Assembly (NCBI GenBank): GCA_964035575.1
Contig: OZ037835.1
Span: forward strand, 1,550,001 to 1,614,000
Direction of reading: 5' to 3'
From: Rhynchopus sp. YZ270_cl-10
Lineage: Eukaryota
Length of the DNA stretch: 64,000 nucleotides
The first letter of the stretch is position 1, and each line of letters opens with the position of its first letter. Shown here piece by piece: positions 1 to 64,000 of this stretch. Both the position numbers and the translations under genes were made by a program. Under the pieces are notes generated by a model. It was not told where the DNA came from. It saw only the letters and a list, made by a program, of their open reading frames with translations, and ran no database searches.

Positions 1-295
1 GTAGCAATTACTTGTTTTGTTTCTGCGCTAATTATTTTTAATGAAAATCTTTCCCTCCCACCTTCGCCAGAAACGTTTTGATGTCATGACTGTTACTTCT
101 TGTACTGAGGAAATAGTTTCGCTTACTAGAGAGAGCCCAGTGCAGGAAGGGCTTGACGTGGAAAAAGCAGGAGAAAAAGGGTCAGTTTGGTTCTTGATGT
201 ACGTTACCATCCCACGTCATCACGTTTTTGATTGGGGCGAAATGAACGGACCTTTTCGTGCGCGAATGACTTTTGTTGTCACCGTTTTGGACATA
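1..295 (+). repeat. Ankyrin-array intergenic spacer copy (3' flank of an upstream array unit)
   Basis: Near-identical to ~30300-30581 and ~32600-32872 (cccaccttcgccagaaacgttttgatgtcatgact...gttttggacata). Confidence 0.85.
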
Positions 296-316
296 TCTGC
301 TACGGCATCCATAATA

Positions 317-754
317 GGCTAGTTGACGCCACGGGTCGGTTTAGGAAATTTGTCCATTTTTCGGTAAAATCGTGTCCCATACCCCCAAACCCTCCAAAAC
401 TCTCCCGAACCCTCGCATACCCCACCATACCCAACCATACCCGGGTTTGAGAGGGTTAGTAAGGGTAGGGCACAGTGTGCCACAGTGTGGCACGGTATGG
501 TAGGGTTTGGCAGGGTATGGGACATGATTACCCCCAAAAAAAAGGCAAACATGCGGTATGGGAGGGTATGGTAGGGTATGCGAGGGTTTTGGAGGGTTTT
601 GGAGGGTTTTGGAGGGTTTTGGAGGGTTTTGGAGGGTTTTGGAGGGTTTTGGAGGGTTTGGGGGCATTTGAGGGCGGTGTGGTGGGGGGTATGGGACACG
701 ATTTTCCAGAAAAATGGACAAATTTCCTCAACCGACCCGTGGCGTCAACTAGCC
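317..754. mobile_element. MITE-like element, ~70-bp TIRs (GGCTAGTTGACGCCACGGGTCGG...), TA on both flanks, internal (GGAGGGTTTT)n at 582-659
   Basis: Left end is the reverse complement of the right end; TA at 315-316 and 755-756. Confidence 0.8.
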
Positions 755-851
755 TAACTGACACCCCCGGAATTTCACCTTTTTTCTGATTTTTTTACAG
801 TTCACCCCCGATGTTACACTCCCACCCCCCTCAGATTCCCCCCCCCCCCTA

Positions 852-1967
852 GGGGATACGACTCCAGCCATTTTGGCTGGGACCAAACGCACGGAAAATT
901 CATTTGGCATTATCTGGCCATCTCCAAGGCAACTGCGGGTGAAAAACACCCTCAGAGTGGGTCACAGGGGGCCTGTGGGTCGAAAAACGACCCAGAAGCC
1001 ACCCCAGAATACAAAAAAATGGAAAAAAATAGTGAAAAAACGGCTTTTTTCACGTTTTGGCCACTTTGGGCAAAATAGCGATTTTTCGAGAAAAAAATCA
1101 AAAACCGGGATATTTTTTGACATCACAAAGCCTCCTTTGGCACAAATATACCCCAAAAGTGGCCTGTGAGTCCATTCCAACCTGTTTTGGACATATTTGA
1201 CACTTTTGGAAGTGTTTTTTTGGTGTTTTTAGGTCAAAAAAATGCCCAAGACGTCCCCAAGACATCCCCAAGACACTTTGCACACCCCCTGTTACGGTCA
1301 TATTTTTTTCGTTTTTTTGCCTGAAACCCCCAAAATACCCCTCCCGGACCCCACATAGTCCCGAATATCCATCACACACCCACTCAGAGTGAGTAGAAGC
1401 ACCCCAAAAAAAATATTTTTTTTGGGGTGCTTCTACTCACTCTGAGTGGGTGTGTGATGGATATTCGGGACTATGTGGGGTCCGGGAGGGGTATTTTGGG
1501 GGTTTCAGGCAAAAAAACGAAAAAAATATGACCGTAACAGGGGGTGTGCAAAGTGTCTTGGGGATGTCTTGGGGACGTCTTGGGCATTTTTTTGACCTAA
1601 AAACACCAAAAAAACACTTCCAAAAGTGTCAAATATGTCCAAAACAGGTTGGAATGGACTCACAGGCCACTTTTGGGGTATATTTGTGCCAAAGGAGGCT
1701 TTGTGATGTTAAAAAATATCCCGGTTTTTGATTTTTTTCTCGAAAAATCGCTATTTTGCCCAAAGTGGCCAAAACGTGAAAAAAGCCGTTTTTTCACTAT
1801 TTTTTTCCATTTTTTTGTATTCTGGGGTGGCTTCTGGGTCGTTTTTCGACCCACAGGCCCCCTGTGACCCACTCTGAGGGTGTTTTTCACCCGCAGTTGC
1901 CTTGGAGATGACCAGATAATGCCAAATGAATTTTCCGTGCGCAAAAAATGGCTGGAGTCGTACCCCC
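852..1967. mobile_element. Foldback element: ~1.1-kb near-perfect palindrome with no spacer (centre 1414/1415)
   Basis: Mirror ORFs 1098-1379(-) and 1450-1731(+) are identical; ends GGGG(A/G)TACGACTCCAGCC; TA plus poly-C on both flanks. Confidence 0.85.
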
Positions 1968-1977
1968 TACCCCCCCC

Positions 1978-2634
1978 CGGGGCTGCAAGTATACGTATTA
2001 TACGTATAATACGTTCCAACGTATATATACGTTCGGCTGGGGGAGGAAAAAGCTAAATATACGTTACCTATACGTTGCCCTTTGTTGTACTGTACCAGTC
2101 CCCTATGCGACGGGGGTTATCCCAGAATAAGCGCACTTCGAGAACGGCATCTCCAAGTGCCCGGGTCTCACCCTCCTCTCCACAAAACGGAAGAGGAACA
2201 CACATAGTGCTTGGTTTAGTTGGGGAGCAGCAGTGCACCGGCAGCAGAAGAAGGCGAAGACCTCCGCAAAGGGGGCAACAGAGGTTGTCACCGGGCCTCT
2301 TGACGCTCATGTGCAGAGAACAATGATGGGTGCCTACGAAGCTGACCGCGTGATTGCCTCATGGTTGTTCTACACAGGACAACCCTGGACACCTCCTCTT
2401 CTGAGAGGATTCAGGAGATGATCGACACCGTGCGTCGGTTGCCGCCGCAGGCGGAGTACAAGGTGCCCCGACGGGACAAAGTCTCGGGGGGTTTGCTCGA
2501 TGACGAGCACCGCTTTTTTGCTGTAGGAAATGGGTGCAACGTATAGATAGCGTATAACGTATATTTGAACGTATATATACGTAGCGTATATATACGTTCA
2601 AAAAGTGCCCGAGGTACGTATATATACAGCCCCG
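1978..2634 (+). mobile_element. Internally deleted hAT-type transposon with a degenerate transposase fragment
   Basis: TIR CGGGGCTG/CAGCCCCG and subterminal TATACGT repeats. Frameshifted peptide ADRVIASWLFYTGQP...IQEMIDTVRRLPPQAEYKVPRRDKVSGGLLDDE (2341-2507) resembles the region of hAT transposases just upstream of the catalytic/DUF659 domain. Flanks are acccccccc on both sides. Confidence 0.6.
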
Positions 2635-2656
2635 ACCCCCCCCCCCCCCCCCCCTA

Positions 2657-3571
2657 GGCATAGGTGCCCGCCGAGTCGTTTTTGGGCGAGTTGTCGGAAC
2701 TTTACGATTTCACCTAACAACTCGCCCAAAAACTCGGACAACTCGGCCACAACTCGCCCTATACTCGGCACAACTCGCCCTATACTCGGCACAACTCGGC
2801 CACAACTCGGCCACAACTCGCCCATTTTTACAGGCAAAAACATACAGGGATGGGAGGTGACGTTGTAAGGTTACACACATGTAACGTTGGTACAACACAT
2901 AATCTCAAGAAAAACAACCAGGGCTAAGGCCAAACGCCACTCATTACATGCACCTTGTCATATGACTAGTCATAGGTGGTAACTAGGTCGTGGTGGTCCA
3001 TGGGCCACCGTGCACACTCACGGTTTTTGGTAATTGCTGGGGGGAATGGGATATACTCCGTACATGGATACCCACACAGAACACACGGTTCCCCAGACAT
3101 CTGTCAGGCAATCACTGATTCACTTCACACAGGTCGGGCAGGCGCTGCCTGCCCATCCTCTTTTCCTGTCTGCTATCGATTCCAGGTTCACAACGTTCAC
3201 ACGTTTAGTCAAAATGCTTTGGGCGACGACTTCCTTTGGGATACACAAAACCACACAAAGCGCACATTCACAGACCAGCTGTGAAGCGTGGGATGCACAA
3301 GATAAAACGTGATGTGGTGTACCTGTGTACCTGTGTACCTGTGTACCTGTGTACCTGTGTACCTGTGTACCTGTGTACCTGTGTACCTGTGTACCTGTGT
3401 ACCTGTGTACCTGTGTACCTGTGTACCTGTGTACCTGTGTACCTGTGTACCTGTGTTTTTGTAGCCATAAAAAATCCCAAAAAAAAACAACTCGCCCAAA
3501 AAAAATGGGCGAGTTGTTGGCCGAATTTGGGCGAGTTGCCGAGTTGTTTTAACTCGCCGGGCACCTATGCC
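2657..3571. mobile_element. Non-autonomous TIR element (GGCATAGGTGCCCG), subterminal CAACTCG repeats, internal (TACCTGTG)n at ~3317-3456
   Basis: Inverted ends with TA on both flanks; repeated caactcg/cgagttg motifs near both ends. Confidence 0.75.
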
Positions 3572-3573
3572 TA

Positions 3574-4165
3574 GGTGGGGGCAAAACCTTCAGGACGGGT
3601 GAGGCATTTTGACTTTTTTGGACTTCCGCGCAAAGTACCCACAAACCACCCCTCATACCCACCCAGAAATGGGTCAGAAACACCCTGTGACCCGAAAATC
3701 CATGCTAAGGGCGACTCAGAATATGAAAAAATGCAAAAAAATAGTGAAAAAGTGGCCTTTTGACGGTTTTGGCCATGTTGGGTAAAATGGCCATTTTTGG
3801 ACAAAAAAATCAAAAAAACAGCAAAATTTCGACGTCATGACAGCTGCTTGGGCACAAACCTACCCCAGGGAGGTCCTGTGAGTCCATTCCGACCTGTTTT
3901 GGACACTTTAGGTACTTTTTTTGGCCGTTTTTTGGTGTTTTTAGGTCAAAAAATACCCTGGACTTTACCCTGGACGTCCCTGGGCCGCGACTTGCGCCCT
4001 GCTTTTGGACCCACTCTGGGCCAAAAAATGGGTGAAAACCCCCGAAAAAGCACTCCGGGAACCCAGATAGTTCCAAATATCCACCAGAAACCCACCCAAA
4101 CACCTCAAAAACATGCCAGAAAAATATTTTCAAAAACACACTTTTTTCAAAAAGTTCATCTGGGC
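3574..4165 (+). repeat. Single diverged arm related to the 852-1967 / 22834-24410 foldback family
   Basis: Shares aaaaatagtgaaaaa, gtgagtccattcc, cccagatagttccaaat and aaaacacacttttttcaaaa blocks with those elements. Confidence 0.6.
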
Positions 4166-4509
4166 AGGTTGGGGGGTTGGGAGGTTGGTGGTTACCTGTT
4201 TGATTGTTGATTGTTGAATGTCCATGCACTGTAAAAATTTATTTAAAAAAAAAGGAGGAGATGGGGGGGTGATTTCTGTTTTTGTTGATTTCATGATGAT
4301 TTGGGTCCCTCACCCCCTTTGTAAAAATCCCGCCCATACACATATGCAGGAGTCAAGTGACTGACGTGTCTGACTAGTGCCATTGAACACTCTCTTCGGA
4401 GTCCTCTTTGGTTGCCTCTGTGTCACTGGCCTCAGCAAGAGCCTCCTCAGGAACTTCATCCTCCCCAAACACGGACATCCATGACAGGACAAAAAAAAAA
4501 AAAATAATA

Positions 4510-6366
4510 ATGGGAATTGATCATGAAACAGTGCGGGTGGTGGGGAACATCATAGGTCGCAACAGAGTCCAGCTAGGACTGTCGATGCGTGACTGCGAAG
4601 AGATCGGAAAATTGGTGAAAGCTGAGACCGGGGCGTCAATGGGCCTAGCGTACAAGACGTTGCAGCAGCGGGAGAAGCCGTTTAAGGATAAGGCAGAGGC
4701 TCAGGTAGGTGATGTGCAGAAATCGCTCTCTTTGCTTCTGAAGTATTTCCCCCTGCGACTGGGCGGTGACTTCCCGACCATTATCATCACGTGGGATGGG
4801 TATTCACCGTACAGTGCCTTCAGGTCCCAACTTGCACGGAAGAGGCTTGCAGTTGCTGCGACGAACGGGCTTGAAGCGACAAACTTTTTGACGGTCGCTG
4901 ACAAAAAAAAATCCACCTTCCACGACTGGTGGGTTTTTACCTTTCTGCCACAGCTCTCAAACGTTCAAGAGCGCATCCTCAGGAAGGGAGGCTTCGAATT
5001 TTCCCTCCTGTACTACAAAATCGGGGGAGATCATGCCGAGTTGGCAAGTCTCTTCAAAGGTGTCGGCCCCGGGGGACATAGAAGTGCGTTCTGTGCGACC
5101 GACCTGGACGACAGATTGTCTGCCCTGCACAACTGCACCCGCTTGAGCCTTCAAGAAATGGACGCCTGTGGATTCGAGTGCAGCATTGCCGGGCGATTCG
5201 AGCAACCTTGTTACACGCTAACTCCGATGCTGCATGATACCAAGGGGGTGATGCGTTTGCTCATTAAAACCATACCGGGTGCCCGCGACGTAGAAACAAA
5301 GATCCTTGGTAAGCAGGACGGCAATATGACAGGCACGCAGTCACGAACTATCCTACGCAGCCTCATTCAGGAAAATGAGGGGAGCAAACTAATATTGTGC
5401 CAGGCCATGCAGGGCCTTTACTACTTTCGGTATAGTGACATACCAGTGAGGTTCTTCCACACACCAAACCCAAACCCGAACGAGTCGAGGCCATACGCAA
5501 AAGATTACTTGTTCGCATTACTGTGTTACCACCTTACCGTGTATTTGCTTGAATGGGCGAATCCAGGGGTTACGAAAAGCACGTACATGCACTCAGTCGA
5601 ACATTGGTTCGATGAAGAAGACGCACACAGAGTGACCGTGTCGGACGAACTGTTCGAGCATGCCAATGGGGAGAGGAAGCGTTGGACGGCATGCACCTCC
5701 CCAAATACAATGGAACGCGATTTCTTGGCATTCGAAATTGAAACTAAACATGGAGTGCCGATGTCACCACTGGGCCCCCTAACGGACGCGCTTCCCGCAC
5801 TTTGGGAGTTTGATACGTTGTGGCTGTGCAAATGCATAACAGTAGTAGATGAGACTTGGAAAACCGCGTGCACTAACTTGGTGCAGCGACTGCAACGTGC
5901 TGGACTGGGAAAACACATAAAACGCCGAACAGGGTGGGGGCAAAAATTCTTGTCCAACCCTGATGATGAGGGTAGGGTGAAGAAGATTTGCGTGTGTAAG
6001 GAGCCATCATGGAGGGTACCCCCTGTTGTGGAAAGCAAATCAGAACCAGAACCAGAATCAGAATCAGAGGATGCGGGCGAAGGCTATATATGCACCATCT
6101 GTACCAGACTTGGAACACAAACAAATTTCAATACCGCGCACAAGCTCTATTGTCACTACGACGCAAATCACCGCCCTTCAATTACTTGTGCATGCAGGCA
6201 GGAATGCCCCATATGCGAACGCAATGTTTCCAAGCGAGGTTTTAGCCAGCATCTTTTGTGTAATCACTCAGAGGATATTTCCAAGAAACATTGTCCCATT
6301 TGTATGGACGTGTTTTCCTCACCGAGAGCCGTAGAAAATCATATGTACAACATGCACGGAGAGTAG
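4510..6366 (+). CDS. RAG1/Transib/Chapaev-like DDE transposase with three C-terminal C2H2 zinc fingers (618 aa from ATG 4510)
   Basis: Ordered motifs TWDGYS, IGGDHAELASLFKG..HRSAFC, PMLHDTKG, MTGTQSRTIL, TYMHSVEH and SDELFEHAN parallel RAG1 CDGM, GYDEK..CTLC, ALHCDIG, MNGNFARKL, YFHKTLAH and SEGNESGN. Fingers CTIC..H..H and two CPIC..H..H. Confidence 0.7.
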   Translation: MGIDHETVRVVGNIIGRNRVQLGLSMRDCEEIGKLVKAETGASMGLAYKTLQQREKPFKDKAEAQVGDVQKSLSLLLKYFPLRLGGDFPTIIITWDGYSPYSAFRSQLARKRLAVAATNGLEATNFLTVADKKKSTFHDWWVFTFLPQLSNVQERILRKGGFEFSLLYYKIGGDHAELASLFKGVGPGGHRSAFCATDLDDRLSALHNCTRLSLQEMDACGFECSIAGRFEQPCYTLTPMLHDTKGVMRLLIKTIPGARDVETKILGKQDGNMTGTQSRTILRSLIQENEGSKLILCQAMQGLYYFRYSDIPVRFFHTPNPNPNESRPYAKDYLFALLCYHLTVYLLEWANPGVTKSTYMHSVEHWFDEEDAHRVTVSDELFEHANGERKRWTACTSPNTMERDFLAFEIETKHGVPMSPLGPLTDALPALWEFDTLWLCKCITVVDETWKTACTNLVQRLQRAGLGKHIKRRTGWGQKFLSNPDDEGRVKKICVCKEPSWRVPPVVESKSEPEPESESEDAGEGYICTICTRLGTQTNFNTAHKLYCHYDANHRPSITCACRQECPICERNVSKRGFSQHLLCNHSEDISKKHCPICMDVFSSPRAVENHMYNMHGE

Positions 6367-6598
6367 TAGCCTGTTTACATTTTGTTGTTGTTGTTGTATT
6401 TTTTGTTTGTTCAGTGTTGCCACTCTAGAATGTGCTCCACTATTGTTTGTTTGTTTGTTTGTTTGTTTACCGCGAATCTATACAAAGGAATGAATCCCCC
6501 TCCCCCCCCCCCCCCCCCATAGCACTCGTTTTTGTTCCATCGCAATCCCATTAGTCGCACCCTCTTTCCAGGATCCAAAAACCACACCACATCATATC

Positions 6599-7612
6599 AT
6601 GACAAGCAAGCAGACGACGATTGCAAACGACTTTTGTACTGTTTATGTGTACAAAGCGAAGAACCCCGCCAGTGCAACCCCCTTAAGTCACCCTGCACTG
6701 AGGGCCTTGATTTCGAAATGTTTCAAGGTGGACTTCAAGTCCAATGATGGCTCAGTGGCAGCTGAACTTGGCAAAAAATTTGCCATCACACAGGCGAAGA
6801 ACAGGGCAGAGGCTGATGCTGCCAAAGGTGTGTACAGCCTCCGCATCTCCGGGAACGGAGGGGCAGTGAAGGAGACTGTGTTTGGCGGACTCGTGCTGCG
6901 GAAGTTGCCTGGGATATCGGACGCCGCAAAGAAGACGGAGGCGTACAAGCGTCTGGCGCTTGTAGTTCGGGAAGGGGCGTCGCTGGGGGACATGGACATG
7001 GCGTGCTTGTACACGTCCATTGTCAACGAGGGAACAGGGACAGCGGCGGCCAAGGGGGTCATCAAAAGAGGCCCCCGCGCTTCCGTATGGCCTATCATCA
7101 CGGTGATGGGGGAAAAGATGACACCGGGTGGAAAAGTGCACCGAATTTTTATTGAAAACGGTTGCACCGTGTTTTGCACCGACCCGACGCTGCAGGGTCA
7201 CAAGCTGAGCTTTGCGTTGAAGCGGGAGCGCCTTGCCATCGGGGCCAGCATCGGGGTGGTCGACGGTACGTATGATGTCCCCAGCACTCTGTCCCTTGAT
7301 TCGACGAGGGAGACTTCCGTGATGGTGCAGGTGGGAATTACTCGTGTGGACATACCCGTGGGGGCCCCCAACGCACTCTCTGTGAAAATGGACGGGGCAT
7401 CATGGATGTCCGTGTTTGGGGAGGACGAAGTTCCTGAGGAGGCTCCTGAGGATCCTGAGGAGACTCTTGCTGAGGCCAGTGACAGAGGCAAACAAGGAGG
7501 ACTCCGAAGAGAGTGTTCAATGGCACTAGTCAGGCACGTCAGTCACTTGACCCCTGCATATGTGTATGGGCGGGATTTTTACAAAGGGGGTGAGGGACCC
7601 AAATCATCATGA
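6599..7612 (+). CDS. Transposon-associated hypothetical protein; C-terminal half resembles the RPA70 N-terminal OB fold, followed by an acidic tail
   Basis: Open 337-aa frame (ATG 6599). VWPIITVMG..HRIFIENG..L..LAIGASIGV..PVGAP is patterned like RPA1 N-domain PILQVIN..RYRLLMSDG..KIGNP. Confidence 0.5.
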   Translation: MTSKQTTIANDFCTVYVYKAKNPASATPLSHPALRALISKCFKVDFKSNDGSVAAELGKKFAITQAKNRAEADAAKGVYSLRISGNGGAVKETVFGGLVLRKLPGISDAAKKTEAYKRLALVVREGASLGDMDMACLYTSIVNEGTGTAAAKGVIKRGPRASVWPIITVMGEKMTPGGKVHRIFIENGCTVFCTDPTLQGHKLSFALKRERLAIGASIGVVDGTYDVPSTLSLDSTRETSVMVQVGITRVDIPVGAPNALSVKMDGASWMSVFGEDEVPEEAPEDPEETLAEASDRGKQGGLRRECSMALVRHVSHLTPAYVYGRDFYKGGEGPKSS

Positions 7613-7949
7613 AATCAACAAAAACAGAAATCACCCCCCCATCTCCTCCTTTTTTTTTAAATAAATTTTTACAGTGCATGGACATTCAACAATCAACAAT
7701 CAAACAGGTAACCACCAACCTCCCAACCCCCCAACCTCCCACATTTCCAATAAAAATGGCTGTTGCAAGGCATTTCACATGCATAAGGTTGTCAAATGAC
7801 AACCTATAGGTTGTCATTTGACAACCTCAGGTTGTCATTTGACAACCCCTAGGTTGTCACTGACAACCTATAGGGTTGTCATAATTATGACATGTCATTG
7901 AGGTTGTCATTTAGGTTGTCATTTTGCTGACTACCGCACCGTGCACCTA

Positions 7950-10900
7950 CACGACGGACTAGTTATGGCCATGACAGGTGATATGACAGGTGGTGTTACT
8001 AGTTATAAATATGACAGGTGATAATTGAATATTACTAGTAATATGACAGGTGGTACCTGTAAAATGACAGGTGCACCTGTCATTTTGACAGGTGGTACCT
8101 GTCAAATGACAGGTGGTACCTGTCAAAATGACAGGTACCACCTGTCATATGACAGGTGTTTTTGCCGGTGGCTATTGCCTCCCAGGGAAAGGGACTCTCG
8201 AATTTTTTTTTTTGCCCCCTTTTAGGGCGAATTTCGACGATTTGAGGCCATTAAAAGCAAAATTTGACACTTTTGAGCATCTATGGGGGTCTATAACGCG
8301 ATTTTGCGCACCCGATTTTTCGTGGGATTTACGAAAGACAAGTCAATTTTTGACCCCAAAAAAATTCACAAAATTGCCCTCGGTGGTCCTCACCCCCACA
8401 CGTCCTCAATACTGGGCGAAAAAATGCAAAAAAATGCAAAAAAAAACGCAAAAATCGGGTGTTTGACCATCTGGGTGCACCAAATACACGGGAGTGCGGT
8501 ACTAAGCCATAATCAGTCTTTCCGCGCTGAAGAATCCGATGAAGAATTCTTCATTGGAAAAAAATAAAAATACAAATAAAAAAATTGAAGAGGTGGGGTG
8601 GGGCCCGAAGGGCCGCCCACCTCTTTCATCTTCCTCCCAGCCTCCTCGCCCGAGCCATCTGCCGACTATTTCCTTCCGTTGCAACCCGACCTCGGAGATG
8701 ACAAGGAGTGGGGAGAAGCTCCTGGTGGATCCGGCGAAGCCGGGGACAAGCAGAGAGGAGATGAAGACGCAACTGAAGAAGGAGTACGGGATAATGCGAG
8801 TTTGTGCGACTCGCCTTCTGACCCCCTGTTTCGTCTTGCGAAGATGAGCGGGAATTTTCGTGATTGAAGTTGGTGAAGACACGTCTCCGCTCACAAGTTG
8901 TCGACGAACCCCTTGATGCACTCTTGCATGCCAAGAACCATCCCGCGAGTACCTCAGTGAGGAGGTGTCCGCAGAGCTTCTGCATCTCTTTGAATATCAT
9001 AAAGATCCACCCCACCCACCACCGTGCGAAAGCTCGGACCCTTTTTAGGCCAGGAATTCTAGTTTCTCCGCCGGAGGCCCAGAACTTCCGGCGCGCTACG
9101 CGCGCCGGGCTCGGGACGTATTTACCTTTTATGCACAAAATCACTATTCTTCATCAAAAATCCCGCTGCATTTTTTACAATGTACCCTAATTTTTTTTCG
9201 CCTGCGGCGCCGCACGTAGCGCGCCCGGGTTTGGGACCCCTTCTTGAATTTCGAGGGGGCGGTTCACGTTACAGTGGGTCCAGAATCGTAGTTCAATTTA
9301 ACCCCGCTAAGTAACTCGACCAAAACGTGTATCAGCCAAGAACTTGTCCATTTTTTTCAAAATGACCCCGTTACAGTGAGGGTAAAAGTTTGCGGAGATG
9401 CTCGGAAAACCCGAAAAAGGCCAAAAATCCCCCCAAAAGGGAAAAACGAGAACATGTTTCGGCAGGGGGGCAGCGTGTTCTCAGAAAAATCCAAAAATCA
9501 CCTGAAATCCTTATAAAAAACCTGGTGCCCGATCCAAAAAAATGGAAAAAGCCCGGGTGCCCGCCCACCCCTGCAAAAATCGACTTGTACAGCCATTGCT
9601 TTGGTGTGGGCTTGTTCACACCGGGCAGAGTGCGAGTTATTCTCAGCAACACGGCCCCGCCCGGCCCCCCAGATTTTTCCCGTAAGAAAACTACCTGCGC
9701 GAACCAGGCATTTTTTGTCCTCCCTCAAGTGCTCCCTCGAACCTGGCGGGAGGGAGGGAAATAGCTATTTACTGACGCAGTGGTGGGTTTGTACGTCCAA
9801 TGATGTTCTCGTACCTGGAGAGTGGACCGAGTGCGAGGTATGTTTTTAACCCCCGGTTTTCACCACCCCCGCTCCCCCTTTTCGACATTGTCCCGCTCTG
9901 GATGTACGTCTCGTCTCCGGATGTAAATTGAAGCTATTTTTTCCCGCCCAAATTAGCGACTACCAAGATTTGTGCTCCTCTATCTATCTCTTGTTGGGTG
10001 TCCGCCCCGGTACAGCCGGTCATGTACCAAGGTACACTGTTCACGAGAGGGTTTTGTATTTCAAGTCATTGACTCAACTTCTTTTTTTTTGTTAGTAACG
10101 TCACTTTTGTCCTCAATTTCTCTTAACAGGTACCCGAACCGACGACCCTTCATTGTGACAGCGAAGCAGTGCCGACGGACGAGCTGGTGCAAATATTTCA
10201 AAATCAGGTGGCGACCGAGACCACCCCAATTATTATGAAACTCTTAGTCAGTCACTGCTATAGCCATTTAACCCAGGGAGCATAGCTAGTGCAAGAAATT
10301 CGACTTCGGGATCCGGAAAGTCTGTCCTCTGCTTGCGGAGGACTAGGCACAAGAAAATATTGCGTTCCCCCAGAAACCAATTTTTGTCACAGTAATTTTT
10401 GCCCAGGGCATGCTCTTGAAGCATGGCGGCTTGGTGTGAGAAGGGGCAGTGTGTTGTTTTGTTCTAGATTTCAACGGTTGTTAGAACGAGTCAAGTGGAT
10501 GCTTATCTAAACACTGACTTTAGTACAGACCCGAGAGATCACACATGACTTTGAGGAAAGAACAAAGCAATGCATCTGTACCCGCACGCCAGGTTGTAGT
10601 TACTTCAGAATTTTCTTAAGTTTGCGCGAAAGAGAGCGGGGGCAACTCCTTTGTATCATAAGCCCGCTGTGCAGAACAAAGCGAGGAACCTTAAAACACT
10701 ACCTGCGTGGTGGCTGAATTCACATCCCTTAGAATTACCAGAATTCAGCCTTTGTTGAAGTAACGTACATACTTGTATGTGCGTGTCACGCTTCTCCATC
10801 CTTAAATGGGTGCACTGCTTCACTGCAGCGGGTAAGCCTCTCTCGACTAGTGCAAACTTAAGAATTTTCTGCTGGAACTTACCAAAATCGATTTTCTTTC

Positions 10901-11431
10901 ACCCCAAACACCCGCAACACCCCACCTGCTACTTTGGTAGCCTGTGTTGTTGGGAGTTGGTTCTCATGTTGATCCCCAGTGTTTTGCACTGCTTCTTCTG
11001 AGCCCAACGCTGTTTGGCCTGTCGACGTAATAAATACGAAGACAGGGCGGCGGTGCCAACAATTTTCCGATGATGTAACGTTTATCTGATTGATTTATCG
11101 TTTGATATACCTTGTGTCCTACTTCATGCACACCCAAGAAAGGTTATTGAACGGTACTTTCAAGCGATACTTCGTTATGTCATTGGGGGTACCTGGGTAC
11201 CTGGGTACCTGGGTACCTGGGTACCTGGGTACCTGGGTACCTGGGTACCTGGGTACCTGGGTACCTGGGTACCTGGGTACCTGGGTACCTGGGTACCTGG
11301 GTACCTGGGTACCTGGTGCCTGTATTTTGACAGGTGGTACCTGTCAAAATGACAGGTACCACCTGTCAAAAAATTTCACCTGTCATTTTACTAGTAAGAT
11401 CACCTGTCATGGTCATAACTAGTCCGTCGTG
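7950..11431. mobile_element. Non-autonomous CAC-ended element G (TIR CACGACGGACTAGTTATG), subterminal ATGACAGGTG repeats, (GGGTACCT)n at ~11187-11316
   Basis: Inverted ends; TA at 7948-7949 and 11432-11433. Confidence 0.75.
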
Positions 11432-12138
11432 TACCCCCCCCCCCCCCCCCCCCTAGGCAGTGATTATAGAATTCGACGAATTCTATAGATTTCGATTTAT
11501 AGAATTCGTTGATCGTTCGAATTCGCTGAACGATCAGCGAATTTTGGGAAACTGAGGGTAGTACAGGGGGATAGGGGGTTTTTTTCACAATGAGGATGAC
11601 ACACACAACAAAATATACAAGCAAACAAGGGAAGGCTCGGGGGGTGGTGAAAAAAGGGAGGGTCACTTTTATGATTCGCTGTGCAGTTACGGGTTTGCGG
11701 GTTTTCGGATTTTACGCAGTCGTCACCGAACTTCACTTCTTCGTCCATCCAGTAATGACTCGTGGCATGAGGGGTTTGAGGGGTTGGATGTGTGAATATG
11801 AAACCAATCCTCGTTCAGCACAACTCGATGAGACCTCCCATCCGAGTACCTTGACTGCAACATAGCGGACCTTAGGCCAACTTGACTCAAACGTTTTCCC
11901 CCAGCTTTGGGACCAACTTGGATCCGAGAGACGGCGAGTGAATGTCCCTCCTGTGACCCACCCCCCGAGCCTTTCCTTGTTTGTTTGTTTGTTTTGTAGC
12001 AGCGCATCAGCCTCTTTGTCAAAAAAAAACTCCCCATCTCCACCACTGGTCCAAACATCGGCCCTACAGTACTAACACAAAAACGGTTTGAAAACGAATT
12101 CTGAGCGAATTCTGAACGAATTCTATAGAATTCCTTAA

Positions 12139-13903
12139 CACTCGGTGTTAAGGTCTTTAAGGTTGCTTCAACACCACACACCCCTTAACACCCCCCCCCG
12201 GTCCCCCCCCCCCGGGGTGGGTTTCGGCCATTTTTTTTCAGGTCCCTAAACGTCCAAAGAGGTCAAAAAAGTGGATTCTTGGGAAGATAGGAGGTTTTTT
12301 TTAGGGTTTGCAAATGAGAAAGACCTCCAAACCCTGACAGACCCTGAAACCAGGGTGTCGCGAGTACCCCTTTTTTTACACGTGTTTCTTAAGGCTTCTA
12401 CAGGGTTCTACAGGCAAAACAGACGTTTTGGCCAAAAACCCGGTTTTTCAGGCAGGTAACCGGGTTTGCGGCTTGGGAAACGTGCCAGAGCGGTGTGAGA
12501 ACCATGCGTGGGGGTTTGTAACCACTCGTTGCGTTGGTTGCGTTGCCTTCGTTGCGTACACATCGCTACGTACACATCGGTTACGTTGTGTTGCATGCGT
12601 TGCGTTCGTTGTGTAGAGATCGTTACGTACAGAGCGCAACGTACGGAGCGGTTGCGTTGCGTTGGTTGTGTTTGGTTGGTTACGTTCGTTGCGTTCCGAT
12701 CGTTACGTACACATCGGTTGCGTTGCGTTGCGTTGCATGCGTTGCATGTGTTGCATCCGTTACGTTGCGTTAGTTGTGTAGAGATCGATATGGGTCCGTC
12801 CGGAAACCCTCCTGGTAAGATTCATCCTTTTGGGGTTTTTTGAGGTTTTTCTGCTCAAAACACCCAAACAACCCAATTTTTTGATACCCACCATACACCT
12901 ACCACCCCAGAGGGCATATTTTGGGCATTTATTTTTGTTTATTTCCCCTCTCCCCCTTTTTACTTATATTTTTTTACATATTTTTTGGAAAAAAAAAACG
13001 TGGCAATGACAGCAGTGAAGTTCACTTTTTTGTCGAGAAACACGGTAAGAATGGGTGCGACGCACACTTGGTGTCGTTTCGAACCCTCTCTCTGATGATT
13101 CTTGTTGTCAGGAGATCCTTACCGTAGGGGTCATTGTCGGTGCCCTGCGCGAGCTTCCCCACACAGAGGCCTTTGTTATCTCATTCCCTCGTACTCATAC
13201 GTATCAGTGCACCCTTCTTTCCATCAATCTCTTTTCGTCTGTGTACTGCTGCCCGAGCAACGGTCGTGTCATTTCAGCTAGCGTGTACTCTGACACGGAG
13301 GGAACCTGTATTTACTATGGAGTCTCCACATCCAAGGTGACCCGCAAAGCAAAAGTCCCTGGCATTGATCCAGTAGATTTGACAGAGGTCAATGAAACCT
13401 TGTCAAGGCGGCATGGCAGGATTAAGAGAAAGAGAGAAGAGATCCAGAAGAACGACAATAAAAGGCTGAAAATCTGATTAAAAATTTTTTAATCAGATTT
13501 TTTTTAATTTTTAAAAAGCGAAAATATAGCCTCAGACCCCCCCAAAAACTTATTTTCATATCAGAATATCACCTAGATGCACTTTTTGTGGGGGGCATCA
13601 TCAAAAAAACCCAAAAATACCCAAAAGGATGAATCTTACCAGAGGGGTTTCCGGACGAGTCCATATGTACAGATCGCAACGTACGTATAGGTTGCGTTGT
13701 GTTGCGCGCGTTGCATTCGTTGCATATAGAACGCAACGTACACACAGGTTGTGTTCGTTTCGTTACGTTCGTTGCGTTCTGATCGTTACGTACACATCGG
13801 TTGCGTTGCGTTGCATGCGTTGGTTGCATACGGATCGTAACGTAGAGAGCGGATCCGTTTCGTTGTGTTCGGTTGCGTTTATCAACCACACCAGCCAGGA
13901 GTG
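12139..13903. mobile_element. Nested element with CACTC...GAGTG ends inside TTAA (piggyBac-like), CGTTG-rich minisatellite; second copy at 14372-15174
   Basis: TTAA at 12135-12138 and 13904-13907; ~12137-12760 is directly repeated at ~14369-14990. Confidence 0.5.
12791..13663. mobile_element. TIR element nested in the previous one, TA flanks, with a frameshifted ~150-codon relic at 13006-13477
   Basis: tgggtccgtccggaaaccctcctggtaagattcatcctttt pairs with aaaaggatgaatcttaccagaggggtttccggacgagtcca; absent from the 14372-15174 copy. Confidence 0.6.
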
Positions 13904-14371
13904 TTAAGGATTGCCAAAAAAAACTAAATTCCTTTGTACCCCTCCCTGTGGCTTTCCGTACCCTCCCGCCGAAATTTCGAAGGGACCCTTCGAAATTCGG
14001 AGGGTCCCTCCGAAAAAAAATTTTTTGGACGCGAAAATCGGTCTCAAAACGGTTCAAATTGCCCCATGCGAGGCATTCCGGGCAATTTGAGGGCAATTTG
14101 GCGTGCAATAGCCATGTGTGGGGCACTATGTGGTGCACCCGTGCCCCCATGCTGCACCCCTTATACATGGTTTTTACAGGCAAAAAGTGAAAAAAGACAG
14201 TCGGGCACAAAAAGCCACGGATCGGGGCACAAAGTTACATCCCACCCTCCCTTGGCCCTCGGGACTCCTTTCGGGAGGTCAGGGCTTCCCTCGGGCCTTC
14301 GGCCCTCGGGGAGCCCTGACCTCCCTCAAGGGTCCCTCGGGCTTTGGCGGGAGGGAGGGAAATAACCATAA

Positions 14372-15174
14372 CACTCGGTGTTAAGGTCTTTAAGGTTGCT
14401 TCAACACCACACACCCACCCTCCCCTTAACACCCCCCCCCCCGGGGTGGGTTTCGGCCATTTTTTTTGAGGTCTCTAAACGTCCAAAGAGGTCAAAAAAG
14501 TGGATTCTTGGGAAGATAGGAGGTTTTTTTGAGGGTTTGCAAATGAGAAAGACCTCCAAACCCTGACAGACCCTGAAACCAGGGTGTCGCGAGTACCCCT
14601 TTTTTACACGTGTTTCTTAAGGGTTCTACAGGGTTCTACAGGCAAAACAGGCGTTTTGGCCAAAAACCCGGTTTTTCAGGCAGGTAACCGGGTTTGAGGC
14701 TTGGGAAACGTGCCAGAGCGGTGTGAGAACCATGCGTGGGGGTTTGTAACCACTCGTTGCGTTGGTTGCGTTGCCTTCGCTACGTTGCGTTCGTTACGTA
14801 CACACCGGTTACGTTGTGTTGCATGCGTTGCGTTCGTTGTGTAGAGATCGTTATATACAGAGTGCAACGAACAGAGCGGTTGCGTTGCGTTGGTTGTGTT
14901 CGGTTGGTTACGTTCGTTGCGTTCCGATCGTTACATACACATCGGTTGCGTTGCGTTGCATGCGTTGCGTTCGGTGCGTTGCGTTGCTTCCGTGTCTTTG
15001 GTTCGAGACGTTACGTACCGAACGGTTGCGTTGCGTCGGTTGCATTCGTTCCGTTCACATCGTTCCGATCTGAACGGAACGATGTGAACGCAAGAAACGT
15101 ATCGCATCGGTTGCGTTGGTTGGCTTGTGTGCGTTGCAAACCTTTCATACATCAACCACACCAGCCAGTGAGTG
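14372..15174. repeat. Second copy of the 12139-13903 element, lacking the nested insert
   Basis: Direct repeat of both ends, including the downstream ggattgccaaaaaaaactaaat. Confidence 0.7.
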
Positions 15175-16812
15175 TTAAGGATTGCCAAAAAAAACTAAAT
15201 ACGATTTATAGAATTCGTTGAACGTTCGAATTCGTTGAACGAATCGAACGTATTTTTAATCACTGCCCCTAGGGGGGCGGATTGTCCTCACAAAAAGTGA
15301 AATAAAAATTTTTTGCAACATAGAAACTCGTTTCCCGTGGAAAACTAGACACATACCCACCCCAAAAATGTTCGGAGGATCCAATGAAACCATTTTTTTA
15401 CACTTTGGTGGGCTCAGAAATACCAAAAATGGGGAAAATTAGTGAAAAATGGACTTTTACCCCAAAATGGGGAAAAATGGTTTTTTAGCAAAAAAATTGA
15501 TTTTTTTGGATCACCAGAGGTCTATTTTGGTGACTCTCCGGTGCAAATCGGGTCCCAGGGGTCCTGTGGACCTGATTTCAACGACCAACAGGCTTCTGTA
15601 CCACTTGCAAATGATTTTTTTTGAGTTTTTGAGTCAAAAAAAGTGCTTGTCCACCCCTTGTCCACCCCTTGTCCAGTCCAGGACTTTTCCCCTGACCATC
15701 ACATAAAGTAGGGTATGATGCAAATTTTGGTACATACCCCCCCCAAAAATGGTCTGCGGACCCAACGGAACCGGTTTTTTACCCTTTGGAGGACTCAGAA
15801 GCACAAGAAATGGGGAAAAGGAGTGAAAAATTGCCCTCCCCCCCAGATGGGGGGGCAGGGGCGGTTTTGGGCTAAAAAATGCCAAATTAGGGCCGCCAGA
15901 GTCCTCTTGGGGCCACTCTCCAGTGGAAATCGTACTCCTGGGGGTCCTGTGGGCCTGATTTCGACGAGCTGCACCCTTTTGGGTCCCTCGAACCGATCTT
16001 GGTTTGAAATATTGAGTTGAACATGACCCCCTGAACCCGTGCGTATGCGCCTCAAACACCCCCCTCACCCCTCCCCCCTCACTGCCCACCTTCTCCTCCC
16101 CTGCCAGGCGTAACAAATAAATAAACGACCTCCCCCTCACAAAAAGCGTCTGAGGATGCTGCTGAGTTCGTGAGGAGGTTCGTGGATGGGGAGCGGATCA
16201 GGGGCGTGTGTATGGAGTGTCCTGATGAAGTGCTTCAGCTGGGCCTCGAAATACACGGCTGTGGGGGGAGGCAGAAAATGCCAAATTAGGGACGCCAGAG
16301 GCCTCTTGGGGTCACTCTCCGGTGTAAATCGTACTCCTGGGGGTCCTGTGGGCCTGATTTCGACGAGCTGCACCCTTTTGGACCCTTCGAACCGATCTTG
16401 GTTTGAATTATTTAGTCGAATATGTCAAATTCCTCCAATCATAGGCTGTATACAGTACAAAATCATGAAAACACCAATAAATAAGGGGTTTCTGGGCCCT
16501 GTGGGGCAAAATTCACCCTCTAGGTACCCCAAAATACAAAAAAAATTGAAAAATATGGTGAAAATAGGCTATTTTAGCCTTAGGCAAAATGGCCGGTTTT
16601 TGACTAAAAATGGTGTCTCCAAAAAAAAATCAAAAAAAGCCCAAAAAATAGACGAAAAAGGGCGTCTCTGGACACAATTTCGACGGAAATACGTGGCTTG
16701 AGTCAATTGCAACCGGTTTTTCACACTTTAGACAATTTTGCGACGCCTTGTTTGTGTTTTTCTTGTCCCCGGTCCAACCCCGGTCCACCTCATGCGTTTT
16801 TTCACCTAAAAA

Positions 16813-19691
16813 CACGGGTTGCCGACGATCGTAGTACGAAATTTTACGATCGTAGCCTTTTTTTCCTCGTACTACGAAAATTTACGATCGTACTACGAAA
16901 ATTTACGATCGTAAAATTTCGTAAAATCTCGTAAAATCTCGTAAAATCTCGTAGTGGTGTCGTTGCCGGTGGCTATTGCCTCCCAGGGAAAGGGACTCTC
17001 GAATTTTTTTTTTTCGCCCCTAAAGAGGCTAATTTCGACGATTTGAGGCCATTAAAAGCAAAATTTGGCACTTTTGAGCATCTGTGGGGGTCTAAAACGC
17101 GGTTTTGCGAACCCGAAATTTCGTGGTTTTAACCAAAAAGACAAGTCGATTTGAACCTTAAAAAACATCAAAAATTTTTTTCACAAGTGTTTTTGAGGCC
17201 TGCTCACTACACCCTAGGTCCCCTTCTGGGACCAAAAAGTCAAAAAAAGCAAGAATTGGGCTATTTTGAGCATCTAGAGTTAATTCCCCAGTCATTTTCT
17301 GTACCACCAGTGCATTTTGTATGGGCCAGCGCCTTGTCAAAAAATCAAAAAATCTCATCAATAAAACGACCTTTCTGTTCGGTAAAAAATAGTTATTTTC
17401 TATTGTAATAGTGGTTTGTCGTGCAGTGATGTTCTTTGTACCTGGAGAGTGGGCCGAGTGCAAGGTATGTTTTTAACCCCCCGGTTTTCTCCCTTTTCGA
17501 CATGTCCGCTATTTTTTAGCTATTTTTTTTTTTTTAAATATGGCTCAGTCCATAAACCCACCCCCCTAAAAGGTAACCTTTTGAATTTTTTTTCACATTA
17601 GATAACTTCCACTCGGACTTTTTGCTCGATTTTTGCTCCTTTGAACTCAGAATAACGTTTCTGAGGTCACAGGAGCAAAAATCGAGCAAAAAGTCCGAGT
17701 AGAAGATAGATGAATTAACGTCGAGAGGTAAAAAAACTAATTGGGCATTGGGTTTTGAGTGGGCTGCGAAAAGCTACTTTTTCACTATTTTTTTGCATTT
17801 TTTCGTATTCTGGGGTGGACAACTGGTGAAATTTCACCCCACAAGGTGCCCCAGGCCTATTCTGGAGGTGGTTTCCACCAGAAGATGCTCAGAAGTGTCA
17901 CAAATAATGAAAAATATTGTTCGGGAAACGGTTTACCTACGAAACTAACGCAAAACCCAATTCCCAATTAGTTTTTTACCTCTCGACGTTAATTCATCTA
18001 TCTTCTACTCGGACTTTTTGCTCGATTTTTGCTCCTGTGACCTCAGAAACGTTATTCTGAGTTCAAAGGAGCAAAAATCGAGCAAAAAGTCCGAGTGGAA
18101 GTTATCTAATGTGAAAAAAATTTAAAAGGTTACCTTTTAGGGGGGTGGGTTTATGGACTGAGCCACATTATACCTAAAGCGTAGCTTAAAGGAGAAATAG
18201 TTCCTCAGATACGGTCGCCAATCACCCCTCCAACAGGGTAATTGTGCAATCAACGAAAAAACCTTTTTTTCCCTTTTACTTACCTATCAGAGTTACTATT
18301 TTTTGTCAACAAAAATGTCACTTTTACGTTTAAGGGGTACGGGGCGGCTTCTTGTTTGTTTGTTTGTTTTTTTGTTGTAGTCTCTACTTTTACATTCAAT
18401 TTCTCTTAACAGGTACCCGAACCGACGACCCTTCATCGTGACAACGAAGCAGTGCCGACGGAAGAGCTGGTGCAATTATTTCAAAACCAGGTGGCGATCG
18501 TAAAAGTCGGGTTTATATACCAACTTTTCCATTAACCCACCCCATAGACCACCCTAATTATTATGAAACTCTTAGTCAGTCACTGCTATAGCCATTTAAC
18601 CCAGGGAGCATAGCTAGTGCAAGAAATTCGACTTCGGGATCCGGAAAGTCTGTCCTCTGCTTGCGGAGGACTAGACACAAGAAAATATTGCGTTCCCCCA
18701 GAATACTAATTTTTGTCACAGTAATTTTTGCCCAGGGCATGCTCTTGAAGCATGGCGGCTTGGTGTGAGAAGGGGCAGTGTGTTGTTTTGTTCTAGATTT
18801 CAACGGTTGTTAGAACGAGTCAAGTGGATGCTTATCTAAACACTGACTTTAGTACAGACCCGAGAGATCACACATGACTTTGAGGAAAGAACAAAGCAAT
18901 GCATCTGTACCCGCACGCCAGGTTGTAGTTACTTCAGAATTTTCTTGAGTTTGCATGAACGAGGAGGGGGTGATTCATTCTTCGGGAACGCTTAGTATAC
19001 CATGGAATGATCATCTCAAAAAAAACAGTGGGGGCTGAATTCATATCCCTTAGAATTGCGAATTCAGCCTTTGCAGAAGGTACGTCTTACTTGTACTTGT
19101 ACTTGTATGCCGTGTCACCCTTCTCAACCTTACCGGTTCACAGCTCGCAAGAGCAATGTAACCCTTCTCGCTATTGCAAACTTAAGAATTTTCTGCTGTA
19201 ACTTACCAAAATCGATTTTCTTTCACCCCAAACACCCGCAACACCCCACCTGCTACTTCGGTAGCCTGTGTTGTTGGGAGTTGGTTCTCATGTTGATCCC
19301 CAGTGACTGTCTAGCACTGCTTCTTCTGAGCCCAACGTTGTTTGGCCTGTCGACGTAATAAATACGAAGACAGGGCGGCGGTGCCAACAATTTTCCAATG
19401 ATGTAACGTTTTATCTGATTGATTATCGTTTGATATACCTTGTGTGTGCTTCATGCACACCATGCAAGGAATATCGAACGGTACTTTCAAGCGATATTCG
19501 TTATTTCGTTTGGCAAACGTACTACGATCGTAAAATTTCGTAAAATTTCGTCTACGATCGTACTACGATCGTTTACGATCGTAAAATTTCGTAGTACGAA
19601 ATTTTACGAAATTTTACGAAATTTTACGATCGTAACGATCGTAAAATTTTACGATCGTAAAATTTCGTACTACGATCGTCGGCAACCCGTG
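16813..19691. mobile_element. Non-autonomous CAC-ended element H (TIR CACGGGTTGCCGACGATCGTAGTACGAAATTTTACGATCG), subterminal ACGATCGT/AAATTTTACG repeats
   Basis: Perfect ~40-bp inverted ends; TAAAAA on both flanks. It lies between inverted arms ~16486-16760 and ~19693-19962 of an older foldback element. Confidence 0.8.
17541..18165. mobile_element. MITE with ~215-bp TIRs, each containing an internal hairpin; nested in element H
   Basis: 17541-17758 is the reverse complement of ~17951-18165. Confidence 0.75.
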
Positions 19692-20046
19692 TAAAAACAC
19701 AAAAAAACGTCAAAAAAAATTGTCAAAAGGGTGAAACCCTGTTTTCAATTGACTCAAAACACATTTTTGGGTCGAAATTGTGTCCAGACACGCCTTTTTT
19801 CGTCTATTTTTTGGGCTTTTTTTTGATTTTTTGGAAATTTGGTCAAAATCGGCTATGTTGCCCAAAAGGCCAAAATAGCCTATTTTTCACCATATTTTTC
19901 AATTTTTTTCATATTTTGGGGTACCTAGAGGGTGAATTTTGCCCCACAGGGCCCAGAAACCCTATTTTGGGGGCAGGATTCACCCGGGGGTGCCCGGGAA
20001 ATGGCCTAATGTTGAAAAAATTAAAAACCGGACAAAATTTTACTAG

Positions 20047-22794
20047 CACCGTGCGCTGGTCAGAGGTCTGACCAGGTAATACCTGGTCAGATTTATGACC
20101 AGGTACACCTGGTCAGATCTGACCAGGTACACCTGGTCATGACCAGGTATACCTGGTCATGACCAGGTGTACCTGGTCAGATGACCAGGTACCTGGTCAC
20201 ATTTACCCAGGTAAGTACCCAGGCGCCCAGGTGACCAGGTACCCAGGTACCCAGGTACCCAGGTACCCAGGTACCCAGGTACCCAGGTACCCAGGTACCC
20301 AGGTACCCAGGTACCCAGGTACCCAGGTACCCAGGTACCCAGGTACCCAGGTACCCAGGTACCCAGGTACCCAGGTACCCAGGTACCCAGGTACCCAGGT
20401 ACCCAGGTACCCAGGTACCCAGGTACCCAGGTACCCAGGTACCCAGGTACCCAGGTACCCAGGTACCCAGGTACCCAGGTACCCAGGTACCCAGGTACCC
20501 AGGTACCCAGGTCCAGGTCCAGGAACAGGTACCCAGGAACAAGAAAAAAGTCGTGAAAGAGCAACCACAGCTCCACATGACAAACACAAAAGTGTCCAGT
20601 CACGTGGGGCATTCATGCACTGAGGAGATAATGATCCAACAATTTACAAGAAAGATTACTTAACCTACTGCTGGAAATTGCCAGGTCGTAGTAACACACA
20701 AAGTGTGCCTCCGTTCGGGAAGACCGGATATTCTAGAGACCAAAAAGGCCTCAAGAATATCTTCCGGTAGTCAAGGTAGAACCGAGTGAACGGCCCAAGA
20801 CCCCCGTGGAGAAGTTAAATGTTGTAATGCTATCAGGTAGAAACTGCGAACACTGTCTTACCCTCCTCAATGCATGGTGGTTGATGTCTTCCACAACAAA
20901 TTTCCTGTACCCAGGTACCCAGGTTCCCAGACCCACGCAGTACCACGTCGCAGTACTACGCAAAATTTACCACCAGACCCTGTCTTCGTGCACCTGAAGT
21001 ACAACGCCGCAGACAGGCCAAACATGCGTTGGACTCAGAGGAATGCCCGCTGTGCAGGTATCATGAGAACCAACTCCCAGCAACAAGGGGCGCCTTTTGG
21101 CGGGCGTTGTTGAGGGTGTTTGGGGTGCAAAGTTTTCCACAATTTTGATGCGCGGGTACAGAAGTGTTGTCTTGTTCTTTCATCTCTAGGAATGTAAATG
21201 TCAATCGCGTTTAACTACCACGAGGGCTTGTTCAGTGAACCCACAAGGGGTCGAAGGGGGTTGGTTATCCCATATCTATCAAAGGTTGTGTCGACCAGGC
21301 TAAACCACTATGTTACGCTGTACGTTGTTAAATCCGAAGAAATAACACTTTAGCAGCCGCAGGAAGTTTGCTAAAAAGAGTGCCTCACGCTACACAAACC
21401 ACCACCCGCGATTGACTTAGATGTTATAACAAAGAGAATTCAGAACAAAACAACACCCTGCCCCATACACACTAAATTGTCATGCTTCAAGAGCATGCCT
21501 GGGCCAAAATTACTGTTGACAAAAAAGGCAACAAGACCACCCATAAGGAGTGTGAAATGTGCACTGGTTTTCTGGGGGAACGCAATATTTTCTTGTGTCT
21601 AGTCCTCCGCAAGCAGAGGACAGACTTTCCGGAAGGTTTCCAAAGTCGAATTTCTTGCACTAGCTATGCTCCCTGGGTTAAATGGCAATAGCAGTGACTG
21701 ACAAAATATTCCCACCCCCCAGGTCTTCGTCCACAAACCCAGAATAGATTGATGTGGGTGAAGCCTTTCGGATTTTTGAGTTGTTGATAGAATGTCGAAG
21801 AGCGGCGAAACTTCTCATCGCAATCACGGATGCAGTTCAGATTTCACGATCCTGTGATGAGTGTAAATGTGGGGTGTGATTAAGTTATGGTGTATAAACG
21901 CAGTACTGTAAAATCGTTTAATTTGTCACCTACAATTCTTCCGTCCCTAATACAGAAAGTATCACTCAAGGCTGTACTTTAAAAAGTAGACACAAAAAAT
22001 CGCCCGACGTAATGTGAGGGGGTGACAAAATTCATTTATGACTGATATTTCAACTCGGTTAATTAGGGTGTGACAAATTAAACGATTTTCCAGTATTAAA
22101 GATGAGGTTAATGAAGAAAGTGGTAATAACTATGCATTGCCGTGAAATAAGGTAGCCTTTTTTTCACGCCACAGCGGATTTCCTGCTGCACTAATGGTTC
22201 CCAAGCGAAGCGAGGGGACCATGTATAAGTATTTACCGAGCGAAGCGAGGTGAATATTATGTGCAGCAGGTAACGAGCACGCCTGCAGAAGTTAAAAAAC
22301 GGCTGCCTCATGACAAGCAATATGTAAGTTTATTCCGATTACACAAAGTAGGGGTAGTCTGCAAGCACCAGCCAAAAAAGAGTGAGATCGGTGATCAGGG
22401 AAAACAAACACCACCACACAACAACTTGACAACCACTAAAGGAATGAATCTACACTAGTGCCTGACAGTTAAACATATTTACATACCTTGTCTTCATCGT
22501 AACCTGCGCCTTCGCTGCTGTCAAGGTGCCTTCTCTGGGTACAGTGCCCAGTGTCCAGTACAGAAAAAAAAATTCGTCTAAAAAATCGAGTACGCAAAAC
22601 CACATTTTAGACATTTTAGACCCCTACAGAGGCTCAAAAGTGCCAAATTTTGCTTTTATGGCCTCAAATCGTAAAAATTAGCTACTACAGTACACGGGGT
22701 ATGACCGTATTTTGGCTGAAATTTTGACTTGAAAATTTTTTTCAACATTTGCCCAATCTGAGGTTTTCTTTGGATTTTTTGGGCCATTTTATGA
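20047..22794 (-). repeat. Inverted, one-ended duplicate of the right part of element F (25045-27552), with expanded (CCAGGTAC)n at ~20235-20512
   Basis: Mirror ORFs (20751-20963 vs 26872-27084; 22261-22458 vs 25381-25578) are identical. Confidence 0.9.
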
Positions 22795-22833
22795 TTCAGT
22801 CATATTCGTGGTCCTTTACCCCCCCCCCCCTTA

Positions 22834-24410
22834 GGGGGTACGACTCCAGCCATTTTTTGCGCACGGAAAATTCATTTGGCATTATCTGGTCATCTCCAAG
22901 GCAACTGCGGGTGAAAAACACCCTCAGAGTGGGTCACAGGGGGCCTGTGGGTCGAAAAACGACCCAGAAGCCACCCCAGAATACAAAAAAATGGAAAAAA
23001 ATAGTGAAAAAACGGCTTTTTGGCGGTTTTGGCCATTTTGGGCAAAATAGCGATTTTTCAAGAAAAAACCAAAAAAACGGTTATTTTTTGACATCACAAA
23101 ACCTCCTTTGGCACAAATATACCCCAAAAGTGGCCTGTGAGTCCATTCTAACCTGTTTCGGACGTATTTGACACTTTTGGAAGTGTTTTTTTTGGTGTTT
23201 TTACATCAAAAAAATGGTATGGCAATGGTATGGCAGCCACTCCGGCATGCTGTTTGACCCATATAGGGGTCAAGAAATGGCCAAAAACCCCCGAAAGAGG
23301 ACCCTGGGAGCCCAGATAGTTCCAAATTTCCACCACATCCCCACCCAAACACCGCAAAAACACGACAGAAAATCGTCTTCAAAAACACACTTTTTTCAAA
23401 AAGGTCATTATGGAGCCTGTCTGACGATAGCGATTTTTCAAGAAAAAACCAAAAAAACGGCTATTTTTTGACATCACAAAACCTCTTTTGGCACAAATAT
23501 GCCCCAAAAGTGGCCTGTGAGTCCATTCCAACCTGTTTTGGACATATTTGACACTTTTGCAAGTGTTTTTTTTGGTGTTTTTACACCCAAAAAAATGGTA
23601 TGGCAATGGTATGGCAGCGCTCCGGCAGCATTCCAGCATGCTGTTTGACCCATATAGGGGTCAAGAAATGGCTAAAAACCCCCGAAAAAGGACCCTGGGA
23701 GCCCAGATAGTTCCAAATTTCCACCACATCCCCACCCAAACACTGCAAAAACACGACAGAAAATCGTCTTAAAAAACACACTTTTTTCAAAAAGGCTATT
23801 ATGGAACCTGCCTGATGACCTTTTTGAAAAAAGTGTGTTTTTTAAGACGATTTTCTGTTGTGTTTTTGCGGTGTTTGGGTGGGGATGTGGTGGAAATTTG
23901 GAAAGATTGTGGTTCCGGGGGCCCTTTTTCGGGGGTTTTAAGCAAAAATATGGCCGAGAATGTGGTCGGAGCAATGGTGGCAGTGCTGTCCAAGGACCGT
24001 CCAAGGATTTTTTGGGGGTGTTTTTCAGCGTGAAAACACCAAAAAAACACTTCCAAAAGTGTCAAATATGTCCAAAACAGGTTGGAATGGACTCACAGGC
24101 CACTTTTGGGGTATATTTGTGCCAAAGAAGGTTATGTGATGTCAAAAAATAACCGTTTTTTTGGTTTTTTCTTGAAAAATCGCTATTTTGCCCAAAATGG
24201 CCAAAACCGCCAAAAAGCCGTTTTTTCACTATTTTTTTCCATTTTTTTGTATTCTGGGGTGGCTTCTGGGTCGTTTTTCGGCCCACAGGCCCCCTGTGAC
24301 CCACTCTGAGGGTGTTTTTCACCCGCAGTTGCCTTGGAAATGACCAGAAGTTTAATAATGAGTTTTTGGTACGAAATTTTATACACAAGTCTATTAGGAG
24401 TCGGACCCCC
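22834..24410. mobile_element. Second member of the GGGGGTACGACTCC foldback family, with an internal tandem duplication
   Basis: Same left end as 852-1967; TA plus poly-C on both flanks. Confidence 0.75.
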
Positions 24411-24450
24411 TACCCCCCCCCCCCCCCCCCCTGATACCGTTTTTTTGCTA

Positions 24451-27400
24451 CACCGTGCGCTGGTCAGAGGATACCTGGTCAGTTGACCAGGTAATATGAC
24501 CAGGTTTTGACCTGGTCAGATTGACCAGGTACACCTGGTCATGACCAGGTATACCTGGTCAATGACCAGGTATTGACCAGGTATACCTGGTCATGACCAG
24601 GTATACCTGGTCAGTGACCAGGTATTTGGCCACTGTGACCAGGTTTTTTTTTTTTTTTGACAACACAAAAATGCCCTTGGTGGGTCCATATGACCTCAAA
24701 ACTGGGCTAAAAGTGCAAATAAAGGCACTTACGAGCAGTTTAGAGCATCTAGAATTTATTCCACGGCTATTAGTGTGCACCCTGTACATTTTGTATGGGC
24801 ATCACCTTAGCAAAAAATCGAAAAATCTCAAAAAAAAAAAAATTTTTTTCGGGAAAAATTTGGCCTCTGGGTTGGGTCTTGGGGCACCGAAAAATGCAAA
24901 AAAACGCAAAATTCGGGTGTTTTGACCATCTGGGGTTTCACCAAATACACGTATTTGAACAATCCTACACTAAACAGTGGTTAGACAAGGCGATTTTTGA
25001 CCAAAGAAAAAATAACTTTTTTGCCCAAAACTGGCCGTGGTAGGTCATAAAATGGCCCAAAAAATCCAAAGAAAACCTCAGATTGGGCAAATGTTGAAAA
25101 AAATTTTCAAGTCAAAATTTCAGCCAAAATACGGTCATACCCCGTGTACTGTAGTAGCTAATTTTTACGATTTGAGGCCATAAAAGCAAAATTTGGCACT
25201 TTTGAGCCTCTGTAGGGGTCTAAAATGTCTAAAATGTGGTTTTGCGTACTCGATTTTTTAGACGAATTTTTTTTTCTGTACTGGACACTGGGCACTGTAC
25301 CCAGAGAAGGCACCTTGACAGCAGCGAAGGCGCAGGTTACGATGAAGACAAGGTATGTAAATATGTTTAACTGTCAGGCACTAGTGTAGATTCATTCCTT
25401 TAGTGGTTGTCAAGTTGTTGTGTGGTGGTGTTTGTTTTCCCTGATCACCGATCTCACTCTTTTTTGGCTGGTGCTTGCAGACTACCCCTACTTTGTGTAA
25501 TCGGAATAAACTTACATATTGCTTGTCATGAGGCAGCCGTTTTTTAACTTCTGCAGGCGTGCTCGTTACCTGCTGCACATAATATTCACCTCGCTTCGCT
25601 CGGTAAATACTTATACATGGCCCCCTCGCTTCGCTTGGGAACCATTAGTGCAGCAGGAAATCCGCTGTGGCGTGAAAAAAAGGCTACCTTATTTCACGGC
25701 AATGCATAGTTATTACCACTTTCTTCATTAACCTCATCTTTAATGCTGGAAAATCGTTTAATTTGTCACACTCTAATTAACCGAGTTGAAATATCAGTCA
25801 TAAATGAATTTTGTCACCCCCTCACATTACGTTGGGCGATTTTTTGTGTCTACTTTTTAAAGTACAGCCTTGAGTGATACTGTATTAGGGACGGAAGAAT
25901 TGTAGGTGACAAATTAAACGATTTTACAGTACTGCGTTTATACACCATAACTTAATCACACCCCACATTTACACTCATCACAGGATCGTGAAATCTGAAC
26001 TGCATCCGTGATTGCGATGAGAAGTTTCGCCGCTCTTCGACATTCTATCAACAACTCAAAAATCCGAAAGGCTTCACCCACATCAATCTATTCTGGGTTT
26101 GTGGACGAAGACCTGGGGGGTGGGAATATTTTGTCAGTCACTGCTATTGCCATTTAACCCAGGGAGCATAGCTAGTGCAAGAAATTCGACTTTGGAAACC
26201 TTCCGGAAAGTCTGTCCTCTGCTTGCGGAGGACTAGACACAAGAAAATATTGCGTTCCCCCAGAAAACCAGTGCACATTTCACACTCCTTATGGGTGGTC
26301 TTGTTGCCTTTTTTGTCAACAGTAATTTTGGCCCAGGCATGCTCTTGAAGCATGACAATTTAGTGTGTATGGGGCAGGGTGTTGTTTTGTTCTGAATTCT
26401 CTTTGTTATAACATCTAAGTCAATCGCGGGTGGTGGTTTGTGTAGCGTGAGGCACTCTTTTTAGCAAACTTCCTGCGGCTGCTAAAGTGTTATTTCTTCG
26501 GATTTAACAACGTACAGCGTAACATAGTGGTTTAGCCTGGTCGACACAACCTTTGATAGATATGGGATAACCAACCCCCTTCGACCCCTTGTGGGTTCAC
26601 TGAACAAGCCCTCGTGGTAGTTAAACGCGATTGACATTTACATTCCTAGAGATGAAAGAACAAGACAACACTTCTGTACCCGCGCATCAAAATTGTGGAA
26701 AACTTTGCACCCCAAACACCCTCAACAACGCCCGCCAAAAGGCGCCCCTTGTTGCTGGGAGTTGGTTCTCATGATACCTGCACAGCGGGCATTCCTCTGA
26801 GTCCAACGCATGTTTGGCCTGTCTGCGGCGTTGTACTTCAGGTGCACGAAGACAGGGTCTGGTGGTAAATTTTGCGTAGTACTGCGACGTGGTACTGCGT
26901 GGGTCTGGGAACCTGGGTACCTGGGTACAGGAAATTTGTTGTGGAAGACATCAACCACCATGCATTGAGGAGGGTAAGACAGTGTTCGCAGTTTCTACCT
27001 GATAGCATTACAACATTTAACTTCTCCACGGGGGTCTTGGGCCGTTCACTCGGTTCTACCTTGACTACCGGAAGATATTCTTGAGGCCTTTTTGGTCTCT
27101 AGAATATCCGGTCTTCCCGAACGGAGGCACACTTTGTGTGTTACTACGACCTGGCAATTTCCAGCAGTAGGTTAAGTAATCTTTCTTGTAAATTGTTGGA
27201 TCATTATCTCCTCAGTGCATGAATGCCCCACGTGACTGGACACTTTTGTGTTTGTCATGTGGAGCTGTGGTTGCTCTTTCACGACTTTTTTCTTGTTCCT
27301 GGGTACCTGTTCCTGGACCTGGACCTGGGTACCTGGGTACCTGGGTACCTGGTCATAAATCTGACCACCTGGGCGCCTGGGTACTTACCTGGGTAAATGT

Positions 27401-27552
27401 GACCAGGTACCTGGTCATCTGACCAGGTACACCTGGTCATGACCAGGTATACCTGGTCATGACCAGGTGTACCTGGTCAGATCTGACCAGGTGTACCTGG
27501 TCATAAATCTGACCAGGTATTACCTGGTCAGACCTCTGACCAGCGCACGGTG
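24451..27552. mobile_element. Non-autonomous CAC-ended element F (TIR CACCGTGCGCTGGTCAGAGG), subterminal TGACCAGG repeats
   Basis: 20-bp perfect inverted ends; TA at 24449-24450 and 27553-27554. Confidence 0.75.
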
Positions 27553-27922
27553 TAAGTAAGAGAAAACCGAATGGAGTGGGAACGTTAGTGAGAGCGCAGC
27601 GGAAACGATAGTGGGAACGCAACGAGCTTTTTTCATAATATTTTATTCTTCCCCACAAAATATCACGCGCAGAGAAACACTCGTTTTTCACACAGCGCGT
27701 CCGTTTGTTTGTTTTTCTCAAACGACACCTTTTTTCAAAAAATTTGTGGAATTCTTCAGTCAGAAAAACACGAAACCCCCCTGTTTTTGGTCCATAAAGT
27801 GAAGATACACCCCTAAAAAATCAAGAGTGCTCAAAATTTTCACCGCGGGAAATAAAGCTACCTTATCAACTCCAAATTGGACCATAATTTGTTGACGATA
27901 AGCGGAATCCCTGCTCCCTCCA

Positions 27923-28075
27923 CACGGTGGACTCTTTCTGGAAAAGGGCAACTCAGAAAGAGGTCCAACAAGAGAGAGTGCTAACTCCCCTTTCACTCCC
28001 GACAGTGGTAGTTGATACTCCCCCTTTTTGGAACTACGGAATAAAGTTGACCTTTTCCAGAAAGAGTCCACCGTG
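27923..28075. mobile_element. 153-bp MITE, ~31-bp TIR CACGGTGGACTCTTTCTGGAAAAGG, CA on both flanks; paralogous copy at 32939-33091
   Basis: Inverted ends seen directly; 2-bp direct repeat CA at 27921-27922 and 28076-28077. Confidence 0.75.
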
Positions 28076-28454
28076 CATGAAGCACGGTTGTTTTAATGGG
28101 GCAGGGGGGGTCAATTTGTCCCCCAGAATCTGGGGTTTTTACAGGCGGAAGGAAGTCGTAGCCTGCCTGTTGTGGTGAAGCAGGGTTCGTTCCCCGTGTG
28201 GGAAACACGGTCTGCTCAGCACTCAGAAGCTACCTCCATAAAGGCCGTTAGCCCGGTCTTGTTCGGTCTTGAAAGCCGTGTGCACGCAAAATAGCGTGCC
28301 GACACTCCACTGTGGGGTGTTCGTGTGTAGAGAAATGATGTCTTCCAGCGGTGTGCAGCTCGAGGAGTTCTTGCGCTGCTCCGCTGTTGCATGTGTGTTC
28401 TTCGTCCTCTCTCGTTGCAACCTCCTCACAGAAGCAGCAACACACAAACACACA

Positions 28455-30131
28455 ATGTCGAAGAAGCGGCACGCAGACAGCACGCAGGACGAGAACCCAC
28501 CAAAGAGAAGACAGCTTTCTGCAGACCAGGTCTTGGTGGAGGCTGTCAGTACTGTCAATACGACTGCTGTGCGGGCGGTCCTTAAGAAAAGTCCACACAG
28601 AAAAACAATGGCCTTCGATGTTGTGCGAGAGGCATGCAGAAGGAACGACGATGAAAGCCTCGTACTGCTTCTTCCGTATGTTGAGACAACGCAGATGGAC
28701 TTTGGGATCCTGCTGAGTGAGTGTGTCCACGCAGACCACGTTGCGTGCACGGAGGTCCTCTTGCAGCATTGGAAGTCTGTCTGCAAGAACACAGCGTTTG
28801 TCCCGCACGAGTCCAAGGGCAACGCAGGTCAGTATGGCTGTCCGGCCATGTGGTCAGACCCTGCAGTGTGTCGTGTCTTGATTGATGCAGGGGCAGACTT
28901 ACATACAAAAAACGAGAAGCAACATTTGCCTCTGCACTATGCTTGCAAAAAAGGAGCACTTGACGTTGTGAAGATGTTGGTGGTTGCAGCAGGTGCGGGA
29001 ACACAGAAGTTCAGAGTCAGAGATGACGAAGGGGAGACATGTCTTTCCATTGCGGCAAAATTTGAGAACACCAAGACTGTGCGCTATCTTGTGGGCTTGC
29101 CAGAGGTGGATGTGAATTACGCGGATAAGTACAACTACACTGCGTTGCAAGCAGCGGTGTGTGATGGGGCAACCGACTCGGTGCAGGTGCTGATTGATGC
29201 GGGTGCAGACATCAACATACTGAACTACGACGGACATTCGCTTCTGCACGATGCTTGTGAATTTGGATCACTCGAAATTGTGAAGATATTGGTCAGTGTG
29301 GGTGCGGGAGTGCGTGTCACAAATGGCGAAAGGCACACGTGTCTTCACGCTGCGGCAGAAGCTGGACACACCGAGATTGTGCGCTATCTTGTGAGCTTGC
29401 CAGATGTCGATGTGAATCAAGAAACTGTAGATAGCTACACTGCGTTGCACCGTGCGGTGATGCATGTAGAACGAGACGTGGTGCAGGTGCTGATTGATGC
29501 AGGTGCAGACATCGACATACAGAACAACGAGGGACGTTCGCCCCTGCTCTCTGCTTGCGTTGAAGGAACATTTGACACGGTGAAGATGTTGGTCAGAGCA
29601 GGTGCGGAAGTGCGTGCCACAGATGACGAAGGGGTCACGTGTCTTCACTATGCCGCACGTCGTCGAGACACCGAGACTGTGCGCTATCTTGTGGGCTTGC
29701 CAGAGGTTGATGTGAATTACGGAGATGCTCACAATCACACTGCGTTGCACCGTGCGGCACTGAATGCGGACACAGACGTGGTGCAGGTGCTGATTGATGC
29801 AGGTGCAGACATCGACACACAGAACAGCGAGGAGGGACGTTCGCCTCTGCACTCTGCTTGCGTTAGAGGAGCACTTGGCGTTGTGAAGATGTTGGTCAGA
29901 GCAGGTGCGGGAGTGCGTGCCACAAGCGAAAACGGGGACACGTGTCTTATCCTTGCAGCATATTTTGGACACACCGAAACTGTGCGCTATCTTGTGGGCT
30001 TCCCAGAGGTGGAACTGAACTACCGAGACACTGAAAACAACTACACTGCGTTGCAGTATGCGATGGAGGGAAAGCACACAGACGTTGCACAGGTGTTGAT
30101 GGACGCACTGTATGTTGCTATTGGAGTTTGA
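28455..30131 (+). CDS. Ankyrin-repeat protein, array copy 1 (558 aa)
   Basis: Repeated SPLH.AC..G..DVVKMLV.AGA / TCL..AA..GHTETVRYLV / TALH.AV motifs; shared N-terminus MSKKRH..PPKRR (NLS-like). Confidence 0.9.
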   Translation: MSKKRHADSTQDENPPKRRQLSADQVLVEAVSTVNTTAVRAVLKKSPHRKTMAFDVVREACRRNDDESLVLLLPYVETTQMDFGILLSECVHADHVACTEVLLQHWKSVCKNTAFVPHESKGNAGQYGCPAMWSDPAVCRVLIDAGADLHTKNEKQHLPLHYACKKGALDVVKMLVVAAGAGTQKFRVRDDEGETCLSIAAKFENTKTVRYLVGLPEVDVNYADKYNYTALQAAVCDGATDSVQVLIDAGADINILNYDGHSLLHDACEFGSLEIVKILVSVGAGVRVTNGERHTCLHAAAEAGHTEIVRYLVSLPDVDVNQETVDSYTALHRAVMHVERDVVQVLIDAGADIDIQNNEGRSPLLSACVEGTFDTVKMLVRAGAEVRATDDEGVTCLHYAARRRDTETVRYLVGLPEVDVNYGDAHNHTALHRAALNADTDVVQVLIDAGADIDTQNSEEGRSPLHSACVRGALGVVKMLVRAGAGVRATSENGDTCLILAAYFGHTETVRYLVGFPEVELNYRDTENNYTALQYAMEGKHTDVAQVLMDALYVAIGV

Positions 30132-30679
30132 GACATGCTCACGTACCTCGTGACTTCGACTCTCAGATGCGTCTGTTAGCTGCGCTGGAGGTGGTGTTTC
30201 AGTTGCATGGTAGTCAAAACAGGTTTTATTCTCCACACCGTCACACCTTCAGGAAAAATATCATTTTCTTTATTTTCTTCCAGACACACTGGGTTTTTTG
30301 TTTCTTCGCTAATTATTTTTATCAATAATGTTTTCCCCCCACCTTCGCCAGAAACGTTTTGATGTCATGACTGTAACTTCTTGTACTGAGGAAAGGGTTT
30401 CGCTTACTAGAGAGAGCCCAGTGCAGGAAGGGCTTGACCGTGGAAAAAGCAGGAGAAAAAGGGTTTGTTTGCTTCTTGATGTACGTTACCATCCCACGTC
30501 ATCACGTTTTTGATTGGGGCGAAATGAACGGACCTTTTCGTGCGGAGCGCGAATGACTTTTGTTGTCACCGTTTTGGACATACCTTTATATCTTCACAGT
30601 TTTGGGGGAAAAGGGTTCTCTCATGACCGTCCTCTCTCGTTGCAACCTCCTCACAGAAGCAGCAACACACAAACACACA

Positions 30680-32362
30680 ATGTCGAAGAAGCGGCACGCA
30701 GACAGCACGCAGGACGAGAACCCACCAAAGAGAAGACAGCTTTCTGCAGACCAGGTCTTGGTGGAGGCTGTCAGTACTGTCAATACGACTGCTGTGCGTG
30801 CGGTCCTTAAGAAAAGGCCATACGGAAAAACAATGGCCTTCGATGTTGTGCGAGAGGCATGCAGAAGGAACGACGATGAAAGCCTCGTACTGCTGCTTCC
30901 GTATGTTGAGACAACGCAGATGGACTTTGGGATCCTGCTGAGTGAGTGTGTCCACGCAGACCACGTTGCGTGCACGGAGGTCCTCTTGCAGCATTGGAAG
31001 TCAGTCTGCAAGAACACAGCCTTTGTCCCGCACGGCGCAGGTGAGCACTCGTTTTCTATAGATTTTGATTGTCCGGCCATGTGGTCAGACCCTGCAGTGT
31101 GTCGTGTCTTGATTGATGCAGGGGCAGACTTACATACAAAGAACGAGAAGCAACATTTGCCTCTGCACTATGCTTGCAGTGAAGGAGCACTTGGCGTTGT
31201 GAAGATGTTGGTTGCAGCAGGTGCGGGAACACAGAATTTCAAAGTCGCAGATGACGAAGGGGAGACATGTCTTTCCATTGCGGCAAAATTTGAGAACACC
31301 AAGACTGTGCGCTATCTTGTGGGCTTGCCAGAGGTGGATGTGAATTACGCGGATAAGTACAACTACACTGCATTGCAAGCAGCGGTGCGTGAGAAGGCAA
31401 CAGACGTGGTGCAGGTGCTGATTGATGCCGGTGCAGACATCAACATACTGAACAACTACGGACATTCGCTTCTGCACGATGCTTGTGAATTTGGATCACT
31501 CGAAATTGTGAAGATGTTGGTCAGTGTGGGTGCGGGAGTGCGTGTCACAAATGGCGAAAGGCACACGTGTCTTCACGCTGCGGCAGAAGCTGGACACACC
31601 GAGATTGTGCGCTATCTTGTGAGCTTGCCAGATGTCGATGTGAATCAAGAAACTGTAGATAGCTACACTGCGTTGCACCGTGCGGTGATACATGTAGAAC
31701 GAGACGTGGTGCAGGTGCTGATTGATGCAGGTGCAGACATCGACACACAGAACAACGAGGGACGTTCGCCCCTGCTCTCTGCTTGCGTTGAAGGAACATT
31801 TGACACGGTGAAGATGTTGGTCAGAGCAGGTGCGGAAGTGCGTGCCACAGATGACGAAGGGGTCACGTGTCTTCACTATGCCGCATGTCGTCGTGGACAC
31901 ACCGAGACTGTGCGCTATCTTGTGGGCTTGCCAGAGGTTGATGTGAATCACAGAGATGCTCACAATCACACTGCGTTGCACCGTGCGGCGCTGAATGCGA
32001 ACACATACGCAGTGCAGGTGCTGATTGATGCAGGTGCAGACATCAACACACAGAACAGCGAGGAGGGACGTTCGCCTCTGCACTCTGCTTGCGCTTCAGG
32101 AGCACTTGGCGTTGTGAAGATGTTGGTCAGAGCAGGTGCGGGAGTGCGTGCCACAAGCGACGACGGGGACACGTGTCTTATACTTGCAGCAGTTTTTGGA
32201 CACACCGAGATTGTCGCTTATCTTGTGGGCTTGCCTGAGGTGGAACTGAATCACCGAGACACTGAAAACAACTACACTGCGTTACAGTATGCGGTGCAGG
32301 AAAAGCACACAGGAGTTGCACAGGTGTTGATGGATGCACTGTATGTTGTGTTTGGAGTTTGA
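30680..32362 (+). CDS. Ankyrin-repeat protein, array copy 2 (560 aa)
   Basis: Paralog of 28455-30131, open frame. Confidence 0.9.
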   Translation: MSKKRHADSTQDENPPKRRQLSADQVLVEAVSTVNTTAVRAVLKKRPYGKTMAFDVVREACRRNDDESLVLLLPYVETTQMDFGILLSECVHADHVACTEVLLQHWKSVCKNTAFVPHGAGEHSFSIDFDCPAMWSDPAVCRVLIDAGADLHTKNEKQHLPLHYACSEGALGVVKMLVAAGAGTQNFKVADDEGETCLSIAAKFENTKTVRYLVGLPEVDVNYADKYNYTALQAAVREKATDVVQVLIDAGADINILNNYGHSLLHDACEFGSLEIVKMLVSVGAGVRVTNGERHTCLHAAAEAGHTEIVRYLVSLPDVDVNQETVDSYTALHRAVIHVERDVVQVLIDAGADIDTQNNEGRSPLLSACVEGTFDTVKMLVRAGAEVRATDDEGVTCLHYAACRRGHTETVRYLVGLPEVDVNHRDAHNHTALHRAALNANTYAVQVLIDAGADINTQNSEEGRSPLHSACASGALGVVKMLVRAGAGVRATSDDGDTCLILAAVFGHTEIVAYLVGLPEVELNHRDTENNYTALQYAVQEKHTGVAQVLMDALYVVFGV

Positions 32363-33391
32363 GACATGCTCACGTACCTCGTGACTTCGACTCTGAGCAG
32401 CGTGTGTTAGCTGCGCTGGAGGTGGTGGTGTTTAGTGCATGGTAGTTTTCAAAACAGATTTTATTCTCCACACCGTCACACCTTCAGGAAAAATATCATT
32501 TTCTTCATTTTCTTCCAGACACACTGGGTTTTTTGTTTCTTCGCTAATTATTTTTATCAAAGTTGACTTTTTTTTTGGGGCGTGCCACACCAGAGTCGCT
32601 AGTTATTTTTATCAAGAATGTTTTCCCCCCACCTTCGCCAGAAACGTTTTGATGTCATGACTGTTACTTCTTGTACTGAGGAAAGAGTTTCGCTTACTAG
32701 AGAGAGCCCAGTGCAGGAAGGGCTTGACCGTGGAAAAAGCAGGAGAGAAAGGGTTTGTTTGGTTCTTGATGTACGTTACCATCCCAGGTCATCACGTTTT
32801 TGATTGGGGCGAAATGAACGGACCTTTTCGTGCGGAGCGCGAATGACCTTTGTTGTCACCGTTTTGGACATACCTTTATATCTTCACAGTTTTGGGGGAA
32901 AAGGGTTCTCTCATGACACGGAATCCCTGCTCCCCCCACCAGGTGGACTCTTTCTGGAAAAGGGCAACTCAGAAAGAGGTACAACGGGAGAGAGTGCTAA
33001 CTCCCCTTTCACTCCCGACAGTGGTAGTTGATACTCCCCCTTTTTGTAACTCCGGAATAAAGTTGACCTTTTCCAGAAAGAGTCCACCGTGCATGAAGCT
33101 CGGTTGTTTCTGTGAGGTAGGGTTCGTTCCCCGTGTGGGAAACACGGTCTGCTCAGCACTCAGAAGCTACCTACCATAAAGGCCGTTAGCCCGGTCTTGT
33201 TCGGTCTTGAAAGCCGTGTGCCGCAAAATAGCGTGCCGACACTCCACTGTGGGGTGTTCGTGTGTAGAGAAATGATGTCTTCCAGCAGTGTGCAGCTCGA
33301 GGAGTTGTTGCGCTGCTCCGCTGTTGCTTGTGTGTTCTTCGTCCTCTCTCGTTGCAACCTCCTCACAGAAGCAGCAATACACAAACACACA

Positions 33392-34648
33392 ATGTCGAAG
33401 AAGCGGCACGCAGAGAGCACGCAGGACGAGAACCCACGAAAGAGAAGACAACTTACTGCAGACCAGATCTTGGTGGAGGCTGTCAGGAACGGCGACATGA
33501 CTGCCGTGCGGGTGGTCCTTAAGAAGTTCAACCCAGACGGAAAAACAATGGTCTTCGATGCTGCGCACGAGGCATGCAGAAGGAACGATGATGAAAGCCT
33601 TGTACTGCTTCTTCCGTATGTTGAGACAACGCAGATGGACTTTGGGATCCTGCTGAGTGAGTGTGTCCACGCAGACCACGTTGCGTGCACGGAGGTCCTC
33701 TTGCAGCATTGGAAGTCAGTCTGCAAGAACACAGCGTTTGTCCCGCACGAGTCCAAGGGCAACGCAGGTCAGTATGGCTGTCCGGCCATGTGGTCAGACC
33801 CTGCAGTGTGTCGTGTCTTGATTGATGCAGGGGCAGACTTACATACAAAAAACGAGGATCAACGTTTGCCTCTGCAGTATGCTTGCGCTTCAGGAGCACT
33901 TGACGTTGTGAAGATGTTGTTGCCAGAGGTCGATGTCAATTACAAGCTCGACGACTTTTCTGCGTTGCACTTAGCGGTGTGTTATGAGGCAATAGACGTG
34001 GTGCAGTTGCTGATTGATGCAGGTGCAGACTTCGACACACAGCACAACGAGGGATATTCGCCCCTGCTCACTGCTTGCGGTTTAGGAGCACTTGACATTG
34101 TGAAGATATTGGTCAGAGCAGGTGCGGGAGTGCGTGTCACAAATGACCGAGGGGAAACGTGTCTTCAGCTTGCGGTACGTCGTGGACACACCGAGACTGT
34201 ACGCTATCTTGTGTGCTTGCCAGAGGTTGATGTGAATTACGGAGATGCTGACAACCACACTGCGTTGCACTTTGCGGTGGAGGGAACGCACACAGACGTG
34301 GTGCAGGTGCTGATTGATGCAGGTGCAGACATCGACACAAAGAACAACTACAGATGTTCGCCTCTGCACTCTGCTTGCATCTCAGGAACACTTGACGTTG
34401 TGAAGATGTTGGTCAGAGCAGGTGCGGGAGTGCGTGCCACAGATGACGAAGGGGACACGTGTCTTATCCTTGCAGCATTTTTTGGACACACCGAGACTGT
34501 GCGCTATCTTGTGGGCTTGCCAGAGGTGGAACTGAATCACCGTGACACTGAAAAGAACTACACTGCGTTGCAGTATGCGGTGCAGGAAAATCACAATGAC
34601 GTTGCACAGGTGTTGATGGATGCATTGTATGTTGCTATTGGAGTTTGA
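33392..34648 (+). CDS. Ankyrin-repeat protein, array copy 3 (418 aa, fewer repeats)
   Basis: Paralog with in-frame loss of repeats. Confidence 0.88.
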   Translation: MSKKRHAESTQDENPRKRRQLTADQILVEAVRNGDMTAVRVVLKKFNPDGKTMVFDAAHEACRRNDDESLVLLLPYVETTQMDFGILLSECVHADHVACTEVLLQHWKSVCKNTAFVPHESKGNAGQYGCPAMWSDPAVCRVLIDAGADLHTKNEDQRLPLQYACASGALDVVKMLLPEVDVNYKLDDFSALHLAVCYEAIDVVQLLIDAGADFDTQHNEGYSPLLTACGLGALDIVKILVRAGAGVRVTNDRGETCLQLAVRRGHTETVRYLVCLPEVDVNYGDADNHTALHFAVEGTHTDVVQVLIDAGADIDTKNNYRCSPLHSACISGTLDVVKMLVRAGAGVRATDDEGDTCLILAAFFGHTETVRYLVGLPEVELNHRDTEKNYTALQYAVQENHNDVAQVLMDALYVAIGV

Positions 34649-34810
34649 GACATGCTCACGTACCTCGTGACTTGGACTCTCAGATGCGTGTGTTAGCTGC
34701 ACTAGGTGGTGGTGTTTCAGTTGCATGGTAGTTTTATCAAAACAGATTTTATTCTCCACACCGTAGCACATTCAGGAAAAGTATCATTTCTCTATTTATT
34801 TTGTACGAGT

Positions 34811-35394
34811 ATGCAATACGTCTGGAAATGAAAGACGCGTTCTTCGGTTGCCATGAGTCTTACCGTTTCCCCCCTTTGTGCTCCACCTCTCCCCCGTACT
34901 TCAGGACGCGGGTTTTCGGGAAAGGATGGATGCGATCAACAATATTGGCCCACGTATTAGTGTATGAAGGGTGTTTGCACTTCGGGGCAGGAAACAGCGA
35001 CCAATTAGTCAGACCAAGCAGAAGGTGGCCTCTGGCCGTGCCACCTTTCCTTGACGAGTGGTTTGTGTACCGCCCCCTTTCATCCAGAGGGATGGCATCG
35101 TACAGTGGGTCAGTTGAAGGTGCCCTACGTCAAGAACAATTCCTTTGTTGCTATCATTGTTATGATAGTGTTGTGTTCTTTTGTGTGTTTTGGGGCTTTC
35201 TTTTTGTGTGTCATTTGGGTTTGTCAGAGCACGCTCTGGTAGGGTGATTTGTTATACAACAAACTAACCCCTCCGTTCATGATTTGTTTTGTTGATCGCA
35301 TCAGTCTTCATTGTGGAGAAGGTGGAGCAAAAAAAGGGAAAGCAGTAAGACTCATGAGATCCGAACGTGGATTTCGTTTTCAGATGTATTGCAT
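34811..35394. mobile_element. Old TIR element with diverged ~80-bp inverted ends in the ankyrin spacer
   Basis: atgcaatacgtctg...tgctccacctctcc vs ggagaaggtggagca...cagatgtattgcat. Confidence 0.5.
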
Positions 35395-35834
35395 TGCCAC
35401 GATCAAGAAGCGATCTTGGTCGAACCCCCACTGAGGTCTTGTTCGGTTTTGAAAGCCGTGTTCCGCAAAATAGATGTATTTTGAACAAGATAAAACAAAA
35501 GTCTTGCGTTTCTTTTATCGAACAGATTTTATTCTCACCCCATTCCCAAAACGTAAACACCACTTTCATTTTCATCACAAAAAAAAGATTTCTTTCTTCT
35601 TTCTTCTTCTACACACACTGGTTTTTGTGTTTCTCATTTTTATCAAAAAAGCTTTCAAGTTTCGAGTGCGAAACATTTCCCGATGTATTGCACGGGAAAC
35701 AATATTACAAACAGATGCAGGGTGGTTCCGTGCTTATCACAGAACCTGGCACGCGCTGCTCCGCTGTTGCATGTGTGTTCTTCGTCCTCTCTCGTTGCAA
35801 CCTCCTCACAGAAGCAGCAACACACAAACACACA

Positions 35835-37499
35835 ATGTCGAAGAAGCGGCACGCAGACAGCACGCAGGACGAGAACCCACCAAAGAGAAGACAGCTTTCT
35901 GCAGACCAGGTCTTGGTGGAGGCTATCAGAACTGTCAATACGACTGCTGTGCGGGCGGTCCTTAAGAAAAGGCCACACAGAAAAACAATGGCCTTCGATG
36001 TTGTGCGAGAGGCATGCAGAAGGAACGACGATGAAAGCCTCATACTGCTGCTTCCGTATGTTGAGACAACGCAGATGGACTTTGGGATCCTGCTGAGTGA
36101 GTGTGTCCACGCAGACCACGTTGCGTGCACGGAGGTCCTCTTGCAGCATTGGAAGTCAGTCTGCAAGAACACAGCGTTTGTCCCGCACGGCAAAGATGTG
36201 GACATGTTTGATTGTCCGGCCATGTGGTCAGACCCTGCAGTGTGTCGTGTCTTGATTGATGCAGGGGCAGACTTGCATATAAAGAACGAGTATAAACGTT
36301 CACCTCTGCACTATGCTTGCATTTCAGGAGCACTTGACGTTGTGAAGATGTTGGTGGTTGCAGCAGGTGCGGGAACACAGAAGTTCAGAGTCGCAGATGA
36401 CGAAGGGGAGACATGTTTTTCCATTGCGGCAAAATTTGGAAACATTGAGACTGTGCGCTATCTTGTGGGCTTGCCAGATGTCGATGTGAATTACGCGGAT
36501 GAGATCGACTACACTGCATTGCACGCAGCTGTGGGTCATGAGGCAACAGACTCGGTGCAGGTGCTGATTGATGCAGGTGCAGACTTTAACATACTGAACA
36601 ACGACGGACATTCGCTTCTGCACGATGCTTGTGAATTTGGAGCACTCGAAATTGTGAAGATATTGGTCAGTGTGGGTGCGGGAGTGCGTGTCACAAATGG
36701 CGAAAGGCACACGTGTCTTCACGCTGCGGCAGAAGCTGGACACACCGAGATTGTGCGCTATCTTGTGAGCTTGCCAGATGTCGATGTGAATCAAGAAACT
36801 GTAGATGTAGATAGCTACACTGCGTTGCACCGTGCGGTGATACATGTAGAACCAGACGTGGTGCAGGTGCTGATTGATGCAGGTGCACACATCGACACAC
36901 AGAACAACGTCGGGCGTTCACCCCTGCACTCTGCTTGCGCTTCAGGACTACTTGACGTTGTGAAGATGTTGGTCAGAGCAGGTGCGAAAGTGCGTGCCAC
37001 AGATGACGAAGGATGCACGTGTCTTATCCGTGCGGCACGTCGTGGACACATCGAGACTGTGCGCTATCTTGTGGGCTTGCCAGAGGTTGATGTGAATCAG
37101 GGAGATGCTCACAATCACACTGCGTTGCACCGTGCGGCGCTGAATGCGAACACAGACGTAGTGCAGGTGCAGGTGCAGACATCAACACACAGAACAGCGG
37201 AGGGACGTTCGCCTCTGCACTCTGCTTGCGCTTCGGGAACACTTGACGTTGTGAAGATGTTGGTCAGAGCAGGTGCGGGAGTGCGTGCCACAGATGACGA
37301 AGGGGACACGTGTCTTATCCTTGCAGCATTTTTTGGACACACCGAGACTGTGCGCTATCTTGTGAGCTTGCCAGAGGTGGAACTGAATCACAGAGACACT
37401 GCAACGAACTACACTGCGTTACAGTATGCGGTGCAGGAAGATCACAAAGACGTTGCACAGGTGTTGATGGATGCACTGTATGTTGTGTTTGGAGTTTGA
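35835..37499 (+). CDS. Ankyrin-repeat protein, array copy 4 (554 aa)
   Basis: Paralog; compensating 10-bp and 2-bp deletions at ~37165-37200 keep the frame open. Confidence 0.88.
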   Translation: MSKKRHADSTQDENPPKRRQLSADQVLVEAIRTVNTTAVRAVLKKRPHRKTMAFDVVREACRRNDDESLILLLPYVETTQMDFGILLSECVHADHVACTEVLLQHWKSVCKNTAFVPHGKDVDMFDCPAMWSDPAVCRVLIDAGADLHIKNEYKRSPLHYACISGALDVVKMLVVAAGAGTQKFRVADDEGETCFSIAAKFGNIETVRYLVGLPDVDVNYADEIDYTALHAAVGHEATDSVQVLIDAGADFNILNNDGHSLLHDACEFGALEIVKILVSVGAGVRVTNGERHTCLHAAAEAGHTEIVRYLVSLPDVDVNQETVDVDSYTALHRAVIHVEPDVVQVLIDAGAHIDTQNNVGRSPLHSACASGLLDVVKMLVRAGAKVRATDDEGCTCLIRAARRGHIETVRYLVGLPEVDVNQGDAHNHTALHRAALNANTDVVQVQVQTSTHRTAEGRSPLHSACASGTLDVVKMLVRAGAGVRATDDEGDTCLILAAFFGHTETVRYLVSLPEVELNHRDTATNYTALQYAVQEDHKDVAQVLMDALYVVFGV

Positions 37500-37906
37500 G
37501 ACATGCTCACGTACCTCGTGGCTTGGACCCTCACCTGCGTGTGTTAGCTGCGCTGGAGGTGGTGGTGTTTAGTGCATGGTAGTTTTCAAAACAGGTTTTA
37601 TTCTCCACATCGTAACATCGTAACACATACAGAACTAATAAAACCTACACTTTTGAACTCTTCTACACGACGTGATTTTCATTGGGCGCATCCTAGGAGG
37701 TACAGGGTAGTTCCGTGCATATCACAGAACCCGGCACCTTATGTGTGTCCCAAAAAACCAAGAGCGTTATTTGTGAACTTTTGAAGGAAACATAAAATAG
37801 ATTTCACCACCCCCCCTTTTTAGCATACCTTCGCAAATTTATGATGTAGCGCGTAGCGGGGGGGAGAAAAGGTAGCGTACACAACGTACGTAGCGTACAT
37901 GACGTG

Positions 37907-38178
37907 ACGTAACGTAACGTAACGTAACGTAACGTAACGTAACGTAACGTAACGTAACGTAACGTAACGTAACGTAACGTAACGTAACGTAACGTAACGT
38001 AACGTAACGTAACGTAACGTAACGTAACGTAACGTAACGTAACGTAACGTAACGTAACGTAACGTAACGTAACGTAACGTAACGTAACGTAACGTAACGT
38101 AACGTAACGTAACGTAACGTAACGTAACGTAACGTAACGTAACGTAACGTAACGTAACGTAACGTAACGTAACGTAAC
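37907..38178. repeat. (ACGTA)n pentanucleotide microsatellite
   Basis: Perfect tandem array. Confidence 0.95.
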
Positions 38179-38626
38179 TATTTCTATTGACACTCTATTG
38201 TCACTCGGGTTGGAGGGGAACAGTGATGGAACACAACGCATTTTTGACCCCAAAAAAACAGGGCACTTCACCTATTTTGAGCTTGGGTAATCAATTCCGG
38301 GGTGATTTTTGGACATTAGAGACGTTCTGGCGGTCTTATTGGGGGTGTTGATACTCATGACAAGGCAAAAAGAAAGCGTTTTTAAATAAACAATGGAGCG
38401 TTGGGTGTGTCAAATCTCTCTGAAACGCCTCTGGGGACTAGAAAAATCCCTCAAAAGCCACATATTTTTTGCCCCTCTTTTTCTTCCACTTCTTTTACAG
38501 CGAGCCAAATGCTTTTGCACGGCACGGGTCACACACAATGCCCACTCTCACCAGCAAGAATTTATCAAAAAGCAATTTCCCAAACACCACCAGACACACA
38601 CACACACACACACCCTTCCTCCCCTG

Positions 38627-39561
38627 ATGAAGCGCCTTCTCCTCTTTGCCACCTTGGCTTCAGTGTCCCATGCCTCCTCTGAACGTGTCCACCTCGCCTC
38701 CGACGTCAAGAACCTAATCCTCTACGCTGGGCGCTCCACCAACGCCCGCCGCGTCGGTGCCGTGCCCCAACTCTCCTGCAGCGGCCCAGACTGCAACGCC
38801 GTCGAGGTCGACTACATGCAATGCGAGAACATGGGCATGGGCTCCACCGGGGTACAGTGGAAGTGCACTGCATACCCTGAGATGGACAAACGGTATGCCC
38901 TGGGGTCTGTCAACGTCGGCTGCGAGGGATACAAAGACAAACAGGACCCATACGTTTTGCAGGGCTCCTGCGGGGTCGAGTACACAATCAAACGCACGAA
39001 GGCAGGACAACAACAGAACTCAAACAGGGACAGTAACTACGGTGGTGGTGGTGGTGGTGGTGGCTACTCCGCAGGGGGCCAGCGCTATCAAGGTGGAGGT
39101 GGTGGACACTCCTCCCACCACGCCTCGCACAACGACTACGCCAGCAGCTACTCGTACTCCTCGCCGACAGAGGGGAAGGGCACGCGATGGGTCATCTTCC
39201 TCATAGCTGCTGCCGCGCTTGCGTACTTCATGTTTTTCCGCACACCATCTGGACCAGGAGCACGCCCAGGGCCTCCCGGACGCAACGGAGGGGAGTACCG
39301 GGGGAGTGGTGGAGGTGGAGGAGGGGGCGGTGGTGGTGGTGGTGGTGGTGGTGGTGGGGGTGGAGGTGGCTACTTTGCGAACACAGGGTCGCGCTTCGGG
39401 AGCTACACGCAGACGCAGACGCAGCCGCAGGTTCCCCCCAACCCGCCTCAGCAGCAGCACGGCTTGTTTGGTGGTTGGGGTCAGTTCCTCGGGGGTGCCG
39501 CCCTGGGTTATATGTTCGGAGGAAACGGCTATGGCAACCAAGGCTACGGTGGAGGTTATGG
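38627..39561 (+). CDS. SARAF: SARAF/TMEM66-like protein, exon 1 (signal peptide, Cys-rich luminal domain, TM helix, Gly-rich tail)
   Basis: L.DV..L.L..GR.T.ARR..AVPQLSC.G..C....MQC.N.G...VQWKC...V.CEGY...DPYVL.GSCGVEY is the SARAF luminal signature; TM WVIFLIAAAALAYFMFF; GTATGT donor at 39562. Confidence 0.88.
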
Positions 39562-39873
39562 GTATGTAGGGGCTTTTGCCAAGAGGTTTCCTCTTCGGTG
39601 TGACTTCACCCCCTCTTCTGGTGGGCAATGTGTCGCTCCGAGAAAATGCTCTTCAACAATACAGCCCCATTTTGGGCCCTATTTCCAGCACTCAGAGAGT
39701 GCTCCAGAAAGGGGTTTTTAAACACACAACATTTTGGGCAATCTCCCGGGTTTGCGTGGGTTTGCGGGCATTATCCCTCAGGAATTGCCCATCTCCTATT
39801 TCAAACATACACCCTATGCGTAATGTGTCGCTCTTCTCACCCCCACATTGCCTTCATACCACCCCCCTCACAG

Positions 39874-40058
39874 CAACTACGGTGGCTACGCGAACCCCTT
39901 TGGTGGTAATGCCGGCTACGGAGGATACAACGCCGGACACAATGCGGGCTACAACGCTGGTGGTGGTGGATACTCGGGGGGAGGAGGAGGTGGTGGTGGG
40001 TACTCTGGCGGCGGCAGCAGCAGCAGCGGTGGTGGAGGAGGCACACACTCTTCAACAG
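39874..40058 (+). CDS. SARAF: SARAF-like, exon 2 (Gly/Tyr-rich)
   Basis: CAG acceptor ending 39873; phase-compatible (GG|C); GTATGC donor at 40059. Confidence 0.75.
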
Positions 40059-41192
40059 GTATGCGATGTTTGTCTTTCTACCCTTTTTTTGTTGCGTTAA
40101 TTGTACGATGATATGTGTGGAGGGTCTTTGAGTTTTGGCCTGGTAACAAACAGCTTCCTCCCAAAAACGCAAAATTCGGGTAATCAGGAGGTTTTCAAGC
40201 CAACAATTATTCTCTCATTTTTAAGCGTTGTGAGGAAGGTATACACAGAGAGCCCGACTACGCCTGAAAATAGGTTTGAGAAATCACTCTCTGAGGCGTG
40301 TCTGAGGCTTACCAATGTTGATATCAGTGTTCCTCCGAAAGTGCGACGTCTTTCTTCCCAACCAATGTAATCTAAGACCCATCTACCATTTAATATTGGC
40401 GACCAAAAAATTCGCCAATTACAAGAAAACCCCATCCGCCAATATTATTTGGTTGCCAAGTTTCTTGTACTGTATGTATATGCTTGGCGTGGTTCCGCGT
40501 ACTTAGTGCTTTTTAGTATACGGTCAGTATATGTTACCGGTACGTTACCCCCTATTTAGTTATCAAACACACACACACACACACGTCCTGGGCTGGACGG
40601 TAAATTGCATCCGGGGGTATATGGCGCCTCCAGAAGCCCTATGAAGAACCCTGAGGGTTAAACGTCACCCCCCCTTTTACCCCCTTTTGTTTTGTGACGG
40701 TCAGTCCAGTGGGCAACCTGCATTGCACCTCGCAGGCCCCATTGCCACACCCTGGGTGGTGAAGGTGAGGTGTGCTGCCTGGAAAGACATTCAACTTTTA
40801 TTTAGCCATAGTACCTTTTTTCCGCAGAGACTGTTCAAAATGGTCACAGGCGCCGCAGCTACACCACTAGTTGGTGTTTCATGGTAAGTGCGTCATACCG
40901 CCATGTATCACAGGGCAGGTGCCCGCGAAGATGAAAACCCCACAGGGTGAAGATCAAATCCTGATGTTGAATGACGGTTGGAGAAATTGATTTTGTATAC
41001 CCCCCGCTCCAATCGTCCGCGAAGAACCCTCCCCCTTTTTATTTTATTTTATTCGTAAGTCACCAAAACCGTATCAATAAGCCGTAGCCTCTCCCTCAAT
41101 ATGGCTGGTAGAAGTGACAAGTGGGCCATACTCCGTTCAGGCGTTACCCACTCTAAACCCGTTATCAAACACACACACACACACAACAACAG

Positions 41193-41218
41193 CCTTTGGT
41201 GGTACCTCTAACCGTTGA
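41193..41218 (+). CDS. SARAF: SARAF-like, 26-nt terminal exon (A-FGGTSNR*)
   Basis: CAG acceptor ending 41192. Splicing gives THSSTAFGGTSNR*, like the conserved SARAF end (S/T)G(Y/F)GGT.RR; total 381 aa. Confidence 0.7.
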
Positions 41219-41840
41219 TTCAGCAGAGGTTGTTCTGACGTGAGTTGGTGTCTGGACTGAAATTGAAGGACACATCGGCACTGCAGAAGGAAAAAAATGG
41301 GGGGAAAACAAAACAAAAAACCAAAAAAAAATTTTTTTTTTTCAAGGTTGAGCATGAACTACGTCTATCTTCCGTAGTACAAAAAACAAAATTATAGTGC
41401 AGTTCATCTTCGGGTGTCTACACTAAAACAACCAAATTTTCAACAAAAGAAAAAAAAATTGCCTCTCTCACCTAGTGGGAGTCGGCGACGTGTCGACACA
41501 TAAAAAAAGCTTTCACCAAGCACTGCATTGAGTACAGACCCCTAGTTTACCCGCTAAGGTGGGTATTTAGGCGAGTGTTGACACAACAACGACAAAAAAA
41601 GGGAGGGGGAAAGGGTGATTTTTTTAGAGCGCTTTTTTTATGCCAGCCTAGAAGGTACCGAAAGAGTATCTACAACAGCACTGAAAAATGAAAAATAATA
41701 ATGTATTGTGTACGGTTGTCTAGCAAGGCGTTCTAACCTTGGTGAAGTGGAGGGGGGGTTTGTGTGTATCGAAGCATAGCATGCACTGTGTGTTGATGTC
41801 TGTTTTTATTTTGTTTTTTTTTATATTCCTACGAAGCTCG

Positions 41841-42804
41841 CAGGCCTTTTGCTAACCATCATGCCATCATGCCACGTTTTTGGGCGTTTTTTATTTTTTT
41901 TTCCATCATGCCACCATCATGCCACGGGGGGTGGTGGGGCAAGGCTTTCGCTGTCCATCACCCCCAGATGGCATGATGGCATGATGGCATGATGGCATGA
42001 TGGCATGATGGCATGATGGCATGATGGCATGATGGCATGATGGCATGATGGCATGATGGCATGATGGCATGATGGCATGATGGCATGATGGCATGATGGC
42101 ATGATGGCATGATGGCATGATGGCATGATGGCATGATGGCATGATGGCATGATGGCATGATGGCATGATGGCATGATGGCATGATGGCATGATGGCATGA
42201 TGGCATGATGGCATGATGGCATGATGGCATGATGGCATGATGGCATGATGGCATGATGGCATGATGGCATGATGGCATGATGGCATGATGGCATGATGGC
42301 ATGATGGCACCTTAAAATTTTTCTGCTCGCTGCGCTCGCGGAGGTATACCTCAAAAAAATTTCCGCTCGCTTCGCTCGCGCTGTACGCCATTTTCTTCCT
42401 GCCTACGGTGTCATTTTACAATGTCTAGGGGGATTCCCTTGTATTTTACAGCCAAAAATGAAACTTGACCCAAGCTGCAAAAATTTGACCATTTTTAGTT
42501 CAAAGTGACCCAACCGTTGCAACAGCCCCTGCTTCTGGAAGACGTATTGATTTTGTACGGTTAGTGTACATAAGGCGCAAGACCAAGCGCCGTTAATAAA
42601 GGATTAGATTCCGTTTTTTTGTTATCTCGCAAAGCTGACCCTTCGCCTCTCCACCCTGTGGCTGGCAGGGAGGCGCGCGCGAAGCGCGCGACGACCACTT
42701 TCACCAGGTGGGAAAGCTCGGAATGTACTTTTTTTCCAGGAAATTATTTTTTTTTGACCATCATGCCATTCAGGGGGAAAATCCCAAAGTTAGCAAAAGG
42801 CCTG
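41841..42804. mobile_element. TIR element (CAGGCCTTTTGCTAAC) with direct repeat CGAAGCTCG on both flanks; internal (ATGATGGC)n at ~41968-42308
   Basis: 16-bp perfect TIR; 9-bp flanking duplication at 41832-41840 and 42805-42813. Confidence 0.8.
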
Positions 42805-43260
42805 CGAAGCTCGCTTCAAAGGAGAAATAGTACTACCGGGGGTACGGTCGCCAAATCATCCCTCAAACAGGAGGATTTGTGCAATCAAACGAAAACAACT
42901 TTACCTACCCGATCCTATTTTTTTTCCCCTTCTTTTTTGCTGTAAAAAATTCATCTTTCAAAAGTCTGGTTTTTTTTTTCAAAACTGTATGTGCACCAAA
43001 GTGGCACATCCGTTTTTACACATTCAGTTTCTTTTCTCTGAACATAATACCAACCTACGTTGCGAACCTGAATTTTTTGTTGACCCTGCAAAAAGAAAGA
43101 GAATAAATGGGGAGAAGAGAGAGAGATCGTACCTCTTCTCGAAGTACGCAACGACATGTTTTCCATCAAAAGGCCCCACTACCTCCACCTGTTTTCACAC
43201 CCCTATCACCCTTGTTCTCCTGGAACAGGAGAACAAGGGTGATAGGGGTGGAATAAATGG

Positions 43261-43299
<39 letters not shown>

Positions 43300-44781
43300 T
43301 CTAGGGAAGAATCAGTGTACCTGTTGGTTGTAGTTGAGTGAAGTCCTGTGAGGTCGAAAAACCGAAAAAAATGGGGGGGGGGGGGGGGGGGGAAGTAGGG
43401 TGGGGTGCTGTCTTTTACGTACGGGGGGGAGAGTGAGATCGGGGAAACGCAAAAAAAAACCAAAAAATTGTGGAAATTCTGCTTTGGTGTTGTGTTTGTG
43501 TTCCCAATTCCCCTTTTTCAACCGTACTTGAGTAAGACTACTAAGTGTCAAAAGAAGTAATAAAATAACCTCGGTTTCAAGCTCTTTCAAGATTCTGATA
43601 TATCCCTAGATCTCCCTATACGTAGCAACGCTACTTCACTAAGTGACTTTAAAGGAGAAGAAGAGAGAGACAGAGATCTGTACTGTAGCCGTCTGTAGAG
43701 ACGTGTACTCTACTACACCCGCACACCCCCTGGTGACCGCACTTTTTTTTCATTACGACTACTCCTGTTTGTGTTTAATTACACCCCCAAAAAAAAAACT
43801 GTGATTTTGGAGCATTTTAGGCAAGCAGGAGCAACACTTTCCCCCCCGGAGACTTTCCTTTCCTCTGTGAACTACTTCCCTACTTTTCAAAATGGCTAAG
43901 CACGAGAGGCTTCGGTCCATATGAGGAACTTCCCCCCCTTTTTTTTGTGTTGGTACGAAAAAAACTGTGCCTACTATCTAGTGATGGTAGGGTCTATAAT
44001 CAAACAATGTTTTTCTGTGTTGTAACAAAAACGTCGTTCTCTTCTTCGCACTATATATCCGCGCCCCCCTCCCCCGCCGCCCCTGTAGTGTGCTATAGCT
44101 GTCGCCCTCCTCCCGGCTGTGCTCAAGCAAGCCAAGACAGCACAACAACAACAATAATGTGAAAACCCCACCCATCCTTCTCTCCTTTCCCACCCTCTCC
44201 AATACAGAAATCTGTTTTTGTCCCCAGACTGCCCCCCTGTTTTGGATACGGAGTGCCTTTTGTTTTAAATAAAAAGTAATTTATTGCTTTTATCTATTCA
44301 AAAAAAACATATTTATTTATCAAAAACCCCTCTCCTTTTATTCCTCCAAGGGCAGGGGGTCGACTACTGTTATTCTGTAGAAGCCAGCGCAGCTGATGCT
44401 GTGCGATAACGAATATGAAAAGGTGACTAAGCACGAGAGGCTTAGGTTCATCTTATAAACTTTTCTTTATTTTTTACCTTTTTATGATTCCATGTAATGA
44501 TAAAAAGGAAATTGAACACCGTACCCTACTCCCTTCTGTTTCCCCTACTCTGGGGCGGGTTCGATCAGAGCCACATTTCACTGACAGGTCGAGGTGTGTG
44601 TTTTACCGCAACCTCTTTTAGTCGCAGTTGTTTTCATTGCTTTATTGTTTGCGGGGGTGACGGAAAAACATAAAAAGGAAAAGTAGGAAGAGTGCGGTTT
44701 CAATTTCTTCACCATGTTCACCCACTGCAGCCCCAACTCACAACCCCACCACACAACAGAGCAACACAAAAGGAAGACAAA

Positions 44782-46440
44782 ATGGAAGTAGTTATCAAGG
44801 ACTGTGCAGACAACTCGTACGTGATTGAGGTGGGTGTGGATGACACAACGGAGACGATGCGGCAGAAGGTGGCGTCTGCAGTGGGGTTGGCTGAGGACAG
44901 CTTCCTCATGGGCTTCGGAGGGAAGGAGGAAGGAGACGACATCACGCAGCTGAGTGCTGGAGACACAATCATCCTGACGAAAACTATGAAGTTCGTGGCT
45001 AGAGCAGCACTTCATGCGTTGGGTGAGGACATCACTGCAGAGAAGCTGAAGACGGTGAGGGATCCTGAGGTTGCGTGTTTGCTTCTGCAGGCGGAGGTTG
45101 CGACTGTCATTCCGAATCAGTTCTTGGCACGCACATCGTTAACAGCACTTGATCTGAGTGCTGTGTCCTGTGTGACGGAAATTGGTGATGAGTTTCTTCG
45201 CAACTGCACAACGTTGACAAGCGTCGACCTGTCTGGGTTGACACATCTCACGCGGATTGGTACCCACTTTCTTGCCGAATGCATCAGACTCACAACAGTA
45301 AACTTGCCTCCACTCAGCAATGTTACTCACATTGATAACTACTTTCTTTCCTACTGCAACAGCCTCAAAGTAGTGCATTTATCAGCTCTCAGCAATGTTA
45401 CTCACATTGGTGGAGACTTTCTCTACAACTGCATCAGCCTCACAGCAGTGGACTTATCCCCGCTCAGCAATGTTACACACATTAGTACAAGCTTTCTTCA
45501 CAACTGCAGCAGCCTCACCTCAGTAGACTTATCGCCACTCAGCAATGTTGCTCACATTAGCAGATGCTTTCTTTACAACTGCAACAGCCTCACAGCAGTA
45601 GACTTATCACCACTTCGCAATGTTGCACACATTAGTGAATACTTTCTAAACTGCAGGAGCCTCACCTCAGTAGACTTATCGCCACTTCGCAATGTTACTC
45701 ACATTAGTGAATACTTTCTTTTCAAGTGCACCAGCCTCACAGCAGTGCACTTATCGCTTCGCAATGTTACAGACATCGGTTTAGCCTTTATGGAGAACTG
45801 CAGAAGCCTCACCTCAGTAGATTTATCATCCCTTTGCAATGTTACTCACATTAGTGCATGCTTTCTTCAGAACTGCAGCAGCCTCACAGCAGTGGACTTA
45901 TCACCACTTCGCAATATTACTCACATTGATTCCTGGTTTCTTGCCGACTGCAGCAGCCTCACAGCAGTAGACTTGTCACCACTTGGCAATGTTACTGACA
46001 TTGGCAGAGGCTTTCTCCACAAGTGCAGCAGCCTCACAGAACTAGACCTGTCACCGCTCAGCAGAGTTACGGACTTTGGTCCGCCTACTTTTCACAGCTA
46101 CACTTCGTTGAGGAGCATCCACCTTGGCGGCTGCAGCAGTGCTGTGTCCAGTGTAATATGTCGATGTGGCGAGCTGAAGGAGTATGTGGTTGACGCACCT
46201 CCACCTCCGACACGCGGCGGAGACAAGACGAGAGTTCCACTTCTCAGCAATGTTACGCACATGGGTGAGCTTACGGGCATCCGCGACACTTCATTGAAGA
46301 GCATCCATCTTGGTGGCTGCAGCAGTGTTGTGTCCAGTCGAGTACGTGAAGGCGAGCTGAAGGAGTATGTGGTTGACGCACCTCCGACACGTGGCAGAGG
46401 CAAGACACAAGCAGCCTTGCCTTGCTGCAGTGTTTCGTAA
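44782..46440 (+). CDS. Ubiquitin-like domain + BspA/TpLRR-type leucine-rich repeat protein with C-terminal CaaX (intact copy 1, 552 aa)
   Basis: N-terminus MEVVIKD..YVIEV..DDTTETMRQKV...L.FGGK...LSAGDTIIL follows the ubiquitin pattern; ~25-aa repeats LTSVDLSPL.NVTHI...FL.NC.S; ends CCSVS*. Confidence 0.88.
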   Translation: MEVVIKDCADNSYVIEVGVDDTTETMRQKVASAVGLAEDSFLMGFGGKEEGDDITQLSAGDTIILTKTMKFVARAALHALGEDITAEKLKTVRDPEVACLLLQAEVATVIPNQFLARTSLTALDLSAVSCVTEIGDEFLRNCTTLTSVDLSGLTHLTRIGTHFLAECIRLTTVNLPPLSNVTHIDNYFLSYCNSLKVVHLSALSNVTHIGGDFLYNCISLTAVDLSPLSNVTHISTSFLHNCSSLTSVDLSPLSNVAHISRCFLYNCNSLTAVDLSPLRNVAHISEYFLNCRSLTSVDLSPLRNVTHISEYFLFKCTSLTAVHLSLRNVTDIGLAFMENCRSLTSVDLSSLCNVTHISACFLQNCSSLTAVDLSPLRNITHIDSWFLADCSSLTAVDLSPLGNVTDIGRGFLHKCSSLTELDLSPLSRVTDFGPPTFHSYTSLRSIHLGGCSSAVSSVICRCGELKEYVVDAPPPPTRGGDKTRVPLLSNVTHMGELTGIRDTSLKSIHLGGCSSVVSSRVREGELKEYVVDAPPTRGRGKTQAALPCCSVS

Positions 46441-47075
46441 AGAGCGACAGAAGAAGCTAGGCAAGGAACGTAGAGCAGCTCCGCTGTGACAGCTGCTTGT
46501 CCCATTCTGCGACGTCGGTGTGAGTCTTAGAAGACAGTGTCTGAATGAGAGTCAGTGAGGCACTCAGACAACACAGTTGCTTTCTCGTTGTGTAACTGTG
46601 CGATACCAGCGAAGCAAACACCGTGCAAAACGATCTCGGAGTGGACGTGCATTCGCTCAAGATACTGCGCAGGTCGTCATTCTCCAGTACCCGTGATCCA
46701 TTTCGAGTCACAAAGACATCCACACTTAGACAACGAGGCTTTCAAGTACCAAACAAATGATATCTACCGCCAGCTGTTTGTTGTCTCTTGCGGGATGGTG
46801 ACCCGCTTGTGACGCCGCCTGGGATACCCCTACACCTGCACGCATCAAACCTAAATGACAAGGCAGAGCAGTGGCGGGCTGCGTTTCTCTGTGCAGTCAC
46901 TCACTTGGGATATGTCGAATCTGGCTACGGGCATGAAGCCTCCGTTTTCCTGCAGGTCTTTACACAAAAGGACGTTACCATTAAGGACGCAGAGGTGTTC
47001 ATGTGGCGCAGACCTGTTCTGAGAGAAGACACTAACGAAACACTCAAAGAAGAAATGGAGTCGGGGAAGAAAAAA

Positions 47076-47538
47076 GCCGGACCCCGAGGTGAAGCTGGCT
47101 TTGCGTATGATGTAGTTCGGTTTGGCGCGTGCGTCCGACGTGGAGAAGCTGAAGGTGGAGGAGGTGAAGGTGACGGGGGACGACAACGTGGCGGTGACGT
47201 GGAGGCCGACCCGTTCAACCTTGGGCGAGCCACCGGCATGCACCTGCCGCAAACGCTGCGCGCACAGCTGGGGAAACAGCAGAAGAAGGAGAAAGGGAAG
47301 CCGCTGCCGGGGGCAACATACCCAAGGTTGGCCCGAGCCCTGAAGCGAGTGGACTCGACGCTGACGCCACACTCACTGCGCAGGGGGGGGCATCCACCAC
47401 CTGGTGCACGAGGGGGTAGATCTGGCGCAGATCCAGAAGGTGTCCCGCCACGAGACGCTGAAAGGGTTGTGCCACTACGCGCCTTTGGCGGAGTCTGCAG
47501 CGGTCGCGGAGACGGCAAGGGTGTCGATGCGGCTGTGA
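47076..47538 (+). pseudogene. Degenerate tyrosine recombinase fragment (DIRS/VIPER/TATE-type element relic)
   Basis: Across frames: LRMM*FGLARASDV..L, TPHSLRRGG and IQKVSRHETLKGLCHY give the R..HxxR..H..Y motif order; one stop and two frameshifts; absent from the paralogous flank at ~60270. Confidence 0.7.
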
Positions 47539-49127
47539 CGCTGCAGAAGTTGGTGGTACCGGGGTTGAGAATCCCTTCACGCTGGCTGCGATGCAGTGAG
47601 GTAGAACAGTGCTCTTGTGTTTCTTCTGTTATCGGGTGTTGGTCTACGTTGGGTCGCGAGCACCCAGTGTTTTGTCTGAGAGGCAGTGTGACAGAGCGTT
47701 TTTTCGTGCGTTGTTCTGGTATCGGGTTGATCTGCTTTAGGTCGAGCACCCAGTTCTCGTGTGTTTCTTCTGTTTTCGGGTTTGGTCTACCTTGGGTCGC
47801 GAGCACCCTGTACACTGTCTCAGAGGCAGTGAGGTAGAAAGATTTCTGTGTTTTTTTGTTTTTTTCAGTATTTCCTTTTTAGTTTGCTTTTTATTCTATT
47901 TTTCTTTCTGTGTTTGCTTGGGTTTTCTATATGATACACAAACAGGATGGTATTTGTTTGGATTGATAGCAATTATTGCACGGAATACTTTACGTATACA
48001 CGGCAGCCATCAAGACCAAGACTCTTTAGGTTACTCTTCCTCCTGGTGCACAGACAGGACATATCCTTACTACTGTATGATTCTTAGGACTGAAACAGGG
48101 TTAATGTTAGAAACCAATCTACTGAAGTTTCAATTTGTGCATGAAGCATTTATTTTTCTTTTTCTACGTTTTGCAAAACATTCCAAAAAAAAGCAAGGCT
48201 ACACTTTTCGTACCCTCTTTGCCTTCTTTTCGTTTCGTTAAGAAAAAAAAGTATATGAAATGATGTTTTTTGGTTTCTGGTCTACTTTGGGTCACGAGCA
48301 CCCTGTACACTGCCTCAGAGGCAGTGAGGTAGAAAGTTTTCTGGGTTTTAGCTCTCTGGCTATACGAACGCAGGCCGGGAGTGCCTGGGGTTTGAGAAAG
48401 TCGATCCGCGAGTGATTGAAACAGGGACAAGAACGGTGCATCGAAATATCGGTGGAGTCTGCTCGTGTGTGAGTGGTACTGACGATTGCCGAAACATCGG
48501 CGGACATGTACATTGGTGTGAGTCGCGTGTGTTTGTGTGTTATTGACAGAGTGTCACTGATAGTGCCGAAATGTCGGCAGGGACCGAACGCTCGGTCGTG
48601 CACGCCTAAGGGGAAAGGCCGCGCTGGTGGGTAGTCGACCGTAACGGCTGAAAGAAAGGGGGGGGAATGAAATCATCAGCAAAGCTGAGGTGGCCAAGAT
48701 AGCGATCTTGTTTTTGGGTGTGTGCGTTTCACCACAACCTCTCCCTTTTTGTCTTTACTGTTTTTATTGCTTTATTGTTTGTGGGGGTGGGGGAAAAACA
48801 TAAAAAGGAAAAGCAGGAGTGCGGTTTCAATTTTTCCATGTAATGATAAAAAGGAAATTGAACACCGTACCCTACTCCCTTCTGTTCCCCCTACTCTGGG
48901 GCGGGTTCGATCAGAGCCACATTTCACTGACAGGTCGAGGTGTGTGTTTTACCGCAACCTCTTTTAGTCGCAGTTGTTTTCATTGCTTTATTGTTTGCGG
49001 GGGTGACGGAAAAACATAAAAAGGAAAAGTAGGAAGAGTGCGGTTTCAATTTCTTCACCATGTTCACCCACTGCAGCCCCAACTCACAACCCCACCACAC
49101 AACAGAGCAACACAAAGGGAAGACAAA

Positions 49128-49337
49128 ATGGAAGTAGTTATCAAGGACTGTGCAGACAACTCGTACGTGATTGAGGTGGGTGTGGATGACACAACGGAGA
49201 CGATGCGGCAGAAGGTGGCGTCTGCAGTGGGGTTGGCTGAGGACAGCTTCCACATGGGCTTCGGAGGGAAGGAGGAAGGAGACGACATCACGCAGCTGAG
49301 TGCTGGAGACGCAATCATCCTGACGAAAACTAAGAAG
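49128..49337 (+). pseudogene. Ubl-LRR gene copy 2, 5' part (Ubl domain), interrupted by the retrotransposon and in frame with its ORF1
   Basis: Near-identical to 44782-44991. Confidence 0.88.
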
Positions 49338-49420
49338 AGGGTGAGAGACGACGCGCCTCCACGGGGTACCCTCGGGAGACGCCCCCCTCCTCTATGGGGG
49401 GAGGCGTCTGCTAAAGCGCG
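49337..49420 (+). ncRNA. HDV-like self-cleaving ribozyme (predicted) at the element 5' end
   Basis: P1 GAGGGU/ACCCUC, P2 CG(A)CGC/GCGCG, P3 GCC/GGU, L3 UCCACGG, P1.1 CC/GG, P4 AGACGCC/GGCGUCU, J4/2 GCUAAA with C at 49411. Confidence 0.7.
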
Positions 49421-49457
49421 GGGAAGAAGGACGGCGGCGGGGGGCAGCCTCGACGCG

Positions 49458-52400
49458 ATGTGCGGAGGGGCAGGTGGCCAAGGGGGGGAAAAGGGGGTGC
49501 TGCAGAAATACCTGAGGGGCTTCGACATGCGGGTAAAGGACGCAGGGGGGAACGGAGACTGCCAATTTAAGGCGGTCTCGATGGCTGTGCACGGAGACGC
49601 CACGGCGCACGGGGGGCTGAGGGAGATGGCGGTGGGGGTGTTGGAACGGGAAGCGGAGAATTGGGGTGAGCACGTTGACGGAGGACCGTCCGCCTACCGG
49701 AGGTACTGCTCGGCGATGGCGAAGCAGGGGTCCTGGGGGGACCACCTGACCCTGAAGGCGTTGGCGGAGGTGCTGATGCGGGAGGTGTATGCCTTCTCGG
49801 TGAAGGATGGGGAGGTGCGTGTGCTGAAGGTGCACCCGAAGGAGAAGGGCAGCGGTGCAGCGGTGACGGTGGCGTACGTGGACGCATGCCACTACCTGTG
49901 CGTCCTCCCCACGAGCACGGGGGAAGAAGCCGCCGAAGACCGGGCCCGCAAGGCGATGGTGGGGGGTGCGTTGGAGGTGACGGAGAAGCCGTACACCGTG
50001 CCGCAACCGCGAAACGATGCGAAGGCGGGGACGGAGGGGGGCTTCACCCAGGGGGGAGGGAAAAAGAAGACGACGGCAGCGCTGACATTGCTGCAATCGG
50101 AGTGGGTGGGATCGACGCTTGTGCCGTGGGGGGAGGTGGTGGATAAGTCGGAGGGGGTCTGTCTTGTGCCGCAGGGTAGAGAGGTAGAGGCAGAGGGGAA
50201 GATCGCGCGCACGCCGGGCGTGACGTGGGTGGGTTTCGGGTCCTTCCCGAAGTCTGGTGGGGAGAAGATGCAGTGCCCCATGGGTAAGCAGGGGAATGGG
50301 GGGAAGGTGAACGGGGCGGCGAGCACGGCCGTGTACGTGGTGGGGAGGCTGAGGCCGGGGAGAGGAAACGGGGGGAAGAAGGCGTCGGCGGCCGTCCAAC
50401 TGGTGACGGTGTTTGTGACGATGAGGCCGACAGCAGGACAAGCGCAGGACCTGGTGTCAGCGGGGAAGAAGATGCGTGCGGAGGTGGGGTGCAACCTCAA
50501 CCGCCCACCATTGTGGCAGGAGGGTAAGCTGATCTCCTCGGTGGCCGACGTAAGGGAGGACGTAGCAGAGCGCTGCCTGAAGCAGAGTGGGAAGGGGGGT
50601 GTCTTCTTCCGGATGAGACGCGAGCAGTCGGAGCATCTGCCTGTCGTGTGGTTGGTGGACGGGGTGGGGCTAGAAGAGGCCCAGGGGCTGGCGACCCGGA
50701 TGGGGGGATGGGGAGTGGCGGCGAGGTACGAGTCCCTGGGGATACGGGTGAAGAAGGAGGATCAGGAGCGTGCAAATGCGGCACTCATGCAGGAGGGAAA
50801 GGCGCCCGAAGGTCGATACGTGGTGTCCGGTTTCCCGTCGGGTACGTCCGGTGAAGCGGTGATGGAGTCGCTGGCAGGCGCAGGGTGGACGGTGACGCCG
50901 CTGCGGAGGCTGGAGGGATGGCGTTGGGTGGTGGGAGCGAAGCTGGATCCGCCGACGTGGGCCATGGACATGGAGGGGAACGGGAAGGGGCTGCTGATCC
51001 GCAAGGATGGGCATAAGGAGGGCGGGGGTAGGGCAACGGCTCCGGGTCCGGGGGCGAAACAGAAGGCCAAGGTACATACCGCACATGCGTCTGGTCCGAC
51101 ATTTGGTGCCCGGACGGCGCCGGCGGCGACAGCGCAGCACAACCGTGGCACTGGGCCCGACTACGGTTGGGTGTCCTGGGCTGCGCACGCACGCCAAGCA
51201 GCAACAGCGCCAGCTGCAGCGAAGCCACCCACTACCACATCAAGGACACCTCCACCAACAACAACAACAACAACGAAGCAACGGACGCCGAAGGGTCAAC
51301 CCCCAATGACGTCGCCCGCCCCATCACCTGAGGACGCAGGCGAGAAGTGGGCGGAGTTGGAGCGCCGGATGGAGGAGAGGTTGGACCGCCTGGTGGGCGA
51401 GCGCCTCCAGACCCTGCTGCAGGAGACGGTGGCGTCGCTGACGGCCCAGTTGCGGGAAGAACGGGTGGAGCAACGGAAGAGCAGCAGGTGTGGATGGCGG
51501 CCATGCTGGAGCAAGTGGGCAAGCTCTGTTCCATGCCGAAGGAGGCCACGGCTGCTGCGAGAGAGGACGCCGCTGCTGCTGCTGCAGCCCTGAGGCAGGA
51601 GGAGGAGGAGGCGAAGGCCGCCGCCGCTGCAGCCCTGAGGCAGCGTGAGGAGGAGGCGAAGGCCGCTGCTGCTGCAGTCCTCAAGCAGCGTGAGGAAGAG
51701 GTGAAGGCCGCCGCTGCTGCAGCCCTGAGGCAGCGTGAGGAGGAGGCGAAGGCCGCCGCTGCTGCAGTCCTCAAGCAGCGTGAGGAGGAGGTGAAGGCCG
51801 CTGCTGCTGCAGCCCTGAGGCAGGAGGAGGAGGTCGCCGCTGCTGCAGCCCTCAAGCAGCGCGAGGAGGAGGTGAAGGCCGCTGCTGCTGCAGCCCTGAG
51901 GCAGCGTGAGGAGGAGGTGAAGGCCGCCGCTGCTGCAGTCCTCAAGCAGCGTGAGGAGGAGGTGAAGGCCGCTGCTGCTGCAGCCCTGAGGCAGGAGGAG
52001 GAGGTCGCCGCTGCTGCAGCCCTCAAGCAGCGCGAGGAGGAGGTGAAGGCCGCTGCTGCTGCAGCCCTCAAGCAGCGCGAGGAGGAGGAGAAGGCCGCCG
52101 CTGCTGCAGTCCTCAAGCAGCGTGAGGAAGCCGACGCTGCTGCTGCAATCCTCTGGCAGCAGGAGGAGGAAGCCGCCGCCGCCGCTGCTGCAGTTGCTGC
52201 TGAGAACGCCAGGCAGCGCGAGGGGGAGGCTGCTGCTACTACGGCCCCGACTGTCGCAGTGCCCACTGCAGCGCCCACAACACCCGAGATGCAGATGGCG
52301 GATGAATTGTTGGACACACTCCCAGACGGGATTGCCGAGGACGTGATGTCACCGGAGCCCGCAACGATGGCAGGTAAGCGGATACGTGCGGGAAATGGGT

Positions 52401-53212
52401 CCAGTGAGGTTGAGGAGCTGAGCCCGCGCCGCAGGAGGAGGAGGGCTGACACCATCCGTGGAAAGCCGGGGGTAGTCGTAGAAGTCGCCGAAGCACGGAA
52501 CCGGTCGCGGTCAGCACCACCCAGGGACACATCGCCGACTGCGGACGTTGCTGGCGCCGGTGATGTGGAGGTAGTGGTGGCGTCCCCGAAGAAGAAGAAG
52601 AAACGCAGGAACATTGTGGCCGCTGAGAAACGACGGGAGGCACTACGGGCAGCACAGGAAGAAGCGGCGGCAAAGAAGGAGAGACGTGCTGCAGCAGTGC
52701 AGGCACAACGTGAGCAGGAGCAAGGGGAGAACGCCGGCGCAGGGACCCCCGCACCCACGACACCAGACGCCGAGGCACGGATGGACGACGCCGACATGGC
52801 ACTGCCGGTGCAGACATCGCCAGACTGTGCGGCTGTCGAGGAGGACGCGGAGACCTCGCCAGCTCCCAGAGTGCCGGTGGCGCCACCTGCCGTGACCCTG
52901 GCGGGCAAGCGGGAAGACCGCAGTGAGTCCGGTGAGACGGTGGCGCTGCTGAGTCCGCCGCGCAGGATGCGGACGGAAGTCCCCGCAAAAGAGCAGGCGG
53001 AGGGGAACGAGAAGAACGAGGAGTCGTACGGGAACGCAGTGCTGGAGGCTGGCGACTCCATGGAGTACTGCGAGGAGGGAGGCAACGGCGCAGCCATCCC
53101 GGTGACTGTCGTGAAGGTAGCGGGGGACGTCATCGAGATCGCGTTTCGTCCCGTCCAGGGACTAGACAACAGGTTGGTAGGCCGCAACACCCTGCGCGAT
53201 GTGGGGCGGTGA
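49458..53212 (+). CDS. Retrotransposon ORF1: OTU-like cysteine protease, central domain, Ala/Glu-rich coiled-coil repeats (one frameshift at ~51478)
   Basis: GNGDCQFKAVS (Cys codon 49560), WGDHLTLKALA and CHY (His codon 49890); ORFs 49038-51593 and 51347-53212 join by a 1-nt shift; repeats AAAAALRQREEEVK. Confidence 0.75.
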
Positions 53213-53224
53213 CGGTGTGGTGCG

Positions 53225-56200
53225 GTGGAAGGGTACGGCACAGGATTGGCTTCTTCGTGCGTAGTTGGAGAACGAGACGTTTTTGTGAAAACTGTCTCCC
53301 CAACAAGGGGTCAGCATCGTTTGCGCTCTGCGGGCTGTATGCTGTCGGGGACAAGGGGTAAGGGTAGAACGCGAAGGGGGGTGGGGCGAGGGGTCGGACA
53401 CAGGGTGCGTCGAGGGAGGCGACGAGGGGCGTTTTTGGGCAGGGGGTCACTGCTGACATGTGGAGACGTGGAGGAGCATCCGGGTCCGTCGACCATGTCG
53501 CTTGGCACGGCAAACGTGACGTCTCTGAGGGCACACCCTGCGGTGGGGGAGTGGGATGTGGACGTTTGTGCTCTGCAGGAGGTGCGCCTCACAGAAGAAG
53601 AGATGAAGGGGGCAGCAAACGACGTGAAGGGGTATGGTGCCAAGCAGCTTCTCTTTGGTGCCCCTTGCAGACGAAGCCAGGGATCAGACCCTCTGCGCAC
53701 GCGCACGCAGAATGGTGGAGTTGCGATCATGACGTGCGCTGACATACCGACCAGAGCAGTACCGCCACAATGTGCCCAACAAGCGTGGAACGAATGCCGC
53801 TTTACGCATGCGCAGGTGGCATATGGGAGCGGGGGACGTAACATCTCTGTGTTCTCGTTTTATGGTGTGTGTGCCGACAGCGACCGCACGGAGCAACTCC
53901 TGACAGGCATCTTTGAAGAAGCAGCCAGCCTTGGGGACATACCGGTGTTCATTGCCGGAGACTTCAACGTAGAGGCTAACGAAAGTCTAGCCATTCGAGC
54001 GGCCATCTCCTCCGGCAAATGGGTTGATGCGGCAGATACCTACGCACAGCAGTTGGGTAAGGCAGCAGAGAACACATGCTATACCTCCACATCGTCTGGC
54101 AGACGTATCGACTTGGTGCTGGCGAACCACGTGGCTGCCCCTGCGATCTCCAAAGTGGTGGTCTGGAAAGAGAGCTGCCTCCCGGTACACAGACCGGTGG
54201 TGTTGACGTTAGACCTGACGCGATACGAGCAGAAGGCACCGCAGGCACGCCCTCCCCTTTCTTTGATCGGCGACGACTGGACGAAATGGCCGGCGAAGAA
54301 GGAGAAGGAGCTTGCAGCGAAGGTGATGCAGGAGAACGCTGCCCCTGAAGCCGACCTGACGAAGATGTCGGTTGAAGATCGCTGGGCACGCTTCTGCAAG
54401 ATTGCGGAGGACTACCTGCTGAAGAGAGGTGCTGCAGACTCAGACCCGAAGCAACAACGCCACAGGGGGAGAGGGGAGGTGCAACCCGACGTTCTCCGAC
54501 ATCGGACGGCCCGCATGGACTGCGACACGCCGGATGCTGTGAACCTGGAGACGGCTCAACTGCAGAAGACATGTCGTCAGATGGAGCAGCTCATTGGTGA
54601 TCGGAGGAAGCGCTTCGGTCAGCCATCTGCAGAATCGTTGAACGAACGGCAGCTGTGGGCGAAAATCCGCAAGAAGAAGCATCTACTGAAGAGTGACACC
54701 TGGGACCTCGACCTTCCTGGGATAGAGGCGTTGTGTGGGCTCCTTGGCTGCTTGAAGAAGAGGGGTTTTGTCCTGCTGGAGCAACGGCGTCGGGCCCGCA
54801 TCAAGGAATGGCGCCGCACAATGAAAGAACACATGAAGGAGAACCCAGCGAAGGTGTTCTCGTTCCTGCGGAAGGCTACGTCGTCACACACCACGTTCCT
54901 GAAACGGGAGGACGGCACGGTTACAGCTAACCTCCAGGAGATGGATGAACTGCTCATGGATGACCGTGCTTGGGGTGGGGTGTTCCGGATGTACGACGAT
55001 TCCGAAGAACCTGCGTGGACGACGTTCTTTGATAGGTTCAAGGAACACATTCCTGAAGGGACCCCTTGTGTATGCGAACCCCTGACCGCCGACGACCTCC
55101 GTACGACCATCGGCAAGATGAAGCGGAAAAAGGCGGCAGGCCTCGATGGGTGGAGGGTGGAGGAGCTGAAGGAACTGCCTTTGACACTGCTGGAGGAACT
55201 CGCGCGCTGCCTGAACCTGATCGAGGATACTGGGAACTGGCCCAGGGTGATTGCGAGGGCGTTGGTGGTGCTCATCCCCAAAGGAGAAGGCGAGGAGCCC
55301 CTGAAGCAGCGACCCATTACCATCACCAGTGTGATGTACAGGTTATGGGCGGCGACTCGACTCCGCAAAGTGGCGACGTGGCAGGAATCCTGGATTCACG
55401 AGCGGCAACACGGCTTCCGGAACAAACACGGAACCGAAGACCTGCTGTGGTTTCTCTGTGCGAAGATGGAGGAGGCTCTGACACACCTATCTATCTAGCC
55501 TCCTTCGACTATCAGAAGTGCTTTGACCGTGTTCCCCAAGAGATCATGTTCCAGCTCGTCGAACGGTTGGGTCTTCCCGACAACATGATGCGCCCCATCC
55601 GGGGTATATACAAGAAGCTGGGGAGGCGTTTCAAACTTCCGGCAGGTCTTGGCAAAGAATGGTTTGCGACGAATGGTATCCTCCAAGGATGCCCACTGAG
55701 CGTAATCTTCCTGAATGCGCTGGTGGCGGTGTGGATGAACGGGGTGGAGAAGGAAACGGGCACGCAGGGGCTGGCGTATGCTGACGACACCAACCTCCTG
55801 ACGAAGACCCTCGACCAGCTGCGAGCGGGTGTCGCCTTCACCGGACACTTTGCAGACTTGACGGGACAACGCGTCCACGCGGGGAAGAGCACGTGGCAGA
55901 GCAACCGTCCTGATGAAGAGGAAACTGTGCAGATGAACGGCGCGGATCTTACTCGCGTCGAGAAGTCGGAGTGCCTGGGGGCGACGGTGCAGGCCCGACA
56001 GGCTGGGACGCCCACGCTCCCGACGAAGCTGGAAGACACCATCGACGCATGCGGACCGCTAGCAGGTAAGGTGGGATGCCTCCCGCTGACTCAAGGTGAG
56101 AAAGCAGGCATCATGCAGGCTGCAGTGATGTCGAAATCTGTGTACGGTATCACGGTGCAGGACCCACCTGGGAAATACGTGAACAGTCTTGCAACTGCAG

Positions 56201-58212
56201 TGGAGAAAGGGGTCCACGGCGTGAACAAGATGAACCGAAGAAGCGTACCGGTCATGCTGAATGTCTTCGAGAAAGGCCATCTGCTCGACCCCTCGGTGGC
56301 ATTCGACTACAGAAGGATCATGACGTGGGCGGCGATGATACGCAAATCGGATGAGATCTGTTTGCTGGTCGAAAAGTGCAGGTCACGTGCGAAAGCGAAG
56401 CAGGCGAAGACTGGAGGACCCATCGGGTTGATTGCGCGAGCCCTCAGCCGCCTTGCGTGGTCATGGATAGACACGACAAAAGTGAAAACGCACGATGGGA
56501 GCATCGTTGATGTGAAGACAGTAAGCTTGGGTAGACTGGGCCACGTTGTGCGAGAACGGATGTTCTTCATTCGACTCTCCCGTACGAAGACGACTGCGAA
56601 GGCCAATGGCAAAGGCAGAGCTAACCTGAAGGGTATTGAAGCGGGGGTGGATAAGGAGAAAACCCTTGCTCTCACCCGAAGCAAAACTTTGACGGATTAC
56701 GAGGCGGGGACGCTACGACACATTGTAGCTGACGGTGCGATAACGGGGGTGCGACTTGCGAGAGCGCGCATACGGGACTCGGCCATCTGCGTGCACTGCG
56801 AAGCGGGGGTGGACGAAAATCACAAACACTTGTGGTGGGAATGTGAAGCATGGAGTAGCATTCGTGCGGAGTACCCCTTGCTGTTGGACATTGACAGATC
56901 GACCTGGCCAAACTGTCTCGCTATCTGCGGCATGTGCACACCGGACACACCTTTGGAATGCGCCCGTGTTGCAGACCTGCAGAAGATGATGGTGCGCATC
57001 CTCATCGCACGCTCCAAGTGGAGCAGACCGGAAGCGACGAACCCGCGACTGCAAGAAGACCGATACCCGTGGACGTGGGCGCCGGAGTTGGACACGACGA
57101 CGCAACACGCGAACAGTTTGGTGGACTACACCCCCCTGAAAAGGAGGTGGCCGTATGGACGTGCGCTGCTGCTGGCGTTTGCCTCCTGGCTGGGTGGTTT
57201 ACAATGGAGCGACGAAGCTGGACGTGAAGTCTCCCACATGGAGCTGCTCATCGACTTCGAGGTTGCCACAGGGATGGACATCCGACCTGGGGACAAGACC
57301 GGCAGAATAGCGCCGAAGCTGAAGCAGCCGAGGGATGGGACTGGGGAAGAAGTCAACAATGGGGGGGAAGACGACGGGAGTGAGGAAGACGACGATGATG
57401 ACGACGTGGTGCCAGTAGCGCTGGCCCACAGAGAAATGGCGAAGACGACCACCTTTGGGCATATGTTGGCTTCACTCAGAACCTTTTCGGAGAGCTCTCT
57501 CCATCCGGGGAAGGTGAAGGTAACGCATGTTCTCGCTTCGTTTGGGGCGAACGCCATCACAGGCATCGACCGCCGTCCTATCTTTGCCGGCGGAGAAGAA
57601 ACGTTGAAGGCATTGCGTGCGCTATACGATGCTGGTGTGGCGTACCGTCTGCAACGCAGCTCCGAAGGCATGTCTGAGGCGGAGCTCCGTGGTGGCGATA
57701 GAGCGAGAGGTACATGGATGGGGGAGTATTCTGCTGAGACGGCGTACCCCTCCACAGAAGTTAGGGGCAGGAGGGCACTACCATTCATCCAGCGGGCTGA
57801 ACAGGAGACATCTGCGCATGCTCGCTACCGGCACCATGAGCACGTGCGTCCAGGGGACGCACCCGTGAAGGCACCTGAAGGAGCGGTTCCGATCTTCCAG
57901 TTTGCGATATGTGTGCTGCACCGGAAGACGAAGTGTGATGCCTGCTCGAAGAACGCCCAGGCAGACCTGATGCATTGCTGCTTTGCGCACCACTCCAACG
58001 ACGACGGGTTACCGATCCGACACGAAGCATGCACTAAGCATAGACTCTCGAGGTGCGGGAACTGTGTGCAAGAGAAGAGTACGCTGGATCACTGCTGCCG
58101 CCGCCACCACGACACCTCGAAGGGGCGACAGACGACGCTGGGAGGCTTCTTCAAGAAGAAGCAGACGAAGCAGAAGGATGGGCACAGCAGGGGCGGTGAT
58201 GGACTTATGTAA
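53225..58212 (+). CDS. Retrotransposon pol: 2A peptide, AP endonuclease, reverse transcriptase, CCHC knuckle, C-terminal Cys/His repeats (frameshift at ~55485)
   Basis: APE: TANVTSL, ALQEVR, AGDFN, RIDLVL, HRPV. RT: QHGFR, FDYQKCFDRV, GILQGCPLS, YADD (55777-55788). C-x2-C-x9-H-x4-C at 56788-56844. Confidence 0.9.
53438..53488 (+). other. 2A/StopGo-like peptide GRGSLLTCGDVEEHPGP
   Basis: 16 of 17 residues match T2A (EGRGSLLTCGDVEENPGP); lies directly before the APE domain. Confidence 0.8.
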
Positions 58213-58258
58213 CATCACCCCCACGATGTATTGTATCACCTATCTCGGATAGGGGTGC

Positions 58259-59641
58259 ATGCATCGAAAACGGGCCCCCACCCTGACGAAAACTAAGAAG
58301 TTCGAGGCCAGAGCAGCACTTCATGCGTTGGGTGAGGACATAACTGCAGAGAGGCTGGTGACTGTGGAGGATCCTGAGGTTGCGTGTTTGCTTCTGCAGG
58401 CGGAGGTTGCGACTGTCATTCCGAATCAGTTCTTGGCACGCACATCGTTAACAGCACTTGATCTGAGTGCTGTGTCCTGTGTGACGGAAATTGGTGATGA
58501 GTTTCTTCAGCGCTGCACATCGTTGACAAGCCTCGACCTGTCTGGGTTGACACGTCTCACGCGGATTGGTACCAACTTTCTTGCCAACTGCACCAGCCTC
58601 ACAACAGTGGACTTACCACCACTCAGCAATGTTACACACATTAGTACAGGCTTTCTTCACAACTGCAGCAGCCTCACCTCCGTAGACTTATCACCACTTC
58701 GCAATGTTACTCACATTAGTGAATACTTTCTAAACTGCAGCAGCCTCACCTCAGTAGATTTATCACCACTTCGCAATGTTACTCACATTAGTGAATACTT
58801 TCTTTACAACTGCAGCAGCCTCACAGAAGTGGACTTATCGCCACTTCGCAATGTTACAGACATTGGCGCAGCCTTTATGGAGAACTGCAGAAGCCTCACC
58901 CTAGTAGATTTATCATCCCTTTGCAATGTTACTCACATTAGTACATGCTTTCTTCACAAGTGCACCAGCCTCACAGAAGTGGATTTATCACCACTTCGCA
59001 ATGTTACTCACATTGATCCCTGGTTTCTTAGCTACTGTAGCAGCCTCACAGCAGTGCACTTGTCACCACTTGGCAATGTTACTCACATTGGCAGGGGCAT
59101 TCTTTACAACTGCAGCAGCCTCACCTCCGTAGACTTATCACCACTTCGCAATGTTACAGACATTGGTGCAGCCTTTATGGAGAACTGCAGCAGCCTCACC
59201 TCAGTAGATTTATCCCTTTGCAATGTTACTCACATTAGTACAAGCTTTCTTCACAAGTGCACCAGCCTCACAGAAGTGGACTTATCACCACTTTGCAATG
59301 TTACTCACATTGATCCCTGGTTTCTTAGCTACTGTAGCAGCCTCACAGCAGTAGACTTGTCACCACTTGGCAATGTTACACACATTGGCAGGGGCTTTTT
59401 TCACAAGTGCAGCAGCCTCACAGAACTAGACCTGTCACCGCTCAGCAGAGTTACGCACTTTGGTAAGCTTCCTGCTGACAGCTACACTTCGTTGAGGAGC
59501 ATCCACCTTGGCGGCTGCAGCAGTGCTGTGTCCAGCGTAATATGTCGATGTGGCGAGCTGAAGGAGTATGTGGTTGACGCACCTCCGACACGTGGCAGAG
59601 GCAAGACGAAAGCAGCCTTGACTCGCTGCAGTGTTTCGTAA
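58259..59641 (+). CDS. Ubl-LRR gene copy 2, 3' part (LRR + CaaX), open from an element-derived ATG
   Basis: Open 460-aa frame, LRR repeats, ends RCSVS*. Confidence 0.75.
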   Translation: MHRKRAPTLTKTKKFEARAALHALGEDITAERLVTVEDPEVACLLLQAEVATVIPNQFLARTSLTALDLSAVSCVTEIGDEFLQRCTSLTSLDLSGLTRLTRIGTNFLANCTSLTTVDLPPLSNVTHISTGFLHNCSSLTSVDLSPLRNVTHISEYFLNCSSLTSVDLSPLRNVTHISEYFLYNCSSLTEVDLSPLRNVTDIGAAFMENCRSLTLVDLSSLCNVTHISTCFLHKCTSLTEVDLSPLRNVTHIDPWFLSYCSSLTAVHLSPLGNVTHIGRGILYNCSSLTSVDLSPLRNVTDIGAAFMENCSSLTSVDLSLCNVTHISTSFLHKCTSLTEVDLSPLCNVTHIDPWFLSYCSSLTAVDLSPLGNVTHIGRGFFHKCSSLTELDLSPLSRVTHFGKLPADSYTSLRSIHLGGCSSAVSSVICRCGELKEYVVDAPPTRGRGKTKAALTRCSVS

Positions 59642-61092
59642 AGAGCGACAGGAGAAGCTAGGCAAGGAACGTAGAGCAGCTCCGCTGTGACAGCTGCTTG
59701 TCCCATTCTGCGACGTCGGTGTGAGTCTTAGAAGACAGTGTCTGAATGAGAGTCAGTGAGGCACTCAGAAAACACAGTTGCTTTCTCGTTGTGTATCTGT
59801 GCCATGCCAGCGAAGCAAACACCGTGCAAAACGATCTCGGAGTGGACGTGCATTCGCTCAAGATACTGCGCAGGTCGTCATTCTCCAGTACCCGTGATCC
59901 ATTTCGAGTCACAAAGACATCCACACTTAGACAACGAGGCTTTCAAGTACCAAACAAATGATATCTACCGCCAGCTGTTTGTTGTCTCTTGCGGGATGGT
60001 GACCCGCTTGTGACGCCGCCTGGGATACCCCTACACCTGCACGCATCAAACCTAAATGACAAGGCAGAGCAGTGGCGGGGTGCGTTTCTCTGTGCAGTCA
60101 CTCACTTGGGATATGTCGAATCTGGCTACGGGCATGAAGCCTCCGTTTTCCTGCAGGTCTTTACACAAAAGGACGTTACCATTAAGGACGCAAAGGTGTT
60201 CATGTGGCGCGGACGTGTTCTGAGAGAAGACACTAACGAAACACTCAAAGAAGAAATGGAGGGGAAGAAAAAATCACAGTTATTTATTTTATTTGACCGT
60301 TGTGAGAGTGGTAGAGAGGGGTGCGGTGGGTGGGGTGGGGGCAAAAGGCGGGTTTTTGTTTCATAAAAAGCGCAAGATTACTGGGACGTGTCCAGAACCA
60401 CCCCCAAAAACGGTTTTCTGGGGTTTTTGCGGGTGAAAAGGGTCAGCGCACAGGTGGTTTTGTGCTAGTTTTTTCCACAGCACCGACATGTGTGGCGTGT
60501 CTCCCAAATAACAAAAAAGCAAATGAATAAAAAGTATTGGAAGCAAAAAAGAAGAACAAAACAATGTGGTTTCCACCAGGGATAGGCTCTGAGTGACTAT
60601 ACAATGGCATTGACCCACTTCTAAAATGTGGTGCATGGGAGACAAATGTGCAGAGCTTTGTGTGCGAATGCAAAGGAAAACATGGTGCTTTGTGAACAGC
60701 TCTCAGCGGCCCTGTTCCAACAATGTAGCAAAAAGACTAAAAATAGAAAATACAAAACAAAATGTGAGGAGGGTGGAGGGGACTGATATTGTGTGCTCTT
60801 TCTTCCTGGTGTGGTTCAGTGGCCAGGTGGTGTCGTGTGTTGAGGAAACCCGAGTGGTTCGCAAAGAAGACCCTCGATCACCCCACACCCTTCTGCACAT
60901 TTCCAACAAAAGCGATGAGTCCTTAGGAGCGTACCTCTTCTCGAAGTACGCAACGACATGTTTTCCATCAAAAGGCCCCCCTACCTCCACCTGTTTTCAC
61001 ACCCCTATCACCCTTCTCCTCGTTGTTCACCCACCACAGCCCCAACTCCCACAACCCCACCACACAACAGAGCAACACAAAAGGAAGACAAA

Positions 61093-61302
61093 ATGGAAGT
61101 AGTTATCAAGGACTGTGCAGACAACTCGTACGTGATTGAGGTGGGTGTGGATGACACAACGGAGACGATGCGGCAGAAGGTGGCGTCTGCAGTGGGGTTG
61201 GCTGAGGACAGCTTCCACATGGGCTTCGGAGGGAAGGAGGAAGGAGACGACATTACGCAGCTAAGTGCTGGAGACACAATCATCCTGACGAAAAGTAAGA
61301 AG
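61093..61302 (+). pseudogene. Ubl-LRR gene copy 3, 5' part (Ubl domain), interrupted
   Basis: Near-identical to 44782-44991. Confidence 0.85.
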
Positions 61303-62239
61303 GAAGAAGACAACAATGGGGGGAAGACGACGGGAGTGGGGAAGACGACGATGATGACGACGTGGTGCCAGTAGCGCTGGCCCACAGAGAAATGGCGAAG
61401 ACGACCACCTTTGGGCATATGTTGGCTTCACTCAGAACCTTTTCGGAGAGCTCTCTCCATCCGGGGAAGGTGAAGGTAACGCATGTTCTCGCTTCGTTTG
61501 GGGCGAACGCCATCACAGGCATCGACCGCCGTCCTATCTTTGCCGGCGGAGAAGAAACGTTGAAGGCATTGCGTGCGCTATACGATGCTGGTGTGGCGTA
61601 CCGTCTGCAACGCAGCTCCGAAGGCATGTCTGAGGTGGAGCTCCGTGGTGGCGATAGAGCGAGAGGTACATGGATGGGGGAGTATTCTGCTGAGACGGCG
61701 TACCCCTCCACAGAAGTTAGGGGCAGGAGGGCACTACCATTCATCCAACGGGCTGAACAGGAGACATCTGCGCATGCTCGCTACCGGCACCATGAGCACG
61801 TGCATCCAGGGACGCACCCGTGAAGGCACCTGAAGGAGCGGTTCCGATCTTCCAGTTTGCGATATGTGTGCTGCACCGGAAGACGAAGTGTGATGCCTGC
61901 TCGAAGAACGCCCAGGCAGACCTGATGCATTGCTGCTTTGCGCACCACTCCAACGACGACGGGTTACCGATCCGACACGAAGCATGCACTAAGCATAGAC
62001 TCTCGAGGTGCGGGAACTGTGTACAAGAGAAGAGTACGCTGGAGCACTGCTGCCGCCGCCACCACGACACCTCGAAGGGGCGACAGACGACGCTGGGAGG
62101 CTTCTTCAAGAAGACGAAGCAGACGAAGCAGAAGGATGGGCACAGCAGGGGCGGTGATGGACTTATGTAACATCACCCCCACGATGTATTGTATCACCTA
62201 TCTCGGATAGGGGTGCATGCATCGAAAACGGGCCCCCAC
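61303..62239 (+). mobile_element. 5'-truncated copy (937 bp) of the same retrotransposon at the same target site
   Basis: Matches 57346-58281; TSD at 61284-61302 (one mismatch) and 62240-62258. Confidence 0.92.
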
Positions 62240-63323
62240 CCTGACGAAAACTAAGAAGTTCGAGGCCAGAGCAGCACTTCATGCGTTGGGTGAGCGGAAC
62301 ATCACTGCAGAGAGGCTGGTGACTGTGGAGGATCCTGAGGTTGCGTGTTTGCTTCTGCAGGCGGAGGTTGCGACTGTCATTCCGAATCAGTTCTTCGCGC
62401 GCACATCCTTCACAGCACTTGATCTGAGTGCTGTGTCCTGTGTGACGGAAATTGGTGATGAGTTTCTTAGGCGCTGCACAAGGTTGACAAGCCTCGACCT
62501 GTCTGGGTTGACACGTCTCACGCGGATTGGTACCAACTTTCTTGCCAACTGCACCAGCCTCACAACAGTGGACTTACCACCACTCAGCAATGTTACACAC
62601 ATTAGTACAGGCTTTCTTCACAACTGCAGCAGCCTCACCTCCGTAGACTTATCACCACTTCGCAATGTTGCACACATTAGGGAATACTTTCTAAACTGCA
62701 GCAGCCTCACCTCAGTAGACTTATCGCCACTTCGCAATGTTACTCACATTAGTGAATACTTTCTTTACAACTGCAGCAGCCTCACCTCAGTAGACTTATC
62801 ACCACTTCGCAATGTTACAGACATTGGTGCAGCCTTTATGGAGAACTGCAGAAGCCTCACCTCAGTAGATTTATCACCACTCAGCAATGTTACTCACATT
62901 AGTACATGCTTTCTTCACAAGTGCACCAGCCTCACAGAAGTGGATTTATCACCACTTTGCAATGTTACTCACATTGATCCCTGGTTTCTTAGCTACTGTA
63001 GCAGCCTCACAGCAGTAGACTTGTCACCACTTGGCAATGTTACTCACATTGGCAGGGGCTTTCTTCACAAGTGCAGCAGCCTCACAGAACTAGAACTGTC
63101 ACCGCTCAGCAGAGTTACGCACTTTGGTAAGCTTCCTGCTGACAGCTACACTTCGTTGAGGAGAATCCACCTTGGCGGCTGCAGCAGTGCTGTGTCCACT
63201 CGAATATGTCGATGTGGCGAGCTGAAGGAGTCTGTGGTTGATGCACCTCCACCTCCACCTCCACCTCCACCTCCACCTCCACCTCCACCTCCACCTCCAC
63301 CTCCACCTCCACCTCCACCTCCA

Positions 63324-63362
<39 letters not shown>

Positions 63363-63383
63363 GGCTTAGAGTTTTTGTTGTGA
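62217..63383 (+). CDS. Ubl-LRR gene copy 3, 3' part (LRR); C-terminus replaced by (CCACCT)n and poly-T
   Basis: Open frame with LRR repeats; CaaX end lost at the 63245-63358 repeat. Confidence 0.65.
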
Positions 63384-63975
63384 GGGTGGTGGGAAGGAAA
63401 CGCGATGGGGAAATAAAGCACAGTGGATAACCCTTTCCAGATGAAAGTGAGGGTAAGAGGTAGAAAATGACTAAGAGGCACTGGGGCGACTACAGACATT
63501 ATCATCCACTGAAAAGAAACTGAAAAGAAAAACAAATGGAACAACAATAACACAAACGGGGCAGAAGGAACACCGGCACCACAGGGTGTGTGAGACACTG
63601 TGAAATTCGCTGAAATCGCAGGGCTACTCCAGAAAACTGTGAGGGGGGTGGGAAATTGTGGGAAACAAACAAAGGACAAGAGAAATTGTTTTCTGTACAT
63701 CTAATCATTCACAAAAAATTTATTTACATTCTACCTTCTAGAAAAAACTGTACAGCACAAAAAAAAAAAAAAAAAAAAAAAAAAAAACGGAAAAGTAAAA
63801 AGTAAAACCAGGAGATGGCGAGCTGAAGGAGTCTGTGGTTGATGCACCTCCACCTCCACCTCCACCTCCACCTCCACCTCCACCTCCACCTCCACCTCCA
63901 CCTCCACCTCCACCTCCACCTCCACCTCCACCTCCACCTCCACCTCCACCTCCACCTCCACCTCCACCTCCACCT
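63245..63975. repeat. Two (CCACCT)n tracts (63245-63326, 63845-63975) bracketing a ~490-bp insert with poly-T and poly-A runs
   Basis: ggcgagctgaaggagtctgtggttgatgcacct precedes both tracts. Confidence 0.8.
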
Positions 63976-64000
63976 CCTCCCCTACCCGAAATCAGACAAC

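What the first reader, a model, noticed from the sequence alone, without database searches (positions are those of the whole stretch)
4510..6366. Intact RAG1/Transib-like transposase with a C2H2 finger tail in a protist-like genome
Seen: D (codon 4795, TWDGYS), D (5029, IGGDH), LH (5233), MTGTQSR, YMHSVEH (5590, 5602) and E (5656, SDELFEHAN) in RAG1 order; second D to E spacing is 209 aa. The first Zn-ligand Cys position is Ser (AGT, one base from TGT). Known: RAG1 uses D600/D708/E962 plus a C2H2 Zn site, and Transib, Chapaev and EnSpm transposases share this core. Inference: a divergent lineage of the RAG1-related clade with added DNA-binding fingers.
Basis: partly seen in the sequence, partly recalled or inferred. 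Interest (0 to 1): 0.8.

Follow-up and report, generated by a model that had tools for sequence, protein, structure and literature searches.

The report
RAG1-fold two-gene transposon, likely diplonemid
This gene is the intact cutting enzyme of a multi-copy, two-gene jumping DNA element in a single-celled eukaryote (likely a diplonemid); its predicted fold matches RAG1, the enzyme that rearranges antibody genes, but it likely belongs to an undescribed side branch of that enzyme group rather than to RAG's direct line.

Summary
ORF 4510-6366 (618 aa) has D96, D174 and E383 (spacing 209), conserved across its family. A confident model (pLDDT 92) matches RAG1 (Z 17.4) and HzTransib (15.3), but also P-element transposase (14.0).

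The gene lies in a larger element with a second, unknown 310-aa gene and long inverted repeats. The right end is at 7943 (5'-CACGGTG); other copies have different flanks there in 4 of 4 runs. Near-identical copies lie on at least 12 contigs. This copy lacks its left end.

The Ser at the first zinc-ligand position is family-wide (26 of 35 rows), not a fresh mutation. Named relatives come from the diplonemids Rhynchopus and Lacrimia.

Transib membership is not shown. No duplication could be read for this element, and four neighbouring CAC-ended inverted-repeat pairs show 2-bp flank matches, none 5-bp. No RAG2 features were found.

Verdict: an undescribed lineage of the known CMCT (CACTA-Mirage-Chapaev-Transib) clade, placement unresolved. 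The scan noted similar protist RAG1-like elements on other DNA, but not this family.

The parts
4510..6366 (+). ORF1, 618-aa single-exon DDE transposase (RAG1/Transib-fold core, about residues 5-435)
4795..4797 (+). D96, first predicted catalytic acid, at the end of strand 90-98
   Evidence: D in 29 of 30 rows
5029..5031 (+). D174, second predicted catalytic acid, after strand 168-172
   Evidence: D in 31 of 32 rows
5656..5658 (+). E383, third predicted catalytic acid, in helix 379-395
   Evidence: E in 31 of 31 rows
5083..5094 (+). C(2)C half of the insertion-domain zinc site, here S192-x2-C195; Ser is family-wide, Cys in a sister clade
5590..5604 (+). H(3)H half of the zinc site, H361-x3-H365
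5815..5997 (+). Family-specific module (residues 436-496) with four conserved Cys (C440, C442, C494, C496); likely a further zinc site; not aligned to RAG1 or Transib
   Evidence: (31 of 34, 33 of 33, 31 of 32, 31 of 33 rows)
6091..6357 (+). Three C2H2-type fingers after an acidic, low-confidence linker
6599..7612 (+). ORF2, no relatives found; 337 aa here because 2 bases are absent after 7481, 310 aa in most copies (stop at 7527-7529); acidic tail runs into the right inverted repeat
7400..7943 (.). Right inverted-repeat arm and terminal region; 11 TGACAACC motifs in both orientations at 7787-7921
7937..7943 (-). Element terminus 5'-CACGGTG; right flank begins CA
   Evidence: (depth drop and mixed loose ends behind 7943 in 4 of 4 runs)
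4166..4484 (.). Remnant of the left inverted-repeat arm (312 of 317 aligned bases match the right arm; a 21-base gap); the outer part with the terminus is missing in this copy
3684..4170 (.). Other, high-copy repeat that replaces the left end, overlapping the arm by about 5 bases (not part of the element)

Best explanation
ORF1 is the intact transposase, predicted to have the RAG1/Transib fold, of a multi-copy two-gene cut-and-paste DNA element that likely forms an undescribed lineage of the CMCT clade in diplonemids. Shown: the ORF, the conserved D-D-E and zinc-site residues, ORF2 next to ORF1, the inverted repeats, one sharp end (CACGGTG at 7943) with varied flanks in other copies, and near-identical copies on many contigs. 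Inferred: a transposase dimer would bind the two CAC ends, cut them by nick and hairpin as RAG and HzTransib do, and insert the element with a short stagger, likely a 2-bp TA or CA duplication. The three C2H2 fingers would read the 8-bp TGACAACC subterminal array, in place of the nonamer-binding domain that the protein appears to lack. ORF2 would be an accessory factor or a captured passenger, not RAG2. This copy could supply enzyme but, lacking its left end, likely cannot move itself.
For: Fold: model pLDDT 92.2, pTM 0.90 from 51 rows. Foldseek gives 44 matches at E<=0.001; those listed are RAG1 chains (best 5.7e-6) and HzTransib 6pqr (9.7e-4). VIA-align: RAG1 Z 17.4, rmsd 4.3, 392 aligned; HzTransib Z 15.3, rmsd 4.8, 380 aligned; hAT and ISCth4 only Z 7-8. 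ESM Atlas: RAG1 clusters at 0.93-0.94, 173 of 256 features shared. D-E spacing 209 lies in the Transib range 206-214 (PMC1131882 passage). Mobility: cluster of 19 proteins (15 listed, on 12 distinct contig lengths; the window's exact protein on 7 contigs), 7 full-length ones differing by 0-6 substitutions. ORF2 cluster shares 9 of 12 contig lengths; one run contig spans 4494-7815. End: depth falls from about 6000 to about 50 after 7945 in X1, with 4-6 unlike contigs leaving at 7943 in 4 of 4 runs. Short duplication: of 10 clean CAC..GTG pairs in the window, 5 (4 loci) have a 2-bp flank match, 1 a 6-bp match, 4 none, and none 3-5 bp; the flanks seen for this element begin TA or CA. CMCT definition: PMC12730594 passages.
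Against: No copy with both ends could be fetched, so the duplication of this element was not read; the 2-bp figure comes from neighbouring elements whose transposase is unknown, and 3 of the 4 dinucleotides (CG, TA, TA) are self-complementary and could be part of the repeat. P-element transposase scores Z 14.0 (rmsd 6.2, 335 aligned), close to BbRAG1L 13.9, so the fold does not fix the lineage. No sequence or Pfam match links the core to any named transposase. Two of the top three Atlas hits are unnamed clusters. The first zinc Cys is Ser. The copies may come from more than one assembly or haplotype. The host is inferred from named relatives at about 28-46% identity only.
Confidence: 0.66

Rival explanations
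1. It is an ordinary, divergent Transib that makes 5-bp duplications, or a Transib with a changed duplication length.
For: D-E spacing 209 (range in PMC1131882). The model aligns to HzTransib 21-495 over residues 7-435. The end CACGGTG is heptamer-like. One relative, P0049, has a CX2CX3AHX4C tail like the CTT1 knuckle of RAG1L and subgroup I Transib (PMC10462144, PMC9435367). A preprint reports Transibs with 3-bp and TA duplications (10.64898/2026.08.26.747230 passages).
Against: No 5-bp match among the 10 clean CAC-ended pairs. Second gene, long inverted repeats and subterminal arrays. No sequence match to HzTransib or BbRAG1L even with a 29-row profile. A zinc knuckle in 1 of 26 proteins is a common motif.
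Confidence: 0.15
2. It belongs to an already named non-Transib CMCT lineage (ESTA, EnSpm/CACTA, Mirage or Chapaev).
For: CAC termini, C(2)C and H(3-4)H motifs and 2-5 bp duplications are shared by all CMCT lineages; ESTA makes TA duplications and also matches RAG1 by HHpred (PMC12730594). Subterminal motif arrays and a second gene recall CACTA elements (recalled). The family's D-G-Y-N-P, P-x-L-H-x-x-K-G and S-D-E motifs recall CACTA and Chapaev motifs (recalled, not tested).
Against: No Pfam hit to a CACTA-type transposase family among the families shown for 51 rows (first 25 of 75 shown). Named Atlas hits are RAG1 families, with DUF1280 only at rank 14 on 16% of members. Chapaev has 3-4 bp duplications and H(4)H (PMC4079192); this family has H(3)H.
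Confidence: 0.14
3. It is a RAGL transposon and ORF2 is a very divergent RAG2-like partner.
For: Two single-exon genes in the same direction, as in the protist AanRAGL, though there RAG2L lies upstream (PMC9435367). ORF2 has an acidic tail (42% D/E). RAG1 is the best fold match.
Against: ORF2 has no PHD finger, no internal repeat and no Pfam, PDB or Atlas match; its roughly 270-aa core is short for a six-blade kelch domain (size recalled). D-E spacing is 209, not 253, which suggests no RAG2-binding insertion.
Confidence: 0.03
4. It is a domesticated or passively duplicated gene, not a mobile element.
For: The left end is missing in this copy; the first zinc Cys is Ser.
Against: Sharp end with unlike flanks; many near-identical copies, 8 of 15 listed truncated or frameshifted; several divergent multi-copy sister families on long contigs.
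Confidence: 0.02

Closest known systems
CMCT clade of DNA transposons (EnSpm/CACTA, Mirage, Chapaev, Transib, Plavaka, ESTA, Lanisha; PMC12730594)
   Same: [quoted passage not shown]
   Different: First Cys is Ser in most of the family; extra four-Cys module and C2H2 tail; no sequence link to a named lineage; host group not reported in the papers searched.
Transib transposons (HzTransib, PDB 6pqx/6pqn; PMC1131882)
   Same: Fold (Z 15.3, rmsd 4.8, 380 aligned), start at the helical dimerisation domain, D-E spacing 209, CAC heptamer-like end, size near 3-4 kb.
   Different: About 13% identity; second gene; inverted repeats over 300 bp with subterminal arrays; no 5-bp duplication seen in neighbouring elements; C2H2 tail.
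RAG1 and RAGL transposons (mouse RAG1 6xnz; BbRAG1L 6b40; AanRAGL of Aureococcus, PMC9435367)
   Same: Best fold match (Z 17.4, rmsd 4.3, 392 aligned to 459-1001); domain order; two same-strand single-exon genes as in AanRAGL.
   Different: Alignment starts at RAG1 residue 459, so no nonamer-binding domain or N-terminal region; shorter D-E spacing; ORF2 shows no RAG2 features; no 12/23 asymmetry shown.
ESTA (EnSpm-like, TA duplications; rust fungi; PMC12730594)
   Same: RAG1-like by remote comparison, CAC start, and possibly the TA-type 2-bp duplication.
   Different: ESTA-1_PGr is 12 kb and carries a TET/JBP gene; CA flanks also occur here; kinship not tested.

Membership tests
CMCT clade | DDE triad in an RNase H-like fold | tested here: met
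   Conservation, secondary-structure order, fold matches; distances between the acids not measured
CMCT clade | C(2)C and H(3-4)H motifs between second D and E | tested here: met
   H361-x3-H365 and C195 nearly invariant; first Cys is Ser here but Cys in 6 of 35 rows
CMCT clade | 5'-CA..TG-3' termini | tested here: met
   Right end CACGGTG at 7943; left end absent in this copy
CMCT clade | 2-5 bp target duplication | tested here: inconclusive
   No two-ended copy; neighbouring CAC-ended pairs give 2 bp
Transib | Second D to E spacing 206-214 aa | tested here: met
   209 (PMC1131882)
Transib | 5-bp target duplication | tested here: inconclusive
   Not readable for this element; 0 of 10 clean CAC-ended pairs in the window show 5 bp; the feature is reported as labile
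Transib | RSS-like terminal heptamer | tested here: met
   CACGGTG at the mapped end; CAC ends are not unique to Transib
Transib | Transposase groups with Transib in a tree | not testable with these tools
   No Transib or CMC sequence was returned by any search
RAGL transposon | Linked RAG2-like gene (kelch propeller plus PHD) | tested here: not met
   ORF2 has no PHD and no kelch signal by sequence; its fold was not predicted
RAGL transposon | CTT1 zinc knuckle tail | tested here: not met
   C2H2 fingers here; knuckle in 1 of 26 proteins examined, P0049
Chapaev | 3-4 bp duplication and H(4)H motif | tested here: inconclusive
   H(3)H here against H(4)H (PMC4079192); duplication not readable; no 3-4 bp match among neighbours
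ESTA | TA duplication | tested here: inconclusive
   Flanks begin TA or CA; neighbours give TA, TA, CA, CG

The most novel reading that the evidence does not exclude
A deep Discoba lineage, sister to Transib plus RAG1L, that joins a RAG1-type catalytic core to CACTA-type architecture (second gene, subterminal arrays read by captured C2H2 fingers, 2-bp duplication) and runs on a three-ligand zinc site. It would bridge Transib/RAG and the CMC transposons, show a second, RAG2-independent capture of a partner gene, and still be active in a group of cultivable marine protists.
Probability: 0.25. Interest if true: 0.72.

Novelty: new variant of a known kind. Interest (0 to 1): 0.5.

Why it matters
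RAG1-related elements are known from animals, fungi, plants and one stramenopile alga (PMC9435367). The Diplonema genome paper lists TATE, MULE and Helitron elements but no Transib (PMC10161547 passages), and three searches found no report for diplonemids or Euglenozoa. A young family with intact copies in this group would add a deep branch to the tree that orders Transib, RAGL and CMC elements. It also offers natural variants for three open points: what sets duplication length, whether the zinc site tolerates loss of a Cys, and how swapped tails (C2H2 array, CCHC knuckle, none) change end recognition. It is not a RAG1-RAG2 precursor on present evidence.

Tried and rejected
Single-sequence folding failed (pLDDT 35.8). 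Pfam and PDB sequence searches found only the fingers, also with a 29-row profile. A profile search of the large protein set reached no named transposase. No related loci in metagenome, viral or prokaryote contigs, so no flanks could be fetched; no whole genome is held for the window. The viral fold library gave no match at E<=0.001. No RNA holder was listed among the runs; this says nothing on expression. Rejected: that the visible inverted repeat 4163-4484/7400-7740 marks the ends (the unit runs on to 7943); that the Ser is a recent inactivating change; ORF2 as RAG2; CACRGTG enrichment as evidence (33 found, 26.4 expected). Contig depth was not used as a copy number. A search for the HzTransib end sequence in print found nothing. 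The supplement of PMC9435367 held as text had no Euglenozoa or Discoba term, but its figures are not held; bioRxiv supplements were closed, which may bear on the novelty claim.

Full report
Observation. The window holds a stop-free 618-aa ORF at 4510-6366. A full HMMER scan of cluster representatives returned 51 proteins at E<=0.001, 26 of them at 1e-30 or better; the weakest few match only the fingers. In the 51-row alignment A5, D96 is kept in 29 of 30 rows with a residue, D174 in 31 of 32, E383 in 31 of 31, H242 in 32 of 33, H361 in 33 of 33, H365 in 30 of 31 and C195 in 34 of 34.

Fold. Folding without an alignment failed. With A5 the model reached pLDDT 92.2 and pTM 0.90. It shows three N-terminal helices, strands 90-98, 110-118 and 127-133, a helix, a strand ending just before D174, a helical insertion, and E383 in helix 379-395: the order of an RNase H-like DDE domain. 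Foldseek gave 44 matches at E<=0.001; those listed are RAG1 chains (best 5.7e-6) and HzTransib, with BbRAG1L at 1.1e-3. VIA-align on 998 chains gave RAG1 Z 17.4 (rmsd 4.3, 392 aligned, RAG1 459-1001), HzTransib 15.3 (4.8, 380), P-element transposase 14.0 (6.2, 335), BbRAG1L 13.9 (4.7, 378), ISCth4 8.1 and Hermes 7.4. The ESM Atlas placed residues 1-470 beside RAG1 clusters (0.94, 173 of 256 features) and two unnamed eukaryotic clusters with the same score. So the RAG1-like fold is well supported, but it does not choose among the lineages that share it. I could not measure distances in the model.

Zinc sites and tail. Position 192 is Ser in 26 and Cys in 6 of 35 rows. A tree of the 25 rows with at least 300 core residues (26 shorter rows dropped) splits, with 100/100 support, five Cys rows from 20 rows of which 19 have Ser; it is midpoint-rooted for drawing only. 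The Ser is therefore an old, shared state, and the Cys rows confirm that the position is the first of the C(2)C pair. Residues 436-496 form a module with four conserved Cys that aligns to neither RAG1 nor Transib. Tails vary across 26 proteins examined: C2H2 arrays in both main clades, a single Cys/His finger or none in others, and a CX2CX3AHX4C knuckle in P0049, like the CCGHC tail of RAG1L (PMC10462144, passages).

The element. An inverted repeat brackets ORF1 and a second ORF: 4166-4484 matches 7400-7737 at 312 of 317 aligned bases. The unit goes further right. In four runs (at most 4 samples, 2 studies) depth collapses after 7945, and 4-6 contigs per run leave at 7943 into unlike sequence (agreement about 0.5; 11 loose-end rows not shown). 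The end reads CACGGTG, and the last 160 bases hold 11 TGACAACC motifs of the 15 in the window. No second copy of this end is in the window. The left arm stops at another high-copy repeat with about 5 bases of overlap, so this copy has lost its left end. Contigs that share only the terminal 39 bases appear in 3 of 4 runs; they may be the left end or sister families.

Copies and ORF2. The protein's 90% cluster has 19 members; the 15 listed lie on 12 distinct contig lengths up to 2.16 Mb, and the window's exact protein is on 7 contigs. Seven are full length with 0-6 substitutions; eight are truncated or frameshifted. They may come from more than one assembly. ORF2 has a cluster of 14 plus one, sharing 9 of 12 contig lengths with ORF1, and one run contig spans both genes. 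Its usual form is 310 aa; the window lacks 2 bases after 7481 that 3 of 4 runs carry. ORF2 has no relative, Pfam, PDB or Atlas match, no PHD and no internal repeat.

Duplication length. It cannot be read for this copy. A systematic scan found 120 CAC..GTG pairs with at least 17 of 20 matching bases; 10 have boundaries that do not extend outward. Five of these (four loci: 890/1939, 7950/11431, 24451/27552, 27923/28075) have a 2-bp flank match, one a 6-bp match, four none, and none 3-5 bp. Three of the four dinucleotides are self-complementary, and 890/1939 may be a plain palindrome; only CA/CA at 27923/28075, whose ends also start CACGGTG, is a clear direct repeat. The pairs at 7950 and 24451 carry TGAC-type subterminal arrays like this element. 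Flanks seen for this element begin TA or CA. A 2-bp YA duplication is thus likely but indirect.

Host. Named relatives are from Rhynchopus euleeides (three accessions) and Lacrimia lanifica (one), both diplonemids (taxonomy recalled); all others are unnamed. The host is inferred, not shown. No prokaryotic, viral or metagenome locus was found.

Mechanism. By analogy with RAG, BbRAGL and HzTransib, which cut by nick and hairpin (PMC10462144 passage), the enzyme would pair two CAC ends, excise the element and insert it with a short stagger. The alignment starts at RAG1 residue 459, so the nonamer-binding domain appears absent; three fingers would cover about 9 bp, which fits the 8-bp subterminal motif. 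These steps are inferred.

Comparison. PMC12730594 (passages and a supplement search) defines the CMCT clade by C(2)C and H(3-4)H motifs, CA..TG ends and 2-5 bp duplications, and includes ESTA with TA duplications. The element meets the testable criteria. PMC1131882 (passages) gives Transib a 206-214 spacing and 5-bp duplications; the first is met, the second is doubtful. A preprint (10.64898/2026.08.26.747230, passages) reports Transibs with 3-bp and TA duplications, so this feature alone cannot exclude Transib. PMC4079192 (passages) gives Chapaev 3-4 bp and H(4)H. PMC9435367 (whole text) reports a RAGL transposon in the alga Aureococcus and unnamed fragments in other protists. PMC10161547 (passages) lists no Transib for Diplonema papillatum; PMC8101967 (passages) covers Merlin only; PMC4840297 (passages) confirms the weight of the terminal CAC. 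Searches for Transib with diplonem, RAG1-like with Euglenozoa, and Rhynchopus with transposase gave 0 papers each. Repbase was not searchable.

Earlier scan notes. None matched either protein by sequence or this genome. Word searches listed similar RAG1-like or CMCT elements in other protist genomes. One warned that other transposase folds match about as well, which I partly confirmed with the P-element score.

Verdict. A real, young, two-gene CMCT transposon with a RAG1/Transib-fold enzyme, likely an undescribed diplonemid lineage; Transib membership unproven, RAGL membership not met. New variant of a known kind; interest 0.5.

Noticed in passing
window 7950-11431: CACGACGG-ended inverted-repeat pair with TA on both flanks and TGACAGGT subterminal arrays, 6 bases from the element's right end; likely a non-autonomous CMCT element with nested repeats.
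   Followed up: partly
window 24451-27552 and 20047-22794: CACCGTGCGC-ended 3.1-kb element with TA flanks and TGACCAGG arrays, plus an inverted partial copy (98.7% over 2380 bases); its end resembles the element's end; no ORF of 200 aa or more.
   Followed up: partly
window 27923-28075: 153-bp MITE-like element with CACGGTGGACTCTTTCTGGAAAAGG ends and a CA direct flank repeat; a further end at 33091.
   Followed up: partly
window 2655-3575: About 0.9-kb element with TAGGCATAGGTGCCCG ends in C-rich flanks, holding CAACTCGGC repeats and a 10-bp tandem array at about 3317-3456.
   Followed up: no
window 888-1941: Perfect 527-bp palindrome with no spacer, built from the same high-copy repeat family that cuts the element's left end; real or an assembly artefact.
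   Followed up: no
window 53213-58212: Non-LTR retrotransposon reading frames (endonuclease and reverse transcriptase motifs, read by eye) preceded by a GDVEEHPGP 2A-like peptide; upstream ORF 49020-51593 has OTU-like motifs and the element appears to interrupt an LRR gene copy.
   Followed up: no
window 28242-37499 and 44674-63383: Tandem arrays of ankyrin-repeat genes (four copies) and leucine-rich-repeat genes (three to four copies).
   Followed up: no
window 38627-39721: SARAF (PF06682) gene, E 3e-52; could serve to place the host.
   Followed up: partly
proteins P0053/P0091/P0096, P0058/P0098, P0006/P0024: Three further multi-member sister families (about 27-45% identical) on megabase contigs; P0096 shares a contig length with ORF1 copy P0013, so several families likely coexist in one genome.
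   Followed up: partly

Follow-up and report, generated by a model that had tools for sequence, protein, structure and literature searches.

Why are two of three neighbouring genes of one family interrupted at the same codon? In the window (the whole 64-kb stretch of DNA that was analysed), ATG starts at 44782, 49128 and 61093 mark three tandem Ubl-LRR paralogs, each with a ubiquitin-like (Ubl) domain followed by an LRR region. Our answer, which we consider probable, is that two subfamilies of an APE-type non-LTR retrotransposon have inserted at nearly one site of Ubl-LRR genes, likely by separate target-primed events guided by DNA sequence, with some copies apparently elsewhere.

The interrupted genes and the element

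The features are as follows (TSD, target-site duplication).

44782..46440, + strand: copy 1, intact Ubl-LRR gene with an empty target (LRR_5, E 6e-40)
49128..49337, + strand: copy 2, 5' half, Ubl domain with the left TSD as its last part; reading frame continuous with ORF1 of the element
49319..49337, + strand: copy 2, left TSD (19-mer search)
49338..58281, + strand: full-length non-LTR retrotransposon, subfamily A, 8,944 bp (3' end may be 58282)
49338..53212, + strand: ORF1, about 1,290 codons (OTU domain, middle part with no domain assigned, Ala/Glu-rich repeats; stop 53210-53212)
49548..49892, + strand: OTU-like cysteine protease domain with Cys and His motifs (Pfam PF02338, E 9e-10)
53213..58212, + strand: ORF2, about 1,660 codons
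53462..53488, + strand: 2A-like motif GDVEEHPGP, immediately upstream of APE (consensus from the available text of PMC3708506)
53510..54200, + strand: APE endonuclease domain (PF03372, E 2e-10, and motifs)
55270..55920, + strand: reverse transcriptase (RT) domain with YADD, bounds approximate (PF00078)
56788..56844, + strand: zinc knuckle C-x2-C..H..C, nearly invariant in two alignments (A3 and A4)
57115..57579, + strand: conserved domain with an acidic loop inside, weakly predicted as winged-helix-like (structure model)
57910..58110, + strand: Cys/His-rich C-terminal module, duplicated
58224..58266, + strand: predicted 3'-terminal RNA hairpin (z -3.1)
58282..58300, + strand: copy 2, right TSD (19-mer search)
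58301..59641, + strand: copy 2, 3' half, LRR region
61093..61302, + strand: copy 3, 5' half, including the left TSD (61284-61302, one mismatch)
61303..62239, + strand: 5'-truncated element copy, 937 bp, matching the long insert's 3' end from 57346
62240..62258, + strand: copy 3, right TSD (19-mer search)
62259..63383, + strand: copy 3, 3' half, LRR region passing into low-complexity sequence

The insertion codons read L-T-K-T-K-K and lie at the end of the Ubl domain. The 19-mer is exact at 49319, 58282 and 62240, and has one mismatch in empty copy 1 (44973-44991) and on the left of copy 3 (61284); these five matches at up to three mismatches in the 64-kb window compare with a chance expectation of 0.03. 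The original prediction had both genes broken at the same nucleotide with the same 19-bp duplication. The position stands; the left duplication of copy 3, however, carries one substitution, and its leading C may be element sequence in the 19-mer, since loose ends of X1 and X3 contigs begin behind 58282, so that the TSD is 18-19 bp. The long insert has the predicted 8.9 kb and the predicted APE-RT make-up. The size of the short insert and its match from 57346 also agree with the prediction, but its 5' break, placed exactly at the TSD edge, leaves one base assignable to either side. A further substitution lies 8 nt inside this insert. The joint of its left flank to 57346 is absent among the seven joints listed from short-read contigs, none of which links the 41-bp target flank to an internal element position. 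The host family comprises at least 191 protein clusters; PF00240 (ubiquitin) is found in 12 of the 120 listed family matches, and in an atlas search with the Ubl part all matches reach at most 0.80. One of 19 window-derived proteins is on record by exact look-up, and a recorded protein of 93 amino acids (P0287) covers the copy 3 junction.

The element is an APE-type non-LTR retrotransposon: APE lies upstream of RT, there is a TSD without terminal repeats, and 5'-truncated copies share a common 3' end (copy 3, the fusion protein P0122 and depth rising toward the 3' end). Its best PDB sequence matches are L1 ORF2p and the R2 RTs. The frameshift near 51478 in ORF1 is closed in short-read contigs of X1, X3, X4 and X7, and that near 55479 in ORF2 in those of X1, X3, X4 and X5 (X5 and X7 have low depth, with loose ends that are mostly low-complexity matches). 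An intact ORF2 of the sister subfamily B is on record as P0276/P0277 (1,666 amino acids). Open reading frames in the contigs and near-identical copies suggest recent retrotransposition activity. The 2A-like motif is canonical (GDVEENPGP) in subfamily B and an N-to-H variant in the window element.

At the C-terminal end, the fold search with the 57115..57579 domain gives a best Z of 4.4 (rmsd 3.8, 80 aligned), below the tool's trust range; some relatives have an RNase H-like domain at this place. Neither the window ORF2 nor P0277 matched RNase H in a scan that assigned RNase_H or RVT_3 to relatives. In fold searches with models of the C-terminal region, no known fold matched at Z ≥ 5 or E ≤ 0.001, restriction-like endonucleases included. 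The Cys/His module matched 19 proteins, eight of them subfamily B. No poly(A) tail follows the 3' hairpin in the window sequence, the predicted folding of the 5' end is no stronger than that of shuffled sequences (z -0.2), and an Rfam scan gave one chance match and no relevant one.

Junctions in other paralogs and elsewhere

Were the inserts acquired once or repeatedly? Inserts 2 and 3 differ at 7 of 934 bases and their host halves at 25 of 809 (Fisher p = 2.7e-4; 14 of 549 for non-repeat host sequence only, p = 0.006). The inserts are about four times more alike than their hosts, and are younger than the host duplication. In P0122, the Ubl of another paralog is joined at LTKTK to the ORF2 of subfamily B, truncated at residue ~610 of 1,666. 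This Ubl shares 60 of 69 residues with the window copies and 65 of 69 with P0006 on its own contig. Because the two subfamilies are only 78% identical (1290/1655 amino acids), the fusion cannot be a copy of the window insertion. On another contig, P0025 starts with the element 3' end, one base off the window frame, and continues into a TKTQKYEAI paralog, consistent with an X1 junction that is shorter by 1 base. Both P0122 and P0025 come from a gene caller and are known here as protein records. An X3 contig is aligned up to 58290 and then passes into a TKVKKFEAR-type paralog. One contig each in X1 and X3 links flank 49310 to element position 53998 via 22 bases that, read by eye, correspond to the target frame TVVLAPT; the sides of this joint are only 20-28 bases, and it was not recovered among the seven joints listed in the other comparison. 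In all, four further junctions lie in other paralogs within ~5 nt of the window site, one of them from the sister subfamily. Copies 2 and 3, as originally predicted, and those in other paralogs are likely separate insertions.

Depth and contig membership also favour the main reading. The X1 contig covering 49308-50029 has a depth of 547 and the next element contig 596, which suggests that the target flank is common to most full-length 5' ends. Six of seven subfamily-B cluster members lie on the 23 contigs bearing the 120 listed Ubl-LRR proteins, as do six of nine contig-assigned element proteins; the other three are on contigs without a listed family member.

Is the site used exclusively? Our junction tally comprises six on-target sets, one off-target protein fusion and several unassigned loose ends. 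The off-target fusion, P0125, joins the element to an unrelated ORF with a long unrelated N-terminus, on a contig that bears none of the listed family members; the peptide at the junction has a negative score and resembles the target only weakly (top 0.6-1.5% of a null). Loose ends behind 58282, on at least three contigs each of X1 and X3, score below zero against the family profile, yet rank among the top 0.3% of null values when the frame is picked by eye. At least five X1 contigs join unlike DNA at 58223, and X3 has two short loose ends (before 56777 and 57890) that do not end in the TSD. Summed depth at 58283 versus 57680 is 536 versus 2,931 in X1 and 2,598 versus 3,395 in X3, depth being no measure of copy number. 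Among 30 candidates for short fusions of the C-terminal module (165-525 amino acids) none was found, short copies being clustered under longer representatives. The element 3'-end pattern has no match in metagenome and viral contig collections, and element relatives have none in metagenome and prokaryote contig collections.

In view of P0125 and the several non-family 3' loose ends, we do not claim exclusive targeting. Of the sequence-specific targeting originally proposed, the use of one site in several paralogs remains; the further proposal that the gene family serves as a safe-harbour array is not established, for the same reasons.

Mechanism and alternative explanations

How might such insertions arise? 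The data show the anatomy, the positions of the junctions and the contrast in divergence. Beyond that, we infer that the ORF2 protein would bind element RNA at the 3' hairpin and that the APE domain, perhaps assisted by other parts of the C-terminal region, would nick the bottom strand where the CTGACG motif starts. The nick would prime reverse transcription, a top-strand cut 15-19 nt downstream would produce the duplication, and early termination would leave 5'-truncated copies. With at least 191 protein clusters in the family, losing single members probably costs little.

Descent from a single insertion, raised in the original prediction for copies 2 and 3, would have the element multiply within the arrays through tandem duplication, unequal crossing-over and gene conversion, with the 5' part of copy 3 deleted later. 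The two copies adjoin, both have C at 58220 where all short-read contigs aligned there have T, and copy 2 looks mosaic, resembling copy 1 upstream and copy 3 downstream. Such a history cannot, however, account for a sister subfamily that is 78% identical and occupies this codon in another paralog, nor for junction offsets of 1-5 nt, differing truncation points or inserts so much closer than their hosts. For this pair alone we regard it as doubtful; for the family as a whole it is largely refuted and highly improbable, though some full-length copies may have spread in this way. Against our own reading, gene conversion could inflate host divergence. Nor do we favour a scheme without sequence recognition, in which the element prefers the array region (chromatin, low selection) and a purine-rich fragile spot or microhomology with its own GAAGAAG-like tracts accounts for the shared position. 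GAAG-rich sequence does flank the copy 3 junction on either side, and the co-location on contigs would suit a regional bias, but the first nick sets the 3' junction, and across three paralog types (the window, P0025 and the X3 contig) this junction varies by no more than 1 nt; junctions at other positions of these genes were not seen, in a protein search that could see only this position. We consider this very improbable.

Guidance by DNA sequence, the preferred reading, could also be stricter than we propose. Essentially all true insertions, as with R1 and R2, would then lie in Ubl-LRR genes, and the off-target junctions would be divergent paralogs, later rearrangements or other elements with the same last 60 bases. 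The apparently common flank of full-length 5' ends, the weakly target-like off-target peptides, the presence of LKKTK in paralog P0007 and the unlike DNA at 58223, which would allow some of the foreign 3' flanks to stem from short 3' pieces, all speak for it; the unrelated N-terminus of P0125, the three element proteins on contigs without a family member and junction variation of up to ~5 nt speak against it, and we find it rather improbable. A bolder reading, which we think unlikely, has an undescribed lineage using a coding multigene family as R2 uses rDNA. Most autonomous copies would sit at one Ubl-LRR codon, picked by the winged-helix-like domain, acting as a DNA binder together with APE, and the full-length copy, being in frame, would borrow the host start codon and processing signals and be expressed as a ubiquitin-like-OTU-ORF1 fusion. 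Two related ideas were dropped. Release of the host Ubl by OTU cleavage is unsupported, given a junction without di-glycine and the element's own ATG (49458) upstream of the OTU cysteine, and restoration of the LRR half in frame by the element 3' end (MHRKRAPT...) is not a rule, since P0025 uses another frame.

Relation to known elements

Most known non-LTR elements with a specific target reside in RNA-gene arrays or in repeats. The novelty that the original prediction implied for coding-family targeting was overstated: the printed cases we found are trypanosome RHS genes (PMC7563717, available text) and Tetrahymena LRR genes (PMC6564038, available text), and the present locus would add a further, apparently independent one. 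The lineage is unclassified and OTU-bearing, and two sister subfamilies keep the same target. A single genome offers ~190 natural variants of the target, some carrying an insert and others empty, from which one could deduce the sequence that an APE element recognizes. An intact copy that has a defined DNA site and a short RNA hairpin at its 3' end is also a candidate for studies of RNA-templated gene insertion. The literature searched, a collection with few subscription papers and without Repbase, describes neither this element nor an OTU domain in any APE non-LTR element nor insertion into Ubl-LRR genes, and gave no confirmation of a Tx1 family aimed at ubiquitin genes. The lineage is apparently new and undescribed, with a relative site preference.

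In its RT neighbourhood, at 33-42% identity, lie OTU-APE-RT(-RNase H) elements of Diplonema papillatum, Flectonema neradi, Polarella glacialis and metagenomes; the RT tree, from a quick method, had no named-clade references. These relatives share the post-knuckle and Cys/His modules, and P0133, P0139, P0145 and P0149 have an N-terminal OTU; unlike here, a single ORF carries both OTU and APE, and an RNase H-like domain is retained in some. Dualen/RandI elements combine APE with a C-terminal restriction-like endonuclease; for the latter, the C-terminal models here gave no match at the thresholds above. R1- and Tx1-clade targets are rDNA, small-RNA genes, simple repeats and other transposons. These clades, too, encode APE and are specific for multicopy targets (PMC4640811, available text); for the present element we propose a relative preference.

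Closer parallels come from trypanosomes, where the coding region of RHS genes contains a hot spot for Ingi/RIME insertion. According to the available text of PMC7563717, PMC5814959, PMC3820030 and PMC3708506, Ingi/RIME and L1Tc/NARTc resemble our element in APE-RT, a 2A-like peptide before APE and relative site specificity, the insertions lying at one fixed position in the 5' part of the coding sequence of a large protein multigene family and giving split pseudogenes. Elements of the Ingi clade, as described there, encode RNase H and have just one ORF, a poly(A) tail, a 5' signature of 76-79 bp and a TSD of 12 bp. The present element shares the 2A-like peptide, but its ORF1 is long and OTU-bearing, RNase H gave no match, the TSD measures 18-19 bp, the 3' end has a hairpin and lacks poly(A), and the target family is an unrelated one; the Rfam and 5' folding results above give no sign of an Ingi-type 5' signature with its HDV-like ribozyme, a comparison made without a reference signature. 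Tetrahymena REP, at group III LRR genes, is likewise a non-LTR element of a protist, associated with an LRR family that has expanded: in the available text of PMC6564038, 76% of copies colocalize with LRR-gene repeat units, and a conserved short 3' tail (54 bp) is retained in many copies, as the 3' end is here. In the Ubl-LRR genes, by contrast, the coding exon is broken at one codon upstream of the LRRs.

Interrupted Ubl-LRR genes and the inserted element

Three genes lie in tandem in the window; each encodes a ubiquitin-like (Ubl) domain and, after it, BspA-type leucine-rich repeats. The positions of these genes, and other features of the window, are as follows.

44782: ATG of copy 1, which is intact
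49128: ATG of copy 2, with an insert at 49338-58281
61093: ATG of copy 3, with an insert at 61303-62239
49128-51593: host Ubl and OTU-bearing ORF1 in frame, a predicted Ubl-OTU fusion whose junction lacks a di-glycine
46761-47540, in part again near 59962-60273: degenerate ORF after copy 1 and partly after copy 2, with a TPHSLRRGG motif that we take to be tyrosine-recombinase-like (TATE/DIRS type); a Pfam scan gave no match of this kind
41958-42311: tandem repeat, with CHHAIMPS in more than one frame
38390-39721: gene of the SARAF family (Pfam E 2e-52)
28242-37499: four ankyrin-repeat-like genes in tandem, about 90% alike, the family label being assigned by eye
20419-27414: two inverted copies of about 2.4 kb, 98.7% identical (20419-22794 and 25045-27414), with nested inverted repeats inside; this may be a DNA transposon or a palindrome
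4387-7612: pair of long ORFs, with C2H2-like zinc fingers at the end of the first; 4158-4484 resembles 7400-7744 in inverted orientation, and the whole may be an unclassified transposon

In copies 2 and 3 the insert follows the same codon, and each insert is bordered by a 19-mer that has five matches at no more than three mismatches in the 64 kb (0.03 expected). The interrupted genes with their duplications are a real feature. The original prediction of a common site is borne out, but that of an identical 19-bp duplication needs amendment: the left duplication of copy 3 carries one substitution, and, since the first C of the 19-mer may be part of the element rather than the target, the length is 18-19 bp. 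This reading of the first C rests on the loose ends, where contigs from two short-read runs (X1, X3) depart from the window; these start behind 58282. As predicted, the 937-bp insert of copy 3 repeats the 3'-terminal part of the 8,944-bp insert of copy 2.

An OTU protease domain (E 9e-10) opens ORF1, which extends to 53212. In ORF2 a 2A-like motif is followed by an APE domain, a reverse transcriptase (RT; YADD) and a zinc knuckle; behind these lie a conserved domain that an acidic loop divides and a duplicated Cys/His module. The APE and RT confirm that the element is of the APE type. Because short-read contigs (of four runs in each case) restore the frame at both of the window's frameshifts, the consensus of the element family is likely intact. 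Self-comparison of the window revealed no terminal repeats at the element. Its 3' end lacks poly(A), and a hairpin is predicted in the last 60 bases (folding z -3.1). In the model of the post-knuckle domain the core is confident (mean pLDDT 75), and the top structural matches (RFX5, Fur, ORC; best Z 4.4, rmsd 3.8, 80 aligned) are presumably winged-helix domains. A winged-helix-like fold is, on this model, a lead only.

Probable recurrent insertion at one codon

Are the insertions separate events? Over 934 aligned bases, copies 2 and 3 show 7 differences in their inserts; their host halves show 25 over 809 (p = 2.7e-4 against the inserts) or, outside repeats, 14 over 549 (p = 0.006). Four further junctions were found outside the window. 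In the database protein P0122, the Ubl of another paralog is joined at LTKTK to a sister subfamily of the element (subfamily B; the window element is subfamily A), truncated immediately before the RT. P0025, on another contig, starts with the element 3' end, offset by one base, and continues into a different paralog; an X1 junction, 1 base shorter, matches it. In an X3 contig the end of the element leads into a paralog of TKVKK type, and in X1 and X3 contigs 22 bases, read by eye as the target frame, link target flank with element position 53998 (sides of 28 and 20 bases). The set spans two subfamilies, several paralogs, different points of truncation and slight shifts in position, a variety that copying of a single insertion cannot produce. 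There is good support for repeated insertion at one codon of a coding multigene family.

The original prediction of independent insertion is therefore upheld for the set, while for copies 2 and 3, taken alone, a common insertion is unlikely. Three observations would fit it: both have C at 58220, where contigs have T; copy 2 is mosaic in appearance; and the 5' junction of copy 3 is absent from the seven contig joints listed. The protein P0287 spans that junction but is not independent evidence, because it possibly derives from the window's own locus.

Strictness of targeting and a possible mechanism

The Ubl-LRR family has many members: 191 candidates out of 264 score as such, and the 120 listed lie on 23 contigs. 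Among the 119 intact listed members, the site codons are conserved, namely L (118), T (102), K (92), a variable codon, K (62) and K (109). Strict specificity for this site is one candidate reading, with evidence on both sides. In its favour, an X1 contig that crosses from target flank (30 bases) into the element 5' end has a depth of 547, the next contig one of 596, and at least six of nine element proteins (a raw count) lie on contigs bearing the target family. However, P0125 joins the element to an unrelated ORF, and in at least six contigs the sequence behind the element 3' end has a negative score on the family profile, yet is weakly target-like. Depth, which is not copy number, is 536 just inside the right duplication against 2,931 at 57680 in X1 (2,598 against 3,395 in X3), and none of the seven joints listed links target flank to an internal element position. 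In at least five X1 contigs, long, mutually unlike DNA is joined exactly at 58223, where the hairpin in the last 60 bases (58223-58282) starts. Short non-autonomous elements or other families may have this 60-base 3' signature in common, which perhaps explains some of the foreign 3' flanks. A safe-harbour strategy in the Ubl-LRR family is likewise a candidate reading.

We consider it rather probable that insertion proceeds by target-primed reverse transcription, with recognition at the sequence level but leaky. A defined first nick would fit the 3' junctions, which coincide to within 1 nt, and a looser second cut would fit the scatter of the 5' junctions over about 5 nt. By analogy with L1Tc (PMC5814959), the APE would be the default specificity determinant. 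ORF1 in copy 2 shares the frame of the host ATG; since such a match arises by chance one time in three and an ATG of the element itself lies at 49458, expression borrowed from the host gene is speculative.

Relatives and comparison with known systems

Subfamily B, known from ENA contigs that also bear the target family, has an intact 1,666-aa ORF2, 78% identical to that of the window element. The first 100 aligned residues are 95% identical and the C-terminal peptide is the same, which hints at recombination between the subfamilies. Some X1 and X3 contigs carry another sequence before 53237, and X3 has a divergent RT stretch at 55512-55608; these contigs suggest subfamilies with a common ORF2 start but different ORF1. 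The closest named relatives are in Diplonema papillatum, Flectonema neradi and Polarella glacialis. In an RT tree built by a quick method (84 rows, four redundant or partial rows omitted), the element groups loosely with the two diplonemid rows (SH-aLRT 91, unstarred). On this basis the host would probably be a diplonemid, or else some other euglenozoan. The gene model of P0281 (D. papillatum KAJ9450510.1) passes from an adenylate/guanylate-cyclase N-terminus through a related APE-RT-RNase H-like element into non-element sequence, and this relative may be inserted within another coding gene.

A literature search, with Repbase outside its coverage, found no prior description of the element. Its mode of insertion is like that of Ingi/RIME in RHS genes (PMC7563717), but it lacks several features of the Ingi clade and we do not assign it there. 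Tetrahymena REP at LRR genes (PMC6564038) offers a second analogy.

Follow-up and report, generated by a model that had tools for sequence, protein, structure and literature searches.

A site-specific APE-RT non-LTR retrotransposon with an OTU domain at the head of ORF1, inserted at the end of a host ubiquitin-like domain in Rhynchopus sp.

Results

Structure of the Locus

The window (the whole 64-kb stretch of Rhynchopus sp. DNA that was analysed) contains an 8.9-kb APE-RT non-LTR retrotransposon with an OTU domain heading its ORF1. The element interrupts a host Ubl-LRR gene just after its ubiquitin-like (Ubl) domain and is bracketed by a target-site duplication (TSD; 49319-49337 and 58282-58300). 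The 18-bp version of the TSD, in which G49337 is the first element base, also suits a 5'-truncated copy further downstream. The features are collected in Table 1.

Table 1. Features of the element, of the predicted junction ribozyme and of the host genes (window coordinates).
Feature	Position	Strand	Evidence
Uninterrupted Ubl-LRR paralog, empty target site 44973-44991	44782..46440	+	ORF, Pfam, repeat comparison
Host ubiquitin-like domain, codons 1-70 of the interrupted Ubl-LRR gene	49128..49337	+	models, Pfam
Left TSD, 18 bp if G49337 is the first element base, otherwise 19 bp	49319..49337	+	repeat comparison
Predicted HDV-like ribozyme, predicted cut 5' of G49337	49337..49420	+	descriptor search
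Predicted P1, 6 bp; predicted P3, 3 bp	P1 49337-42/49368-73; P3 49355-57/49365-67	+	descriptor pairs
Predicted P2, 3 bp + bulge + 2 bp	49349-54/49416-20	+	descriptor pairs
Predicted L3, 7 nt; predicted P1.1, 2 bp	L3 49358-64; P1.1 49359-60/49374-75	+	descriptor pairs
Predicted P4, long; predicted J4/2 with candidate catalytic C49411	P4 49377-49409; J4/2 49410-15	+	descriptor pairs
ORF1, counted from its own ATG, with OTU, a middle domain lacking annotation and repeats rich in Ala/Glu/Gln	49458..53212	+	ORF list
OTU core; Cys codon 49560, His codon 49890	49548..49895	+	Pfam, model, alignment
ORF1 stop TGA followed by CGG; ORF2 in the same frame with no further stop (possible read-through)	53210..53215	+	sequence
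2A-like StopGo motif directly before APE	53438..53488	+	consensus from PMC3708506
APE endonuclease	53510..54196	+	PF03372, E 1.9e-10
ORF2, second half, with RT (YADD at 55777) and clusters of Cys/His (56788; 57919-58065)	55072..58212	+	PF00078, E 5.4e-13
Short 3' UTR, 69 nt, without poly(A)	58213..58281	+	sequence
Right TSD and leftover BspA-type LRR part of the host gene	58282..59641	+	Pfam, repeat comparison
5'-truncated copy, last 0.94 kb of the element, 98.7% identical, in a third paralog (ATG 61093)	61302..62239	+	repeat comparison

A leader of 120 nt lies between the junction and the element's own in-frame ATG at 49458, which is present as an earlier note on this DNA had reported. ORF1 of the window copy carries one frameshift near 51480 that is missing in three other copies and is therefore either a mutation in the window copy or an error in its reads; because of it, the frame opened by the host ATG ends at 51593 in the window assembly, after 821 codons. 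The intact ORF1 copies are the proteins P0005 (1425 aa) and P0008 (1306 aa). Pfam gave no match for ORF1 after the OTU domain (49926-51026) or for the ORF2 tail, and no RNase H at E 0.1 anywhere in the element. No stable hairpin was found 3' of the ORF1 stop (z 0.15), and a further frameshift, near 55480, parts the APE half of ORF2 from the RT half. In ingi/L1Tc, the 2A consensus GD(V/I)ExNPGP likewise stands before APE (PMC3708506); the window element has His where the consensus has Asn, and a relative in Diplonema papillatum with the same upstream tract retains Asn.

The host part, 49128..49337, matches the empty paralog at 44782 with 98.6% identity. By sequence alone its Ubl character is weak (PF00240, E 0.019, under the Pfam cut-off), residues 1-53 pair one-to-one with ubiquitin in an alignment, and the structural model (pLDDT 69) reaches a TM of 0.78 to ubiquitin. 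The N-terminal Ubl domain suggested earlier for the host ATG is thus borne out as a ubiquitin fold, as is the insertion at the point where that fold ends, since the last strand of the modelled fold spans residues 62-67 and the junction follows residue 70. The first 90 host residues matched 166 family members, of which all those listed come from ENA, and Lys70 is kept in 95 of 102 aligned paralogs. The C-terminal di-Gly of ubiquitin is Gly75-Gly76; with the last strands set in register, these residues land on host Arg71-Val72. What follows the Ubl fold in the fusion is TKK/RVRDD, not Gly-Gly, and the nearest downstream Gly-Gly lies 35 residues beyond the expected Ubl end. Gly-Gly after the Ubl was found in 0 of 120 host paralogs, about 15 of these rows being without cover of the region. 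Pfam gave no match on 47001-47600.

Site Specificity and Other Copies

In P0005 and P0008, the same ORF1 continues the reading frame of other Ubl paralogs from an identical junction residue, so that the frame is kept, at the same codon, in two other full-length insertions, a check that the earlier note had proposed. The host parts of the window copy, P0005 and P0008 share 40/72, 49/71 and 40/73 columns (55-69%), whereas the element parts show 0-1 differences in 671 aa. One site in divergent host genes combined with a near-identical element indicates recent, independent, site-specific insertions, and the near identity of the copies shows that the family was recently active. Together with the truncated copy of the window, the number of insertions at this one codon is four (window full-length, window truncated, P0005 and P0008). 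The truncated copy could instead be a deleted duplicate of the full-length locus, against which speaks the divergence of its host tail (3.9%) compared with that of its element part (1.3%). The host frame from ATG 61093 into the truncated copy stops after 94 codons. A fourth ORF1, P0002, begins at the element's Met and may be the window locus in another assembly.

An assembly chimera at the junction was considered and rejected, given the TSD on both sides and the same junction in two other paralogs. In four contig sets searched over 48900-50300, the host Ubl is far deeper than the element, a depth that is no measure of copy number, and contigs drop variants; empty sites diverge at 49337, and one contig, spanning 49308 to 50029, crosses the junction. 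Locus searches by protein returned nothing in viral contigs or prokaryote genomes.

OTU Domain of ORF1

The OTU-like domain that the earlier note placed at the start of ORF1 was recovered both by Pfam (PF02338, E 6.3e-10, over the cut-off) and by modelling, with the Cys and His in place. Its motifs are GNGDCQF (49548-49568), WGDH (49734-49745) and CHY (49887-49895). The structure prediction proposed earlier as a check gave an OTU fold: the AlphaFold model (pLDDT 93.5, from 69 aligned sequences) compares with solved structures at TM 0.78-0.79 to OTUD5 and OTUD1 in Foldseek, OTUD5 giving 0.79. Four sequences with solved structures matched at E <=0.01, from OTUD5, OTUD1 and OTUD3. The signal is far beyond chance, and a chance OTU motif was rejected as an explanation.

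The Cys motif reads G-N-G-D-C-Q-F rather than G-D-G-N-C. Asp or Asn two residues after the His is the usual, not universal, third triad residue of OTU proteases. The window OTU has Leu at this position, and only one of nine element-type OTU rows has Asp. The catalytic His is retained in all nine aligned element-type OTUs; these rows were delimited by the Cys motif, so the Cys is no independent count.

Predicted HDV-Like Ribozyme at the Junction

The core of the predicted ribozyme (P1, P3, P1.1) has the nested double-pseudoknot order, with lengths of 6/3/2 bp; HDV-like ribozymes are described with P1 of 6-7 bp, P3 of 3 bp and P1.1 of 1-2 bp (PMC3774820, PMC3185411). P2 is the weak element: against a criterion of at least 5 bp with mismatches tolerated, it has 3+2 bp here, and one pair cannot form in the sister family. 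R2 ribozymes have a P1 of 6-7 bp and a P2 that is often imperfect (PMC3774820).

A strict descriptor gave one match in both strands of the window (128 kb), at 49337 on the plus strand, and none in 2000 shuffles of 2 kb or in 20,000 local shuffles; a loose descriptor matched 53 of 20,000 local shuffles and six places in the window. It should be noted that the shuffle counts flatter the descriptor, because it was written after the sequence had been seen. No match of the leader to the Rfam HDV clan was found at E up to 10, and the plain fold of 49330-49430 is no more stable than shuffles (z -1.05).

The sister family, 56% identical, lends the fold independent support, with covariation deduced from its protein only. 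In frame and ungapped, 21 of 28 residues are identical to the window over the fold and 1 of 12 directly after it. Ten base changes are forced, of which five are unpaired, three lie in P4 and can still pair, and two fall in distal P2, where one breaks a pair. None of the ten falls in P1, P3, P1.1, L3 or J4/2, and the sister family allows a C at 49411. Of 20,000 random peptides, 558 equalled the sister family in this comparison. The sole metagenome contig matching the ribozyme-core DNA pattern, L001, holds an unrelated bacterial-looking gene and was set aside as a chance match. If active, the ribozyme is predicted to sever the RNA within the final codon of the host part, which places the cut between Ubl and OTU.

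The In-Frame Fusion

The DNA confirms the read-through frame of the earlier note: from the host ATG at 49128, the frame stays open through the Ubl domain, the TSD and the leader into the OTU domain. The 5' flank is known for three copies of the element family, and in all of them host and element share one frame. Only the ORF1 frame of the leader is open, the other two containing stops, and the sister-family leader is likewise open in the ORF1 frame. The three in-frame copies were considered as three separate tests of selection on the frame, and this was rejected, since the site is fixed. A fixed site and a fixed element 5' end place all copies in one frame, and frame conservation is therefore one draw, not three. 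The chance of an open in-frame leader of 40 codons at the local composition is 0.48 x 1/3, about 16%, so that the in-frame read-through, unlike the OTU domain, is not beyond chance.

Among 80 element-derived proteins, the Ubl profile matched two, P0005 and P0008, and the OTU Cys motif is present in 39. Most element gene models begin at the element's own Met, and a protein without Ubl therefore says nothing on the DNA upstream. In the sister family, one flank of 33 residues is not Ubl, and the other flank, of 5 residues, is too short to tell.

Discussion

Proposed Mechanism and Alternative Explanations

We consider it fairly probable that a ribozyme cuts the element RNA from the host transcript, that ORF1 is translated from its own ATG and that the fusion is a by-product of the fixed site. 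This sequence of events would start from site-specific insertion, as seen in the same site in divergent paralogs, the 18-19 bp TSD, the 5'-truncated copy and the presence of APE and RT. The element would then be a passive passenger in the transcription of the host gene cluster, the redundant gene family offering a presumably safe target; D. papillatum genes appear to be co-transcribed, trans-spliced and polycistronic (PMC10161547). Predicted self-cleavage 5' of G49337 would leave the Ubl on a 5' fragment without a stop codon. As the predicted ribozyme likely splits the host and element messages, the fusion is likely a side effect. Translation could begin without a cap at ATG 49458, by analogy with R2 and L1Tc, for which cap-free translation has been proposed (PMC6765202, PMC3185411). 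Ribosomes might get to ORF2 either by reading through the single UGA or by re-initiating, and the ORF2 product might be released by the 2A-like motif. The OTU domain likely acts as a deubiquitinase, either shielding the element's own ORF1/ORF2 particles against degradation or editing ubiquitin marks at the cut site, and the host Ubl would not be its substrate. The predicted complex of OTU and host Ubl scored 0.00, which we weighed neither for nor against.

The earlier note had proposed that the element borrows host translation and that the OTU frees itself by clipping after the Ubl. The in-frame fusion in three copies, an OTU fold with its Cys and His, and a junction where the Ubl fold ends would suit such an arrangement. 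OTU proteases require a di-Gly tail, and the Ubl ends without one in the fusion. In addition, OTU domains are present in related elements without Ubl, so that the domain appears to be an old part of the element lineage, older than the Ubl target, and the predicted ribozyme fold sits on the junction itself. We therefore regard self-clipping as highly improbable. A different role for the leader is also conceivable, as a conserved promoter or protein-binding structure left over from a ribozyme that no longer cuts, with ORF1 having its own start and the fusion being incidental. The weak P2 and the missing Rfam match agree with such a relic, L1Tc Pr77 is also an internal promoter (PMC1874656), and inactive look-alikes are known, some trypanosome Pr77 folds looking right yet not cleaving (PMC4035085). 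Nevertheless, the core positions are all preserved in the window copy and show no change in the sister family, and the near-identical copies belong to a recently active family, which makes a relic unlikely.

One observation against the by-product view is the leader open in the ORF1 frame only, which is shared with the sister family and fits translation from upstream. Under dual use of the RNA, the in-frame insertion would turn each uncut, capped co-transcript into a message for a host/parasite deubiquitinase, Ubl-OTU-ORF1, which the Ubl would tether to the proteasome or p97, while the cut RNA would serve as template; each insertion would also inactivate one gene of a Ubl-LRR receptor family with a possible role in defence against parasites. 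Ubp6/USP14 and Otu1/YOD1 are parallels for such tethering. The three in-frame copies, the stops in the other leader frames and a junction that keeps the Ubl fold whole point the same way. The single frame nevertheless follows from the fixed site, with the prior chance given above. P0002 has the element's Met as its first residue, which by itself says nothing on the flank; in the sister family, the only flank long enough to judge is not Ubl; and from ATG 61093 the host frame closes immediately on entering the truncated copy. On balance, dual use seems rather unlikely, and we retain cleavage from the host transcript followed by an independent start of ORF1 as the preferred explanation. If a junction-spanning protein were made, the element would be one that completes its protein with a host domain.

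Relation to Known Elements

The closest named RT relative is a D. papillatum protein, 42% identical, which makes a further diplonemid the probable host, and in an RT tree of 12 rows without ingi/L1Tc references the element pairs with D. papillatum P0278 (support 90/90). The D. papillatum elements resemble that of the window in having either an OTU-ORF1 followed by 2A-APE-RT (KAJ9444445.1 beside KAJ9444446.1) or OTU-APE-RT in one ORF (KAJ9440002.1), with RT identities of 42% and 35%; they differ in having no Ubl fused and are annotated only as 'Pol polyprotein' or hypothetical. OTU-ORF1 accessions adjoin 2A-APE-RT accessions in four D. papillatum cases, adjacency being taken from the accession numbers, and two further families have OTU-APE-RT in a single ORF. 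OTU domains with a kept Cys/His pair thus run through several diplonemid-type LINE families.

L1Tc/ingi elements are likewise euglenozoan APE-RT elements. Their HDV-like ribozyme, at the first base, frees the element from polycistronic RNA (PMC3185411), whereas that of the window is a prediction, and their 2A-like motif stands just before APE (PMC3708506), as in the window apart from the His for Asn. The ingi clade is described in PMC3708506 as lacking ORF1, in contrast to the OTU-ORF1 of 1.25 kaa here, and L1Tc has an RNase H and a 12-bp TSD (PMC6765202), in contrast to 18-19 bp and no Pfam RNase H. We do not file the element under the Ingi clade, because ORF1 is present and RNase H was not detected. 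In the RHS genes of Trypanosoma, insertions similarly fall on a single site within the 5' coding part of a large protein-coding family, and are described as yielding nonsense or frameshift pseudogenes (PMC7563717); in the window, the site is the Ubl-LRR junction and the frame continues into ORF1. R2 shares with the window element site specificity, co-transcription with a repeated host gene, proposed for the window, and a 5' HDV-like ribozyme, here predicted, which in R2 may also start translation (PMC3774820, PMC6765202); it differs in its 28S rDNA target, its single ORF, its C-terminal endonuclease and the absence of a protease.

A cysteine protease of the Ub/SUMO type on a mobile element is shared with Ginger1, Helitron, NeSL and Utopia-1_TSP. 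In Ginger1 and Helitron, which are DNA transposons, it is also an OTU (PMC2836005), and in the RLE-type LINEs NeSL and Utopia-1_TSP it is Ulp1 (PMC4640811), whereas in the window an OTU heads ORF1 of an APE-type LINE. We found no description of an OTU in a LINE in a literature search that ran outside Repbase and most subscription journals; the accessible text of the classification review PMC5718144 does not mention OTU, and a term search of the D. papillatum supplements returned one OTU row, which is unrelated. The interest of the locus lies in its anatomy, that is, a site-specific LINE, an OTU-ORF1 and a predicted ribozyme at the junction, and not in self-clipping. It adds a site-specific LINE that targets a domain junction within a protein-coding family. 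With a known single target site, the reason for the presence of Ub/SUMO proteases on transposons, a long-standing question posed in PMC2836005, becomes testable, and an APE element with a target of 18-19 bp is of interest for targeted insertion.

Termination of ORF1 and Possible Access to ORF2

Element ORF1 is closed by a single TGA followed by CGG (window 53210 onward), which is a read-through context, and beyond this codon the frame continues without a further stop, via a 2A-like motif (to 53488), into the APE domain. ORF2 could be produced by TGA read-through plus StopGo. No stable hairpin was found 3′ of the ORF1 TGA. The length of ORF1 varies between copies, from 1306 to 1425 aa with the Ubl domain included.

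Relatives of the OTU-headed ORF1 were seen in other arrangements. P0085 and P0328, two such database proteins, carry an additional N-terminal region of 200–260 residues ahead of the OTU domain, which by eye appears RNase-H-like. The D. papillatum gene model P0330 is annotated as patched-like, but from residue ~1240 on it carries an OTU-ORF1; here an element has probably been fused into a host gene model.

Other Features of the Window

Features of the window and their positions
Feature	Window position	Remark
C2H2-finger ORF	4510	
Tandem array of four ankyrin-repeat genes	28335–37499	
SARAF-like gene	38393	
Degenerate, frameshifted stretch with HSLRRGG motif	46930–47600	
13 Ala-rich repeats in ORF1	51569–52194	Predicted coiled-coil-like, by eye
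Long CCACCT-type repeats with poly(T)/poly(A) runs	63215–63990	

The HSLRRGG motif is reminiscent of a tyrosine recombinase of DIRS/TATE-type elements; the single frame scanned gave no Pfam match, and the stretch is missing behind the next Ubl-LRR paralog. The LRR end of the third paralog is broken by the CCACCT-type repeats and homopolymer runs, which may be assembly noise.

The match of the ribozyme-core pattern to a metagenome contig (L001:1790–1810) lies within a bacterial-looking gene and is a chance match. In protein P0202 a close paralog of the host Ubl continues, from about the same junction, into a repeat protein of another, non-LRR kind; the Ubl junction may be a domain-shuffling point too.
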